A stretch of 64,000 bases of DNA from Eledone cirrhosa (lineage: Eukaryota): the NCBI GenBank assembly GCA_964016885.1, contig OZ024742.1:271188001-271252000 (forward strand), in the 5' to 3' direction. Positions within the stretch are counted from its first letter, which is position 1, and the number at the start of each line of letters is the position of its first letter. A model generated the notes under the pieces. That model did not search any database. It saw only the letters and a list, made by a program, of their open reading frames with translations, and was not told the DNA's origin. The position numbers and the translations under genes are program-made. Positions 1 through 64,000 of the stretch are shown here, piece after piece.

Positions 1-23
1 TATATTTATCTATCTATCTCTCT

Positions 24-77
<54 letters not shown>

Positions 78-84
78 ATATATT

Positions 85-135
<51 letters not shown>

Positions 136-136
136 T

Positions 137-188
<52 letters not shown>

Positions 189-361
189 TATTTATCTATC
201 TATCTCTCTATCTCTCTCTCTATATATATATAGTAACGAAATATAAGTCCATTGTATGAACTCATAATCCTTTATTTACTGCTATATATATTTCGATGAT
301 ATATATATATATATATGAGGTGATATTAAATAAATGGAAACTATATTTATAAAACCATATT

Positions 362-425
362 TATTTTATTATAAATATTTCAAGGGCACCAAGACAACAT
401 TGGTACGCTTTCATCAGATAAAATA
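362..425 (-). ncRNA. Type I hammerhead ribozyme in 3' pseudo-LTR of Naiad-like PLE
   Basis: Minus strand: TATTTTAT-CTGATGA-AAGCGTACCAA(loop)TTGGTGCCCTT-GAA-ATATTTAT-A-ATAAAATA, giving helix I of 8 bp, helix II of ~10 bp and an AUA cleavage triplet. Confidence 0.75.
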
Positions 426-625
426 CAAAGTTTGTTTTATAAATAGAGATGTACCCATGAAAATCATACTTTATCGGTTGGAAATTCACTGGATAGTGGA
501 AATAAATTAGGGAGTATTCAAACTCATGTGTGAATATGCAAATGAATATGTAAATAATTGAAAAACACCCGTTTATTTAAACGTCTATGGAGAAAGTGAG
601 AGAGAAGATATCAGGAGAGAAAGAT

Positions 626-700
<75 letters not shown>

Positions 701-3310
701 TATAGAGAGAGAGAGAGAGAGTGAAGAAATAAACAAGAGAGGATGAATAAAACTCATATAACGTTAATTTGGGGGAAATATATTCTAAGTATATATCTTA
801 ATAGTACGTGTATTTACGATTATTAGTTGTTTAAAATTCGTATATAATATAATATTTTCTGTTATAAGTAGATAAATAAATAAATAAATAAATAAATAGA
901 TAATTAAATAAATAGATGGGTATATCATGTTATAGATAATTGTTTTAATCAGTTATGAAGGATATTGGTTTTTGTATTTAATGTAAATAAATATTAAGTT
1001 AAATTAAATTAAATTAACTGAGTTAATAAGAATATTTATATTTATATATTTTAAAATGGGAAGATACGGAAAAAACTACAGTTTAATTTATTTATTCGTT
1101 AGTAGTTAATGAATAGTCCATATTCTTGCATTTTAAGTTCCTTACCAGGTTTGAAAGAGATGTTGAAGATTTTTTATCAAATCTTCTGAAAGCCTTTGTG
1201 ATTATTCGAGCGATTTTAAATTCTGTAGAAGTTGCAGCTACAGAGTTAAATATATTATCACTAGTTTTAACTGTACATTTATAGACCACGACCTTATCTA
1301 AACACTTATTTTGTAAAGGACAGTTTGATTTAATTCTACAGTTACATTTTGCGGAGTTGTTATTATTCAGAACGGTACTATTATGTTGTATATTGCTAAA
1401 GATATTACTGCTATTTTGGTTATTTTTGTTAGGGTTTACATTTCTATTATTAATGTTGTGCTATGTTCATAATAGTAGAGTAGGATAGTTTTATAGCATG
1501 TCTGTTAAAGTTTGAGTGGTATCTGTGGGGTTTAGGAAAACATTTATCTAGCGCTTTAAAGAATAGCTTTGCTAAAGGTGTTTTTACCCTTACTGAGAAT
1601 GGGGGTGAGTACCAAATAATATTTCTAGTTCTCTTTCTTCTGTTAGTTTTAGAGTTTAAGTTAAATTGTTCATTATAATTATAATTAATTGTAGGGTTAT
1701 TTGCCTTATTACTGTTGTCGATGTATTTAATCTTATGTATATACCCTGCTCTATTTAAAACTTCATTATAATATTCTGCCTTATCGTCAAAAATGTTTTT
1801 ATTAGCGGAATGCGTGAAATACGTTGTTGGATAGAATTGACAATAATGTTCTTGATAGATCTAGGATGATTAGAGTTAAAACTTACATAGTTTAGATTAT
1901 AATTAAATTTATGGAATGGATTGTAGAGCCCTGTGTTAAGGTTTAATGTTACGTCTAAAAAGTTAACAATTTTATAGTTATTCTCTGTTTCTAACTTAAG
2001 GTTGTAGCTATTGAAGAATTGTATTATGGATTTTCTTTTCCTATTAATTTCACAATTACTATGATTTTCAATTGAAAGCAGCATATCATCACTATATAAA
2101 CCACCGGTCATCTCTGGTATTTTTCTATGCAGTGTGTTATTAATAAATAGCCCCACAAGATCCGTTATTTGCGCCGAGTCTGATGATCCCATGGTGATAT
2201 CAACATTATTTGTCCTATCATCCAGAGATGATTGTTGAATTCAATTAAAGTTTTCCGTGCAGTTAAAATGACATGCATTTCTTCGCTAGATAAATCTGTA
2301 TGTTTAGATGCATAGATAAGAGCTTTCTTAAGTAAACTAGGAGTAATAGAGGAGGTTGCAATATCCAATTGAATGAATTTTTTGTTATGTTTAAATTTTA
2401 TGTTATTGAACCAATCTATAACCTCGTTAATACCGTTTCATAGTTAAGATATTTCTTTAAGTTGCAGTATGATTCTATATAACATATGTTTAGTAACTAT
2501 GCCTAAGTCTGATTTAGATGGTGCTATGAGTGTGACTGGTAGTTCTTATTTGGTCTTTCAGGTTAATTTTCGGTCTTCTAGGTATAAAGGTTTCGGTCCT
2601 ATTTTCGATGCCTAATTTATAAATTATTTTAGAAGCTTTTCTATTTACCATTTCAAGATCTTCATTAGCTGTTATTTTGTAGCCTTTCCTTAGTTCTTTC
2701 AATATAAGGTTATTGTATACGTCCTTTTGCATTCCGTATAAATTGTTAGTTTTGTTAGATTTTACGAGGATTTTCTTAGTTTTTTCAAGATTGTCTATAT
2801 TATTCTTGAGGCCTTTAAGGTATTACTGGCCTTCAAATTGTTTTTTCTTGAATTTGATGTTTTGTATAATCGATATTATTTCATTTTCAAGTTTCGTTAA
2901 CTGTTTGTTGTTAGGTGTTTTTTTCTTGGAATTGAAGATCATATCGAAATTATAACTGGATTTATTTGTTATTTTCATCTTATTTTCTATCGAAATAGAA
3001 GGCACGCCATCTAAGTCTTCGTATAAAGGAGTCATATTTCTCAATGAGTTGTTTAAGATAGTCCTTATTCTTAGGTAAAGGTACATATTTTAGAGAAGAA
3101 GAAATCCTAAATAATTCCATTATTCAGCAATCAGTTATAATTTAAAGTGCTCAACATTAAATGAGGTATTTATAAGTAGAAGGGGTATTTAATTTGTTGG
3201 AAGTTCGACAAATATAAATGTTTATAACGGATTAAGAGTACTCAACAGATTACTGGAGTAAATATTCAATGATATTAAAAAAATGGAAACTATATTTATA
3301 AAACCATACA

Positions 3311-3374
3311 TATTTTATTATATATATTTCAAGGGTACCAATACAACATTGATACGCTTTCATCAGAGAAAATA
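3311..3374 (-). ncRNA. Type I hammerhead ribozyme in 5' pseudo-LTR of Naiad-like PLE
   Basis: Homologue of 362-425: CTGATGA core, helix II, GAA, palindromic (AT)n helix III and the ATAAAATA helix I strand. Confidence 0.72.
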
Positions 3375-3654
3375 CAATATTTGTTTAATAAATAGAGACG
3401 TACCAATGAAAATCATACCTTATCGGTTGGACATTCCCTGGATAGTGGAAATATATTAGGAATTATTGAAACTTATGTGTGAATATGCAAATGAATATAT
3501 AAATAGTTGAAAAACAACCGTTTATTTAAACGACTGTACTCTAATTCAGTTGTAAACATCTATATTTTTCGGACTTCCAACAAATTAAATACCCCTTATA
3601 CTTATATATATATATATATATATGTATACATATAAATATATATATATATATGCT

Positions 3655-3695
<41 letters not shown>

Positions 3696-3816
3696 GTATA
3701 TATATATATATACATATTAATATATACACATATGTATATATATATATATATATAAATATATGTATGTATATACATATATATGTCAATATAAATATATGTA
3801 TATATATATATATATA

Positions 3817-3857
<41 letters not shown>

Positions 3858-3874
3858 CTATATGTATATGTATG

Positions 3875-3971
<97 letters not shown>

Positions 3972-4046
3972 ATACACATATATGTCAATATAAATATATG
4001 TATATATATATATATATATATTAATATATATATATATATATATATA

Positions 4047-4974
4047 TAGAAACACACAGATACATGCGGACACACACATATACATGAATGCATCCACACC
4101 CAACCGTGTGTTAAGGGTCCCAACCTCACCGATGTTGCTCAATGAATGACTGGGACAGACCAATTCGGTTGAACTAGACTGAACCAGTATCAGAGTTAAA
4201 AATACATTATGAAGAGAGAAGAAACCTTTAGATATAATTAATAATAAAATGTATCATACCTAACCTGCTCCTAGATTCCTCGACTACGTAGTTTCGTGGC
4301 ATAAACAAAAACAATACATCATAAAGATATAGAGTCCCTGAGAGGTCTGCCGACTTATCAAGAGGATACCTCATTTTACTAGTCTCAAGAACGCGTCTAC
4401 ACGACGTGAGAAAGAATCCCAAAAGGCGGAGGGGGAGATAGTCACGCGATATAACGGTCGAGAAACAGTGCTAAGCATCCTATAACCCCGAAGAAAATAC
4501 CACAGAGGCGGAGGGGGTATTTATATCGAAGCCGTAGAAGAGGTGGTGAAGGGGGCGAGAAGTATGAGTAATGGCAGCTTTCCAGCAGTCACCACACTTC
4601 AAAGATCACTCAGCCAGAGGGAGTTATTAACAATATATTTAGAAACACACAGATACATGCGGACACACACATATACATGAATGCATCCACATCCAACCGT
4701 GAGTTAATGGTGCCAAACTCACCGATGTTGCTCAATGAATGACTGGGACAGAACAATTCGGTTGAACTAGACTGAACCAGTATCAGAGTTAAAAATACAT
4801 TATGAAGAGAGAAGAAACATTTAGATATAATTAGTAATAAAATGTATCATACCTAAACTGCTCCTAGATTCCTCGACTACGTAGTTTCGTGGCATAAACA
4901 AAAAACAATACATCATAAAGATATAGAGTCCCTGCGAGGTCTGCCGACTTATCAAGAGGATACCTCATTTTACT
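4047..4974 (-). repeat. Partial tandem dimer (~593-bp period) carrying a variant HHR in each copy
   Basis: 4047-4382 is repeated at ~4639-4974 with few changes, and the whole is flanked by (TA)n. Confidence 0.85.
4277..4366 (-). ncRNA. Hammerhead ribozyme, U3-A8 core variant, long helix II insertion (second copy 4870-4960)
   Basis: Minus strand: TCCTC-TTGATAA-GTCGGCA...TGCCAC-GAA-ACTACGTAGT-C-GAGGA. Confidence 0.7.
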
Positions 4975-5003
4975 ATATATATATTTCTATATGTATATGT
5001 ATG

Positions 5004-5046
<43 letters not shown>

Positions 5047-5474
5047 ACTAGAAATAGATTGACATATATATATTTAAGATAAACATATGAAACAATCACA
5101 GGGAGTAATTTGTAAAGAATGTAAGCACACATAGCTAGAAAGGTAACTAATTAAATTTTAACTAGAATTAGAAATATAGTTACCTTTTAAAATGAATAAT
5201 CTCCTTTGTACTATTTCTAGTAAGAAATATATTTCTCCAATTAATCCGTAAATCATAGTAGTCAAATTCGCGGATGGTCACCAAAGGAGAAGAAGATAAC
5301 TATCTACGTTTACAAAGCAAATGCAAATCTGTGAATGACTCGAACCACGTGTTTCATTTAAAAAAAAAAATACACACATTGCACATCCTGACCGCTGCTA
5401 CGTCACGATTCTTAGCCATTTTGAATGAATTCTTGGCTCGATCACTTTGGAAAATTTAATGTCTGGATCAGAGC

Positions 5475-5555
5475 AAATCTCCTGATGAGTCCGATGCTCG
5501 AGTTCCAAAGTTATTGGAAATCTCAAAATGCGGCGAAACCATGGTAGATGTATTT
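5475..5555 (+). ncRNA. Degenerate hammerhead ribozyme in a dispersed repeat (homologue ~37120-37200)
   Basis: CTGATGA-GTCCG...CGGC-GAA-ACCATGGT-A with a weak helix I. Flanks 5390-5815 resemble 37035-37485. Confidence 0.5.
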
Positions 5556-5816
5556 AAATGTATTCTATTTTCTCCTAGTTTATTTTACACCTAATTATTT
5601 TAATTGACTGTATCTGGGCAATTACGCTGTCGAAATATTCGATAAATATTCCGTCGCGGCCGACGCAAAGGGCTAGTTTCGGTTATTTGTTGGAGATTTC
5701 TTCATAGAAGCCTTATTCTTATAGCCTGGAGTATTCGATTGTTTATATAGATAATTGTGCTAATTGTGAGAGGAAATGGTATATATTTAATCTGGTGATT
5801 CTATAGACATGTTTTA

Positions 5817-5855
<39 letters not shown>

Positions 5856-5882
5856 TATACGTAACGCGATCTTTATTATTAC

Positions 5883-5914
<32 letters not shown>

Positions 5915-6097
5915 TTGGTGCTCTGAAATAGTGATGTATATACGAATGTATGTATATATATATATATATATATATGTATGTACAAGATATGTATAATATA
6001 TATAAAATGTGGGTATTGTGTATGTGTGTGTATGTGTGCGTATATGTATATGTATGTGTATGTATATATATATATGTATATTTATATATTACACACA

Positions 6098-6177
<80 letters not shown>

Positions 6178-6879
6178 CAACATGGATATTAAATTTGTTG
6201 GTAATGCTACAAATATATTTGAGCGTATTGATGTTTGCTTAAAGCATTGTGGAATAATAAAAAATTTGGTCCTTTTGGAAGCCTCAACAATGCAGATGGG
6301 TAAATCTCCGGGTAGTAAAATCCAGTGGTGAAAAGAGAAATGTAAGAGGAAATGTAGAATGAGATGTATAGTGTGTAGAGGAACGTAGGAAAGAGCGTAA
6401 AATAAAATAAATAACACGAGATAGAGTTACCTTGGGAGAGATTTAATTGTCCCTATATTACGGATTTCGCATCCAACAACTGGGGGTTTTTCCGAGGGGG
6501 AAAGTTATATGTCGCGGATGAACGGTACGGGGCCTCTGTTGTCCGCCGTGTGTGTGTAGCTGAGATATTCTGTAGAGCGTGCGTGCGCAGGTAATATATG
6601 CGGACAAGCAAAGGTCGAGGCAGCTCCTCTTTATTGTGGGAGTGAGATGGTGCGAGCTGTCAATCCTTTATACTACCTATATTCAGTATTTGTTACTGGC
6701 AGTGTAGACGTCTGCCTGGTCGATTGTTGGTCGGTGGATGGTGGGGCCGCTATACCCACAATAACAATCGTTCGAATGCCACTGTGTGTGTGTGCGTGTG
6801 CTGTTGTTTCGTTTGTTTACACCAACCACCTCGTCTCGCTTCTCTCGGATCGGTTATTTATTTGTGGTCCTAGGCGTTT

Positions 6880-7362
6880 GATCCAAATATATATGCTTAT
6901 AACTGATTTGAAACACTTGACAAGTTTTCTGGAGTATAATATCAATGATATTAAATAAATAGAAAAAAAAAATAGATATTAAATAAATAATAATAGATAT
7001 TAACTAAATATTAAATAAATAATAATAGATATTAAATAAATAGAAAAAAAAATGAGTAATCCATATTTATTCTATTATATATATATATATTTCAATGGTA
7101 CCAAAACTTTTGTACGCCCTCATCAGATAAAATACAAAAGTTTGTTTTATAAATATTGACATATCCAGGAAGAAGATCTTAACGGTTCAAGTTTTTCCTG
7201 GATAGTAAAAAGAAAGAAGGGAAAGAGAAAAAAGTCAAATATTTCAAATTATTATGATGAGTATACCTCAACCTCATTTGCATACTCATCTTAATAATTT
7301 GAAATATTTGACTTTTCTTCTCATTCCCTTCCTTCCTTTTACTATCCAGGAAAAACTTGAAC
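6880..7362 (-). mobile_element. Solo Naiad-like pseudo-LTR with HHR (7068-7134) and inverted duplication (~7186-7265 / 7282-7361)
   Basis: Similar to 3220-3490. The minus strand carries a CTGATGA...GAAATATAT HHR. The fold-back arms enclose ATTTGCAT at 7276-7283. Confidence 0.7.
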
Positions 7363-8263
7363 TTGTAGATAAATTTACATATAGGGAAGTGAATATGTGA
7401 GCTAGTATGCCCCCCCCCCCCACAATTCCTCTCCCAAACCAATCTCAACAACACATCTTTGACAAATGTTCCCAAACTATCCTTCTTTCTCTTTTTCCTG
7501 TCATCCCATTCTTTTCAAAAGACATGTATCTTACACCTCAATAAAACCCAGACAAGCACCTAAATTCATCTTTGATATAGAAATTAGTTGAAGGTATTCT
7601 TTGTGGATTTGGAAGAGTTGATTCAGCTATGACATTATAGACTCATCAAATGTCAGCTAATGGAATAAAGCCAGAAGGAGAGTAGGTTTACAACGACCTC
7701 CTCAAAACCCTTATCTTGCAACCTAACCATTTTCCGTATATGTGTGTATGTGTGATTGTGTGTGTACGTGTGTGTGTGTAGGTGTGTGTGTGTGTGTGGT
7801 GTGTGTGTGTATGTGTGTGTGTGTGTGTATGCTTTAATTCCTCCGGACCTACATCATCATCAATACTCATTAACACCACACCTCACTCTCATCCAAATTT
7901 CTCTTATATATAGTCACACATTTCAAAACAACCTGAGCTCAGTTTGACAATCGCCACAGATAGACGAATGCGAGAAAAGTTCTCCAACCCACGTTGACCA
8001 GAAATCTTTAAAATTCTTCCCAGCGAAGTTAACAAAGAACTTACTGGATCTACCAAGTCATAATATTATCATATTATAAAATTAAATCAACATTTTTTTA
8101 ACACTACAAGTGAAGTCAACCTTTTACCTTTTTTTCAAATATATATATAAACTTTAATCTGTTATTTTAATAAATATTTGCTCTACGGTTCTTATATATT
8201 TGATATATATTTATCCTTATCGAGGCCTCTTTGCATTTTAGTCTTCAAATGTATTATTATTAC

Positions 8264-8303
<40 letters not shown>

Positions 8304-8318
8304 TATATACATATATAT

Positions 8319-8359
<41 letters not shown>

Positions 8360-8415
8360 TTTTAATATAGAGAGATTCTACAGGACTAGAACTGTTTCAT
8401 TCTTTAGAAATCATC

Positions 8416-8464
8416 GATTCCTGATGATTTCTAAAGAATGAAACAGTTCTAGTCCTGTAGAATC
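8416..8464 (+). ncRNA. Compact type I hammerhead ribozyme inside an inverted duplication 8357-8482 (degenerate homologue 57137-57185, minus)
   Basis: GATTC-CTGATGA-TTTCTAAAGAAT-GAA-ACAG(ttctagtc)CTGT-A-GAATC. Confidence 0.75.
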
Positions 8465-8561
8465 TCATCTATATTAAAACTTTTATATTCTGCAATGTTT
8501 TGAGTACCTTACTTACTGTGGTTACCTCCTATTCAACCCGGAATAACGTATATATATATAT

Positions 8562-8949
8562 ATATTTATTCAGGTTTGAGGTTCACCACTGTATAGAGCT
8601 GGTCTATTCCGTATGGTCAATCGTAATGTAATAATATAGAGAGTACTCAACGTAAAGCAGTTCAACCGTCTTTGTTTTTGTAGTTGGTGGTGCTATTACG
8701 GAGTTAAATATTATAATGACGTCACTCGAGGGCGACCGGCTAAGGTAGAGGGTGCAAGATAGCGGTCGCCCTCGGGTCCTCGATTTTCAGCCTCATGGAT
8801 TTCATCTATTACATTCACGTATTATATTTCGAATACCTGATGATATCACCGGATTCATACGGAACCCGGTCATTGAAATGATCATAGTATAATAAACCTT
8901 TCAAGGATTTACACAAATCCAGCCTCCTCTCATTTCATTATAATATTAT
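8562..8949 (+). mobile_element. Non-autonomous PLE pLTR-like element with HHR (8833-8890) and 5' inverted tail
   Basis: 8721-8949 matches 17545-17770. 8562-8719 is the reverse complement of 17758-17915. The HHR reads ATAC-CTGATGA-..ACCGG..CCGGT..-GAA-ATGATCAT-A-GTAT. Confidence 0.75.
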
Positions 8950-8969
8950 ATATATATGTATATATATAT

Positions 8970-10442
8970 AAATTGAAACAAAATGAAAACGAAATTTCAT
9001 TTCTCACTCTTAGTATGGCACTTACTTAAATGTAAGTATGCATGTATACGTACATACATATATGTATACAGACGTACACTAGCATGCACATATATATATA
9101 TATATATATACATATATATATACATATGCATACAGGTACACATACATATATGCACGTATCAGTTTAGCGGCGCTTATTATAACGTCGCTTTGTTCGTTTG
9201 TAAACAAACTGAACAGCCTGAATTTATGCCATACGGTGTTAAGGCAACCACGTCACCTTTTTGTTCAACACTGACACAGGAACGATGTACTAGTTTCAAG
9301 CTTGTTAGCTATCATCAGCACCGTTTACCCATCTGCCAGATAGTTGAACGTTCGAAAGTATATACTTTCCTTATGAAAATTAACGGCTGAGCAGCCTAAT
9401 TTGCATATTGAGTGAGTTAAATCGGTCAGGCATACCGAAAACGATAAATTGTATATGCATGCTACTATACGTCTGTATACATATATGTATGTACGTATAC
9501 ATGCATACTTACATTTAAGTAAGTGCCATACTAAGAGTGAGAAATGAAATTTCGTTTTCATTTTGTTTCAATTTATCGTTTTCGGTATGCCTGACCGATT
9601 TAACTCACTCAATATGCAAATTAGGCTGCTCAGCCGTTAATTTTCATAAGGAAAGTATATACTTTCGAACGTTCAACTATCTGGCAGTTGGGTAAACGGT
9701 GCTGATGATAGCTAACAAGCTTGAAACTAGTACATCGTTCCTGTGTCAGTGTTGAACAAAAAGGTGACGTGGTTGCCTTAACACCGTATAGCATAAATTC
9801 AGGCTGTTCAGTTTGTTTACAAACGAACAAAGCGACGTTATAATAAGCGCCGTTAAACTGATACGTGCATATATGTATGTGTACCTGTATGCATATGTAT
9901 ATATATATGTATATAAATATATATATATGCATGCTACTATACGTCTGTATACATATACATGCATACTTACATTTAAGTAAGTGCCATACTAAGAGTGAGA
10001 AATGAAATTTCGTTTTCATTTTGCTTCAATTTATCGTTTTCAGTATGCCTGACCGATTTAACTCACTCAATATGCAAATTAGGCTGCTCAGCCGTTAATT
10101 TTCATAAGGAAAGTATATACTTTCGAACGTTCAACTATCTGGCAGATGGGTAAACGGTGCTGATGATAGCTAACAAGCTTGAAACTAGTACATCGTTCCT
10201 GTGTCAGTGTTGAACAAAAACGTGACGTGGTTGCCTTAACACCGTATGGCATAAATTCAGGCTGTTCAGTTTGTTTACAAACGAACAAAGCGACGTTATA
10301 ATAAGCGCCGTTAAACTGATACGTGCATATATGTATGTGTACCTGTATGCATATGTATATATATATGTATATATATATATATATAATCATGCTACTATAC
10401 GTCTGTATACATATATGTATGTACGTATACATGCATACTTAC

Positions 10443-10446
<4 letters not shown>
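8970..10446. repeat. Retrozyme family B array (~458-bp unit, ~3.2 units, divergent inversion at ~9451)
   Basis: One minus-strand unit (HHR 9281-9325) is followed by two plus-strand units (HHR 9695-9739 and 10153-10197). Flanked by (TA)n. Confidence 0.9.
9695..9739 (+). ncRNA. Type I hammerhead ribozyme, family B (also 10153-10197 +, 9281-9325 -)
   Basis: AACGGTG-CTGATGA-TAGC(TAACAA)GCTT-GAA-AC(TA)GT-A-CATCGTT, with a GUA cleavage triplet. Helix I extends via GTTCAAC/GTTGAAC and CTGGCA/TGTCAG. Confidence 0.88.
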
Positions 10447-10502
<56 letters not shown>

Positions 10503-10504
<2 letters not shown>

Positions 10505-13338
10505 TTGGATTTCTGATTGGACTGTCACCTCGAAACTGGATACCAACCTGGACTACACCTGAACTTCCACCATGAATTATTTCATATCCATGAAATTTTC
10601 TTCTGATTCTTGCATTTAAATATTCCCCGACTCTGTACCATTTTCCCTCTACTTCAATCGTCTTACACCACCTTTTTCTCACCCGTCTATATTTCACTTC
10701 CACCCCAGTACCTTCAACATTCCCAATCACAAATCTTTTCTCCGCTAGCTCCATTCTGCCCTCAAGCGGTTCCTTCAACCTCTCCCCCACCTATATGCAT
10801 CCAATTCTCCCTGCATCACTCTAACCTCATCTTCACCAAAACACGATACAACAGTCACATCACATTCTTAAGTCGTTGTATCCATCGCCACCTCATTCCC
10901 GGCGGTTTCCGCCTCAAGTTTCACTCCACCTCTTACTCTCCCCCCACCACTGAGCCCATCCTCCCCCACACCTCTCGGCAGCACATGCGGGCGATCATTC
11001 AATCAACTCTCGCCCATATCTGTCCTCTCGACCGAGATCTCCCCAAGGCCTACCTCCATCTCTACTCCACTTGCCACCCTTTCCTCGCCGAATCCCTTAT
11101 CCAATTCATCCTTTATCTCAATCGGCTTCTTTTTAATTTCCTCACTTCCGCCAAAAAACATAAACTCGAATCTCTCCGATCGCGGCTGCCGTCACCACCC
11201 ATACTCACATCACCTCCAACCCTCACCCCTCTATCCAGTCACCTACCACTGAATCTACGCAAGTTTTGCCCAACCAACTTGACCCCTCCACCTCCGCATT
11301 TTTCACCACCTCACGTCCCTGCACTGTAGTCACCAACCCCAACCCTACCACACCCCGAAGCTGTGCGCTCCCTCCTCGCTCGTGGTTTGCGTTTTATACC
11401 AACCACATCTACCTGCTACAGGTTCCGCACACGTGCCGAGATTGAATGGTTCTTCCGTCGACTAAAGCTGAAAGCTGTTTTTCACAAAACGCTATCATCG
11501 ACACAGTCGGATGACTCCACTCATCTCAGTCGCCGGCAATCACATTGGACACCAAGCTCTGCCCAGTTCGGCACCCTCGACTCCTTTGTCGATACTTCCC
11601 GGCTTACTGTGAATCGGTTCCTTTTCCACCAGCATTCTCGTGGCTCTAACATCACGCGAACTGAGCTCTCCGCTCTTCGCAACATTCGGTGTCGCGAATA
11701 CATTGTCATGAAACCCGCTGACAAAGGTGGCGCTGGCTGTGGTGGTTTGGAGCGCTGACCTCTATAGGGCTGAGGCTCTCCGCCAGCTTCACAATACCCT
11801 TTTTTACCGCCCTTTAACATCCGACCCCACTCCTGGCTATCAACAACTCGTGTCCTCCACCATCCACGAGCTCATCTTCTCCTCTCACTTACCCCCACAG
11901 CCACCAACCTTATTGTACGCACCCCTCGCGCACTAACCATCTATTTCCTCCCCAAAATACACAAACAAATAATCCTGGCCGCCCCATCGTTTCTGTGTGC
12001 AACTGCCCCAACGAGATAATTTCTGAATATTTAGACACCATCCTCGCCTCGTTGGTCAGCAATCTCCCGTGCCAGAGCCACGATACAAATGCCTTTAGAA
12101 TCTTCAACTCGTTCTCCTTCCCACCTGGTCCCTCACTCCTTCTCTTTACCAGCATTTTTTTAGATTTAGCCCCTACCCCTTGCCCAGCACTACTCCGTCT
12201 GGCTGAGCTTGTTCTCCCCCTTAATGGATATCCTTTTACCAGCAGATCTCTTGGTTAGCGATGGGAACTAGAATGGTTCCAAACTATGCCAAATTGTTTG
12301 TTGGCTACGTCGAAGCCCATATCTTCTCCCAGTACGCTGGACCGACTCCTTAGCTATACAGTTGTTATATCGACGACTGTATCGGCGCCACCTCTCTATC
12401 ACGAGAATAGCTCGACTGTTTTCTTTCTTTTGTCCAATCTTTCTATCCTCCTCTCAATTTCACCACCTACGTCTCCGATTCTTCTGTCGTTTTTCTAGTT
12501 AACTATCTATCTATTAATCACTCGCACTACACCCTCTCTACTTCCATATCCATTAAACCAACAGACTCGCAGTCTTATCTCGATTCACCTCCTCCCATCC
12601 AACCCACACAAAACACTCCATACCCTATTCCCAATTCTTCCGTCTTTGTCGACTCTGTAGCCAGGACGACAATTTCGAAACCCATTCCCTTCGCATGGCT
12701 TCTAGCTTCATCTGGCGTGGGTACCACCCCCGCCCCTTGATCCAAGCAGCTCTCAAACGCACCCGTGAAACTGACCGTACCAGAGCTCTTTCAACTGACC
12801 CCCGCCCTCCCAACACACGTGTTACTTTCCCTCTCACCTACCACCGCATCACCCTACCACTCCGGCGACATATCCTCCGTTACTTCCGTATCCTCTCTTC
12901 TGACCCCGTCACTTCTCGCTTTTTTCCAAACCCACCCATTACTGCTTTTATATTTTTGGATACTCCTGTCGCCCGTCATTTCTGTTCTCCTGGTCATTCT
13001 TCCCTACATGTTTCAGTCCTGGGTGTCCTTTAATATCATGGATCACAGGCCTCGCGCACTAGGAATGAACTAAGTCTGATTCGCCGCCTTGGGTCTTATT
13101 CTCCTCTTGGACTCAAATCACCTCCCCGATTTCTCTAATACCCCGTCCATTATCACACTCCTTGATTCCTATCGATTTCACTTAATCATTTGCAGCTTCT
13201 CTTACCACTAATACATGCCGATACACACACTTATATTAACATACATTTGCTCATAGCTTCGTACTTACATGCACACACACTCTATTACACACATATACAC
13301 ACACATTTCTTCTTCGCCTCGTACGGACCTGTAATAAC

Positions 13339-13398
<60 letters not shown>

Positions 13399-13830
13399 AC
13401 CCACACACACACACATACACACACATACACACATACACACACACACACACACAGAGATACAGACACATACACAAACACATGATTACGCACGTGCTCAAGT
13501 AGAGCTCTTTTTAAAAAGGTTTTGTTTTCCATTTCAGGCAGACGCGCTCATGCACTTTTCTAAAAGAATATAATACACAAAACGACAGCACCAATAGTTT
13601 TCCAAGAGATGTCAACATGAATGGACCTGTTATTTTTATCTAAAGAAATGTTTTCCAATTCCATCCCACCGGTCCCCTCAATCTATTTTATTTCTCATTC
13701 TTTCTTCTGATGAAGGACTAGCGTCCGAAACATTACGACCCTCTTCCTGCTATATCAAGCATTAACCTAATATATACATTCCATATACTGTACCGATTGT
13801 GTTGTTATTTCTGTTTACCTTTTACACACA
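10503..13830 (+). mobile_element. Decayed Penelope-like retroelement (RT pseudogene), 3' UTR with CA microsatellite and HHR-like core at 13707-13731
   Basis: Frameshifted motifs include GLRFIPT, KPADKGG-AVVVW, PGRPIVS, MGT..PNYA, YIDD, YSQFFRLCRLCS and PVARHF. The 3' end has CTGATGA-A-GGAC(TAGC)GTCC-GAAAC. Confidence 0.85.
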
Positions 13831-13845
13831 TATATATATATATAT

Positions 13846-14173
13846 ACTAACTCACTCGATATGCAAATTAGGCTGCTCAGCCGTTAAAATGGATAAGGAA
13901 AGTATATTCTTTCAAACGTTCAATCATCTGGCAGAAAGGTATACGATGCTGACGATAGCTAATAAGCTTGAAACTAGTACATCGTTCCTGTGTTAGTGTT
14001 GACCAAAGGGGCGACGATGGTTGCCTGAACAATGTACGGCGTAATTCGGGCTGTTTGTCTGTTTACAAACAAATAAACCGAACATTATAATAAATGTTCG
14101 GTAAACCGATACGTACATGTATATATATATATGTGTGCATGTATATATGTATGCATGTATATATACATACATG

Positions 14174-14226
<53 letters not shown>

Positions 14227-14406
14227 GTATCGGTTTACCGAACATTTATTATAATGTTCGGTTTGTTTGTTTGTAAACAAACAAATATATACATACTACT
14301 GTACATCTGTATACATATATGTATGTACGTATACATACATACTTACATTTAAGTATCAGCCGTATTAAGAGTTAGAAATGAAATTTCGTTTCATTCTATT
14401 CCATTT
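13846..14406 (+). mobile_element. Solo retrozyme family B monomer with intact HHR (13943-13985)
   Basis: ATGCAAAT at 13861, then ACGATG-CTGACGA-TAGC(TAATAA)GCTT-GAA-AC(TA)GT-A-CATCGT. There is an internal inverted duplication (14062-14118 / 14221-14278). The copy ends in (TA)n. Confidence 0.85.
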
Positions 14407-14989
14407 ATATATATATATATATATAAATCAGGAAAGAAAGTTGACATGGTTTGCTATACAAAGAATGTTTTTAATCTCATAGCTGACAATTGTTTCTCTG
14501 AACTGGTAGGTCTAGAGATCGCTATTCACTTATTTTCGCGTTACTCGATCGCCAATACAAAATTATAACCAGTCAGATGTTCGGAGCATGCGAGAATGAA
14601 GAAAATACACAGGCAAGAAAAGAATATACAGGCTACTATATGAAGTAGTAATGGCATTCAATTAGAACAATAACAACAATTACAACATTGCTATTAATAA
14701 ATTATTTAAGGAGACCCTGACATTACTTAGGTGGGGGGTGGGGGTATAATGTATCTAACGTTACGGCGTGTAAAACTAGCTGTCATGAGGCAAAAATAAG
14801 CGTTTGGCATGTACAGAGTATCGAAGTGTATACCAATTTTAAATTATAAAGATAAGCTAGTGTTTACAGTCTTTCTCTTCATCTTCAATCGTATACATGA
14901 GTGGGACAACACTGTCAAAGCTAAATAGTTGTTGAGTTAATACAGAGGTTAACGAAGTAATATACGCATATATTTACACACACACACAC

Positions 14990-15023
<34 letters not shown>

Positions 15024-15052
15024 CACACACACACACACATACACACACACAA

Positions 15053-15129
<77 letters not shown>

Positions 15130-15510
15130 CACATGCATGTGTACATAGACACATACATACACATCAATATACACTCGTACAAAAATATACATACATGCAA
15201 AGAGATAAGCGTGCTAATTGTAATTATGGCAAAAGGAAGATAAAGTTACATTCTAGTAGTGATTTGAGAAAAACTAGGATTTAGGATCAAATGATGGCAG
15301 CAGCTGAGAAGGAATAAGTTTGTGGGTAGATGAGGTACTTACAGACAATTGTGTGGTATAGACTTGTGAAGGATATAGTATACTTAATGAATATATTTCT
15401 GTGGGTAGTAGGTATCCTAATTTAAAGCTATGTTATGTTGGTTCGATTCACGGAGGTTTGAATCTTATGAATTTAGTGGCAATTCTATGTCTGCAGAAGA
15501 TAGATCTTTC

Positions 15511-15678
15511 TAACTTATTGTTAAGTAGCCTTTTTACATTTTTGAGGATATACAATAGCTCAAGATCACATAGACCACAGCTAAAACCTATAGTACAGGG
15601 TTGTCCCACTGCGGGCTATGTGATCTTGAGCTATTGTATATCCTCAAAAATGTAAAAAGGCTACTTAACAATAAGTTA
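15511..15678. repeat. Inverted repeat, ~70-bp arms, ~28-bp spacer
   Basis: 15511-15580 is near-perfectly complementary to 15609-15678. Confidence 0.85.
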
Positions 15679-16248
15679 AGTTTAATCCCCTTATTCGGAC
15701 TTTTACTCGCGTGCACCCTTAGCACACGACACAGGATTGCCCCCCCCCCCCGGGAACATAAATACTGCAACCTGAACTATATTGTAATTCTCCTATGTCC
15801 TGATTTCTCCATCTTACTCCAACACCACTCTTGTTGGTTTATTTACATGTTTATACCTATATATTGATATGTTTATATATTTATACCTCTGCTGTACCAA
15901 AGTGCTCTTCCACGTATTCCACTTCTATGTATCCATGTATTTCTACTCCTCACATTGGGATCTGTACCCATTAGCACACGACACTAGAATGTCTCCTCCT
16001 GAGAACAAAAATTAAACATTACACGACTATATCCCGTACTCTACACCCCACTAGGATAAATTACAGATCTACATAATACAATTAAGGTTTCTTCATAAAA
16101 GACTATTTAATTAAACCCCGCAACCCAAAACCTTCTAGAAGTTATTTGAATGTTTAATCTTCAATTTTCTGTTTGTTCACTTCTCAATCCTCTTACTCCT
16201 TAGTTTTATAATGTTATTCTGAATTCTTTCAACTTCATCCGATAGAGT

Positions 16249-17268
16249 TAAGCAAAATTCTAAAGTTCCAACTTTCTGTCGGACCGTTGGGTGGGTTTTA
16301 GCGGCGGCGCGACCAGCTGCCTGGCGAACGGGCTCACTTGGAGTGCTTGGAAAAATAAATTTCCCCTTCTTTCGGTAAATGAAAATACTCAGCGTGGCTT
16401 AATTCGCCATGGGGCCCGGGGTGCGGCCGGTGTTTTAACCGCCAAATAGTACCTTTAAATTACAGAACAAATTGGAACTATTAGATATATCAACCTGAAA
16501 CTGTTGAGCTTTAAATTTTCTAACCTCTTTAATATGGAATATTGATTATTAATTTATTAATTTTTTAACTTCATCCTATAAGTCTAAACATTGTAACACA
16601 CTGACCCCCAATATATTCACCTCTGCTAAGATGCGAGTCCCTGTGAAAATGTTGTCGCGCCACTCCTGGCCCGACTGTGGTGTGACATTAATATCGACCT
16701 TCCTTCCTCTCTCATTCTATCTTCCTTCTTGTAGCTATCAACCATTACTCTTTTACTTCTCTAAGCAAAATTTTAAAGTTCCAACTTTCTGTCGGACTGT
16801 TGGGTGGGTTTTAATGGCGGCGCGACCAGCTCCCTGGCGAACAGGCTCCCCTGGAGTGCTTGGAAAAATAAATTTCCCCTTCTTTCAGTAAATGAAAATA
16901 CTCGGCGTGGCTAAATTCGCCATGGGGCCCGGGGCGCGGCCGTTGTTTTAACCGCCAAATAGTACCTTTAAATTACAGAACAAATCGGAACTAGTATATA
17001 ATTAAATGTTAAACTGTTGAACTTTAAGTTTTCTAACCTCTTTAATATTGAATATTGATTATTAATTTTTTTAACTTCATCCTAGAAGTCTAAACACTGT
17101 AAAACACTGACTCCCAATATATTCACCTCCGCTAAGATGCGGGTCCCTGTGAACATTTTCTCGCGCCACTCCTGGCTTGACTGTGGTCTGACATTAATAT
17201 CGACCTTTCTTCCTCTTTCTTTCTATCTTCCTTCTTGTAGCCATCAACCCTTACTTTTCTACTTCTCT
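16249..17268. repeat. Tandem duplication (~513-bp unit) with GC-rich, multi-hairpin core
   Basis: 16249-16761 is repeated at 16762-17268 with scattered substitutions. Confidence 0.9.
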
Positions 17269-17544
17269 CTTCCCTTCCTTCTCTTCTCCCCTCCTCCTGT
17301 CTTCCTCCCGCAGACTTATCTTCCTTCCCCCTCTTGCTTGCCTATATCTGACCAGTAGTAGTTGCCTTCCTCTTTTAGCTGACATTAACCCTGGCTTCTC
17401 TTCTTCTTTCTTCCCCCTTCTTCTCTCTCCTTCCTTTCTTTTTTTCTTTTACCTTGTGTCATGGGATCGACGTTAACCTATGCTCCCATCCCTTTCTGTT
17501 TTCATTCATCTGACCGGTAGTAGCATACTATAAAATTTAGCCAC

Positions 17545-17915
17545 GTCACTCCAGGGCGACCGGCTGAGGTTGAAGGAACAGAATAGCGGTCGCCCTCGGG
17601 TCTCGATTTTCAGCCCCATGGATTTTACCTATTACATTCACGTATTATATTTCGAATACCTGATGATATCACCGGATTCACACGGAACCCGGTCATTGAA
17701 ATGATCATAGTATAATAAACCTTTCAAGGATTTACACAAATCCAGCCTCCTGTCATTTCATTATAATATTTAACTCCGTAATAGCACCACCAACTACAAA
17801 AACAAAGACGGTTGAACTGCTTTACGTTGAGTACTCTCTATATTATTGCATTAGGATTGACCATACGGAATAGACCAGCTCTATACAGTGGTGAACCTCA
17901 AACCTGAATAAATAT
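17545..17915 (+). mobile_element. PLE pLTR-like element with HHR (17656-17713)
   Basis: Homologous to 8562-8949, with the same HHR core. It has a 5' GC hairpin AGGGCGACCG...CGGTCGCCCT and ends in (TA)n. Confidence 0.75.
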
Positions 17916-18124
17916 ATATATATATATATATATAATTTGCATACCTTTTGATGTCTATAGATATAAACGTGCCGACACACATACATACATAAACGCACAC
18001 ATGTATTGCACACTGATGGGCACATACATATTTGACACAAGTATTCCAATAGGGCAAGGCCTAATGGATTCCCCTTGCAGTACGTACAATCTGGACACTC
18101 ACACACACCTTGGTATTATGCCAA

Positions 18125-18495
18125 TACTATATATCATTTCACACCTTTTTATTATTAAGGTTTTTGATGTTCTAATGAGAGAATCGTTTTTAATGAAAAT
18201 ATCGAATAATGTACACCATTTTTACCAGTATCACAAAAATTCTGGTCCACACACACATATTCTCACACACACATACACATATATATACACACACACACAC
18301 ATATATACACACACACATACACACGCGTACATTAACATACAAAGAGACATATACACACACACACATACACTCACTTCTCCGTATACAAGAGCTGAAAAAA
18401 ATCTTTTAACATGTTAAAATATCCCCCACACACGTACAGACACATACCTACTGACCATCCCTCTACCACGAATTACTCTGCTACACACACAGACA

Positions 18496-18587
<92 letters not shown>

Positions 18588-19115
18588 TCTTAATAGGCAT
18601 TTGAACTGTCAACAGGCTGCGGTTCGCACACAAATACCTGCTGACCATTATCACAACAACGAACCTCTTTACTACTTCTACACACACTCACACACACACA
18701 CACACAGACATATTTGTTTTGAAAGACTTATTTTTCCGTGACTTCTCAATCAGCCGACAGAAACCTACATTTGGCGCAAAATCAATTTTTAACATTCACA
18801 TGACCTCTACTGACCAATCAAAATTGTTTTGACCACAAGAATTTTTGCAACACGAATTGGCGCGAAACTTATTTTAATACATATGGAGCCACTTTATTCA
18901 CATAAAACAGGTCGAATTTCCAAAACTAATCAGATTACAGCAAACATTACGGGTGCTCTATCTCAAAATTATTTTTGAAAAGCATTAGAAATGCGCAACC
19001 GGTAAAACTTAAAAGCAAAACTGAATACTGACCAATACTATTACTAATTTTTATTTATTCCTAATTAAACTATTTTTCACTGGGAACAATTTGTCAGCAT
19101 TTTCTTTTCCGTTTA

Positions 19116-19120
<5 letters not shown>
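18125..19120 (+). mobile_element. Non-coding 3' region of the PLE family seen at 49.8-55.4 kb
   Basis: Reverse-complement similarity to 49840-50775 and 54265-55140, including TTGGCGCAAAA and GACCAATCAAAATTG repeats and the ending CCGTTTACCAATATATA. Confidence 0.75.
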
Positions 19121-19169
<49 letters not shown>

Positions 19170-19371
19170 TGTGTGTGTGTGTGTATGTATATGTTTGTGT
19201 ATGTTTGTATATGTGTATATTTATGTGTGTGTGAGTGTATGTGAAGGTGTCTGTAGACACCTGAAATATAGCTTAAAAGAAAACATGACAATAAGGAGAG
19301 GCACCCAATATTTGAACTGGTTTATAGAATTATCTCTGCGTTTGTCACTCTAAGTAACCATCTTACAGTAG

Positions 19372-20324
19372 AATGTATATATATACATACATAGAGTAGT
19401 ATGTATATATATATATACATACATGCACACATATATATACATGTATGTATGGATTCACCGAACATTTATTATAATGCTCGGTTTGTTTGTAAACAATCGT
19501 CCCGAATTAAGCCGTACAGTGTTTAGCAACCATCGTTGCCCTTTTGTTCAACACTGACAAAGGAACGATGTACTAGTTTCATGCTTATTAGCTATTGTTA
19601 GCTCCGTGTACCTTCATGCCAGATGATTGAACGTCTGAAAGTATTTACTTACCTTATGCATATTAACGGCAACCTAATTTGCATATCGAGTGAGTTAATC
19701 GGCCGGATGCACCGAGAACTATAAATGGAAAAAATGAAACGAAATGTCATGTGTCACTCTTACTACGGCTGTTACTTAAATATAAGTATGTAAACGTACA
19801 TACATATATGTATACAGACGTACAGTAGTATGTATATGTATACATACATGCACATATATATATATATATGTACGTATGGATTCACCGAACATTTATTATA
19901 ATAGAGTGAGAAATTAACTCACTCGATATGCATATTAGGCTGCTCAGCCGTTAATATGCATAAGGAAAGTATATACTTTCAGACGTTCAATCATCTGGCA
20001 CGAAGGTATACAGTGTTGGCGATATCTAAAAATGCTTGAAACTAGTACATCTTTCCTTTGTCAGTGTTGAACAATAGGGCAACGATGGTTGCTAAACACT
20101 GTGCGGCTTAATTCGGGATGTTTGTTTAGAAACAAACCGAGCATTATAATAAGTGTTCGGTGAATCCATACGTACATGTATATATATGTGTGCATGTACG
20201 TATATATATATATATATATACATACTACTGTACGTCTGTATACATATATGTATGTACGTATACATACTTATATTTAAGTAACAGCCGTAATAAGAATGAG
20301 AAATGAAATTTCGTTTCATTTTTT

Positions 20325-20328
<4 letters not shown>
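19372..20328. mobile_element. Two degenerate retrozyme family B units in divergent orientation (HHR cores mutated)
   Basis: A minus unit spans ~19372-19900 and a plus unit ~19914-20328. Both retain GAAACTAGTACATC, but the CTGATGA core is mutated (CTAACAA, TTGGCGA). Confidence 0.8.
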
Positions 20329-20402
<74 letters not shown>

Positions 20403-20538
20403 GACGGAATGCTTTTCTATATGTTCTTCGGAAAATATATTTACTCCATTCCAGAAACTAATTAGTTGGAAGTGATACTTTAGTAAGTAAGTCAATTTTA
20501 TATTTTTTTTAATAATTTTATAATTTTCTTATCTTACG

Positions 20539-20727
<189 letters not shown>

Positions 20728-20753
20728 TATATACATATATGTATATACATATA

Positions 20754-20855
<102 letters not shown>

Positions 20856-20874
20856 TATATACATATATATATAC

Positions 20875-20926
<52 letters not shown>

Positions 20927-22127
20927 AATTAAATTAAAAATGTACATCCACATATGTATACTGAAATACTAGTATGCATATGAATACACACACGTGTACA
21001 TATGTAGATGTACCGAGTTTTTCACTGGACACTTTACTGTGAGTGTCCAGCTATTCTGTATGTAAACACACAGACAAACCGGTTTTTAGAGTCATACTGG
21101 TTTTCGAGGAAACACCTTTCCTCTATTCTCCAGAAAGCCAGACAAGGAATATTGGACTAGTTTCGATGTTGTTACATCTCATCAGCAATATTTACCTATC
21201 TTCCGGCCTTTCTAGAGAATCGTAAAAGAACATATCGTTATATGCTTTTTCTATGAAAATTAGTAGTGGGCAGACTAATTTGCATAGAGCGTGAGTACGT
21301 ACCGGTTCAGCGGAGACGATAAAAACAAATAACGAAACGAAATTAAATTTCGTTTCGTTTGTAACTCACTTTTGTATGACTGACGCTTAAACAATTAAAT
21401 TAAAAATGTACATCCACATATGTATACTGAAATACTAGTATGCATATGAATACACACACGTGTACGTATGTAGATGTACCGAGTTTTTCACTGGACACTT
21501 TACTGTGAGTGTCCAGCTATTCTGTATGTAAACACACAGACAAACCGGTTTTTAGAGTCATACTGGTTTTCGAGGAAACACCTTTCCTCTATTCTCCAGA
21601 AAGCCAGACAAGGAATATTGGACTAGTTTCGATGTTGTTACATCTCATCAGCAATATTTACCTATCTTCCGGCCTTTCTAGAGAATCGTAAAAGAACATA
21701 TCGTTATATGCTTTTTCTATGAAAATTAGTAGTGGGCAGACTAATTTGCATAGAGCGTGAGTACGTACCGGTTCAGCGGAGACGATAAAAACAAATAACG
21801 AAACGAAATTAAATTTCGTTTCGTTTGTAACTCACTTTTGTATGACTGACGCTTAAACAATTAAATTAAAAATGTACATCCACATATGTATACTGAAATA
21901 CTAGTATGCATATGAATACACACACGTGTACATATGTAGATGTACCGAGTTTTTCACTGGACACTTTACTGTGAGTGTCCAGCTATTCTGTATGTAAACA
22001 CACATTTAATTGTAAACACACATTTAATTGTTTAAGCGTCAGTCATACAAAAGTGAGTTACAAACGAAACGAAATTTAATTTCGTTTCGTTATTTGTTTT
22101 TATCGTCTCCGCTGAACCGGTACGTAC

Positions 22128-22185
22128 TCACGCTCTATGCAAATTAGTCTGCCCACTACTAATTTTCATAGAAAAAGCATATAAC
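22128..22185 (+). promoter_or_regulatory. Putative snRNA-type upstream promoter block (octamer + PSE-like + TATA-like) in each unit
   Basis: ATGCAAAT at 22137-22144 is followed by TAATTTTCATAGAAAAAGCATATA. Family B conserves this as ATGCAAAT...TAATTTTCATAAGGAAAGTATATA while most of the rest of the unit diverges. Confidence 0.5.
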
Positions 22186-22229
22186 GATATGTTCTTTTAC
22201 GATTCTCTAGAAAGGCCGGAAGATAGGTA

Positions 22230-22274
22230 AATATTGCTGATGAGATGTAACAACATCGAAACTAGTCCAATATT
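22230..22274 (+). ncRNA. Type I hammerhead ribozyme, family A (representative copy)
   Basis: AATATTG-CTGATGA-GATGT(AACA)ACATC-GAA-AC(TA)GT-C-CAATATT. The GUC cleavage site is predicted after 22267. Helix I extends to 22203-22296. Confidence 0.92.
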
Positions 22275-25200
22275 CCTTGTCTGGCTTTCTGGAGAATAGA
22301 GGAAAGGTGTTTCCTCGAAAACCAGTATGACTCTAAAAACCGGTTTGTCTGTGTGTTTACATACAGAATAGCTGGACACTCACAGTAAAGTGTCCAGTGA
22401 AAAACTCGGTACATCTACATATGTACACGTGTGTGTATTCATATGCATACTAGTATTTCAGTATACATATGTGGATGTACATTTTTAATTTAATTGTTTA
22501 AGCGTCAGTCATACAAAAGTGAGTTACAAACGAAACGAAATTTAATTTCGTTTCGTTATTTGTTTTTATCGTCTCCGCTGAACCGGTACGTACTCACGCT
22601 CTATGCAAATTAGTCTGCCCACTACTAATTTTCATAGAAAAAGCATATAACGATATGTTCTTTTACGATTCTCTAGAAAGGCCGGAAGATAGGTAAATAT
22701 TGCTGATGAGATGTAACAACATCGAAACTAGTCCAATATTCCTTGTCTGGCTTTCTGGAGAATAGAGGAAAGGTGTTTCCTCGAAAACCAGTATGACTCT
22801 AAAAACCGGTTTGTCTGTGTGTTTACATACAGAATAGCTGGACACTCACAGTAAAGTGTCCAGTGAAAAACTCGGTACATCTACATATGTACACGTGTGT
22901 GTATTCATATGCATACTAGTATTTCAGTATACATATGTGGATGTACATTTTTAATTTAATTGTTTAAGCGTCAGTCATACAAAAGTGAGTTACAAACGAA
23001 ACGAAATTTAATTTCGTTTCGTTATTTGTTTTTATCGTCTCCGCTGAACCGGTACGTACTCACGCTCTATGCAAATTAGTCTGCCCACTACTAATTTTCA
23101 TAGAAAAAGCATATAACGATATGTTCTTTTACGATTCTCTAGAAAGGCCGGAAGATAGGTAAATATTGCTGATGAGATGTAACAACATCGAAACTAGTCC
23201 AATATTCCTTGTCTGGCTTTCTGGAGAATAGAGGAAAGGTGTTTCCTCGAAAACCAGTATGACTCTAAAAACCGGTTTGTCTGTGTGTTTACATACAGAA
23301 TAGCTGGACACTCACAGTAAATGTCCAGTGAAAAACTCGGTACATCTACATATGTACACGTGTGTGTATTCATATGCATACTAGTATTTCAGTATACATA
23401 TGTGGATGTACATTTTTAATTTAATTGTTTAAGCGTCAGTCATACAAAAGTGAGTTACAAACGAAACGAAATTTAATTTCGTTTCGTTATTTGTTTTTAT
23501 CGTCTCCGCTGAACCGGTACGTACTCACGCTCTATGCAAATTAGTCTGCCCACTACTAATTTTCATAGAAAAAGCATATAACGATATGTTCTTTTACGAT
23601 TCTCTAGAAAGGCCGGAAGATAGGTAAATATTGCTGATGAGATGTAACAACATCGAAACTAGTCCAATATTCCTTGTCTGGCTTTCTGGAGAATAGAGGA
23701 AAGGTGTTTCCTCGAAAACCAGTATGACTCTAAAAACCGGTTTGTCTGTGTGTTTACATACAGAATAGCTGGACACTCACAGTAAAGTGTCCAGTGAAAA
23801 ACTCGGTACATCTACATATGTACACGTGTGTGTATTCATATGCATACTAGTATTTCAGTATACATATGTGGATGTACATTTTTAATTTAATTGTTTAAGC
23901 GTCAGTCATACAAAAGTGAGTTACAAACGAAACGAAATTTAATTTCGTTTCGTTATTTGTTTTTATCGTCTCCGCTGAACCGGTACGTACTCACGCTCTA
24001 TGCAAATTAGTCTGCCCACTACTAATTTTCATAGAAAAAGCATATAACGATATGTTCTTTTACGATTCTCTAGAAAGGCCGGAAGATAGGTAAATATTGC
24101 TGATGAGATGTAACAACATCGAAACTAGTCCAATATTCCTTGTCTGGCTTTCTGGAGAATAGAGGAAAGGTGTTTCCTCGAAAACCAGTATGACTCTAAA
24201 AACCGGTTTGTCTGTGTGTTTACATACAGAATAGCTGGACACTCACAGTAAAGTGTCCAGTGAAAAACTCGGTACATCTACATATGTACACGTGTGTGTA
24301 TTCATATGCATACTAGTATTTCAGTATACATATGTGGATGTACATTTTTAATTTAATTGTTTAAGCGTCAGTCATACAAAAGTGAGTTACAAACGAAACG
24401 AAATTTAATTTCGTTTCGTTATTTGTTTTTATCGTCTCCGCTGAACCGGTACGTACTCACGCTCTATGCAAATTAGTCTGCCCACTACTAATTTTCATAG
24501 AAAAAGCATATAACGATATGTTCTTTTACGATTCTCTAGAAAGGCCGGAAGATAGGTAAATATTGCTGATGAGATGTAACAACATCGAAACTAGTCCAAT
24601 ATTCCTTGTCTGGCTTTCTGGAGAATAGAGGAAAGGTGTTTCCTCGAAAACCAGTATGACTCTAAAAACCGGTTTGTCTGTGTGTTTACATACAGAATAG
24701 CTGGACACTCACAGTAAAGTGTCCAGTGAAAAACTCGGTACATCTACATATGTACACGTGTGTGTATTCATATGCATACTAGTATTTCAGTATACATATG
24801 TGGATGTACATTTTTAATTTAATTGTTTAAGCGTCAGTCATACAAAAGTGAGTTACAAACGAAACGAAATTTAATTTCGTTTCGTTATTTGTTTTTATCG
24901 TCTCCGCTGAACCGGTACGTACTCACGCTCTATGCAAATTAGTCTGCCCACTACTAATTTTCATAGAAAAAGCATATAACGATATGTTCTTTTACGATTC
25001 TCTAGAAAGGCCGGAAGATAGGTAAATATTGCTGATGAGATGTAACAACATCGAAACTAGTCCAATATTCCTTGTCTGGCTTTCTGGAGAATAGAGGAAA
25101 GGTGTTTCCTCGAAAACCAGTATGACTCTAAAAACCGGTTTGTCTGTGTGTTTACATACAGAATAGCTGGACACTCACAGTAAAGTGTCCAGTGAAAAAC

Positions 25201-26805
25201 TCGGTACATCTACATATGTACACGTGTGTGTATTCATATGCATACTAGTATTTCAGTATACATATGTGGATGTACATTTTTAATTTAATTGTTTAAGCGT
25301 CAGTCATACAAAAGTGAGTTACAAACGAAACGAAATTTAATTTCGTTTCGTTATTTGTTTTTATCGTCTCCGCTGAACCGGTACATACTCACGCTCTATG
25401 CAAATTAGTCTGCCCACTACTAATTTTCATAGAAAAAGCATATAACGATATGTTCTTTTACGATTCTCTAGAAAGGCCGGAAGATAGGTAAATATTGCTG
25501 ATGAGATGTAACAACATCGAAACTAGTCCAATATTCCTTGTCTGGCTTTCTGGAGAATAGAGGAAAGGTGTTTCCTCGAAAACCAGTATGACTCTAAAAA
25601 CCGGTTTGTCTGTGTGTTTACATACAGAATAGCTGGACACTCACAGTAAAGTGTCCAGTGAAAAACTCGGTACATCTACATATGTACACGTGTGTGTATT
25701 CATATGCATACTAGTATTTCAGTATACATATGTGGATGTACATTTTTAATTTAATTGTTTAAGCGTCAGTCATACAAAAGTGAGTTACAAACGAAACGAA
25801 ATTTAATTTCGTTTCGTTATTTGTTTTTATCGTCTCCGCTGAACCGGTACGTACTCACGCTCTATGCAAATTAGTCTGCCCACTACTAATTTTCATAGAA
25901 AAAGCATATAACGATATGTTCTTTTACGATTCTCTAGAAAGGCCGGAAGATAGGTAAATATTGCTGATGAGATGTAACAACATCGAAACTAGTCCAATAT
26001 TCCTTGTCTGGCTTTCTGGAGAATAGAGGAAAGGTGTTTCCTCGAAAACCAGTATGACTCTAAAAACCGGTTTGTCTGTGTGTTTACATACAGAATAGCT
26101 GGACACTCACAGTAAAGTGTCCAGTGAAAAACTCGGTACATCTACATATGTACACGTGTGTGTATTCATATGCATACTAGTATTTCAGTATACATATGTG
26201 GATGTACATTTTTAATTTAATTGTTTAAGCGTCAGTCATACAAAAGTGAGTTACAAACGAAACGAAATTTAATTTCGTTTCGTTATTTGTTTTTATCGTC
26301 TCCGCTGAACCGGTACGTACTCACGCTCTATGCAAATTAGTCTGCCCACTACTAATTTTCATAGAAAAAGCATATAACGATATGTTCTTTTACGATTCTC
26401 TAGAAAGGCCGGAAGATAGGTAAATATTGCTGATGAGATGTAACAACATCGAAACTAGTCCAATATTCCTTGTCTGGCTTTCTGGAGAATAGAGGAAAGG
26501 TGTTTCCTCGAAAACCAGTATGACTCTAAAAACCGGTTTGTCTGTGTGTTTACATACAGAATAGCTGGACACTCACAGTAAAGTGTCCAGTGAAAAACTC
26601 GGTACATCTACATATGTACACGTGTGTGTATTCATATGCATACTAGTATTTCAGTATACATATGTGGATGTACATTTTTAATTTAATTGTTTAAGCGTCA
26701 GTCATACAAAAGTGAGTTACAAACGAAACGAAATTTAATTTCGTTTCGTTATTTGTTTTTATATATATATACATATATATATATACATATATATATACAT
26801 ATATG

Positions 26806-26921
<116 letters not shown>

Positions 26922-26929
26922 TAAGACAT

Positions 26930-28165
26930 TAAGCCAGGCACCGCTGTTGATTTGCGACTGTGAGCGAAAACCTACGAGCTGTTGCTAGTCGAGCTGGCAA
27001 ACTCGCCTGTCCAAAGCCATATAGCACTGTATGGTATCACATATGTTCTTCGGGGATTTGTCTTCTACGGTAGGAATAGAAGGGCTGACATCTGCTGGGC
27101 GGTGGCCGAAGCGATTTCATGTCTCGCAGGCAATCCGTCCCATGCTGCCTGATCACAGTCGGTTCCCTTGTTTTGTGGATAACTCTGTTGATGAGGATGC
27201 TGCATGTAGGTACCGACGAAAGTAAACAAGCGAGGCCGGACACCGGAGACCAAAGCCACAGTTTCTTACATGTAAGGTGGCCTGTTGCCATCAAAATTCG
27301 TCAAACCTTACGTTGCATATCTTCAGTTTCCACGTGGATACATGTATCGAAGTCAGGGAGGAGGGATGCGTGACATAAGAAGGAGAGCTACGAAATGTGT
27401 AAAGGAGCTTCAGCATGGCATAGCAGTTCCTCAACAGAAAGAGGCTTCGTTGGGCGTTAATCATACTCAGGGTGTTCATGAGGGTCGGGATCTCGTGGAG
27501 TTTCGAACTGATGGGGGAGCAAATTGCCAGCGGGAGGATCGACGACCCGAGCATGTGAACATCCTCTGTCGGTGAAAGCTGCACCTGGCGGAGAATGCAT
27601 CGCATTTCGAAGACGGGGGATGAAAAAGCTCTCTACTTTGTGGTTGAGAGTCACTGCCTCCGCCTTGGATGCGTTTACTTTGAAGTCTATTCTTTCCAGA
27701 GCAATAACCACAGATCGGAGGACATGGCAGACATATTGCAGAGGCTGGACAAACGTCGCATTATCCTGATATAAAATGTTACAACGGACTGTGATGCTCC
27801 GTGCAATGTGTTCTATACCGAGAGCAATCATGAGAGGGCCGAAAGCCTCACCCTATTGGACGCCAGTGGCTGAAGATATGACCTAGTTAGCAGCTAGGAA
27901 CATGCTAGACGCTTCATACAAGTAGTCCAGCGGGTCGGGAGATGGGGCTCGGCTGATGCGCCCCGAGCAGATGGTCACTCGAAGCTGCTTCCGGTAGACA
28001 GCTGCATGTGCGGCCCCCTCACACGTACAGGATACGCCGACGCCTAGTAACAACAATTTGAATTGGCCAGGTGGGAGACCATCAGTGTCTCCACTCCAGC
28101 TGTTAGGGATGGACATAATGGCAGCCCTGATGTCTTCATCAGATGCCATAAAGGGCAGGTGATGA
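26930..28165 (-). mobile_element. Decayed CRE-clade non-LTR retrotransposon RT fragment
   Basis: DEDIRAAIMSIPNSWSGDTDGL (SxGxDG-like) and SATGVQ-GEAFGPLMIALGI (GVQQGDPLGP-like), with decayed DD region and LKVNASK. Confidence 0.65.
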
Positions 28166-28289
28166 TCTTCAATATTTTCCTGGTTAAGTACATAGATAAA
28201 GATCATATGCAGGGATTTTAATCTCCATGCACCTGTTAGTTCTCGAAATAACGTCATTACATGCTCTAACATGAACCCTTAAATGTATA

Positions 28290-29260
28290 TTTCAACGTGG
28301 CGGCGCAAGTCGGGAGTCAGCTCCCCCTCGAGCAACATGTCCACCATTATAATTGAAGCTAGGGTGGAGGAGCAGCCAAATCATTGACCATCTGGAACAA
28401 ATTTGTGGGAACAATGCTCCTACGAAATACATAACCAAAAGTAGATGAGGTTGAAGATAATCCCCGTAGTGGCTGGCGATCCACGTCAGTCTCTGTGGAA
28501 AATATCGGTGCTATCCGTGACCTAATTGAAAAGATAGGCGATTAACCACTGAATCAGTAGCCGACACACTCAACATCTCCATGGTTTCTGCACACGCAAT
28601 TCTGGTGGAGAGTTTATAGTGGAGCGTACTTTACGCTCGATAGGTCCCAAATTGTTGCGCACAGATAAGCAGCAAACAAGAGCAGATCATTCGATGATAA
28701 TTTTTAACAAGCGGGATGAAGACACTGAAGCTTTTTTGCAGAGAATTGTTACGGGGAGGAAATTTGGCTCTACCAGTACGATGCCGAAGAAAACCTGAAA
28801 CACAAAGTCGCTGCCAAGGGTAGAATTGGGCCAGTCAAGGCAAAATCAAATCGTTTAAGAAGGAAGTGTATGCCGACAGCGTCGGCACAGGGGTATTTGG
28901 CCGGTTGACTTCCTCGAGCACAGTTACAGTTGCGTATTATGAAGTCATTTTGAGAAAACTGGCCAAGAAAATCGCGGCAAAATGCCTGTGGAAGCTGCAT
29001 CGGCGCGTTCTCTTCCAGCATGACAATGCATAACAGCTCATGTCTTGCTCAGCAGACATGAGCTGTTATACAAATTTCGATAAGAAATCATCCAACACCC
29101 TATTTACAATTCCAATTTATCCCCATACTACTTCTTTTCGTTTCTAAATCTGAAAAAATAATTGAAAGGTACCCTTATGCTTTTTAAAAAAAATACATCA
29201 TAACTTAAACCGTTTTTTGCAACTGTCCTTTATCAATGAACATTTTGAAGCACCATTGTA
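28290..29260 (+). mobile_element. Decayed Tc1/mariner transposase
   Basis: Fragments resemble EDNPRSG.R (HTH), LNISMVSAHAIL, R.VPKLL, FLQRIVTG.E.W.YQYD, QHDNA, HP.Y..NL.P..FF.F.NLKK.LKG. Confidence 0.8.
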
Positions 29261-29459
29261 TATGCGTAGCACACTTGATCCTGGCTAATTCCTTGCGTTT
29301 ATCAACAGTGAGACATCCTCTTTTGATAATCTTGTAGGTCTGTTTCACCTCTCTGGATATTTCTTCCAGACATATAAAAACATGTATACCGTGTTAATTA
29401 TGATGATAGTGATGGCGGTGGTGATAACGGTGACAGTGAAGTTTGTTTGGTGGTGATGA

Positions 29460-29531
<72 letters not shown>

Positions 29532-30514
29532 TGATTAAGTAAATGTCCCGTGTTGTAGTTTTGATGATATTTTCTGAGTTGCTCTTGCTGATGACAGCTA
29601 CTTATGCTCGAGAGTAAAGGGATTGCCAGCTTGGAATGACTGGGAACTGTACACACATATACATTTATATGTTGTTGTTGCTGATCTTTTTGTTATTGTT
29701 TTTGTTGTCACTGTTGCTGGCGTTGGCTTTCTCTTGTTAATGGTGGTAATGCTTGTGACTGCTACCGATTACGGCTGTCAAGCTGGCTATAGAATCATCT
29801 TTTGTGGGTAAAACCAGAATAACTTCTTTGACTCAATATGCAGGGTCACAGGCTTTCGCAATTTTCGAATTTGTTGAAATTCTACTGAATTTCGTGGAGT
29901 GGGGTTGTCTGGAGTGGGTGTGTCGGGGAGGTGTATACGTGTTTAGGACCGTTCCAGGGTTGTTTGTTGGAGGAAATTTCCCCAATGGAAAGCTAGTTCT
30001 CTTATGTAAGTGTTGCTATTATTTTTCTTTTTATAATGCTGAGGAAATGTATCAACGACTTGGAGAAACTCACCAGCGGAGAAAACATTGTCTACGATGT
30101 GCACAATTATATATTCTGTCCGTAATGTATTCGGTTGTATTTTGGCATAGTTTCTAAGTTTGGTTATTTCTTTTATATTCTACATATTTGTTCGATTTAT
30201 TTAGACGGCTGTCTGTAATGTTTTAATCTGATGTAGATTTCGGTTTATGTTGTATCTGGGCTGGGAGGAGAAGGTTGTTGAATGCACATATATATATATA
30301 ATTCGTTATATGTGCATGAATACACTATTTGAGTCGACGTTCATCTAAACTATGATAAATAAGAAGCACGGGACTGCGTACGGTTTATAATTTGTTATAC
30401 CCTTAGTAAAATAAGTTGGATTACTTTGAATAAATTATGAATGCATATTACATAATTTATCCACTAAATTTCGTGGCTGTTCATTAAATATATTTTATTA
30501 CTTATTTAAAGATT

Positions 30515-30995
30515 CAATTCTTTAACATTTTCAAATGTCAACACTCCGGTTAGTGACCGTTTAAATTAATATTCATATATTTTCGGAATAATTTTCACCT
30601 AATGCAGATTATATATAATATCGTCTTTTTTTAATGGATTACGTAACTGATTAGATAAGACAGTGTAACACAGTCTTCGTTTAATTACTGTGTATATTGT
30701 CAATTACGATTTTATTTGATCATATCCACATGCATATATACTTGCGTATGATATCAATATACACACCACACATGCTAGCAGATATATAATATCGTCTTTT
30801 TTTTAATGTATCATGGATTATGTTACTGATTACATACGACAGTGTAACACAGTTTTCGTTCAATTTCTGAGTATATTGTCAATTACTATTTTATTTGATG
30901 TATCATATCTACATGCATATAGACTTGCGTATAATATCAATGAACACACTACACATGCTAGCAGAAACAATCCCGAAGGGTGGTTTTTCTGCTAG
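30515..30995 (+). mobile_element. Helitron-like non-autonomous 3' end with internal ~175-bp duplication (homologue ~36075-36444)
   Basis: Both copies end in a hairpin around CCCGAAGGG followed by CTAG|T. Confidence 0.55.
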
Positions 30996-31547
30996 TAATG
31001 ATAATGATTTTTGCAATTGTATTTGGAAAAGATTCTCCCCGGTGATTGATTAGCTTCATGATTTTTTATTTCTTCAAACGCCTACGGCAACATTTATCCC
31101 GAAATCCTTTGTTCCTTATGCTACTCGTCAATATGCTGATTAAAGCCAAGGTCACATGCACGTATTCAAATAAAAGGTCGTATTGTGACTGATATTAAAG
31201 GGGAGATTCCCCATCCTAATCTATGAATGATGCTCTCAATAAATAAATCAATACTGTATTTGTCATAGGCAGACTTTGGGCGGCCTTAACGTCGAGCAGC
31301 ATCCTATGCGGCCCACTGCTCGAAAAGGTTTGCCCCTGCCTGTATTATACTATTCTATATTTATTTAATATACATTTTACTGAAGATGATTTTCACAATT
31401 AAAATTAATTTACGAGCAAGTAACATGATTTCAACTCACTGGACACATGATAGCAATCAAGTTGGAGTCTCTCCCTTGATTGCCTCTCATTCCTATCCAC
31501 CAATGTAGAGTTCTCATTGAAACAACTTCGTGTACACACACATACAT

Positions 31548-31611
<64 letters not shown>

Positions 31612-31939
31612 CCACGCACATATATATATAGATGCTAATCACCCCAATAAAAACTTTACCCAATAACATCTCCAAATAACAACAACAAACCATAATATTA
31701 TGAGACGTGTATGAAGAAATCAGGCAGTAGCACGAAATGGAACATACAGCTTATTCTAACAATTTCGTCTATATTACGCATACACAAACGAAGCGATACA
31801 GTAAAGTTAAACTTCAAAGCTCTGAAGGAAAGACAAGGTCACGCAAATACTTCTAATTCTTGGAAGAATGACTGTATCCTCTAACACACTATGAATACGC
31901 TCAAATTCCCAATTTCTGTACATTGGCAAAATAAATAAT

Positions 31940-32530
31940 ATTTTTAAAGCCCGACAAAATCTCAAGTGAGACAATATCATATCGATCCATGACGGTTATA
32001 TTTGTACCCGCAAAAATATGTAACGCTAATTCGTGACATCATTGAAGAGCCCAAGTATTTCTGGAATTCACAAAGCGGATTCAGGCCTGCACGCGATTCA
32101 GAGACAATTATACAAAATGCATGTTTTCTTCAACGCACGTACAATAGTATGCATCAACGCCCTCAGGATATATTGGGTATTTCTTCCCCATTGGCCACTC
32201 ATGTAAAAATGGTGAATATTTGAAAATATAAACAACTAAATTGTTGGCTAGAAGCTATTTGGCGCTGACTGGGGCCCAAACACTCTTGTGCATAAGAACA
32301 ATAACGGAATACCACAAGGATCTGCAATATTTGCAAATCTTTTCATCCTGTAGCTACATGAACTTCACTCATAACCCAAACCTTACAGACGTACTCATAC
32401 GGCATGACACTCATATCCTGCAGCATTTGCCCATACATTGCAACGTATCTACGTCAAACCTGTTTAAATCCCTGGCATTGTGACACCATAACAACATATT
32501 ATCATCTAAGGTATCCAAAGTTTCTCAGCT
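31940..32530 (+). pseudogene. Highly decayed LINE RT fragment
   Basis: Only the SQSGFRPARD motif (QxGFR) is recognisable. Confidence 0.35.
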
Positions 32531-33707
32531 TCGTTCAGCAATAGGGAACTTCAAAAAGGCTGTTATCTCACTAAACAACATCAACAAACACAAAGAATGG
32601 ATACGTATATAAACCCATATAGAAAATGTTCTGTCATAATATAACATACATCTAATATCGTTGAGAATATTTAAGATGCGCACATATTTTAGCAACAGCA
32701 TCTTTAGTGTAGCCAACATCAACATCCATATCTCCAACCAAAGACACCATCATTCCCTATTTACAAAACCCTTATTATCACTCGCAACACCACTGCAAAC
32801 ATCAACACTAACACAAACACCATCACAATTACAAACTCCACCTCTAGCAACGCTATCAACATTACCATCACTAACAATACTACGTTTACGAACAACAATT
32901 AAAAGCCAATCACCATTCTCCAAACCATACACTATTAGTACAACCATCTGTACGGACACACATGTCACCTTAACCAAACCTACCACCAACATTACTAGCA
33001 ACTCGAAATAATCACTTCCACTACAGACATATGCACCACCCAATCTCACTTGCAGCAGAACTATCAACATCACACTAGCATTATCATCACCATAAATTCT
33101 AATCTAGTGAACATAACGACTAACATAAACATCATTACTATTATAAACATCACACCCAGAAATATCACGATCACCACCACCAACGCTGCCACCTCTGCAA
33201 TCATCGCCAATATCAATGCCTACTCCTTTACTCCACTTACGCCAGTAACACAGCCACTGATCTCAATACCCCCACATCACCAACACCACTACCATCTCCA
33301 TCAAAAATCACTTGTATAACTATCATTACCACAATCCTACTCCAGTCAACAACTCTTAAAAACAACAAACCCAGCCCATTTTATTTAATTATCAAATCAA
33401 GGTCGAGAAACAAAGAGAGTAGGGAGAGGGAAAACTAGAAAGAGTTGGAAATTTAGAGAGCTATATGAGGAAAAAAGTGGAATTAAGAGGAATACAGTGT
33501 TATAGGCGAGAATGATTTCATGATAGCGATCTGAGAGAGAGCGAGAGAAAAAAATAGAGACATACATAATGAAAAACGGGGAGTGATAGAATGAGAGACA
33601 GGGGCTAAAAATTAATATATAAAAGAGAGAAAAATTGAATTTGAGATATAGAGACATCCATGTATAAGTGTATGTTGCGAAAGAAGTCCAATAGATATGT
33701 ATGTATG

Positions 33708-33979
<272 letters not shown>

Positions 33980-33982
33980 TAC

Positions 33983-34466
33983 ATAACAACTAGAAATTGA
34001 TTAACATATAAATAACATATGAAACAATCACAGGGGATAATTTTTACACATAGCTAGGTAGGTAACTAAATAAAGTTAACTAAAACTTCAAAAATAGATA
34101 CCTTAATAATGTGATTAATCTTCCCTCTATATATTCCATTAAAGAAATATATTTCACCAATTAACGTGTTACTGGCCAGTCGCTGATTTGAACTTAATGA
34201 GTAAACACAGATCGCTGGACTTCTTCCTTGTTGAAAATCCAAGTATCGGCCTCCGTCGTTTACCATTCGATTAATTGGTGAAATATATTTCTTTAATGGA
34301 ATATATACAAGGAAGATTAATCATATTATAAGGTATCTATTTTTGAAGTTCTAGTTAACTTTATTTAGTTACCTACCTAGCTATGTGTGCTTACACACTT
34401 GTAAACATTATCCCCTGTGATTGTTTCATATGTTTATTTATATGTTAATCAATTTCTAGTTGTTAT
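33983..34466. repeat. Fold-back repeat, ~180-195-bp arms, ~105-bp spacer; arm homologous to 5043-5246
   Basis: 33983-34164 is complementary to 34271-34466. Confidence 0.85.
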
Positions 34467-34590
34467 AAAATGCTCGGACCTATTCATTAGAATCTTGGAG
34501 CTTATTTTACGGGTGATATGGCGCATGCCTTTCTGGCATGACACCCATCATTTTGATTTAGATTAAATTCATTTTGATTTATCTTAATGT

Positions 34591-34676
<86 letters not shown>

Positions 34677-35334
34677 CAGAGCGAGAGAGAGAGAGAGAGG
34701 GAGAGATAGCATCGATAACATTAGGTACATGTGGAGCAAGAAGACAGAAAAGTAGAATCAGCGATTGGTATTGGGGGAAGAGAGCGAGACTGAGAGTGAT
34801 AACATTAGAGAGAAACAGTGGTTTTTGATAATTTGAACATTGGGTCTAATTGATTTGATTACCAAACAATGTATAGTTAACGCAATTTTGGTGGATACAA
34901 TTAGATATATGTAGCACCGTCTTCTTGCTGGCATCTAGAGTTACATTTGAGCTCTTGCTCTATACTAAATTGCCTATGCATCATTCGTTTTCAAATACTT
35001 AAACAGATAATTGTAAGCGAAGAAGATATAAAGCAGAAGCATACGAGATGTATTCAAATAAATCTTACATAATACTACATAGACGTTTATAGAAAGTTAT
35101 GACGCTGCGTTCTGCTTTTTAATTGAGGACAAAATGCGCTTGTACGATATATATTTGTAGGAAATAGTATGGTTAATGTAGTTATGTTTTATTTAATTCT
35201 GAGGCATCTATTATTGAATTCCAATATTAAAGATGGAACATATGTAAATTAAAATATGCTATATTTAGCAGTGTTTGGTTTTACTCTTCAAAATATATAT
35301 ACACGCACACACACATACGCGCACACACTCACAC

Positions 35335-35432
<98 letters not shown>

Positions 35433-36450
35433 ATATATTATGTATATATATTATATTATATATATATTATAAAAAACGAGGAAGTTTCGTTTACACGTAT
35501 ATGATTGTTTCTTTTTGGTGCATCTACATGTTACGCGTGTTTCGCAGAGGATTGGCTCAAGGACATCAATAGGAGTTATAGACCCATTTCCATTCAGGGA
35601 TGTGACAAAAAATATCTTGCTTGTTATGGTTTTTGAAATGATGGCTGTATATATAAGCATCGACCCAATTTTTGTGTGTTTCGGCGTATGTAAATATTGA
35701 AGTGTAATTGTGTGGTGGGTAGCTTTGTGCGTGTATATTCATATGTTTATTCATGTGAGGGTGTATGCGTGCGAGTGTGGACGGAAACGTGTCTGTCTGT
35801 TCGCGCGCGTGGGCGCGTATTGTTATGTACATTGGACGTTCAATGACCGCTTTTAGTGTACTAGGAAGCTGAATGGGAGGATGACCATATAGGTGGTGGG
35901 GGATGTCATGCTAGGATGACCCAGTAAGAGGCCATCGTATCAGTAATAACATTTCACATTTGCCGACGCCAGACACCAAGTGAATGCGAAAATAAATAAA
36001 TAAATGTATAAACAAATAATTAAATGATTGTGTTCATCTTATATATAGTGATTGCTTATTTTCAGATTACATTTTTATTTCATTTTCAAATGTAAACACT
36101 TCCGGTTGTCATAACACATTGCCGTACGCTATCTCACATGACTTTTATAAACGTTCATATATTCGCTTCGTTACATAACATTTAAATTTTCGACGATTAT
36201 TTTCTGCTTTTTTCCTTTTCCTAATATTTCGCCGTAATGCAGTTTATATATAATATCGAATTTTTTAAATGTATGGATTACTTTACTGATTACAGAAGAG
36301 AGAGCGACACAGAGCGTGTGAATATTTTAAGTTATGTTTTTATTTGACGTATCATATCTACATGTATATATATTTGCGTATATTATCAAAATGGACACTG
36401 CATATGATAGCAGAAAAACTCCCGAAGGGTAGTTTTTTGGCTAGTATAAA

Positions 36451-36607
36451 TAATTCTTTCTACTTTTAGTACAAGGCCAGCAATTACCCAGTACATTACT
36501 GGATGAAAGGCAAAGTTAATCCCGGCGGGATTTGAACTCAGTCTGTAACGGGACATAACTATGATGGAAACCATGGCGTCCGACTCTCTACCGATACTGC
36601 CAATCCA
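36451..36607 (-). mobile_element. tRNA-derived octopus-type SINE (Meta-domain-like)
   Basis: TGGCAGTATCGG A-box, GAGTTCAAATCC B-box and ACTTTGCCTTTCATCC core. Homologous to 43015-43200. Confidence 0.8.
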
Positions 36608-36715
36608 AATAAAAGTAGAAAATAATAACAGGGAAAAAAATACATATATATGTATATATGCACAAACACACACACACACACACAACACGGACATATATAT
36701 ATATATATCTATATA

Positions 36716-36764
<49 letters not shown>

Positions 36765-37504
36765 GAAATGGTGTATATATATTATTAAATGATTCTATGG
36801 ACATATTTTATAGTATATTGCTCTGATTATTTAATTTATTAATTCATCATTGAGCCACATCGTGAATGGTTGGCAAAACATATATATCTGTGACTTTGTC
36901 TAGTGTGTGTATATGTAAATATTTATATTTAATAATCTCCCATAAGGTTGAGATGCAATTTGGGCAATATTGGGCTGCCCTTTCTAGCAACCAGCCAACT
37001 CACCGTAAGCAACCAATCACATTCTTTCTAACTTGACTACTGCTACGTCACAGTTCTTAGCCATTTTGAATTCGTTTCTGGCGGAGATCAATTAAGAAAA
37101 TCCTTTGTCCAAATGAGTTTGCTTCCTGACGAGTTCGAAGCTCAAGATTTTATCCTTAATAGGATATTTCCGAAACCGAACGACACGCTAGGGTAGAAAA
37201 GTGATCCTGGTATGTGTATATGCATTTTCTTCTAACTTTAATTTTATACCTAATTGTGTATGGTTTACGGTATATTTAATCGATTTCCACGTGCTGTTGA
37301 AATGTTGGGTAAATATTCTATGGTGGTTGGTCGCGAAGAGATTGGTGTAGTTTATTTATCTACTATTTCTTCATAGGTGACTTTTAACTTCATAGCCTAG
37401 TCTAATTGATTTTTGTGTGGTTAATTATGCTAATTGGGAGAGGAAATAGTGTATATATATTATCAAATGATTCTATGGACATACTTTATTATATATATAT
37501 ATAC

Positions 37505-37622
<118 letters not shown>

Positions 37623-38318
37623 GTATATAATATCTATTTAAACATCCATACAACGCCACACACACATACACACACCCTCACGCACCCTCATGCACACACA
37701 TATATCTACTATATAAATGGCAAATTCTGTCTTGCTGTGCGTAAGCAGTTGGCGTTTAAACCATTGATCAGGTCTGGATGAAACTTTACACACCTAATGC
37801 TAATATTGAGGAACATGACAGGCAAATTGGAATAATGGAACCCCTGGGGACATTAAAACCTCCCACTCACTACTCCCATTTCTCCTCCTACAACAAGGCA
37901 ACATCTTTTTATTTGTTCTTCATTCTGTAGACAAAGAGCGAGAGGGGATGAGAGAGAGGACTTAAAGAGAAAGAGAGGGAATGAGAGAGAGAGGATAAGA
38001 GAGGCGTGAGAGACAGAAAGATAGCCAAAGAAAGAGACAGGGGATATTAGGGAAGAGAGAAAGAAAACAGAAAAATGAAAACATAGTTCGATAGCTAACT
38101 TTTATTTATTTATTTTTTAAACGCTTCTTAGCTAACTTCTTTCTTAATGTTACTTCTCTTTCTCTCTCTCTCTTTTACAAAAGTCGTAATGTGACTGTGT
38201 GTGTGTGAGTGCAGGCGCGTGTTTGTCTCGGCGTTCTTAAATTAGAGACAAGTGTGTATGTGCTTATCACCGTACATAAATTAGAGACATATATATCCCA
38301 GTCTACTGTCTCATGGAA

Positions 38319-38381
<63 letters not shown>

Positions 38382-38389
38382 ATGTATAT

Positions 38390-38453
38390 ACCAAGGGCGG
38401 TGCCCCAGCATGGCCTCAGCCGGATAGCTGAAACAGGTAAAAGAGTAAAAGAG

Positions 38454-38455
<2 letters not shown>
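38390..38455 (+). mobile_element. 3' tail fragment of an octopus SINE
   Basis: GGCGGTGCCCCAGCATGGCC...CTGAAACAGGTAAAAGAGTAAAAGAGTA resembles octopus SINE tails as I recall them. Confidence 0.55.
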
Positions 38456-38482
<27 letters not shown>

Positions 38483-38484
<2 letters not shown>

Positions 38485-39320
38485 GGCTAGAGCAGGATAT
38501 ACTGATAAAATTATGTACATCGATAATAGACAAACTAACCGAAATAACAACAATTTTAATCACAGTAACAACTTTAACAACTATAATAGAAAGCATTACA
38601 ATAATTCCCAAAACCAGAAAAGAAATAGAACTAGAAATATAATATGGTTTGCCCCCCCCCCCCCCTTTCTCACTAAACATTAAAACCCACATCGCTAAAC
38701 TATTTTTTAATGCTCTTGACAAACGCTTCCCTAGAACACATAAGTATCACTCAATTTTCAATAGACATACCATAAAATTAACATACTCGTCCACCAAAAT
38801 GTTAGCACAAAATATTAATAGAATAAATAATAGGAATCTAAAACCTAGCCAAAATACCGAAAATAGCCTAAACAATATTCAAGTAAACAACTGTAACTGT
38901 AGAGATAGATCTAAATGTCCGCTAAATAACAATTGCTTAGTTAAAAATATAATATACAACTGTAATGTTAAAACTGACTTAAATTCTTTTAATTATGTTG
39001 GTTCCACCTCGACAGAATTTAAACTTCGCTATAATAATCACAAGAATTCTTTCACGGATCCAAGTAAAAAATCTTCAACATCACTAGCAGGTTTACTCTG
39101 GCAACTTAAACATGATAACGTTGGATATTAGATGGTTTGGAATATAGTATCAAAAGGGATTCCTTTTAATTCCTCTTCTGAGACATGTGACCTCTGCGCG
39201 GAGGAGATATTCTTTATACTAAAATCTAAAAATTCCCTGAATTTACGGACCAATTTATTCAGCTGCTGCAGACATAGATTGAACTCAACTTTTAAATATA
39301 AATATAAATTTAAAATGTAG
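38483..39320 (+). pseudogene. Naiad-like PLE linker + GIY-YIG endonuclease (5'-truncated, frameshift and stop)
   Basis: RNIIWF.PP(F)S, IFNRHTIKLTYS, CNCRDRSKCPLNNNC, IIYNC...YVGSTSTEFKLRYNNHK, CDLCAEE and CRH. Confidence 0.88.
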
Positions 39321-39732
39321 TATATTTACCGAAGATATTTAACTATTTATGAAACTTGCCGATAAATCTTTCGATTCCTTCAATTTTTTAAAAACCTTCT
39401 GCATGAGTATATAAATTAATAAGATTAATTAAAGTACCCTATAATGGTGATGTTCCCAATCTATTGAATACATTTTTTAAGCTAGATAAACTTCTATAAT
39501 AAATATAAGAGCATTTGTAGAATAAATTTTTTTTTTCTGCTAAATAAGGTTTGTTGAATAATTTTGGTTTAGTTTACTTTTGATTATGATTGCTTCTAAT
39601 GAACTTGACAATATATTGTCAAATAAATTTGAAGGGTGGTTTTCTGTGTTTGATATGCGTGGCATACTATATTTTATTGCGTCCCTAGTTACTCTGTGGA
39701 GTGACGAAGATATTCTTGGCGTTTTTAATATA

Positions 39733-39764
<32 letters not shown>

Positions 39765-40920
39765 CAGTATATTTTTTAATATTTTTTTTTTATATTTTTT
39801 AATATTTTTTTTATATTTTTTTAATATATTTTTAATATTTTTGATATATTGATATCTGTTGTCTATTCTATGCTTGAACGATAATCATGTAAGTGAGGGC
39901 AAGAATATTATTATTAATATGAATGTACACTTTATGTCTATATATGTATGTATGTACATATATGTATGGTGGAATCTTTTGTAACGCAATGAAGCTTTTC
40001 ATGAAAATATGTTTTTACAGAGCCGTTCACGTATATTCACATGTGTGTCCATAATTGTCAACTTGAATTTGAGATAACCTTCTCTTTTCTCTTTTTCTTT
40101 TTTCATGAAAATACATATATACTTATGTATTTCAGTATTTTTGAAGTTTTATCTCAGATTTTGCTTATAAACCTAAGAATTTTTAAACTAAACATGGGGT
40201 CATTATTTTTTCATTTTATTTTTTCACACATTATTGATATGTGTCTCATTCATGAATATTGATATCTACATTGTAATACCTAATTCATATGAATTGATAA
40301 TTCAAATCGACGAGACATGATATTTTAAATATATTTTAAATATATCATATTTCTTTCTTTTTCTCCTCTACACTTGACGGGACTTATATATCGGCTGTTT
40401 TTTAACTGTATCTCTCCCACCTCGTATGATACATATTACTCGATCTACCTCTTTTCTACCACCACATATATCTCTCTCTACCTCTCTTTATTTATCATAT
40501 TTCTCACAGTATCCTTAACACTATAACTAAATAAATAAATAAATAAATAAATAATTACAGTACCCCCTTCCCTCCTTAATATCTCATTTGTACGCTGATC
40601 ATCTGTCTCCAAGCTGCCTATCATTTTTCACTCCCTCAATATATTTCTCTCTCCCATATCTCTATCTCTCTATCTCGCTCTGTTGCTTTCTTTGCATACA
40701 TCTCTTCATCTTCTTCTCTAACTGTCCTGAGCGCTATACACTTTCTTTCTTCTTCTATTCTTTTTTTCTTTTTTTCTTCTTTTTTTCTTCTTTTTTTCTT
40801 CATTCTCTTCGTCCTTCTTTTTAACTGTCCTCAACATTTTCACTACCAAATCAACTTTTTAAATGGAAGTTGCACTGTTCTAGGTATGTGAAATTTATTT
40901 ATAAAACGGCTTATATATTG

Positions 40921-40986
40921 TATTTTGTCTGAGGAAGGCATACCATATTTTTAATATGGTATCCCTGAAATATATATAATGAAATA
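40921..40986 (+). ncRNA. Hammerhead ribozyme in Naiad-like pLTR downstream of the 38.5-kb element
   Basis: TATTTTGT-CTGAGGA-AGGCATACCATATT..AATATGGTATCCCT-GAA-ATATATAT-A-ATGAAATA. Confidence 0.7.
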
Positions 40987-41212
40987 AATATGGTTTTATA
41001 AATATAGTTTCCATTTGTTTAATATCGTAAACCTACTCCAAAATCTGTTGAGTGCTTTTATATCAGTTATAAAATATTTACTCGTTGTAACCCTACAATT
41101 TTAAATAAAACTTTTTGTGTATATATATATATATATATATCGTAACTCGTGTGCTTCCTCTCCACATTTTATTATTATATATATATATATATATATACAT
41201 ATTATTTCCACG

Positions 41213-41359
<147 letters not shown>

Positions 41360-43014
41360 CTCTAGTGTGTGTGCATGTGTATCTGCGTTTGTAAAAGGAT
41401 GAAACTGGGTCACGTACACATTCAGTATTGGAAGAAGTTACCAATCAGTAGAGTAATGAAATTATTGTCTGATAAACGTGCGGTTGCGGGTGTTTTGGGT
41501 GTGTGGTTTGTATTGTTAACGTGAGTGAATTATAAGTGTGTGCATATACGCATGCGTTTATATATGTACGAGGAGGCACATAGGGTGTGTGAGAGGAAGT
41601 GTTATGGATATGAGTATGTGTGTCTCTATATGTAGTTATATGTATGTATTTCCAAGAGATTTTTACATATATATACATATTTTTCCTTAAAGAATTATTT
41701 TTCATTCCTGCCACTGCCTCCCCTCTTTCTATTTCTTAAATTTCTCAGTTTAGTTTCTGATGAAGGAACATCATCCTAAAGGCAAAGATTATTTTCCTAC
41801 TAGATCAAGCATAAAACTTCTATATTTCTTCATTGCACTCTGCCGTTTGCTGTGTTACTTCTGTTTGGCTTTCGCATACGTATATGTATATATGTATATA
41901 TGTATGTCCGTATGCCTGATGTTTTGGTTGTTTGAGTGGAAAAGGGTATTGTTAGATACAGATGAATAAATGAAGCAAGAAAGAATGTAAGAAAGAAGGA
42001 AAGAAGGAAAAGAAAACGTAGAGAAGAAAGATGCGTAAGAAAATATGACGAATAAAATACGAAACGCAGAATTGGTGAAAAAGTGAATATGTTAGGTTCA
42101 ACCTGATATGTGGACTATTATCCTCGCTGATCATGACGGAAATCTAGATGATGAGTTTGAGAGTGATTTTACACATACCAATATCTTCCCAAATGATGAC
42201 TACTACAACTGAAACACTGCAACAGTTATCAAAAAAGCACATTCTAGTTAGTGGTGGAATATCCTGGTAGCGAAATTTGCAACGACGACATCAGATACAC
42301 TAATTTGCAAATGAATTTAATTACTCACTGAAATTGAAAAGAGAAATTGCACAATATATTGCAATTAGTTGAAGTCAACACATCGGTAAAAAAAAACGTT
42401 TTAGCTTCCGCCGTAGCGAATATCTAGTTGAATATACGGTATCCAATCGAATGAAACCTGACATCATCCTGCCTCTAATTACATTCATTTCGTTGAGTAA
42501 AAAATGTTCCTGTTTGAGGATACACAATCACTGGTTTACTGCATTTCCGACAGGATTTGGTGATAAGAGAGTCTTTTTAAATCTCTTCACAGGTAATATT
42601 CTTTTCGTTTCCTCCTTGTTTATCTTGTAGTTTAACCAGCGGCAATTCCAGATGAAGCAACCCCTAATGCTATTGTTTGGTCTTGTCGAATTTTAGACAA
42701 AAACATGTTTATGAAGTTTTTACCAGTTCCATCAGGAACAACAATAAAAGTTATGCCACAATTCTGTTGCATTATTAATTCATTCACATTGATATATACT
42801 GCTTATTGATCAACTAGTAGTTTGGGGTCGTTTTCGTTATGATAGGATATAAGGTTTTTTAATTTGTATGAGGTTTCACACTCAATTTCATTCTTTAGGC
42901 CATACATATTAATTCTATCAGTGTGGGGAAATCTTAATAAATGTCTTCTTATTTACAAGAAGTTCATCAAAGCCTTTGAGGCGGCTAACTACTGATAATT
43001 ATTTTCACGCACAG

Positions 43015-43200
43015 GGCGGTGGATTGGCAGTATCGGTAGAGAGTCGGACACCATGCTTTGCAGCACAGTTACGTCCCTTACGGACTGAGTTCAAATCCCG
43101 CCAAGGTTAACTTTGCCTTTCATCCTTACGGGTTCGTTAAAATAAAGTACTAGTAATACACTGGGATAATTGCTGTCCTTGTGCCAAATGTAGAAACAAT
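43015..43200 (+). mobile_element. tRNA-derived octopus-type SINE with degenerate target-site duplication
   Basis: A and B boxes plus the GCCTTTCATCCTT.CGGG core. Flanks are AATTATTTTCACGCACAGG and AATTATTTCCACGAACAGG. Confidence 0.85.
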
Positions 43201-43419
43201 TATTTCCACGAACAGGTTTGAGATGTCGGTCGGGTTGGAAGTCGTATCATGACTAGCGGGTGTAATATCAGTCAATTGAAATTTGTAGAGGGCCCCAATG
43301 TTATTTAATTCAAGAGAACGGGATCTCCGACCTGCACCGGATGGGTTTAATGCCGACTGTTTCATGGCTGGCATTTAACTCAGTACTACGATAATCGAAA
43401 CGGACGTCCACTTAAAGGA

Positions 43420-44020
43420 GCCTGCACAGTGCATTCCACATATGATTGCACTTCCACTGAAGCAGGTTGAGACGTTCAAGTATCTCGGGGTCGATTTCAC
43501 GAGTGATGGAAAGCAGGAGATTGAATTAAGAGAAAGAATTGCAACAGCTGGTGCAGTATTGCACCAGATTTAGCATTCGCTAGACAGAAAGCGAAACGTA
43601 TGTGTACAAGCGAAATTCACTGTCGAGTGTATTCGCTATTCGTGCCAACCTTTACAAAATCTGAATCTTGAGTTATGACGGAAATAATACATTCACGAAT
43701 ACGAGAGACGGAAAGGAGGTTCCCCCATACGGTCTTTGGAATAATGTTACTTGATAAAGTATGTAGCTTGAGGATAGCGCTTCTAATGTCCCGAATTAAG
43801 AGATCCCGGCTCCCATAATATGTGCATGTGGTTAAGATGTCATAGGAAAGAAACGGTGGGCAGATTCTATGGGCGAAACGAAATGAGAGGAGACCCATGT
43901 GTAGGCTCCGTGTAAGATGGTTGAATAACGTCAATGAGTTTGGCTGATCTCGCTTGGGGATCAAGCTGTATCACTGCAAGGAGTGATTGATGATTCTGCC
44001 CCAAGAACCTCTCACAAAAA
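43420..44020 (+). pseudogene. RTE-like LINE ORF C-terminal remnant
   Basis: LKQVETFKYLGVDFTSDGKQEIELRERIATAGAVL, and a later RRPMCRLRVRWLNNV (R.GRP..RW-like). Confidence 0.7.
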
Positions 44021-44024
44021 GATG

Positions 44025-44075
<51 letters not shown>

Positions 44076-44190
44076 ATGTAAATATCTCTCTGAGTACTAA
44101 GTACCCATAGAGATATATAGGGTGTCTATAATATAATTATTGTTCTACGGTACTAATTCGAGATACCAGAACTATAAAAATTGATGAGCA

Positions 44191-44277
<87 letters not shown>

Positions 44278-44524
44278 TATATATATATATGATAAAGAAC
44301 ACAAGACCGTCTACAGCATCAATATATTTTTATTGGCTTAAAATGTTTCTTCCTTACGTAACCGTAGGCTTCTTCAGAGCTATAAAAGGGGTTTGATTGG
44401 TGTTATGGACTCTACCAACCAAATATTCAAGAACAATATATATATTTAATAAAATAACAGATTAAAGTTTAACCAAAGAATCGCTGCTTTCACCCTTAAC
44501 GGGATCTTCTGAGAGTATCCAACT

Positions 44525-44778
44525 GATAAGGTATGATCTTCCTGGGTATGTCTCTATTTATAAAATAAATTTTGTATTTTATCTGAAGATAGCGTACGAA
44601 AGTTTTTTAGTACCCTTGAAATATATATAATAAAATAAATATGGTTTTATATATATAGTTTTTATTTATTTAATATCATTGAATATTTACTCCAGGAAAA
44701 ACTGTTGAGTGTTCTAAATCTGTTATAAATATTTATATTTATATTTGTCGGATTTCCAACAAATTAAATACCCCTTCT
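44525..44778 (+). mobile_element. Solo Naiad-like pLTR with HHR (44575-44637)
   Basis: Reverse-complement similarity to 3180-3425. The HHR reads TATTTTAT-CTGAAGA-..GTAC..GTAC..-GAA-ATATATAT-A-ATAAAATA. Confidence 0.75.
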
Positions 44779-45207
44779 GTTTCGTACTTGTTGGTCCATA
44801 TCAAAGCTCAGCACTCCTCCTGTCTACTGAAAATTATGAACGTTGGATGATTCTAAAATTCCAGTAATAATCAGGAACTGATTATACAGAGCGGTTGCCG
44901 GTCCAGCAAAAATTGAAAATTAGAATTGGTGCTCTGAAATAGCGATATATATATGTATGAATGTATATATATTGTATATTGCTATACAATGTATGCTTAA
45001 TTAAAAGCATTTTTAAGACATTACGCTATTGTTTTAAAGTAGTGGCAATGACACTTACTTCTATTTTCAGCAAACAAGTGGAGGTAAGTTGACAGAGCTC
45101 TGTTTCGTACTTGTTGGTACTTAACAAAGCTCAGCACTCCTCCTGTCTAATGAAAATTATGAATGTTGATTTCATGTGTGTGTGTGTGTGTGTGTGATTT
45201 GCAAGCT

Positions 45208-48200
45208 TTGAATATCCTTAATTTTCGAGATAATATCTCTTCTTCAGAAGGATGTAAAGGGGTTAATCCAGTGTTCTAATTAGCTTTGCAAGTCAGAAAT
45301 AGAATGAAATGTATATACTCTTTCCTGTCAGCATGAATTGGATTAACTCCTTTACTTCCACTGAAGAAGAGATATTATCTCGAAAATTAAGGATATTCAA
45401 ATAAATTTATGGTAAAAGACTAATTCTCAGCGATATCTTTTGCATTTGTATTTAATTTCTATATCCATACCTGCATAGTTCTGGCCTTCTAACTCCAAAC
45501 GTTTATATTTCACTACGCAATGTTTCAAGTAAACTACAATTTCCTTCTTTCCTTACGCCTCAGCCAGGCCCAGTTTACAACTGTAAAGAAACTCTTCCAG
45601 CTATCTGAAAGGCACGCCAAAGCTGGCTGAGAAATAAACTTCCTCAAACGGTGCCTGAATAACAATATCATCCCCAAAACTATCAAAATCCTGCACCTAC
45701 CAACATGCTTCAAATCGCCAGGCCTCAAACGTTCACTTAGCTACATACACAAACACTGCCTAAGAAAACTTCTAATACAACTACACCTCACGCTACGACA
45801 ACACATACCGACAATTTCCAGCCTAGTACCACAACTCGCTGAAAACCCAGAACCTCTGCTCAGAGTAATTTCCACCGCTATAGACAAATCGCCGAGATTA
45901 CGAGAAACACCGCCTAAAGCAAAAATTTCTCAAACTCAGCAGGGCTGACCGTCCTAACAACAATCCAACTCTAAGCTCCAAAAGAGGCGAACAAGACGGT
46001 ACCAACATCGAACCTAGCGGTGCCCCGACCAACAACACACCTGACACAAAACACCTCGTCACAGAATTGACAGGATCCCTCTCCCGAGATGAACTAGACC
46101 TCCTCGGCCTGGGTCCCAAGTTCATATTAAAACAGAGATTGGACGACAAATTATGGCTCGACATAGAAAAGAATTTCTGTCGGGCCACCTACCAGCTAAA
46201 ATGGATATCGACCCTCGGCAACAAAAACAGGGAATCTAACACATCCAGATTCCCGATATACAAACGGGATCACCCACTCTGTTCACCGCCTGCCACCGCA
46301 AGCTGGAAGAAAAATTATCGAGGTTAAACATTCCGTATTTGACATCTGACGGAAACAGAATAAGATAGCCCCAAAATACTCCAGGACGCAACAACTCGCC
46401 CTGAAGATCCTGCGGAATAGGGAACTATTAAACTTACCATCTGACAAAGGTCAAGACTTTTGTGTCATCTCTCAAGCCACATACAACAACCTAGCCTTTG
46501 AACACTTAAGCGACAACGAACTACATACAGAGGTCCTGGACATAACTGCAGACCAGATCTAAAAACAGGCCAACTCCATCTGGTTTGACATCTGTAGTAG
46601 AAGACAACTCCCAAATAAATGTAAGTCCAATTACACCACTAGTAATAGAAGACTGCCCAATTTCTATCACCTCATCAAGACCCACAAGAATAGTACTAAG
46701 ACACGAATAAGACCCATCGTCTCTAGCATAGAAGGGCCTCTATACAAAATCTCCTGGCTCCTCTCCCAGGTCCTCAAGCCTCTACTCTCCACCTTTCCCG
46801 GACATGGCAGTAGCTCCGATGAGGTCATACGTAGACTACACCAACTCCAGCCAGAACAACTTAAACACAATAGATACGCCTTTAGCCTCGACGTTGTCTC
46901 CCTCTATACTACAGTTCCCGCTCATCCAGCTGTCGATTTATTGACGGAATGCGTGGTCGCCGAAGACCTCCACTGCTACGGCCTCCATCCGACCGACATA
47001 AATCAGCTTTTGTCCTTCACAGTGAACAACACGTACTTCACCTTCGACCACCACACATACAGACAGACAATGGGATTACCCATAGGATCTAGCCTATCGG
47101 GCCTGCTGGCCATCACTTATATGAATCAGCTGGAATGTCGAGCCCTCTACATCTGCCATACCTATACCTTATTCACCCTATATGTAGATGACATACTCAT
47201 CCTTTCATCATCCCGTGGGTCTTATACGTGTCTTAGTACTATTCTTGTGGGTCTTGATGAGGTGATAGAAAGTGGGCAGTATGCCATTTCTAGTGGTGTA
47301 ATTGGACTTACATGACATTCTCCAGCATGGACGCACATATAAAGTTAAGCATGGAAGACCCGGATGACCGCGGATCCCAATCCCTATTGGACTTCCAACT
47401 CAGGGTTACAGAGGAAGGCGACATCCACATCTGCTTCTATAAAAAAGCCGCAAGCAGGGACCTCTTCGTACATTTCAAATCAGCCCTCCCAGTCAGCGCT
47501 AAATTCAGATACATAAGGAACGAACTAACACGTATCCGGAACAAATGCACCGACACAAGAAACCGAGATACACACATCACACATTTCCTGGAAGTACTTG
47601 AACTGACTGAACGGATACCCGACCTCCACCACGAACCGTGCCAGAACCAACAGAGGACACCACACTCGATGCACTAACAGGTGCTTCCTGAAGCTCCCAA
47701 ACGTCAGCGACGAAACAACAACAGCCATCCGCAGAGCTATCAGACGAGAAGGACTACGTATCCAGCTAGCCCACTCAGGACCTTCTCTACGCGGACAGAT
47801 AACCAAGAGACACTCCACCAGACATGACAACCGTTGCACGCTCGTCAACTGCCCCATCAACGGCACAGATCTATGGCACCAGGCTTACGTCGTATACAGA
47901 TTAGAGTACGAGCAATTTCTACATAGGAAGCACCACCAGACCACTTCACATTAGAATAAAAGAACACCTCGACACTAATGCTTCCTCATTTAAGAAACAC
48001 CTAGTGAAATGCAAAAACACCGACAAAGACATAATAGGTAGGATAGAAGCTAAGGAAAGAAACCTCGGCAATCTTAGAATTAAAGAAGCACTAATTATAG
48101 ACAAAACGCAACCATAAATCAATAACAGACTAGAACTCAACGCCCAATGTTTAACATAATAGAGCACCTAGCCCCACACTTACACCTCCACGTATCTTGA

Positions 48201-48695
48201 CATACACACACACACACACACAAACACATACACACACGCACACTTGCACCTTCACTTATTCTCACACACACACACACATACACACAGATAGACCAGTTTT
48301 AACATGATAGAGCATCTAACCCCCACATTTACATATCCTCACACACACACACGGATGCTTACACCTTCACGTATTCTACCACGTACACTTAGACATACAT
48401 GTCCAAACCCCTTTAAAGGGAGACAACCCTTTATCCACCTAACCTTCACTATTTGACATTAGAAATAGAATGGAATGTATATACTATTTCCGGTCAGCAT
48501 GACTTGGCAACCTAATTAGAACACTGGATAAACCCATTTACTTCCCTCTGAAGAAGAGATATTATCTCGAAAATTAAGGATATTCAAATAAATGTAAGAT
48601 AAAATACTAATTGTCAGCGATATATTTTGCATTTGTATTTAAATTCTATATCCATACCTGCATTGTTCTAGCCTTACAACTCCAAACGTTTATAT
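45208..48695 (+). mobile_element. Near full-length decayed Penelope-like element with inverted + direct pLTRs, each with a minimal HHR (45214-45253 -, ~45355-45395 +, ~48543-48581 +)
   Basis: GLGPKF, PSDKG, FYHLIKTHK, RPIVS, SLDVVSLYT.VP, QTMGLPIGSSLS, YVDD and VVYRL..FYIGSTTRPLHIRIKEH (GIY-YIG). 45295-45510 is repeated at 48460-48693. The HHR reads CTGAAGA-A-GAGAT(ATT)ATCTC-GAAAATT. Confidence 0.9.
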
Positions 48696-48924
48696 ATATA
48701 CAAAATATAGGAGTTCTCTAAAGGAGTTCTCTAAACTATATAGAGATTAATAATGTTAAGGTCGAGTTAGAAGCTATCGTGTTAAATTCAAAACACTTTA
48801 TTATATCTAGCTGTACTATAATACAGGTGGTGTGTATATAAACACAAATTAATCTGGATACCTAAATATGGAATGTTACGCGATGAACCAAAACACACAC
48901 ACACAGCCCCGGAGGAGGAGAAGA

Positions 48925-49275
48925 GAAACGCGCGGTAAAAGCATTCCAACCTGCGGCTGGCCAGCTCAGCGCCTATGGTGGGGAGTATGGTGGTATCCCT
49001 GGGGCCGAGGACACCAGAAGACTCCACTGCCACGAGTACAACGGCGAACCTATCGGAGAGCGACCGGTATTTGAGGAGCTTGGTCTCCTCAGCCCGACGT
49101 GCAGCAGAACCTGGGTTAGTCGCAGACTGCACCAGGTTGCGGGTGCAGAAAGTGTCGGTGCAAGTAGCATCCCAGACGAGGAGGTGTGCAACCGCGGAAC
49201 GGGAAGATGGTCATGACATTTGGCCTTTTGCCGTCCCCTCGATCCAGCCCCACCGGCTCGAGCTGGGAAGGCAAG
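48925..49275 (-). pseudogene. CRE-clade restriction-like endonuclease fragment
   Basis: WDATCTDTF...PGSAARRAEETKLLKYRSL..RFAVVLVAVESSGVLGP. Confidence 0.75.
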
Positions 49276-49445
49276 TTTAATACATTTAATTGCTGACATT
49301 TTTATCTTCCAGATGGATATCTGGAATCATCGGAGCATAGAGAATGTTCAAACGGGTAATTAAAATCCTAGTCTTCAGAGCATTTATGTAAATACATAAC
49401 TACTGCCAGTTTATTATTATATTATTATATTATTACTACTACTAC

Positions 49446-49523
<78 letters not shown>

Positions 49524-49717
49524 ATAATAATAAATTTGAAGACTAAAATCCAAAGAGGGCTCGATAAGGATAAATATATATCAAATATATAAAAACAGTA
49601 GAGCAAATATTTATTAAAATAACAGATTAAAGTTTAAGCAAAGAATCGCTGCTTTCACCCTTAACGGGATCTTCTGAAACTAGCGATTATTTGCTTAAAC
49701 TTTAATCTGTTATTTTA

Positions 49718-49803
<86 letters not shown>

Positions 49804-49808
<5 letters not shown>

Positions 49809-50323
49809 AAAGAATAGAGGTGTAACACACAAGTTATTATATATTGGTAAACGGAATAGAAAATGCTGACAAATTGTTCACAGTTGAAAAATGGTTTAAT
49901 TAGGAATAAAAGAGTATTAGTGATTGTATGGGTTAGTATTCAGTTGTGGTTTTAAGTTTTTATGTTTTTACCGGTTGCGCATTTCTAAATGCTTTTCAAA
50001 AATAATTTTGAGATAGAGTGTCCGTGCTGTTTGCTCTGATCTGATTAGTTTTGGGAATTCTACCTGTTTTTATGTTTAAAAAATGGCTCCAGCGTTATTT
50101 TTGTGTTGCAAAAATGCTTGTGGTCAAAACAATTTTGATTGGTCGGTAGAGGTCATGTAAATGTAAAAAGTTGATTTTGCGCCAAGACTGTTTTTATGTT
50201 AAAATGTTAGAAAAGTGGCTCCAGCAAAAATTATGGTCAAAACAATTTTGATTGGTCGGTAGAGGTCATGTGGATAAAAAATTGGTTTTGCGCCAAGATT
50301 GAGAGATGACTCTTTCACAACAA

Positions 50324-50367
<44 letters not shown>

Positions 50368-50436
50368 TAGTAGTAGTAAGGTGTTCGATGCTGCGACAAT
50401 AGCCACCAGCGATGTGTGTCAAATGGCTATTAAGAT

Positions 50437-50478
<42 letters not shown>

Positions 50479-50771
50479 ACATACACACAGCAGAGTCATT
50501 CGAAGGTCAAAAGATATTGTTCAGCTTTTGTCTTATACGGAGAAGTGCGTGTGTGTGTGTGTGTGTGTATAAGTCTCTTTGTATGTTGATGTACGCGTGT
50601 GCATGTGTTTGTGCATACATGTGTGTGCGTGTGTGTGTGCGTGTGTGGGTGGACCAGTATTTTTTTCCCCCCTGGTAAAATGGTGTACATTATTCGATTT
50701 TTTCAGGAAAATCGGTTCTCTTAATAGAACATCAACAATCTTAACAATAAAAGGTGTGAAATGATATTCAC

Positions 50772-50816
<45 letters not shown>

Positions 50817-52787
50817 TTTCACTACATATATACATATATATATATACATATACACATACACACACATGCACATATATTTTTTTGTATTGCACCATAGAGC
50901 ATGTGTGTTTACGTGTGTCATTGTGTTTATATGTGGGTAGAGATGTGTGCTGATGTAGGTATGTATGTTGACGTGTGTATGTTGTGGGTTCGTCTTAGGG
51001 AGAAGTGTTTAGACGGGGTCCGTATTTGTTAATGAAGTAAGATTCCTTGCTGATGCGCTGGGTGTGGGTGGCATTATCTTTAAATTTGTAGAGGGGAAAG
51101 ATTCTGAAGTTGGGATGATTTGGGGCGGCGCAGGTATCAATGTGTTCACTCAGTGGTATTTTCCTGTATTCCCGTATTTTAATTTGGGATCTATGGACAG
51201 TCATGCGTTGGCGGAGGCTGTTTTTGGTCTGGCCTATGTATTGTTCTCGACAACCTGAACAAGTTAATACATATATTAAATTTTCCGATGCACATGTGAA
51301 ATTGTGTTTTACTATAAAACGTTGTCCATCTTTGAAATAGAATTCCGAACCCTCTATTAGGTTGATGCAAATGCCACAGTTGGGTCTATCGCATTTTTTT
51401 ACTGTGGGTTTCGTTGTTGTGGTTGGCAGTACTTTGGCATGTGTTAAGATGTTTTTCATTGACTTGGATTGTCTTTTGCTCTTTATGATATCGTGTGTTC
51501 GTAGAATTTGGTTCATTCTATGGTCCTTTTTCAATACAGGGATGTTCTGGAGGATGGTGTCAAAGGCCTCGTTGTTGAGGGGGTTGTGTGTGGAGATGTA
51601 TGGAAGAGCTTTTAGTTTTGGTTGATTTACTTTAGGGTGTCTAAGGTCCTGGGTACTGAGTTTTAGGGCACGTTGGATTCCATTGTCAATTAGTGATGCA
51701 GGGTAGTCCCTGCCTATGAGTGTGTCCTTTAGTTCTTGTAGCCGTAAGTAGCAGATGTTTTTATTGGAGACTATAGTACAGATTCTCTTGGCTAAGTTGT
51801 AGGGAATATTAATTTTAACGTGTCTAGGGTGGCAAGAGTTGAAGGGGAGGTATTGCTTGGAGTCTGTGGGCTTGTAGTATATGTCTGTTTCTATTTTTTT
51901 GTTATGGATCTTAATGAGGATGTCGAGGAAGGGGAGTTGTTGATGGCTGTATTCCATCGTGAAGTTAATATTTGTGTTGAGCCCATTTATAAGGGTGTGA
52001 AATTCTTTAAGTTTTCCGATGTTTTCGTGCCAAAGGATGAAGCAGTCATCAAGATATCGCTTCCAGTTCCTTTCAATGTGTAAGTGGAGGGTGTTTCCAA
52101 ATTTGTTTAGGACTTTAGTGTAGAGGGTGATTTCCAGGTATCCCATGACTAGATTGGCATACGTAGGGGCTGTTTTCGTTCCCATAGCGGTCCCAGATTT
52201 CTGCCTGTAGGGTTTGTTATTGAAAACGAAGTAATTGTTCTCCAAGATAAATTTGAGTCCCTCTATCACGAATTCTTTTTTGATGCGTTGTGGGAGTTCA
52301 TTGTGGAAGTTATCCAGCCAGAATTGGATAGCTTCTATTCCTAGGTTGTGGGGGATGTTGGAGTATAGGTTGACTACATCGAACGTCACTAGTAGGGTTT
52401 GTTCAGAAAGTGGCATATTAGGGAGGTGATTGAGCATATCTAGGTCGTCCCTTATATAGCTTTTGATGTGCTTGAGGAAGGGTTTGAGAAGGGTATCAAT
52501 GAAGTTGCTAAGACGGTGCGTTTCGCAAGCGGGGCCTGCTATTATTGGTCTTAATTTGAGATCATTGGGTGAGGGGACATTGATGACTATGTCAGATCTG
52601 AGCAAACAGCACGGACACTCTATCTCAAAATTATTTTTGAAAAGCATTTAGAAATGCGCAACCGGTAAAAACATAAAAACTTAAAACCACAACTGATACT
52701 AACCCATACAATCACTAATACTCTTTTATTCCTAATTAAACCATTTTTCAACTGTGAACAATTTGTCAGCATTTTCTATTCCGTTTA

Positions 52788-52795
<8 letters not shown>
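49804..52795 (-). mobile_element. 5'-truncated Neptune-like PLE with inverted pLTR segment (52592-52795) at its 5' end
   Basis: An RT+EN ORF, a 3' UTR of ~1.2 kb, and 52592-52795 as the reverse complement of ~49840-50043. Both ends lie in (TA)n. Confidence 0.9.
50995..52590 (-). CDS. Penelope-like reverse transcriptase + GIY-YIG endonuclease (uninterrupted but N-terminally truncated)
   Basis: LRPIIAG, TFDVVNLYSNIP, QKSGTAMGTKTAPTYAN, WKRYLDD, FLDI, YLPFNSCHP, CDRPNCGIC and LIYVLTCSGCREQYIGQT. The first ~18 aa of the listed ORF come from the inverted pLTR. Confidence 0.9.
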   Translation of the reverse strand: MVINVPSPNDLKLRPIIAGPACETHRLSNFIDTLLKPFLKHIKSYIRDDLDMLNHLPNMPLSEQTLLVTFDVVNLYSNIPHNLGIEAIQFWLDNFHNELPQRIKKEFVIEGLKFILENNYFVFNNKPYRQKSGTAMGTKTAPTYANLVMGYLEITLYTKVLNKFGNTLHLHIERNWKRYLDDCFILWHENIGKLKEFHTLINGLNTNINFTMEYSHQQLPFLDILIKIHNKKIETDIYYKPTDSKQYLPFNSCHPRHVKINIPYNLAKRICTIVSNKNICYLRLQELKDTLIGRDYPASLIDNGIQRALKLSTQDLRHPKVNQPKLKALPYISTHNPLNNEAFDTILQNIPVLKKDHRMNQILRTHDIIKSKRQSKSMKNILTHAKVLPTTTTKPTVKKCDRPNCGICINLIEGSEFYFKDGQRFIVKHNFTCASENLIYVLTCSGCREQYIGQTKNSLRQRMTVHRSQIKIREYRKIPLSEHIDTCAAPNHPNFRIFPLYKFKDNATHTQRISKESYFINKYGPRLNTSP

Positions 52796-52823
<28 letters not shown>

Positions 52824-52824
52824 G

Positions 52825-53259
52825 GACAAATTTGAACAGGGACAAAACAGAGAAGCAGTACAACGAATGTTTATTAATTTCACGCTCTGGAGAGTGGGGT
52901 GTTGGTGGGGGACGACGTTTCGGGCATAAGCCTTTCCTCAGGTGAGAAGTGTGTGGAAACAGAGTTCAAAGGGTGTGTAGGGGAGTGGTGGAGAGACATA
53001 TAGCGAAAGGAAACGGTGCGAATGAAAAAATAAAAAAATAAAGATAAAAATAAAAATAAAGCATGATCAATATACAAGGAAGGAAATAAATTTAAATATA
53101 AAAGCATGATCAAAATAAACTGAAATTAAAAGGGGGGTAAAACAGGTGGTGGAAGGGTGTGGGGTGTGTAGGGGTGGTGGTGGGTGAAGTGGGAGAGGGA
53201 GACAAGGTGTCCGAGCGGGGAGGGCTGAAGGTGGTGTGTGTGTGTAGGTGTACGTGTGT

Positions 53260-53291
<32 letters not shown>

Positions 53292-53305
53292 AGGTGTACG
53301 TGTGT

Positions 53306-53346
<41 letters not shown>

Positions 53347-53844
53347 TAAGGGTTGGGGGAAGAACGGGGTTGCATGTTCAGGAAGAGGTGTGTGTGTGTG
53401 TGTGTGGGGGGGTGCTTGTGCGTGTGTGGATAGAGTGGTGGGGGGAGAGGAATCAGGAGGCTGAGCGTGTAAATATGTGGTGGAAAGCACGTGTGTGTGG
53501 GGTTTAAGCGTGTTGTGGGTGTAGGTGCCGTGTGGAGAAAAAAATTGTTTGGGGGTGTGTGTGTGGGTGAGTTATATAGGTGATTACGTAAGAGGATGGT
53601 TGAAAAGTAGGTAAATTCCAAAGGTGTTTAGTGGATTCTGGGTTGGTCAATTTCTGCTTGCGGGTATTCCATGAAGCGATGGTCGGAAGAGGAGAGATGT
53701 GGGGTGCGCGCGCAACAGGAAGTGGTCAAGCAGTGGGAGTGCTGTGTGTCTGTTTGTGCTGGGAGGTGGTCAGAGGGCATAGCAGCAGTCGGTGGAATGG
53801 TAAAGGGGCGAGGATGGGTAGGTGAGCAAGTTGGAGTGAGGAGG

Positions 53845-53875
<31 letters not shown>

Positions 53876-54864
53876 TAAGGGTTGGGGGAAGAACGGGGTT
53901 GCATGTGCAGGAAGAGGTGTGTGTGTGTGTGGGGGGGGGGTGCTTGTGCGTGTGTGGATAGAGTGGTGTGGGTGGAGCGGGTAGAGGTGTTAGTGGGATG
54001 AGTGAGTGTGGAGAGAGGGTGTGGGTGGAGCGGGGAGAGAAGGGTGTGTGTGGTTCTATGGAGCGAGTGTGGTGTACTGGTGTGTGTGTAGTTTGATGAA
54101 GGGGTGTTAGTGGGTGTTAGTATACGGGAGGTGGGGGGGGGGGGTTGAATACAGGTGTGAGTGGGGGTTAGTGGTGGTGGGGTGTGTAGAGTTGGTGGTG
54201 TACGAGGGTGTGTGGGTATATATATATAGTTAAAAGAATAGAGGTGTAACACACAAGTTATTATATATTGGTAAACGGAATAGAAAATGCTGACAAATTG
54301 TTCACAGTTGAAAAATGGTTTAATTAGGAATAAAAGAGTATTAGTGATTGTATGGGTTAGTATTCAGTTGTGGTTTTAAGTTTTTAAGTTTTTACCGGTT
54401 GCGCATTTCTAAATGCTTTTCAAAAATAATTTTGAGATAGAGTATCCGTGCTGTTTGCTCTGATCTGATTAGTTTTGGGAATTCTACCTGTTTTTATGTT
54501 AAAAAAGTGGCTCCAGCGTTACTTTGGTGTTGCAAAAATTCTTGTGGTCAAAACAATTTTGATTGGTCGGTAGAGGTCATGTGAATGTAAAAAATTGATT
54601 TTGCGCCAAGACTGTTTTTATGTTAAAAAAGTGGCTCCAGCACTACTTGGTGCTTGCAAAAATTCTTGTGGTCAAAACAATTTTGATTGGTCGGTAGAGT
54701 TCATGTGAATAAACAATTGGTTTTGCACCAAGATTGAGAAATGACTCTTTCACAACAAATATGTGTGGGTGTGTGTGTGTGTGTGTGTGTAGTAGTAGTA
54801 AGGTGTTCGATGTTGTGATAATTGTTAGCAGGGATGTGTTTCAAATGGCTATTAAGATAAGTGT

Positions 54865-54937
<73 letters not shown>

Positions 54938-55069
54938 TGTGTGTGTGTGTGTGTGTATAGCAGAGTAATTCGTGGTAGCAGGGATGGTCAGTAAGAATGT
55001 GTCTGAAAGCAATGGGGGGTATTTTAGCATGTCAAAAGATATTTTTCAGCTTATGTCTTATACGGAGAA

Positions 55070-55104
<35 letters not shown>

Positions 55105-55389
55105 AGTCTCTTTATATGTTAATGTACGCGTGTGTATGTAACGCTGGAGCCATTTTTTTAAACATAAAAACAGGTAGAATTCCCAAAACTAATCAGATCA
55201 GAGCAAACAGCACGGACACTCTATCTCAAAATTAATTTTGAAAGGCATTTAGAAATGCGCAACCGATAAAAACTTAAAAACTTAAAACCACAACTGAATA
55301 CTATCCCATACAATCACTAATACTCTTTTATTCCTAATTAAACCATTTTTCAACTGTGAACAATTTGTCAGCATTTTCTATTCCGTTTA

Positions 55390-55395
<6 letters not shown>
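52825..55395 (-). mobile_element. Non-coding copy of the same Neptune-like family (long 3' UTR, minimal HHR 52912-52943, 5' inversion 55141-55395)
   Basis: 54222-55138 closely matches 49800-50605. The minus strand has AC-CTGAGGA-AAGGC(TTAT)GCCC-GAAACGTC-GT. Confidence 0.8.
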
Positions 55396-55429
<34 letters not shown>

Positions 55430-55599
55430 AATAAAATACAAAGTTACAAACTCATATTGATACCCTGCAATTAACGAGCTCAAAGTATAAATACTGAGCT
55501 TTATGTAATAATATATGTAGAAATAAACACAGAAAATTGTGTGTCTAAAATTCCAGGGAAAAACAGATTAAATCTCTAATCTGTCCGAGAGATGAAATA

Positions 55600-57070
55600 G
55601 TAATTGAGACGGTTGGGTTTTCAATCTTCAGTCTGCGAAATTCCGGGACGGTGTCGTGTGTTGCTTACTCGAGAATTCCAGCAGAAGCAGGAGAGTGTAA
55701 CAACAGATGTTCGTTTCTGGCTGAATAACGTTATAAAGGTAGTGCATCCCTACTCTGCTCTCTGTCGGAATTTAATATAGGCGAACATATATAGTTTACA
55801 GTCCTATGTACATCGGATGATTAGCCTTATTTGCATATTGTGCTATCGACCGGCAGGAGCTGACTATAGATTTAACGTTTTAGCTCCGACATAGCTATAT
55901 ACATATAACTATATGTATTTTGTATATATAATGATATGCGGTATATTTACGGATGAACATTTGAAAGCCTATTGTATGAATTTTGGAAGCTGATGGCTAG
56001 CATCCCTCTATTTTCTGCTAGAATGCGCTAGCTGTCAAAACTGTATATTTTCGCCTATATTAAATACAGTAAGAGAGCATCTTCTGGGTGCACTAATTGA
56101 ATAACTGACATCAGACGAACGATCAGCGATAGTAACTCTCTCCTACTTCAGCTTGAATTCGCTAGATGGCGCTTTTAAATGTTTATAAATGTAGCGTATA
56201 TCATTAGATATACGAAATTCACATAGTTATATGTATGCAGCTAACTTGGAGGGAAAATCTTAATTGTACTTTACATTTCATACCGCTTATTCAGTTCACA
56301 TGCAAATGAGGCTAATAAACAAATCTAGATAGTCGAAAAATAAATATAATTTAGTCTGTCCCAAATTAGAGCATAGAACAGGATAAGCAATTATCCGATG
56401 ATGGTTAGAGCTAGAAACGCATTGGCAGTTGACTCCGGTACTTATGTTGGAATCCGCTAAACGGCGTCAGGCAGCAGCTTTTCAATATTCATAGCTAAAA
56501 AGTTATCCAAATGTTTATTTTTAAAGATACCGTATATCTTTTGATATATATGTATATAAATGTAATCTGAGTTTTTCGAGTATTAATAATAATATTCGAT
56601 TCGTTTGCAAACATGCAAACAACCTATTTTATAAGCCATGTCAGTAGAATGAGTCCCTCATTCTCGCTCTTGTGTTGGCCTGCAAACAAAACTGCAGAGA
56701 CTAATGTTTCTGGGTGATAACACTTCATCAGTGCATTTTAATGCATACATGCCAACTGTCAAAGCTAGTGCAAATAAATGATATCTGAAATATTCAGTGA
56801 CATATCAGCCTGCTTTGCATATTAGCAGACTCGCTGACCAGTCAGATATGCATATTAGCAGATCCACTGATAAGCCAGATTTGCATATCAGTAGAAAAGC
56901 CAGTGAGTTTCATGAACACGAGCCATTAATGGCCGGCTTCGGCATATTCAAATGATTAACAACTAGTTATCGTTCTACATGGTTGAATACAATAAATATA
57001 ATCTGAGTTTTTCGAATATTAATAATAATATTCTATTCGTTTGCACCTATGCAAACAGCCTCTTTTATAT
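55600..57070. repeat. Cluster of old, diverged octamer/HHR repeat units (retrozyme relics)
   Basis: There are degenerate ~290-bp units in both orientations and a 70-bp direct repeat (56563-56630 / 56999-57068). HHR motifs lie at 56693-56735 (-) and ~56388-56425 (+). Confidence 0.6.
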
Positions 57071-57073
57071 GGC

Positions 57074-57123
<50 letters not shown>

Positions 57124-57875
57124 TTAATATAGATGAGATGCTAGAGGACTAAAACTGTTTCAATCTTTAGAAATCATCAGGAATCTGGCTATCCAAAAAT
57201 AAATGTGGTATTTATAGGTCTTTTCAGGTGGTAGGAGAGGGTGGGGAGTGGGATGGGTAGAGGTCATTGGTTGATAGAAATGGGAATTCATTAAAGGCTA
57301 ATTCTTTAAAGCTATAATTTATATTTAGAGTGACAAAAGCAGAAAGAATTCTATAAACAAGTTCAGAATGCAGTGCCACTCCTCATTTATATATATATAT
57401 AGAGAGAGAGAGAGTAAGACTCAGGACCCTGACTCTTTTCCTATTACCCACTCTACTTCTCTAAGTATCGAGTTTTTTGGTGCGTTATGGTCCACCTGGT
57501 AACTTATCACAGCTTCTTTGTTATATATATATAGTTCCACAACAGTTACTTCACCATTACCGGGAACAAGGTTTCACCCTATTCGGATCATACGTGGTTC
57601 ACGAGCTTAGTGGACGATCGTTTATTCGGATATCTGAAGGTCGGTAGATGATTCAGGAAGCATCCTTTAAACCGGCTCTCCGTCATACTTACATAGGATC
57701 TGAATTCTTGTTGTTGGCGTTAGTAGGGGAGTAAGCAATTGGTTGCGAGAAGCAGCTGTTAGCTAACGCTGCGTTGTAGTATGGCGCAGCTCTGTCAGTA
57801 ATTATGTGTATATGTGTGAGTGTGTGTGTGTGTGTGCGCGCACGCGTGTGTATGTATACATATGTATATATATAC

Positions 57876-57910
<35 letters not shown>

Positions 57911-58209
57911 ATTGGAAATCAGTAAAATCGAATCTCTGGCGGTTTGCAAGTGCATTCGGCCTACTTATATGAAATGATGAGTTAGCAAAGCACTCGATAA
58001 GATAGGTCCTTAGAGTAATAACATACGTTTAAATAGCTTGACTATATATATATAGTAATAATAATAAATTTGAAGACTAAAATCCAAAGAGGGCTCGATA
58101 AGGATAAATATATATCAAATATATAAGAACCGTAGAGCCAATATTTATTAAAATAACAAGAGTGAAAGCAGCGATTATTTGCTTAAACTTTAATCTGTTA
58201 TTTTAATAA

Positions 58210-58247
<38 letters not shown>

Positions 58248-59933
58248 GTCCATATTCCTGGGTGAGCGCAGATTAAAATCCAAGACTCACTAAATAAATA
58301 AGGCATATCTCACCTTCAAATCACATTGGGAGATCTTGATTTTAATATCCATTCCACTTATACACTAAGATAGAGGCAGACAAGAGCACACTAGTCCCTT
58401 TCCTAAAGCGTTCTTAGGTGGACATAGAACATTTACATATACATATGGCGGGATAAGACCAGCCGATTAGATAGCTATAAGATATGCACACATCTATTAC
58501 TCACAGCTTAAGCATGAGGCATATGTATAAAGGCCGCGCAATTACTCTACTGCAGCAATGGCACGCCTGATATATATAGAGTAAAGTTGTACTATTATTC
58601 ACACACACATTACACCCGTACGTAAGCACCATAATAAAAACTATAGTGCTAGCAATGTTAAAGAAAGCTACAAGTCTGCATTCAATGCTATTACTTCCTT
58701 TTGCTAAAGTGTTGCGATGACTTTGCTATACCTGATACAAATTCACGTTCAGGCATTTCTTCAATAAAATAGGAATCCATAATACTATAGATTCTTAGCT
58801 AACTTATGATAAAACGAGAACCAAAATAACTAGAACTATATTTATGATTAATGGTAGATTTATTGGTGTTCGAAATAAGTAAAACAGCGTAAACATTTCT
58901 AGTTATCAATTCCAAATTGATAACTAGAAATGTTTACGATGATGGGATACAGTAATAAATCATGAATGCTTAGCCTTTTAGCAAATCGTAATTAAAAGAC
59001 AAATAAGCAAACACTTAAATACACTACGCTACTTCGTTTGATTTAAATACGCTGAAATTAAATTTCTCTCTTTTTTCTTTGCTTTTTTTTTAACCTAATA
59101 TAGCCAAGTACAATATCATTTTTACAGATCAGAAATGTTTGATAAGTTAGAGTTATCTCTTAAACGTGCGTTTGCCCTACTAGCTAGCTTAACATCTTCA
59201 GGTCGATAGGTCTAGACACGCATTTTCTCCTGGCTTTCATTCTGTCTATTCCTTTTCCTTACCGGCATGAGTGATACAATACTAGATAATTGAAGACATT
59301 TATCGGGATAAAGTAGGACTTAAACACCTATTTTTACGATGTACATTTGAACAAATTTAAACCCCCTACCCAATCAATCATCGATCCCGAAAAAAACCCA
59401 AAAAAAAACGAGAGAACTTTAAAGATTATTTTTTTTGCATAGACTGTTTCCCCATATATGGATTATATAACCCTAGGGAGATCAGCTGTGTGTGTGTGTG
59501 TGTGTGTGCGTGAGATTGTGGGTGTGACTGTGTTGTGCCGCCTGTAAATAAGCTGCACATGTCTATATTTGTAATGCCACGTATCTCCGTCTATGTATGG
59601 CAGTCCAATCTACATTATAACAGAGTTTTCCAATTATCCACCTTTGTGCCATAATGTACAATGTTCTTGTTACATAGTTTCTAGAGTCAAGCCGACAATT
59701 TTTATAATCTTTCATATCAGATTGATTCAAATAGTGTTTCTTCCAATTTCCTCTATCTCACACAATACATTATTCTCACTCTCTCTTCACACACACACAA
59801 ACATACATATACACACATATATATACACACATAAAGACACACACACACATATATATATACATATATAACGGGGGAAGGGGTTTGCATGTGTATGTATGAA
59901 TAAAGAAATAAATATACATATATATACATATAC

Positions 59934-60225
<292 letters not shown>

Positions 60226-62539
60226 TATTTATTAGTTGTTACTTTAACGCGGAGAAACTTCTTGGAAAACCAAGAATGTTTGCATTAATATTGTCTATCT
60301 TCCCTAACATGTTCTGACAAAATATATCAAACAAGGTTACAACGAACAAAGATAGTGTCCAAAAATATTAGACATGACATTCAGACTTTCCTCTTACAAA
60401 AAGACAATATCTCGTAATAAACTCACAATATCATTGGTGATATCAACTGAAGCATTTCGCACAAACAATTGTCTCTGCTCAGTGAAACATACGAAAGGGA
60501 ATATGTCTTAAGATAAGTGCAGACAGCCTTCAAAGAACGTACGCCGTTACTCATACCATATCTGCTGAAGAACCGTAGCAAAAAAAAAAAAAAAAAAAAA
60601 AATACAATAACTGAGTATTCAAGCTCGGAGTGAAAAATACCTTACAGGTTAAGCATCCAATTCCTGAAGAAATAAGCACTTGATGAAGATATCCCAGTGC
60701 ATAGCCAGGAATGCTGGACTAGAATACCTCAAAAAAGTATTTGGGCAAAACCAATGGGAACAAAAAACAAATATTGTTTCACGTAAATGTCAATGAATAT
60801 CATCAAAGTGTTGCTTCCCAATGTAACGGGATGATGCGAGCATGAATATATACATCTGCATGCATGTGTGCATGCATTCTTACCTGGCAGTGGATTTGTG
60901 AGTCTATCTCACTATATATATTTCTTAGTGTTAATCTTTTTACAATTTGATTTCAAAATGTTTCTGACACTTAATTGCAGCTATTTTTGTGTAGACGAAA
61001 TATAAATACATCAATGATTTAAGTATTATTAATTAACTACGTTAAAACATTTCAACCTAACAAAGCACAAAGCAATTAGTTGTATTTTTTGTCATTAAAA
61101 TGTCAGTGGTTGCCTGTCAATTCAAAAGATAAACAACTTTAAATGTTTATAAACAGTGTCGCATTAATTCAACTTTCACTTCTTAAAACCTGTTTATTCT
61201 ACTAACCACAACTATGACCTTTGTAGATAAATGTTCGGAATTATTTGGTACATTACTATAAGTAAAATAGTTTTAGGCGATTAGTATTTGACTGTCAAAA
61301 GGATGGGACTAAAACTTATGACACATAATAATGCTTTTAGAAATATGTAACAATAAACGGAATACATATTGTAATTAAAAGTTCTATTTTATAACATGGT
61401 ATTGAAGCTTCCTTGTATACACAATATTGTTTTGGTTGAAAGCTACCAAAATGTGATTTGTTAAAATCAGATAACAATGATTTAGGGATGTTAACTTGTG
61501 GCTCTTTATATGTTCTTATATTTCGGGATAAAATCCCTCCATTCAAAAGTAATAGAATATACTAATCCGGTGCTGTGCATATGTACGTGTCTTGGAGTGG
61601 CTTTAAAAAATATTAAAGTAGTGTTTTTTCTTGCACGCTGGCAATACTGTGTGTATCTCTGTGCGTGTGTGTATGTGTGGGTGTGTTATTGTACGTGTGT
61701 GTGCACGTGTTTGTGTTAGTGTGCGTGTGTGTATGTGTATATGTGTGTATAACTGTATGTTTATATGTCCCTGTACATATGCGTGCATGCATCTGTAAGT
61801 ATGTATGAAGGCGTATTAAAGCCGTGTCTGCAAGATAGATACCAATATATGCTTCAAATACCCATCTGAGTAACTCATTGTATCGTCGAATCTACTACGT
61901 TATATGAATCATTGTACTCATACGGCTGTGTATTTCTAAGATCGTCTATATATTGCCATTTGAAATCTGTTTGTATGTGGATACGTTTGGCAGTATACCT
62001 GTCTGTGTGTGTGTGATTTGATCCTTACATGCTTGTGTTTAAGCTGATTTTACTTGTGTAAATCTTACAAAAAAGGTATATGGTGTTATTTCAGGTAAGT
62101 TACTCTACATTCACCAAACCTTGAACAACAAGAAATATAGTGCTTAGTTGTTTAATTTGGATAAAATAGATCTTAATTCTCTCAATACAACCCAACTCTC
62201 AATTACAAAAGTAGATACTAGTTGACCACACTAAACGACTATCTTATTTTTGACCCCACAAACCATCGCATTCGGCTAGTATATGTTAATTGATGCATGC
62301 AAAAGTTCCATCACCCTATCATATACCTACTATAATTACGACATTTATATGCTGTCTATTTCCGTTATTACTATTATTATTAATGGCAGTAGCATCACAG
62401 CTACTATTTTTGTTATCTTAATTAATATTATTGTTATTATTTATATTTTCTTAGACAGCTTTTAAATGATTTCAACTTCTATATCTCTTAATTTACGCAT
62501 CCACCTTTCTTCTATTCCCTCACTCCCTGGCACACATGA

Positions 62540-64000
62540 ATTGAGTTTGGTTTTTCAGATCGGGAGATCTGAAAAGGTACAGAGAGGTGCCCATTAAATT
62601 TGACCAGCGAGCAGTTGCCGCTGTGCATTGCAGCGATCCGGTTTCTGGAGACTGCGCCGAAGCCAACAGCCTTCAAGACAGCCTCCATGTACCGATGGTC
62701 GACCCAATCGAAACCATTCGATTGATCTAAACTGATTAGAACCCTAACAAGGACAGGTTTACACCATACCCTCTCTATGATGTATCGTATGAGGTGGAGG
62801 TTGTCGTGTATGGACCTTGTCGGGATTGCGCAAGTTTGCGCCTCCCCAACAAAATCCTCGACGATAAGTGCCAACCTCTTCGCTAACACTTTGGCCAAAA
62901 TCTTAAACTCTGTGTTGAGCAGAGTTATTGGCCATTATTAGCTAATGTGTCCCTCTTGTTCTCGTCATTCTTTATCAGCGTTACTACGCCCTGGTTCACA
63001 GAACTGTGAATACTCTCGTTCTGCTGCCAATTAGAGTAGAGCGCTTCGCTGATATCGGAGAACAGGTCTGGCATATTTACGTAAAGCTCGTAAGGCAGAC
63101 CATCCAAACCGGGTAATTTGCGCCTTGTGCAGCCGACAAGGGCGTCCTGTATTTCGGCTGAAATTATCGGCCTTTCGCAGTGCTCAGAGTCGGCCGTCGA
63201 GAGTTGCGGTATGTCATCGCGGTAGGGACTGAAGTCCGCCACCGTCTCTGACCCACCACTCTCCCCGAAGAATCGAGCAAAATGCTGGCGAAAGGCCTCG
63301 CAGACCCACCTGGAATCGCTCAGCTCGTGTCCGTCTCGGTTCGTCAAAGGCCGAATTGTGTTTTATCACCAAGCTGCGCCTCTGCCACGTGGGTTCATGG
63401 AAAAACAATGGTTCCCTCGTTTCTCAGAGGCCGCGCCTTAGCTCTGACAATGCAACATTCGTGTTTCGCATTGAAGAAATGATCTAATGCCATTCTCGCC
63501 GCTAGCACGTCAGTTGCAATGCCACTACAAATAGCCTCGTCTAACTTATCTACCAGCTTCCCCTCCATTCTATTTTTCTCTAACCCTACTTCTTTGCTAA
63601 ACTCTATCGATATTACTCTAATCTCTCTTTAGAGAGTCCCGACCATCTGTCGTTGACGACACCCCCTGTCAACTATTGCTTAACTAAATTGTTGACCCGG
63701 TCCCTGTAAGCTTTACGTGCCGAAAAGGACATGACCATCTTCTAGTAACCAGGTCCTAAGCTACGCGTCTTATCTAGATCGACAATACATATCACACACT
63801 TGTGGTGTGAATAGGCGACCCTATGTAATTGTGCACACCCTATAATATTTTGATCCACTAATCTAATTAGAAACATATCTAAGTACGATCTAGATGTCCT
63901 TAAACGGTTTGTCCAGGTCCACACTGGCGCATTAGGGAAATCTAGTCGCTACCTGTCAGACAGTTGGAACTGGTTGATCAAGTACTTGAGGCATTATCCT
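62540..64000 (-). mobile_element. Decayed L1/Tx1-clade LINE ORF2 (APE C-terminus + RT)
   Basis: WTWTN..SYLD..YSHHK (APE), KLPGLDGLPYELY, ITLLNTEFKILAKVLAKRL, QTCAIPTRSIHDNLHLIR and SLDQSNGFDWVDH. Confidence 0.88.

Follow-up and report, generated by a model that had tools for sequence, protein, structure and literature searches.

A high-copy tandem hammerhead retrozyme of Eledone cirrhosa with a U6-like promoter candidate and Penelope-like insertion ends

Introduction

The closest described systems are the non-LTR retrozymes of coral, mussel and axolotl (Cervera and de la Pena 2020, PMC7229834). In the parts of that paper used here, they are tandem, low-GC, non-coding repeats with one type I hammerhead per unit of 170 to 400 nt and a self-paired monomer, and they occur in tens of thousands of copies together with Penelope-like elements. 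Axolotl HHR_Amex1 has a palindromic helix III, and HHR_Amex2 has a U.U at the base of helix II; the HHR_Amex2 monomer was cleaved to 22% in an hour and the dimer was cleaved better (PMC7229834). In metazoan hammerheads, a short helix III with a palindromic loop corresponds to a dimer-type arrangement (PMC4209133). A 2020 review, in the portion drawn on here, describes metazoan retrozymes as seemingly devoid of a promoter and of a motif indicating the mobilizing element (PMC7761336). Internal promoters are described for two other tandem hammerhead repeats, newt satellite 2 (snRNA-type, polymerase II) and Schistosoma Sm-alpha (polymerase III, SINE-like) (PMC2220036, PMC6765202). In the Schistosoma repeats, the promoter of one unit transcribes the next unit (PMC6765202).

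Penelope-like elements leave inverted 5'-truncated copies and a 30- to 40-bp tail at one end, and are biased toward microsatellites (Craig 2021, bioRxiv 10.1101/2021.04.23.441226). This tail spans the interval from one internal reverse transcription start site to the other, and both target strands are cut and extended (Frangieh 2024, PMC11167929). A preprint proposes that animal retrozymes are non-autonomous Penelope derivatives and reports cleavage in only one of nine Xenopus retrozyme dimers (Li, Clavereau, Pollet 2026, 10.64898/2026.07.22.740005). It argues from elements that co-occur and from similar pseudo-LTRs in vertebrates, chiefly Xenopus; parts one to three of the five contain no insertion-end, inversion or promoter analysis and no mollusc in the taxon list. 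For cephalopods, the squid genome paper counted 235 hammerhead matches without analyzing them (PMC6962438, relevant part).

Here we describe repeats from a 64,000-nucleotide stretch of Eledone cirrhosa DNA (contig OZ024742.1, positions 271,188,001 to 271,252,000), called the window below. It is rich in (TA)n and (CA)n and belongs to a 3.0-Gb assembly of about 30 very long contigs. The repeats share the properties listed above for the coral, mussel and axolotl retrozymes, while their 420- to 490-bp units lie at or above the described size range and are known from DNA alone. Family B resembles HHR_Amex2 in its helix II base and HHR_Amex1 in its palindromic helix III. In contrast to what the consulted portion of the review reports, the repeats carry a promoter-like module and fixed double 3' ends. 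Like newt satellite 2 and Sm-alpha, they are tandem hammerhead repeats; unlike in these, as far as the sources used describe them, the upstream motif is specific to U6, U6atac and MRP upstream regions and is accompanied by a TATA box (for newt, a comparison by description). With the endonuclease-bearing Penelope-like elements (Poseidon, Neptune and Naiad) they share partial tandems, an inverted 5'-truncated copy, a one-end tail, a microsatellite target and two internal reverse transcription start sites, here deduced from the ends. They differ from the described Penelope-like elements in having no ORF, a tail of 58 to 70 bp instead of 30 to 40 bp, a canonical instead of a minimal hammerhead, and no homologous pseudo-LTR among 60 loci. 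Compared with the evidence of the 2026 preprint, insertion ends offer a more mechanistic line.

The ribozyme part is known biology and ordinary for animals; the families themselves are new members of the non-LTR retrozymes. A literature search found neither families A and B nor any retrozyme with a U6-type promoter described, with the reservation that cephalopod examples may sit in supplements. Judged by this search, the putative internal U6-type promoter and the double-end insertion signature would be new beside the known retrozyme class.

Results and Discussion

Layout of the family B insertion

Positions 8970-10446 hold a single insertion of three ~458-bp family B units, two direct and one inverted, in a (TA)n target tract. 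Every unit has a type I hammerhead fold, with the core CTGATGA at 9702 (+), 10160 (+) and 9318 (-), and the units diverge from each other at 3-4 of 304 bases. That the unit at 8970-9451 is inverted relative to the other two corrects the first-pass annotation of this DNA. The features below were read from the sequence unless another basis is given.

8943..8969, no strand: left flank, (TA)n-rich, target tract
8970..9451, minus: inverted arm, ~1 unit
8970-9027, minus: tail (~58 bp) of the inverted arm, with its outer 3' end at end site 2
9288..9318, minus: hammerhead core, helix II and helix III of the inverted unit
9396..9407, minus: promoter-like 12-mer TATGCAAATTAG of the inverted unit
9452..10446, plus: direct arm, 5'-truncated, ~2.1 units
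9517..9574, plus: internal tail copy bounded by end sites 1 (9516) and 2 (9574); basis, a hairpin and a family A homologue
9613..9624, plus: 12-mer of the first direct unit; basis, match to the host U6/U6atac/MRP upstream motif
9656..9661, plus: TATA-like box, 43 nt after the 12-mer start
9671..9757, plus: extended type I hammerhead of the first direct unit; basis, fold and covariation
10071..10082, plus: 12-mer of the second direct unit
10129..10215, plus: second direct unit, extended hammerhead with its core at 10160 and cleavage predicted after 10190
10447..10502, no strand: right flank, (AT)n

The direct arm has no tail; its outer 3' end lies at end site 1 (ACATTT, then an AT repeat). The internal tail copy is likely the region recognized by the reverse transcriptase, and the TATA-like box would place an RNA start near 9686. 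The hammerhead at 9671..9757 comprises distal helices, a GGG/CCT extension, a UA bulge, helix I, the core (9702-9708), helix II with a U.U base, the loop UAACAA and the palindrome ACTAGT, with predicted cleavage between 9732 and 9733.

The hammerhead fold

The first-pass annotation had proposed that family B keeps the ribozyme architecture of its sister family A by compensatory change. All strings that it quoted, GAAACTAGTA included, were found in place. Indeed, helix I is AACGGTG (9695-9701) with CATCGTT (9733-9739) in B and AATATTG/CAATATT in A, loop II of B is TAACAA, and B has the distal helix GTTCAAC (9671-9677)/GTTGAAC (9751-9757). The two families do share their architecture; the whole unit is collinear, with 269 of 480 columns identical, and A and B are therefore sisters by descent, not unrelated sequences with one fold.

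Several details needed revision. The RGG-type bulged extension is present, but the copy at 9702 reads GTT-GGG and not GAT-GGG. In the solo copy, ACGATG (13943-13948) and CATCGT are as quoted and had been taken to turn a G-U pair into A-U; the seventh pair, A-U, is also replaced there by U.U. Of 66 B insertions, 40 carry U.U at the seventh helix I pair and 27 carry A-U, so that the U.U of the solo copy is the common state and not decay. The base of helix II, not mentioned earlier, is a U.U mismatch in 66 of 66 B insertions and G-C in family A. Finally, the letters AC-TA-GT given as helix III are present, but a 2-nt loop is unable to close, and ACTAGT is a palindrome. Helix III is palindromic across six families, with five different palindromes: ACTAGT (A and B), ACGCGT (C), ATGCAT (D1), ACATGT (F) and ACAATTGT (H). 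Such a helix III would suit cleavage as a dimer.

The core is that of a canonical type I hammerhead (CUGANGA, GAAA, UH), and helix I (~6 bp) and helix II (~4 bp) are backed by double changes. The UA bulge and a YAAYAA-like loop are kept in families A, B, C, F and H, and both are altered together in D. A tertiary contact between loop II and the helix I bulge, as postulated before, is plausible, judged solely from these conserved letters (UA bulge, UAAYAA loop). In family B, the U.U at the base of helix II and the weak helix III together predict low activity of the monomer. In the replicating lineage, the ribozyme is likely to be functional.

Selection on RNA structure

We sampled 100 insertions containing 320 distinct genomic copies; 70 of the insertions are B, 17 are C (two of which are damaged B) and 13 are A. 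The sample is non-random, consisting of the 30 best B matches, the pattern matches listed first for contig C1 and a small number of neighbors. We aligned 15 haplotypes of A, B and C (those seen in at least two insertions and three that were seen once; one C haplotype with a gap was excluded). Pairing was kept in 96% of cells, and 11 of the 15 pairs showed double changes. The covariation score of these 15 related haplotypes was 0.62; shuffles gave 0.25, and slid controls did not exceed 0.15. Both the cells paired and the covariation score exceeded all 500 shuffles and all slid controls; the number of pairs with double changes was reached by 20 of the 500 shuffles. Since the haplotypes are related, these ranks are not probabilities, and since they come from few lineages, they represent a handful of covariation events. 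With D and E added to the alignment, 94% of cells were paired, and 11 of 13 pairs had double changes.

Within family B, 66 of the 70 insertions could be placed in ungapped register and analyzed at 25 pairs. Changes common to at least three insertions kept pairing in five of five cases, among them a flip from G-U to U-G that 19 insertions carry, whereas private changes broke it in 25 of 37 (shared versus private, Fisher p=0.007). Changes present in exactly two insertions broke pairing in 10 of 12 cases. This pattern is expected if copies decay after insertion while the replicating lineages retain the fold. Furthermore, none of the shared changes fell in the 11 core columns of the 66 B insertions, a count that is biased because part of the sample was picked by the core pattern. 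The double changes across A, B and C and the shared changes within B support the earlier claim of selection on RNA structure.

The predicted circular monomers were strongly self-paired (z of -6.0 for B and -9.5 for A, 40 shuffles each). Within the B circle so predicted, the inner pairs of helix I had a probability of only 0.18-0.28. One may instead suppose a weak or protein-assisted hammerhead that stems from a Penelope pseudo-LTR and a template of uncleaved multimeric RNA, with no circle. The U.U at the helix II base of B would fit this, and the tandem arms fit a multimeric template equally well. Mutants of the anole Penelope ribozyme, which needed protein, left in vitro insertion unaffected (PMC11167929), and eight of nine Xenopus dimers stayed uncleaved (10.64898/2026.07.22.740005). 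However, the hammerheads found here are canonical and not minimal, double changes keep their extended helix I, their core is free of shared changes in the partly core-picked B sample, and the whole predicted monomer is self-paired like that of circular retrozymes. In addition, the U.U variant of axolotl is active in cleavage, more so in dimer form (PMC7229834). We regard this combined reading as unlikely and lean toward a circular template.

Element class, copy number and families

The earlier view that the motifs do not arise by chance was borne out genome-wide: the A/B core pattern (core, UAAYAA loop and GAAACTAGT) had 37,922 exact matches, and the reversed control had none. A second pattern, with a different helix III, gave 13,912 genome matches (control, 0); among the first 100 listed, these were mostly the 310-bp family C. 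An Rfam search gave no hammerhead match that reached the gathering threshold; in clan CL00010, HH9 scored 18.5-19.4 bits, below its cut-off of 52. Many Rfam miRNA matches were rejected as TA-repeat artefacts.

The units are tandem and non-coding, have a GC content below 50% and one hammerhead each, are predicted to fold into a self-paired monomer, and occur as dispersed copies in insertions scattered over many chromosomes. On these grounds, the locus is almost certainly a hammerhead non-LTR retrozyme, a class that the first-pass annotation did not name; it also passed over the promoter-like module and the Penelope-type ends. In a single raw RNA run, no reads fell on B, and likewise none on the ORF of a young Penelope-like family of this genome, so that the run does not bear on expression.

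Family C (loci L080, L128-L143) is a 310- to 311-bp retrozyme with the palindrome ACGCGT, U.U or A-U at the helix II base, long arrays and divergent arms, and without the 12-mer. Families D1, D2, E, F and H (loci L225-L242) are hammerhead families with a common 12-mer; in D, the helix I internal loop and loop II are altered jointly, and H and F appear old and decayed. One family A insertion elsewhere (G000:C1:5738327-5752443; L159, L160) has 31 units in one arm and one short unit in the other. The window itself holds three further A or B insertions:

13848..14408, plus: older B-subfamily insertion, 80% identical, 12-mer 13860-13871, core 13949; basis, sequence
19364..20332, no strand: divergent, decayed B-subfamily insertion, ~75% identical, damaged cores; basis, sequence
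20922..26762, no strand: family A insertion of 466-bp units, 2.3 inverted and 10.2 direct; basis, units 99.8-100% identical

The 3' part of the first is rearranged, with an inverted piece, and its tail ends at ~14408. The family A insertion ends at site 1 on the left and site 2 on the right, and its 12-mer lies 101 nt upstream of each core.

Insertion ends and mobilization

The (TA)n ends of family B fell on two positions of the unit: site 1 (ACATTT) accounts for 42 ends and site 2 for 44, with five elsewhere. The sites are ~58 bp apart in B and 70 bp in A; family C has two ends ~30 bp apart. When both ends of an insertion were found, there was one of each site in 24 of 25 B and three of three A insertions. 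Among the 100 insertions, those with two arms were divergent in 33 cases, convergent in none and complex in two. The arms are asymmetric and 5'-truncated, and their inner 5' ends are scattered.

These data bear on spread at the DNA level, by satellite amplification or as a MITE-like foldback, in which the RNA fold would be incidental. Long near-identical arrays, such as those of family A (99.8-100%), and inverted arms would be compatible with it. But arms truncated at scattered 5' points with 3' ends fixed at two sites, the retention of G-U and U-G pairs, and insertions on many chromosomes speak against such spread, which we consider highly improbable. Unequal crossing-over may lengthen arrays after insertion.

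By contrast with DNA-level spread, mobilization by Penelope-type machinery accounts for an inverted 5'-truncated arm, a tail at one end, two fixed 3' ends and an AT-rich target, all of which were found. From this pattern of ends, Penelope-type mobilization of the retrozyme is very probable. We compared the retrozyme with 60 Penelope loci (30 of one young family plus the 30 best of 150 listed GIY-YIG hits). None of the 60 had a pseudo-LTR homologous to the A/B tail, and a BLAST search of the A, B and C tails and units against them had only neighboring B insertions among the matches listed. The tail of the young Penelope-like family showed no homology to the A or B tail. A short CATT..TATTCC likeness near the ends of this Neptune-like family, of B subfamilies and of C was rejected, the end sites being different.

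A 5'-truncated copy of this young Penelope-like family, with RT and GIY-YIG, lies in the window at 49841-52790 (-), with an ORF at 50998-52647. The family has many copies that are 97-99% identical, an open 784-aa frame and a CxxxxCxxC linker, which we take to be of Neptune type. Its insertions show an inverted arm, an inverted pseudo-LTR, a ~40-bp one-end tail and (TA)n flanks. Hammerheads are regarded as general in Penelope-like elements; a regular-expression search found none in the pseudo-LTR of the 49841-52790 family. Retrozyme and Penelope insertions nest mutually in TA tracts, including the TA-rich part of the B unit (L028, L058, L038, L080).

A promoter-like module shared with host U6-class genes

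Upstream of the ribozyme, A and B have TATGCAAAT(T/G)AG and a TATA box, and TATGCAAATTAG is the best-conserved block outside the ribozyme. The distance from the 12-mer to the core is 89 nt in B (81 in one subfamily) and 101 nt in A; over families A, B, D, E, F and H, the 12-mer with TATA stands 88-106 nt upstream of the core.

snRNA promoters carry an octamer, and the motif recurs before host RNA genes. In three unrelated U6 loci it was found at -77 and -78 (two single loci) and, with one change, at -79 (one array type); it also occurred at -78 in the MRP gene and, with one change, at -78 in the best U6atac locus. TATA lies at -30 in all of these genes. The motif was absent upstream of U1 (19 loci with 12 distinct upstreams), U2 (13 loci, of which 12 were searched for exact octamers and one was inspected by eye) and the RNase P RNA gene of this genome, which instead have (A/G)TCAGT near -57 in common. 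It was also absent from a second U6 array type (5 of the 12 best loci), and from four extra U6 matches and seven of eight U6atac loci that resemble dispersed retrocopies; 10 of the 14 extra U6 matches were left unscored because their 5' end was unclear.

By shuffling, the exact motif was obtained in 4 of 5000 permutations of the B or A unit. The motif-plus-TATA pattern had 22,724 genome matches, against 331 for the control. Among the first 100 of these matches, 18 were non-B loci picked by motif and TATA alone; 13 of them had a hammerhead score of at least 7 (control, 2/3000) and 16 a score of at least 4 (control, 37/3000). It was this search that led to families D1, D2, E, F and H; the strong hammerheads of the 13 loci lay 88-106 nt downstream.

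As in U6 genes, a host-type upstream element is followed by TATA. The spacing, however, is not that of the host genes, being 43-44 nt in A, B, D, F and H against 47-49 nt in the latter; only E, with 48 nt, agrees. While the 12-mer-to-TATA distance is near-constant, the distance from TATA to the ribozyme varies between families.

In an RNA hairpin, the 12-mer also forms the 5' arm opposite TAATTTTCAT, and one copy type alters both arms jointly. It might therefore be kept as a hairpin arm, or as a relic, in a retrozyme whose RNA arises by read-through from outside promoters. In line with this, the pairing partner of ATGCAAATTA in A and B is TAATTTTCAT or TAATATGCAT, that of AAATGAG in D is CTCATTT, the spacing to TATA is 3-5 nt below that of host genes, and the abundant 310- to 311-bp family C does without the 12-mer. 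The review, in its consulted portion, likewise sees metazoan retrozymes as seemingly promoterless (PMC7761336). On the other hand, the 5' arm is constant in six families while its partner changes, which favors a role at the sequence level. Moreover, the motif stands at a constant position upstream of U6, U6atac and MRP, genes at which only a weak hairpin is predicted (-0.8 to -2.9 versus -8.9 kcal/mol in B), and TATA keeps its near-constant distance from the 12-mer and not from the ribozyme. Maintenance as a mere hairpin arm or relic is improbable in our view, and it is reasonably likely that the 12-mer acts as a promoter.

Which polymerase such a promoter would recruit is a separate matter. 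Polymerase III is not expected to read easily through runs of at least five T. Of 23 tandem B insertions, 13 contain only T4, 10 contain T5-T10 in every unit, and seven reach at least T7; family A has T5 in five of five insertions, and host U6 genes end in T5-T9. The insertion ends lie past the T-runs of the units. Recruitment of polymerase II, which would read through the T-runs and make long multimers, would explain runs of 7-10 T within tandem units and ends beyond them, as well as the altered spacing, and newt satellite 2 offers a precedent (cited in PMC2220036, PMC6765202). Against this, U1 and U2 of this genome carry a different upstream motif, and among the host RNA genes compared the 12-mer occurs only before U6, U6atac and MRP. 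In other animals, these three are polymerase III type 3 genes. We consider polymerase II rather unlikely and assign polymerase III, in preference to II, a little less than an even chance. The 5' ends of arms show no pile-up at the predicted start other than a weak cluster, with 7 of ~52 ends at -14 to -24.

As side observations, the RNase P RNA upstream (L126) contains ATCAGTGG near -60, a motif of the U1/U2 type, instead of the U6/MRP one, an indication of transcription by polymerase II. TATA-like letters near -30 are also seen in U1 (L205-L223) and U2 (L093-L104). In the U6 array variant (L087, L088, L090-L092), the region from about -130 to -30 is replaced, so that the 12-mer is lost and the TATA box kept.

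Proposed mechanism

Combining these lines, we judge it likely that the locus is a high-copy, non-coding tandem retrozyme with its own U6/MRP-type upstream promoter that is copied into (TA)n by a Penelope-like enzyme. The 12-mer and TATA would start an RNA just 5' of helix I. The predicted start, ~9686, is within the extended helix I, on its 5' strand, and lies downstream of the distal arm at 9671-9677. As such a promoter precedes the site at which it starts RNA, it would be inherited only if transcription continues through the following unit. Conservation extends to the distal helices, and arms often reach upstream through the promoter into the previous unit; the copied RNA would therefore have to contain the promoter, either as a multimer or as a circle. 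Two hammerheads, paired through their palindromic helix III, might then excise a promoter-containing monomer, and a host ligase could close it into a circle, by analogy with the coral, mussel and axolotl retrozymes. A Penelope-type RT/GIY-YIG protein would nick both strands of the target, and reverse transcription would start internally at the two sites and go round the template, producing from one to more than 30 units.

A broader version is tentative, and we put it at somewhat below even: a clade of at least six ribozyme-repeat families may have internalized a host U6-type promoter, which is kept through ribozyme cutting and circles, with a Penelope enzyme inserting from two sites. Both open points of retrozyme biology, the promoter and the mobilizer, leave directly testable marks at this locus, namely a 12-nt motif common to host U6-class genes and two fixed ends that resemble the Penelope reverse transcription starts seen in vitro. 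If the mechanism is correct, the ribozyme has a reason, since an upstream promoter would survive retrotransposition only by way of a multimer or circle; ordinary SINEs are unable to inherit such a promoter. The polymerase signal and the mobilizing machinery of an animal retrozyme would then have been named from sequence. As a by-product, the motif defines a candidate U6 promoter with which small RNAs might be expressed in animals of this group.

Other elements in the window and dispersed U6 copies

Dispersed promoterless U6 and U6atac copies (L144, L145, L148, L149, L198, L199) stand in several cases right after (TA)n or (TG)n, and one is fused to a repeat found in the window at 8500-8550. They are possibly retrocopies made by the same machinery.

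A further hammerhead family in the window, with a long helix II and a TATA-like helix III, occurs at 417 (-), 7126 (-), 40929 (+) and 44583 (+); two of these hammerheads lie near broken Penelope-like ORFs (1450-2240 and 38643-39131). A decayed Penelope-like ORF at 10600-13100 is followed by a short hammerhead at 13707, and other short hammerheads are located at 52940 (-) and 8860. In the inverted repeat at 8375-8470, helix II resembles that of family C.

What the first reader, a model, noticed from the sequence alone, without database searches (positions are those of the whole stretch)
13846..14406. Insertions end at a fixed hairpin + T-tract, not at the ribozyme cut, implying a circular template that regenerates the promoter
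Seen: four family B ends (8970, 14406, 20328, ~60043) and the right end of array A (26762) stop within ~10-15 nt after a shared GAAAT..TTCGTTTC self-complementary motif and T-rich tract, then run into (TA)n. In A this motif is the 14-bp inverted repeat AACGAAACGAAATT-T-AATTTCGTTTCGTT (22063-22091). Monomers at 13846 and 19914 begin ~15 nt before the octamer and have the HHR in the middle. Inference: reverse transcription primes at a defined hairpin and copies across the cleavage/ligation junction. That requires a circular or multimeric RNA and restores the upstream promoter in the new copy, much as an LTR does.
Basis: inference. Interest (0 to 1): 0.72.

Follow-up and report, generated by a model that had tools for sequence, protein, structure and literature searches.

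The report
Retrozyme insertions end at Penelope tail
These ribozyme-carrying repeats all stop at one exact base just past a small hairpin, the same mark that a true Penelope-type jumping gene leaves in this window, so they were likely copied from RNA into TA repeats by such an enzyme: a published idea, here seen at single-base detail.

Summary
Family B (458-nt unit) and family A (466 nt) are homologous hammerhead repeats.

**Fixed 3' end.** Of 100 B hairpins taken in coordinate order, 51 run on into the next tandem unit and 49 stop at the same spot (..CAAYTTAT) and enter (TA)n. Family A shows the same: 9,545 motifs, of which 7,212 are tandem, 2,094 enter (TA)n and 239 do other things.

- 50 of 80 anchored insertions have two arms, joined head to head.
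- The second arm ends at a second fixed site, 59 nt (B) or 69 nt (A) upstream, so it lacks the hairpin block.
- 5' ends are scattered.
- A real Penelope-like element in this window (RT plus GIY-YIG) shows the same tail / no-tail ends in (TA)n.

So the "hairpin + T-tract end" is the known Penelope "tail" footprint.

**Across the cut site.** 295 of 297 ribozyme cores run through it cleanly. Multi-unit arms therefore need an RNA template continuous past the start site. Circle versus linear multimer is not resolved, because no RNA data were available. The promoter idea is untested.

Earlier notes of this scan report the same architecture for other families on other DNA of this genome.

The parts
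8968..9451 (-). Family B, class I arm (about 1.05 units). Its 3' end, with hairpin tail, sits at 8968-8970 and abuts (TA)n.
9452..10447 (+). Family B, inverted partner arm (about 2.1 units). It ends at the class II site ..ACATTTA|(TA)n at 10447 and lacks the tail.
9600..10057 (+). Reference unit B (458 nt). Landmarks: octamer at unit 15-22; CUGAUGA at 103; predicted cut after 133; internal TA/TG microsatellite at about 262-361; class II site 376|377; hairpin 400-418; class I site 435|436. Unit 436-458 is present only in tandem junctions.
9976..10034 (+). The 59-nt 'tail' module of B (unit 377-435): hairpin plus U-rich tract ending in AUUUAU.
13846..14406 (+). Old B-like single copy (75-80% identical to the reference unit), unit 2 to 435, with a class I end in (TA)n. 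It carries an internal inverted duplication of unit about 213-270 at 14124-14282. It is a separate insertion from the Penelope-like remnant on its left.
19364..19870 (-). Old B-like inverted arm (about 1.1 units). It runs through a tandem junction at about 19700-19790.
19904..20332 (+). Old B-like class I arm, joined to the inverted arm through the 12-nt filler AGAGTGAGAAAT. Class I end at about 20328-20332 in (TA)n. The ribozyme core has decayed (TTGGCGA).
60043..60202 (-). 5'-truncated B-like class I arm (unit about 282-435). Its 3' end abuts (TA)n.
20922..22010 (-). Family A, inverted arm (2.3 units). Its outer end is ..AATTGTTTA|(TA)n, the class II site, without the tail.
22022..26762 (+). 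Family A, class I arm (10.2 units of 466 nt, 99% alike). It ends ..TTTGTTTTTAT|(TA)n at 26762. It holds 10 of the 12 A ribozyme matches (HH9, 38.9 bits).
22035..22103 (+). The 69-nt tail module of A. The 13-14 bp hairpin is at 22063-22091, followed by AUUUGUUUUUAU.
49805..52647 (-). PLE-W, a 5'-truncated Penelope-like element. The ORF at 50995-52647 has RVT_1 plus a C-terminal GIY-YIG domain. The 3' UTR follows, then a 39-nt tail (49843-49805) that ends in (TA)n.
52597..52791 (+). Inverted arm of the same PLE-W insertion. It ends ..CCGTTTACCAA|(TA)n without the tail.
10503..13845 (+). PLE-X, a degenerate Penelope-like element of another family (27-35% amino-acid identity to PLE-W over 11330-12757). 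Its 3' end lies in the same (TA)n tract that holds the B copies.

Best explanation
Families A and B are hammerhead-carrying non-LTR retrozymes whose insertions end at one fixed base 11-17 nt past a conserved hairpin inside (TA)n. They were likely written there by the target-primed reverse transcription of a Penelope-like element, and the hairpin-plus-T-tract block is that machinery's 'tail'.

**Shown**
- A sharp class I end.
- A second sharp end (class II), 59 nt (B) or 69 nt (A) upstream, on an inverted partner arm.
- Both ends lie in (TA)n.
- 5' junctions are scattered and carry short microhomologies.
- The two arms of one locus are near-identical.
- Copies pass the ribozyme cut site seamlessly.
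- A bona fide RT plus GIY-YIG element in the window has the same tail / no-tail ends.

**Inferred**
- The endonuclease breaks (TA)n.
- One DNA 3' end primes cDNA on the RNA at the AUUUAU just 3' of the hairpin module.
- The other end primes at the similar AUUUA just 5' of the module.
- The two cDNAs are joined head to head.

Multi-unit arms contain the junction that lies beyond the start site. The RNA was therefore continuous there: most likely the small circle known for retrozymes in other animals, copied round and round, or else an uncut multimer.

An arm of about 0.9 kb or more would carry the conserved octamer block plus two ribozymes. Such an arm could make new unit-length RNA.
For: **3' peak.** B 49 of 49 non-tandem ends. 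A 2,094 ends, against 239 'other'.

**Second end and pairing.**
- In 59 unselected loci, 26 of 26 inverted partners end at unit 350-381.
- In 80 loci anchored on class I ends, 50 are two-armed. 42 of the 46 evaluable partner arms end at unit 350-380.
- 34 of those 46 read directly as ..ATACTTAYAT followed by ATATAT or TTATAT.

**One event per locus.** Divergence is 0.9% within an arm, 1.8% between the two arms of a locus and 8.0% between loci (medians).

**Tail-only class I arms.** These are what two primings on a single RNA predict. They make up 6 of 50 two-armed and 3 of 27 single-armed insertions.

**Same footprint in a real Penelope-like element.**
- PLE-W has RVT_1 plus GIY-YIG and is young and very abundant (19,273 candidates, 98-100% identity).
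- Its ends come with or without the tail, all in (TA)n.
- 5 of 7 loci with both ends visible have one of each.

**Ribozyme.** Helices I and II covary between A and B (5 compensated pairs).

**RNA folds.** The unit RNAs fold far better than shuffled sequence (z -6.2 and -9.2). In both predicted folds the class I site sits in an unpaired U-rich stretch between the tail hairpin and a small hairpin formed by the junction segment.

**Literature.**
- Penelope footprint: PMC8557442, passages.
- circRNA template and Penelope as candidate mobiliser: PMC7229834, passages and Discussion.
- Retrozymes as Penelope derivatives: preprint 10.64898/2026.07.22.740005, abstract and sections 14 and 16.
Against: - No autonomous partner with a homologous tail or ribozyme region was found. 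PLE-W and PLE-X share no sequence with units A or B.
- Rfam finds no hammerhead in a full PLE-W copy.
- The tails here are 59-69 nt, against the 30-40 bp described in print.
- There is no RNA evidence at all. Circles, RNA ends and expression were not seen.
- There is a mild excess of 5' ends 3-18 nt downstream of the cut site: 13 of 127 against 5.3 expected. This could mean that some templates were cut linear RNAs, not circles.
- One arm breaks off exactly at the cut (L129).
- Array homogeneity could partly come from unequal crossing-over after insertion.
- Both samples were drawn through hairpin or class I motifs, so insertions that lack a class I end were not sampled.
Confidence: 0.75

Rival explanations
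1. The strict first-reader model. The template must be a circular RNA. Copying across the ligation junction restores an upstream promoter (the octamer block), so every new copy is self-transcribing, as with an LTR.
For: - Copies cross the cut site without scars: 295 of 297.
- Arms reach more than 9 units. The two arms of a locus are near-identical.
- The octamer and TAATTTTCATA blocks are 80% conserved between A and B, as high as the ribozyme core.
- circRNAs are the main retrozyme RNA in coral, mussel and axolotl (PMC7229834).
Against: - No RNA data exist for this organism.
- An uncut linear multimer gives the same DNA.
- The ribozyme type is expected to be poorly active as a single motif (PMC4209133), so single copies that contain the cut site need no circle.
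- Promoter function is untested, and the octamer is also half of a predicted RNA stem.
- 41 of 77 evaluable class I arms are shorter than one unit and could not make unit-length RNA.
- There is no 5' peak at the position where the two window 'monomers' start.
Confidence: 0.4
2. The 3' end is inherited, not chosen. Templates are linear read-through transcripts of donor arrays that run from the last unit into the donor's flanking (TA)n. The (UA)n tail anneals to a nicked (TA)n target, as with R2 or tailed LINEs, so every daughter repeats the donor's end.
For: - All ends abut (TA)n.
- Microhomology makes the exact junction ambiguous by 1-4 nt, and two registers are seen at each site.
- There is a mild excess of 5' ends just downstream of the ribozyme.
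Against: - It does not explain why one tailed end and one tailless end are paired in the same insertion from near-identical sequence (26 of 26; 42 of 46).
- It does not explain tail-only arms that abut the rest of the unit in inverted order.
- It does not explain why the two sites share the motif AUUUA (B) or GUUU(UU)A (A) on either side of the hairpin.
- Class I arms shorter than one unit show no pile-up at the cut site.
Confidence: 0.15
3. A DNA-level process. Either a Helitron/Helentron-like rolling-circle transposon (3' hairpin about 10-15 nt before the end, insertion at AT), or an ordinary satellite spread by recombination.
For: - There is a hairpin 11-17 nt before a fixed 3' end, a TA target, tandem copies and no target duplication visible.
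- The 2026 preprint notes that the retrozyme distribution also resembles that of Helitron-like elements.
Against: - 5' ends are scattered, not fixed.
- There are no TC/CTRR termini.
- Head-to-head arms with a second fixed end are not a Helitron trait.
- The same ends are made by an RT plus GIY-YIG element in the same window.
- The hairpin of B contains G.U-type pairs that only pair in the RNA-sense strand.
- The ribozyme helices covary.
Confidence: 0.04

Closest known systems
Metazoan non-LTR retrozymes (Cervera and de la Pena 2020, PMC7229834; passages and Discussion read)
   Same: - Tandem units of a few hundred nt with low GC (35-36%).
- Type I hammerhead with a short, palindromic helix III.
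- No LTR, PBS or PPT.
- Unit RNA predicted to be highly self-paired.
- The proposed route is the same: a primed circRNA copied into tandem cDNA, with Penelope as the candidate enzyme.
   Different: - Units of 458-466 nt are above the 170-400 nt range quoted there.
- No RNA or circle evidence here.
- The passages I read do not map insertion ends. Here the start sites, the two-armed layout and the (TA)n target are defined to the base.
Penelope-like elements and their insertion footprint (Craig et al. 2021, PMC8557442; Cervera and de la Pena 2014, PMC4209133; passages read)
   Same: - 5' truncation and partial tandems.
- An adjacent inverted 5'-truncated copy.
- A short extension ('tail') at one end only.
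- (TA)n preference.
- A hammerhead with a palindromic helix III.
- PLE-W in this window shows all the structural marks.
   Different: - A and B encode no RT or EN.
- Tails of 59-69 nt, against the 30-40 bp in print (PLE-W: 39 nt).
- No sequence homology to the two Penelope-like families examined.
Non-LTR retrozymes as non-autonomous Penelope derivatives (Li, Clavereau, Pollet 2026 preprint 10.64898/2026.07.22.740005; abstract and sections 14 and 16 read)
   Same: The same conclusion about dependence on Penelope-like elements.
   Different: Their evidence is co-occurrence and pLTR sequence similarity in vertebrates. Here the evidence is the insertion footprint in an invertebrate-like genome, and sequence similarity to a Penelope-like element was not found.
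L1 twin priming (recalled from memory, Ostertag and Kazazian 2001; no paper read)
   Same: Inverted plus direct segments of one RNA, made from the two DNA ends of one break. The tail-only arms match its prediction.
   Different: The internal priming site here is fixed (unit 372-376), not variable. Both arms can be many units long and overlap in content.

Membership tests
Metazoan non-LTR retrozyme | Type I hammerhead with a conserved core and paired helices I and II | tested here: met
   - A: 12 matches to Rfam HH9 at 38.9 bits, E 7e-7, below the gathering score of 52.
- B: not found by Rfam at E<=10, but it has the CUGAUGA..GAAAC core and a U.U at 10.1/11.1.
- 5 pairs in helices I and II keep pairing through changes on both sides between A and B.
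Metazoan non-LTR retrozyme | Short tandem units, low GC, no LTR/PBS/PPT, no coding capacity | tested here: met
   - Units of 458 and 466 nt in tandem; GC 0.35 and 0.36.
- No terminal repeats other than the tandem itself.
- Only incidental stop-to-stop frames of about 131-137 aa, which were not scanned against Pfam.
Metazoan non-LTR retrozyme | Expressed as unit-length linear and circular RNA | not testable with these tools
   No RNA run is listed for the stretch. The runs that were laid are contigs of unknown kind.
Metazoan non-LTR retrozyme | Unit RNA predicted to be stable and highly self-paired | tested here: met
   MFE -132.5 (B) and -151.8 (A) kcal/mol, z -6.2 and -9.2 against shuffles.
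Penelope-type insertion footprint | Fixed 3' end with variable 5' truncation | tested here: met
Penelope-type insertion footprint | Partial tandems, and an adjacent inverted 5'-truncated copy | tested here: met
   - 51 of 100 hairpins are followed by a tandem junction.
- 50 of 80 anchored insertions have an abutting inverted arm.
Penelope-type insertion footprint | Tail extension present at one end only | tested here: met
   26 of 26 and 42 of 46 partner arms lack the tail. Tail length is 59-69 nt, against 30-40 bp in print.
Penelope-type insertion footprint | Microsatellite, here (TA)n, target bias | tested here: met
   Both kinds of end abut (TA)n. The same holds for PLE-W.
Penelope-like element (as a member) | Encodes a Penelope RT, with or without GIY-YIG EN | tested here: not met
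   Units A and B have no such ORF. They are at most non-autonomous dependants.
Non-autonomous derivative of a specific Penelope-like family | Sequence homology of the unit or tail to that family's pLTR or 3' end | tested here: not met
   - No BLAST similarity to PLE-W outside microsatellites.
- The PLE-X 3' region stops where the B-like copy begins.
- Other families were not examined.
Helitron/Helentron | Fixed 5' TC and 3' CTRR termini, Rep/helicase partner | tested here: not met
   Ends are ..TTTAT, 5' ends are scattered. The Rep/helicase partner was not searched for.
Plant LTR retrozyme | Type III hammerheads in LTRs, PBS and PPT, 4-bp TSD | tested here: not met
   Type I motif, no LTRs.

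The most novel reading that the evidence does not exclude
Two Penelope reverse transcriptases (or one dimer) sit on the hairpin module of one small circular retrozyme RNA. The two DNA ends of a cut (TA)n repeat prime them at two fixed AUUUA sites, one on each side of the hairpin. Each then runs round the circle a variable number of times. This single picture would explain the Penelope tail, the pseudo-LTR tandems and the inverted copies. It would also give the first base-level map of where a Penelope RT starts.
Probability: 0.3. Interest if true: 0.75.

Novelty: new member of a known kind. Interest (0 to 1): 0.5.

Why it matters
How animal retrozymes get back into DNA, and how Penelope-like elements make their odd tandem, inverted and "tail" structures, are both open questions. 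The papers read here say so (PMC8557442 Discussion passages; PMC7229834 Discussion; the 2026 preprint).

These families offer thousands of young insertions with two start sites defined to the base, flanking a conserved hairpin, beside a very young and abundant RT plus GIY-YIG element. That makes a direct test possible: a defined RNA, circular or linear, a defined (TA)n target and a candidate enzyme.

The finding itself does not overturn anything.

Tried and rejected
- **Rfam.** At gathering thresholds there is nothing in the window. The B ribozyme is not detected even at E<=10. The many 'miRNA' rows are TA/TG microsatellite artefacts.
- **RNA evidence.** No RNA holder is listed. Four runs of unknown kind were laid as contigs only. 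They gave short pieces of the unit in X1 (5,676 laid) and X6 (31 laid), 1 in X5 and none in X4. This gives no information on RNA ends, circles or expression.
It appeared with a one-unit BLAST query and vanished with a trimer query. It was an edge artefact.
- **Arm 5' ends marking a transcription start at unit 50-120.** This was suggested by the first 26 pairs (note). It was not reproduced in 80 further loci: unit 51-133 holds 6 of 50 and 10 of 50 ends.
- **The B-like copy at 13846 as the 3' pseudo-LTR of the neighbouring PLE-X.** Rejected. All 40 other scored genomic matches to the PLE-X 3' region stop at query 341-366, where the B copy starts.
- **Search for the autonomous partner.**
  - No homology of A or B to PLE-W.
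  - tblastn of the PLE-W protein against about 0.94 Mb of fetched loci found only unlinked RT/EN remnants.
  - The lone tails in L130 and L145 are not attached to a coding element.
- **Candidate hammerhead in the PLE-X 3' region (about 13705).** It has the core words but no helix III or helix I pairing. Dropped.
- **Per-position diversity among 71 B units.** The sample is dominated by one subfamily (mean 2%), so it is uninformative on constraint.
- **Covariation for the predicted three-way junction around the start site.** The stems are invariant among the copies seen, so there is no evidence either way.

Full report
**What is there.**
- The window lies in a 3.0-Gb animal-type genome and is rich in (TA)n.
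- Family B is a 458-nt unit. It stands in tandem at 9492-10415, with an inverted copy at 8968-9451. Older copies lie at 13846-14406, 19364-20332 and 60043-60202.
- Family A is a 466-nt unit. There are 2.3 copies on the minus strand at 20922-22004 and 10.2 copies on the plus strand at 22022-26762.
- A and B are homologous (76% column identity).
- The best-conserved blocks are the octamer region, a TAATTTTCATA block and the hammerhead core, each about 80%.
- Both carry a type I hammerhead: CUGAUGA, a helix II hairpin, GAAAC, and the palindrome ACUAGU before the predicted cut.
- Rfam scores the A motif at 38.9 bits against HH9, below the gathering score of 52 (12 matches). It does not detect the B motif at all.
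- Helices I and II keep pairing through five two-sided changes between A and B.
- A short helix III with a palindromic loop is the usual metazoan form, said to work as a dimer in tandem transcripts (PMC4209133, passages).

**Checking the observation.**
- I fixed a reference unit (window 9600-10057) and mapped copies on it.
- The 22-nt hairpin motif of B occurs 12,315 times in the genome; the reversed control occurs 0 times.
- I fetched the first 100 occurrences by coordinate, which fall in 59 loci.
  - 51 are followed by the tandem junction (..TTAT|CGTTTTCGGTATGCCTGACCGATTTAACTCACTC).
  - 48 are followed by (TA)n directly after ..CAAYTTAT.
  - 1 is followed by TA-rich DNA at the same spot.
  - None ends anywhere else.
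- For family A, a 26-mer covering the 3' half of the hairpin and the T-tract occurs 9,545 times. It is followed by CG (tandem) 7,212 times, by AT 2,094 times and by anything else 239 times.
I call it the class I end.

- Many arms end at a second fixed place..CATACTTACAT(TTA)|(TA)n, unit 372-376. That is 59 nt upstream of the class I end, so these arms lack the hairpin block. I call this the class II end.
- Array A does the same. Its inverted left arm ends ..AATTGTTTA|(TA)n, 69 nt upstream of the class I site.
- The two sites look alike: ACAUUUA|AG and CAAUUUAU|CG in B; UUGUUUA|AG and GUUUUUAU|CG in A.
- The two kinds of end are paired. The typical insertion is two arms joined head to head, with the 3' ends pointing outward: one class I, one class II.
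  - In the 59 unselected loci, 26 class I arms have an abutting inverted arm, and all 26 partners end at unit 350-381.
  - In 80 more loci anchored on the class I end of the window's own subfamily (867 such ends in the genome; loci), 50 are two-armed. 42 of the 46 evaluable partners end at unit 350-380; the other four end at 48, 132, 323 and 396.
  - 34 of the 46 can be read directly as ..ATACTTAYAT followed by ATATAT (21) or TTATAT (13).
- All three multi-unit insertions in the window have this form.

**One event per locus.** Over unit 140-250, median divergence is as follows:

| Comparison | Median divergence | Pairs |
|---|---|---|
| Within an arm | 0.9% | 47 |
| Between the two arms of a locus | 1.8% | 30 (many at 0) |
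| Between loci | 8.0% | 3,160 |

Both arms therefore come from one template lineage, which points to a single event.

**5' ends.**
- Junction coordinates are scattered over the unit.
- There is no peak at the position where the window's two "monomers" begin. An apparent one was a BLAST edge artefact.
- Two features stand out.
  - Nine class I arms consist of the tail alone (5' end at unit 369-381): 6 of 50 two-armed and 3 of 27 single-armed. In the two-armed cases the rest of the unit follows in inverted order. This is what two primings on a single RNA predict.
  - There is a mild excess of 5' ends at unit 134-152, just downstream of the predicted cut after 133. It is 13 of 127 ends against 5.3 expected, with 5 each in the two neighbouring 19-nt bins. 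None is exactly at 134.
- Junctions show 2-6 nt of microhomology.
- 5 of 50 junctions are near-palindromic.
- The mild excess may be reverse transcriptase pausing at the folded ribozyme, or the use of some cut RNAs. I cannot tell which.

**Across the cut.**
- Of 297 ribozyme cores in 139 loci, 274 have the identical 22 nt across the cut site.
- 295 have no indel within 3 nt of it.
- One has a 1-nt deletion two bases after it.
- One breaks off at the site.
- 47 of 80 class I arms and 39 of 50 inverted arms span at least one cut site.
- There is thus no sign of end-to-end template jumps with added bases. The template was either uncut RNA or precisely religated RNA.

**What it is.**
- These are the marks listed for Penelope-like elements: heavy 5' truncation, partial tandems, an adjacent inverted 5'-truncated copy, a short "tail" found at one end only, and (TA)n preference (PMC8557442, passages).
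- The window supplies its own control. [quoted passage not shown]
- Its family (PLE-W) is very young and abundant: 19,273 first-look candidates, the 150 scored 98-100% identical, open frames mostly up to 784 aa with a few of 956-962.
- The window copy ends ..CCGTTTACCAA plus a 39-nt tail plus (TA)n. Its inverted arm ends ..CCGTTTACCAA|(TA)n without the tail.
- In 30 further loci the pre-tail motif occurs 31 times. It comes either with the tail then (TA)n (9 exact, plus several mutated) or directly before (TA)n (12 exact, plus variants). 5 of 7 loci with both ends visible have one of each.
- A and B fit the published class of animal non-LTR retrozymes. Penelope-like elements have been proposed as the mobilisers of that class (PMC7229834 Discussion; preprint 10.64898/2026.07.22.740005).

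**Circle or not.**
- Half of all hairpins are followed by the junction segment 436-458. The RNA behind multi-unit arms therefore continued past the start site.
- Predicted folds of both unit RNAs are much more stable than shuffles (z -6.2 and -9.2).
- In both, the class I site sits in an unpaired U-rich stretch between the tail hairpin and a small hairpin made by the junction segment. All of this is enclosed by a GAGUGAG/CUCACUC-type stem that needs sequence from both sides of the start site. This is prediction only; the stems do not vary among the copies seen.
- Long arms (over 4.4 kb), near-identical arms and scar-free cut sites fit rolling synthesis on a small circle. They also fit an uncut multimer.
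- No RNA data could be had.
- I put the circle at roughly even odds.
- The rival in which the end is simply inherited from a donor's (TA)n flank does not explain the obligatory pairing of a tailed end with a tailless end.

**Promoter claim.**
- It is untested.
- The octamer block is strongly conserved. It is also half of an inverted repeat that pairs in the predicted RNA.
- Only arms of about 0.9 kb or more would hold that block plus two ribozymes.
- 41 of 77 evaluable class I arms are shorter than one unit.

**Limits.**
- The autonomous partner was not found. PLE-W and a second, degenerate element (PLE-X, 10503-13845) share no sequence with A or B.
- Both samples were drawn through the hairpin or class I motif.
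- BLAST end coordinates inside the internal microsatellite are imprecise.
- Searches of the held library for Penelope with twin priming, and for retrozymes with target-primed reverse transcription, found no paper that maps such ends. Subscription journals are not covered.
- Earlier notes of this scan describe the same two-armed, two-site architecture for other retrozyme families elsewhere in this genome. I reached it here independently, before reading them, and then confirmed it on larger samples.

Noticed in passing
window 49805-52791; L090-L122: PLE-W is a very young, massively amplified Penelope-like family (RT plus C-terminal GIY-YIG). It has 19,273 first-look candidates, and the 150 scored are 98-100% identical. 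There is a 784-aa ORF preceded by a 341-455-aa ORF in full copies. Rfam detects no hammerhead in a full copy. Its 39-nt tail has the same layout as the A and B tails: a small GUGU/ACAC hairpin, then a pyrimidine-rich tract, then the end.
   Followed up: partly
window 10503-13845: PLE-X is a degenerate Penelope-like element of another family (27-35% amino-acid identity to PLE-W). It has 6,914 first-look candidates for its 3' region. It is nested in the same ancestral (TA)n tract as two B insertions.
   Followed up: partly
L039, L043, L071, L076, L078: Tail-to-tail palindromes. Two B arms converge and overlap at the tail hairpin, as if synthesis had turned round at the hairpin loop.
   Followed up: no
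window 14124-14282: The old B-like copy carries an inverted duplication of unit about 213-270, placed inside its internal (TA)n tract.
   Followed up: no
L130 (oriented 4320-4394): A lone 61-nt B tail with a 12-nt internal duplication, flanked by (TA)n on both sides. This is an insertion truncated exactly at the tail boundary.
   Followed up: partly
L145 (reverse complement, about 690-740 and 780-1030): Next to a B tail lies another hammerhead-like motif with a long helix II (CTGATGAGGTCATAGCCATTCCATGGCTATCATCGAAA). There is also a G-rich palindromic element around a (TA)n tract that contains a 15-nt B fragment.
   Followed up: no
L054, L056, L059, L088 flanks: A recurrent foreign terminus in the same (TA)n tracts: (TA)n AGAAAGTGAGG(T)TTTTTTTACAAAATGAAAAATAAC. 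It is probably the end of yet another (TA)n-seeking family.
   Followed up: no
window 46563-47315 (+): A 250-aa open frame with RVT_1 (E 1.3e-11). It belongs to a further retroelement that was not classified.
   Followed up: no
window 8360-8480: A near-perfect palindrome of about 120 nt (MITE-like foldback) just left of the B insertion.
   Followed up: no
window 54488-54733 and 50140-50330: A 124-nt tandem duplication inside the PLE-W 3' UTR, flanked by (CA)n tracts.
   Followed up: no
unit B 241-252 (window 9840-9851): A 12-nt segment (ATAATAAGCGCC) is hypervariable among 71 B units: minor-allele fraction 0.27, against a mean of 0.02.
   Followed up: no

What the first reader, a model, noticed from the sequence alone, without database searches (positions are those of the whole stretch)
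22128..22236. Each retrozyme unit carries its own octamer-led, snRNA-like upstream promoter
Seen: outside the HHR, the best-conserved block between families is ACTCAC.C...TATGCAAATTAG.CTGC.CA....TAATTTTCATA.GAAA.G.ATATA. The octamer starts 100 nt (A), 88 nt (B: 9614, 13861), 95 nt (56300) and ~89 nt (variant at 56820, minus) upstream of the HHR core. Known: ATGCAAAT is the POU/Oct site of snRNA promoters, and newt satellite 2 was reported to use octamer/PSE-type elements. Inference: a compact external promoter (octamer, ~20-nt spacer, PSE-like TTTCATA.GAAAG, TATA-like). Several T4-T5 runs per unit would stop Pol III, so full-unit transcripts would need snRNA-type Pol II or read-through.
Basis: partly seen in the sequence, partly recalled or inferred. 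Interest (0 to 1): 0.75.

Follow-up and report, generated by a model that had tools for sequence, protein, structure and literature searches.

The report
Hammerhead repeats carrying a U6-like promoter
Each unit of these hammerhead-ribozyme tandem repeats carries, just upstream of the ribozyme, a 12-base box plus TATA box that match the host's own U6, U6atac and RNase MRP gene promoters, so each unit likely drives its own transcription, although no RNA data were available to confirm this.

Summary
The block ACTCAC..TATGCAAATTAG..TAATTTTCATA..TATA is present in every unit. It is the best-conserved 30-nt stretch across the A/B subfamilies (23/30 invariant, against 22/30 for the ribozyme). It sits 88-100 nt upstream of CUGAUGA.

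I located the host's snRNA genes. U6, U6atac and RNase MRP (6 of 6 promoter-bearing loci) carry ATG[C/G][A/T]AAT[T/G]AG at -76 to -78 and TATA at -30. U1, U2 and U5 (0 of 24 loci), 7SK and RNase P do not; most use an ATCAGT element at -56 to -67 instead.

The repeats carry the same box with TATA 42-45 nt downstream, against 46-48 in the host genes. A third, unrelated family (C) has the same layout. An HMM built only from host promoters ranks the repeat blocks as the top 17 hits in the window.

The "octamer" is the proximal box itself, not a distal enhancer. The proposed PSE (TAATTTTCATA) is the inverted-repeat arm of that box.

Caveats: the spacing is 1-6 nt shorter than in host genes, each unit has four T4-T5 runs, and there is no expression evidence. 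Rating: new variant of a known kind (precedent: newt satellite 2).

The parts
22022..26762 (+). Family A tandem array, 466-bp unit x 10.2, each unit with promoter-like block plus type-I hammerhead
   Evidence: TRF; 10 cores on +; 10 octamers on +
20922..22004 (-). 2.3 inverted family A units, joined head-to-head (divergent) to the + array
22126..22131 (+). ACTCAC, invariant in all A/B subfamilies; also upstream of the boxes in family E; pairs with an upstream GTGAG in the circular MFE folds of A and B
22136..22148 (+). Box TATGCAAATTAGT, which matches the host U6/U6atac/MRP box ATG[C/G][A/T]AAT[T/G]AG
22158..22171 (+).
22180..22185 (+). TATA-like box TATAAC, 43 nt after the start of the box
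22210..22211 (+). Predicted (not observed) transcription start, 30-31 nt after TATA as in host genes, on a G/A, about 9 nt before the Rfam hammerhead match
   Evidence: inference
22219..22290 (+). Type-I hammerhead with minimal helix III (core 22237-22262, cleavage predicted after C22267)
   Evidence: Hammerhead_HH9, 38.9 bits, E 1.9e-8, below gathering score 52
22064..22101 (+). Hairpin (ACGAAACGAAATTTAATTTCGTTTCGT) followed by a T5 run, about 25 nt before ACTCAC; a counterpart exists in B; terminator-like (inferred)
9492..10415 (+). Family B, 458-bp unit x 2, boxes at 9614 and 10072, TATATAC at +42, core at +88
9318..9440 (-). Inverted partial B unit (box at 9399-9406, core beginning at 9318 on the minus strand)
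13850..14120 (+). Solo B copy that starts at ACTCAC and is flanked by (TA)n; core mutated (CTGACGA)
19520..19696 (-). Degenerate B copy (box intact, no TATA or core match)
56288..56560 (+). Family C copy: ATGCAAATGAGG, TATAAT at +45, degenerate core CCGATGA at +95
55676..55848 (-). Family D, read by eye as an inverted diverged C copy: ATGCAAATAAGG, TATATATG at +43, no intact core
56650..56905 (-). Family E copy: ACTCAC, three direct boxes (ATATGCAAAT / ATATGCATAT / ATATGCAAAG), an ATCAGTGGATCT element, hammerhead-like core at 56732

Best explanation
Each repeat unit carries a copy of the host's U6-class promoter signature (a 12-nt octamer-containing box and a TATA box), and this is likely a working external promoter that would start transcription about 13-27 nt upstream of the hammerhead core. 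What is shown: the box, the TATA box, their spacing and their position relative to the ribozyme are conserved across three diverged repeat families, and they match the upstream regions of the host's U6, U6atac and RNase MRP genes. What is inferred: the host factors that serve those genes, probably with RNA polymerase III, bind the block and initiate about 30 nt after TATA, at about 22210 in family A. The nascent RNA would then fold the hammerhead and cleave off a short leader. A transcript that reaches the next unit's ribozyme would release a unit-length RNA that contains the whole promoter block. In this way an upstream promoter, which a retroposed linear transcript normally loses, would be copied along with the element. 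Because each unit has four T4-T5 runs, most Pol III transcripts would be expected to stop inside the unit, plausibly at the conserved hairpin-plus-T-run before the next block. Unit-length RNA would then need read-through or another polymerase. The choice of polymerase is the weakest step.
For: (1) Host comparison. The box ATG[C/G][A/T]AAT[T/G]AG starts at -76 to -78 and TATA at -30 in 6 of 6 promoter-bearing loci: U6 L001-L004, U6atac L035, MRP L044. It is found in 0 of 24 U1/U2/U5 loci and in neither 7SK nor RNase P. (2) Repeat families. A, B, C and D carry ATGCAAAT[T/G/A]AG[T/G] with TATA[A/T] 43, 42, 45 and 43 nt downstream; most other family C copies also show TATA about 43 nt after the box (read by eye). 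A second family E copy has TATATTTT at about +45 (L039 flank, read by eye). (3) An HMM built only from 5 host promoters (-82 to -18) and run on both strands of the 64-kb window gives repeat blocks as its top 17 hits (E 0.013-0.14). These are 12 A, 2 tandem B, 1 inverted partial B, 1 degenerate B and 1 solo B. (4) Differential conservation: the block has 23/30 invariant columns against 15% overall among 8 A/B subfamily representatives. (5) Family C shares nothing visible with A/B apart from the box, the TATA and the ribozyme core, and lacks the inverted repeat, yet keeps box, about 43 nt, TATA, about 50 nt, CUGAUGA. ATGCAAAT is exact in 7 of 12 aligned copies, has one mismatch in 2, and is truncated or unalignable in 3. 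(6) TATA+30 lands on A/G in A, B, C and D, and 13-27 nt 5' of the core in A, B, C and E, so it lies just outside helix I (sequence). (7) Specificity control: a different, Penelope-like hammerhead family has no octamer-like motif within 250 nt upstream in 0 of 20 loci. Among 19 hand-picked A/B loci, 18 have the octamer at the canonical distance. (8) Abundance: 7,866 + 7,699 A/B-type ribozyme matches genome-wide, with the reversed-pattern control at 0.
Against: (1) Box-to-TATA spacing is 42-45 nt in the repeats against a tight 46-48 nt in all six host promoters. In other organisms the spacing in snRNA-type promoters is critical (general knowledge). (2) Each unit has four runs of T4 or longer: A has T5, T5, T4, T4 and B has four T4. 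This is not depleted relative to shuffles (mean 3.5-3.6). Host U6, U6atac, MRP, 7SK and RNase P have no internal run of T4 or longer and end in T5-T10. (3) Beyond the box and TATA, the spacer shows no significant similarity to host promoters: in 20 comparisons the best were 8/2000 and 37/2000 shuffles. Single HMM hits are only marginal (E 0.013 or higher). (4) In A and B the block is an inverted repeat and folds as a hairpin in the circular MFE structures of both, so an RNA-level constraint could add to its conservation. (5) In the one 495-nt contig of run X4 (a differently coded organism), 6 of the 9 listed differences fall in 22146-22212. These include position 10 of the box and TATAA to TATAG. 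The octamer itself is intact. (6) The copies sampled are young and related, and 19 of them were hand-picked from the first 100 listed on one contig. (7) Two host Pol III genes (7SK, RNase P) do not use the box, so it is not a simple polymerase marker.
Confidence: 0.6

Rival explanations
1. This is the first reader's model: the octamer binds a POU/Oct-type activator and the unit is transcribed by RNA polymerase II from an snRNA-type or ordinary promoter, as reported for newt satellite 2. That would allow full-unit transcripts despite the T-runs.
For: Four T4-T5 runs per unit, not depleted, fit Pol II better than Pol III. Host Pol II snRNA genes also have a TATA-like box near -30, so TATA does not mark Pol III here. 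Family E carries ATCAGTGGATCT, which resembles the host U1/U2/U5 element, between its boxes. The newt satellite 2 promoter is described as snRNA-type and Pol II in a citing passage (PMC2220036).
Against: 0 of 24 host U1/U2/U5 loci carry the box within 350 nt upstream, and ATCAGT is absent from the + strand of A and B units. The only host genes with the box (U6, U6atac, MRP) end in T5-T10 runs and are Pol III genes in all animals studied (general knowledge). The proposed PSE-like TTTCATA.GAAAG has no counterpart in host snRNA genes.
Confidence: 0.2
2. The block is conserved mainly for an RNA-level role: a hairpin in the unit-length or circular RNA needed for stability, ligation or reverse-transcription priming. 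On this view its likeness to host promoters is coincidental.
For: In A and B the box and TAATTTTCATA form an imperfect inverted repeat and a local hairpin in the circular MFE folds of both families. ACTCAC pairs with an upstream GTGAG in both. An older B subfamily has an even better palindrome, TATGCAAATTA...TAATATGCATA.
Against: Families C and D keep the box and the box-to-TATA spacing without any inverted repeat. Family E has three direct, not inverted, copies of the box. The stems are conserved in sequence, not only in pairing. An RNA hairpin does not predict a TATA box at a fixed distance, nor a match to U6/U6atac/MRP upstream regions.
Confidence: 0.12
3. The block is an inert relic. On this view an ancestral element captured a U6-class promoter once, and the copies now depend on read-through transcription from flanking genes, as a 2020 review proposed for retrozymes in general.
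For: [quoted passage not shown] The spacing is off by 1-6 nt from the host genes.
Against: The block is the most conserved part of the unit across subfamilies, on a par with the ribozyme. The box-TATA-ribozyme geometry persists in families that have otherwise diverged beyond recognition. That is not expected of a relic.
Confidence: 0.08

Closest known systems
Newt satellite 2 (type-I hammerhead tandem repeat with an snRNA-type promoter; Coats, Zhang and Epstein 1994, known here only through the citing passage in PMC2220036)
   Same: A tandem repeat of a few hundred bp with a type-I hammerhead, in which each unit contains its own snRNA-gene-like promoter including an octamer.
   Different: The newt promoter is described as driving Pol II. 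Here the match is to the host's U6/U6atac/MRP class (box at about -73 to -75 of the predicted start, plus TATA) and not to the host's U1/U2/U5 class. The host is a different, unnamed 3-Gb genome. No transcription data exist here.
Metazoan non-LTR retrozymes (Cervera and de la Pena 2020, PMC7229834; review PMC7761336)
   Same: Type-I hammerhead in short, AT-rich, non-coding tandem repeats present in thousands of copies. Penelope-like elements are present as candidate helpers.
   Different: In the 2020 paper the word 'promoter' occurs only for T7 constructs (term search). The review states that these elements seem to harbour no promoters. These units carry a conserved promoter-like module.
Type-3 (external) Pol III promoters of U6, 7SK, H1 and MRP genes
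   Same: An upstream proximal element plus a TATA box at -30; this host's U6, U6atac and MRP genes show exactly that arrangement.
   Different: The repeat spacing is 1-6 nt shorter. The transcribed region contains T4-T5 runs. The promoter lies inside a repeat that would be copied with its transcript.
Schistosome Sm-alpha hammerhead satellite and SINEs (Ferbeyre et al. 1998, seen only as cited in PMC2220036)
   Same: A hammerhead-bearing, high-copy repeat with its own Pol III promoter.
   Different: Those elements use an internal, tRNA-type promoter that is transcribed and so inherited trivially (general knowledge). Here the promoter is external to the predicted start and would be inherited only through multimeric or circular RNA.
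Plant LTR retrozymes with an LTR promoter (PMC9695139, PMC12029980; abstracts only)
   Same: A retrozyme that carries its own promoter close to the hammerhead.
   Different: Plant elements have LTRs, type-III hammerheads and a different promoter type.

Membership tests
Metazoan non-LTR retrozyme (type-I hammerhead tandem repeat) | Type-I hammerhead with intact catalytic core | tested here: met
   Hammerhead_HH9, 38.9 bits, E 1.9e-8, full-length match 22219-22290 with a shortened helix III; below the gathering score of 52, so it was absent; 12 A-type cores of CTGATGA..CGAAAC.
Metazoan non-LTR retrozyme (type-I hammerhead tandem repeat) | Short tandem repeats (a few hundred bp, dimers to multimers), low GC | tested here: met
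   466 bp x 10.2 and 458 bp x 2. GC 0.36 and 0.35.
Metazoan non-LTR retrozyme (type-I hammerhead tandem repeat) | No protein-coding capacity | tested here: inconclusive
   the longest ATG ORF on a dimer is 50 aa in A and 129 aa in B; neither ORF was searched against any library.
Metazoan non-LTR retrozyme (type-I hammerhead tandem repeat) | Expressed as unit-length circular RNA | not testable with these tools
   One search lists no RNA holder. laid contigs only, of unknown library kind.
Vertebrate/newt-type Pol II snRNA promoter (distal octamer + PSE + 3' box) | Proximal element matching the host's U1/U2/U5 element | tested here: not met
   ATCAGT lies at -56 to -59 in 13 of 24 host U1/U2/U5 loci by exact match (near variants in others by eye). 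It is absent from the + strand of A and B units. It is present only in family E.
Vertebrate/newt-type Pol II snRNA promoter (distal octamer + PSE + 3' box) | Octamer in a distal enhancer about 200 nt upstream | tested here: not met
   The octamer lies 42-45 nt upstream of TATA, which is about 72-75 nt before the predicted start.
Vertebrate/newt-type Pol II snRNA promoter (distal octamer + PSE + 3' box) | 3' box directing end formation | not tested
   Host 3' flanks were only glanced at; no model was built.
Host U6-class promoter (U6, U6atac, RNase MRP of this genome) | Box ATG[C/G][A/T]AAT[T/G]AG | tested here: met
   exact in A, B and C; D has A at position 9; the host-only HMM ranks the blocks first.
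Host U6-class promoter (U6, U6atac, RNase MRP of this genome) | TATA box 46-48 nt after the start of the box | tested here: inconclusive
   TATA is present but at 42-45 nt, which is 1-6 nt shorter than in any of the six host promoters.
Host U6-class promoter (U6, U6atac, RNase MRP of this genome) | Start on a purine 30 nt after TATA | not testable with these tools
   A/G is present at TATA+30/31 in A, B, C and D, but no 5'-end data exist.
Host U6-class promoter (U6, U6atac, RNase MRP of this genome) | Transcribed region free of runs of T4 or longer, ending in T5-T10 | tested here: not met
   host genes have none internally; 4 runs per repeat unit, the first at 215 (A) or 281 (B) nt after the cleavage site.

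The most novel reading that the evidence does not exclude
A 15,000-copy family of hammerhead repeats has taken over the host's U6-class external Pol III promoter and made it heritable. The ribozyme cuts unit-length RNA out of multimeric transcripts, so the upstream promoter travels inside the RNA intermediate. That would solve, in a new way, the problem SINEs solve with internal promoters. It would also overturn the view that metazoan retrozymes have no promoter. As a by-product, it defines a previously undescribed octamer-containing proximal element for U6, U6atac and MRP genes in this lineage.
Probability: 0.35. Interest if true: 0.75.

Novelty: new variant of a known kind. Interest (0 to 1): 0.6.

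Why it matters
How metazoan retrozymes get transcribed is an open question. A 2020 review by the group that described them says they seem to have no promoter and depend on read-through (PMC7761336, passage seen). Here the most conserved non-ribozyme part of the unit matches the host's own U6/U6atac/MRP promoter signature, and it is placed so that transcription would begin just ahead of the ribozyme. If this is functional, every array of two or more units is an autonomous source of unit-length RNA. It would also show that an external snRNA-type promoter can be inherited by a retroelement through a circular or multimeric RNA. The prediction is precise: a start near 22210 that depends on the box and on TATA. 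It can be tested with standard 5'-end mapping and reporters. The host analysis also gives a first outline of snRNA promoter layout in this genome, with two classes of proximal element.

Tried and rejected
Expression evidence: the look-up of sequencing runs listed no RNA holder. Read laying on X1, X4, X5 and X6 returned only Logan contigs of unknown library kind, with no starts, ends or joints, so nothing can be said about transcription or start sites.

Rfam at gathering thresholds found nothing in the window. The hammerhead appears only with the permissive threshold.

Spacer similarity: local alignments of the 40 nt after the box against five host promoters were not significant. An apparent likeness between family B and the MRP promoter (37/2000 shuffles, one of 20 tests) is therefore not claimed.

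The 200 kb flanking the window gave no further hammerhead families; only A, B and C copies and one doubtful core at 8421 turned up.

The Rfam Hammerhead_1 search of the genome found a different, Penelope-like family, which I used as a negative control.

T-run depletion was tested and is absent.

Earlier notes of this scan: three look-ups, nothing found.

Literature: searches for retrozyme promoters, cephalopod or mollusc hammerheads and mollusc U6 promoters returned no paper describing a promoter in metazoan retrozymes or this U6 box. This holds only for the library searched. Coats et al. 1994 is not held.

Full report
**What is at the coordinates.**

The finding lies in the first + strand unit of a tandem array of a 466-bp repeat: 22022-26762, 10.2 copies, 99% matches. 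The array is joined head-to-head to 2.3 inverted copies at 20922-22004.

Each unit contains CTGATGAGATGTAACAACATCGAAAC, with 12 copies in the window. With permissive thresholds Rfam aligns 22219-22290 end to end to Hammerhead_HH9 (38.9 bits, E 1.9e-8). That is below the gathering score of 52 because helix III is reduced to two pairs. This explains the empty result at gathering thresholds.

Units are AT-rich (GC 0.36). The longest ATG ORF on an A dimer is 50 aa.

A pattern for the A/B-type ribozyme matches 7,866 + 7,699 times in the 3.0-Gb genome, with the reversed control at 0. So these are abundant elements of the retrozyme type: type-I hammerheads in short tandem repeats.

**Check of the observation.**

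The sequence reads ACTCAC-GCTC-TATGCAAATTAG-TCTGCCCACT-ACTAATTTTCATAG-AAAAAGCA-TATAAC.

- A: 100 nt.
- B: 88 nt (two tandem units and the solo copy at 13861).
- 56300: 95 nt.
- Variant at 56820(-): 88 nt.

ATGCAAAT occurs 26 times against 5.76 expected. Twenty of these lie in hammerhead-repeat copies, and the remaining six equal chance.

I aligned 8 representatives of A and B subfamilies: 2 from the window and 6 picked from the first 100 genomic places listed. The most invariant 30-column window is ACTCAC..TATGCAAATTAG.. at 23/30. The ribozyme scores 22/30, and 15% of columns are invariant overall.

I located these genes in the genome with Rfam models and read 350 nt upstream of 46 loci:
- U6
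- U1
- U2
- U5
- U6atac
- RNase MRP
- 7SK
- RNase P

Two promoter classes emerge.

- **Class 1.** Most loci have ATCAGT at -56 to -59 in U1, U2 and U5 genes. It lies at -64 in 7SK and -67 in RNase P. A TATA-like box sits near -30.
- **Class 2.** These loci have ATG[C/G][A/T]AAT[T/G]AG starting at -76 to -78 and TATA at exactly -30. This class includes all six promoter-bearing loci of U6 (two single genes and a tandem array), U6atac and RNase MRP.

The class 2 box is found in 0 of the 24 U1/U2/U5 loci and in neither 7SK nor RNase P. The other 6 U6 and 8 U6atac hits lack the box-plus-TATA signature, and many sit in microsatellites or repeats; they look like retro-pseudogenes.

So in this genome the "octamer" is the core of a 12-nt proximal box specific to U6, U6atac and MRP.

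**Match to the repeats.**

| Family | Box | TATA element | Offset from box start |
|---|---|---|---|
| A | ATGCAAATTAGT | TATAAC | +43 |
| B | ATGCAAATTAGG | TATATAC | +42 |
| C (56300) | ATGCAAATGAGG | TATAAT | +45 |
| D (55829, minus) | ATGCAAATAAGG | TATATATG | +43 |

Host genes have 46-48 nt.

I built an HMM from five host promoters only and ran it over both strands of the window. Its 17 best hits are all repeat blocks (12 A, 2 tandem B, 1 inverted partial B, 1 degenerate B, 1 solo B; E 0.013-0.14). An unrelated palindromic repeat at 7284 follows, and C and D come further down at E about 2.

In 264 kb (the window plus 100 kb on each side) the box occurs 27 times against 2.0 expected. Twenty-two of these have TATA at 40-50 nt, and 21 of those have a hammerhead-like core within 150 nt.

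**Independent families.**

Family C is an old dispersed family with 391 first-look candidates; the copies shown are 71-78% identical to the window copy. I aligned 11 copies with the window copy. Most copies read TATGCAAATGAGGC, then TATATAT about 43 nt after the box start, then CCTGATGATGGCCAGAGCCAGAAA about 50 nt further on.
- ATGCAAAT is exact in 7 of 12 copies.
- It has one mismatch in 2 copies.
- It is truncated or unalignable in 3 copies.

By eye, C shares nothing else with A/B and has no inverted repeat. D appears to be an inverted, diverged C copy.

Family E (56650-56905, minus) has ACTCAC, three direct copies of the box and an ATCAGTGGATCT element. A second E copy, next to a U6atac pseudogene, has TATATTTT at about +45 (L039, read by eye).

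With TATA+30 as the start, as in all host genes, transcription would begin 27 (A), 16 (B), about 20 (C) and about 13 (E) nt before CUGAUGA. That is just outside helix I, and on A/G in A, B, C and D.

As a negative control I used the hammerheads that Rfam's Hammerhead_1 model finds in the genome. They belong to a different, Penelope-like family, and none of the 20 loci has an octamer-like motif within 250 nt upstream.

TAATTTTCATA is not a PSE. It is the 3' arm of an imperfect inverted repeat of the box: CTATGCAAATTAG against CTAATTTTCATAG. An older B subfamily has TAATATGCATA there.

The host's ATCAGT element has no counterpart on the + strand of A or B.

The octamer is not distal. It lies about 72-75 nt before the predicted start.

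**Points against, and the polymerase question.**

- **Spacing.** The box-to-TATA distance is 1-6 nt shorter than the tight host range.
- **T-runs.** Each unit has four runs of T4 or longer, at 215, 296, 362 and 394 nt after the cleavage site in A and at 281, 287, 305 and 367 in B. This is as many as shuffles give. By contrast, the host's U6, U6atac, MRP, 7SK and RNase P RNAs have no internal run and end in T5-T10. A Pol III transcript would therefore probably stop inside the unit.
- **Possible terminator.** One T-run follows a hairpin that both A and B have, shortly before ACTCAC (22064-22101). This looks like a terminator, which is my inference. Unit-length RNA, the only form that would carry the promoter, would need read-through or another polymerase.
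- **Polymerase marker.** TATA-like boxes also occur in host Pol II snRNA genes, and two Pol III genes do not use the box. Assigning Pol III therefore rests only on which host genes carry the box.
- **Limits of the similarity.** Beyond the box and TATA, the spacers are not significantly similar to host promoters.
- **RNA-level constraint.** In A and B the block folds as a hairpin in circular MFE structures, so an RNA-level constraint may contribute to its conservation.
- **Cross-organism contig.** In a single contig from a differently coded organism (X4), 6 of the 9 listed differences fall in 22146-22212, including one in the box and one in the TATA.
- **Expression.** No RNA run was available.

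**Comparison with what is known.**

Newt satellite 2 is the precedent. A citing passage describes it as having an snRNA promoter that drives Pol II, and describes the schistosome satellite as having a Pol III promoter (PMC2220036). The original paper is not held.

The paper that defined metazoan retrozymes uses "promoter" only for T7 constructs (term search). [quoted passage not shown] Plant retrozyme LTR promoters were reported later (abstracts).

My searches found no report of a U6-class promoter in metazoan retrozymes or of this box in U6 genes. This holds only for the library searched.

**Verdict.**

The block is real. It is under constraint at least as strong as the ribozyme's, and it matches the host's U6/U6atac/MRP promoter signature in three diverged repeat lineages.

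I rate a unit-borne snRNA-type promoter at 0.6, and within that Pol III as the more likely but unproven polymerase. Rivals:
- Pol II with an Oct-type activator: 0.2.
- Mainly an RNA structure: 0.12.
- Inert relic: 0.08.

It is a new variant of a known kind.

Noticed in passing
window 50995-52647 (-), also 46563-47315 (+): An open frame with reverse transcriptase plus a C-terminal GIY-YIG endonuclease (Pfam RVT_1 E 8e-7, GIY-YIG E 3e-6), the domain order of Penelope-like elements. A second RT fragment lies nearby. It is a candidate helper for the hammerhead repeats.
   Followed up: partly
window 13707-13731 (+); loci L086-L105: A second kind of hammerhead (CTGATGA..GTCC..GAAACATT..) belongs to a dispersed, Penelope-like family. 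Copies often end in TTAA followed by (TA)n. The 20 best Rfam Hammerhead_1 hits of the genome are of this family and lack any octamer upstream.
   Followed up: partly
window about 22004-22022 and about 9440-9490; many places: Arrays are often built as minus copies followed by plus copies (divergent, head-to-head) and are flanked by (TA)n. PMC8557442 (passages) describes tandem/inverted structures and microsatellite insertion bias for Penelope-like elements, which would fit mobilisation by them.
   Followed up: no
loci L011-L046 (host snRNA genes): Host snRNA promoter layout. ATCAGT lies at -56 to -59 in U1/U2/U5 but at -64 and -67 in the Pol III genes 7SK and RNase P. AATTAAAT lies near -85 in U1/U2/U5. 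A distal TTACCTCCCTTG-like element lies about 240-285 nt upstream of U1, U2, two U6 genes and RNase P. Spacing might set polymerase choice.
   Followed up: partly
window 22146, 22170, 22184, 22212 (run X4): The one contig from a differently coded organism differs from the window mostly by A-to-G changes clustered in the hairpin-forming promoter block. This could be strain divergence, or RNA editing if the run is RNA; the library kind is unknown.
   Followed up: no
window 7267-7284 (-); L085 9561-9572; L006 (275 nt upstream of a U6 copy): Another dispersed repeat carries ATGCAAATGAGG, in one copy with TATA at +46, but has no hammerhead. It was not classified.
   Followed up: no
G000 contig C19, about 31.78-31.84 Mb (L003, L004): A tandem array of at least 30 U6 genes with a period of about 1.8 kb. 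They have a variant 5' stem (GTACTCGCTACGG / GTACTAGCTACGG) and a variant box (ATGCTAATTAGC, itself a 10-bp palindrome).
   Followed up: no
L039 (U6atac-like copy on C19): A U6atac-like sequence lies directly next to an inverted family E fragment. It is probably a retro-pseudogene inserted beside the repeat.
   Followed up: no
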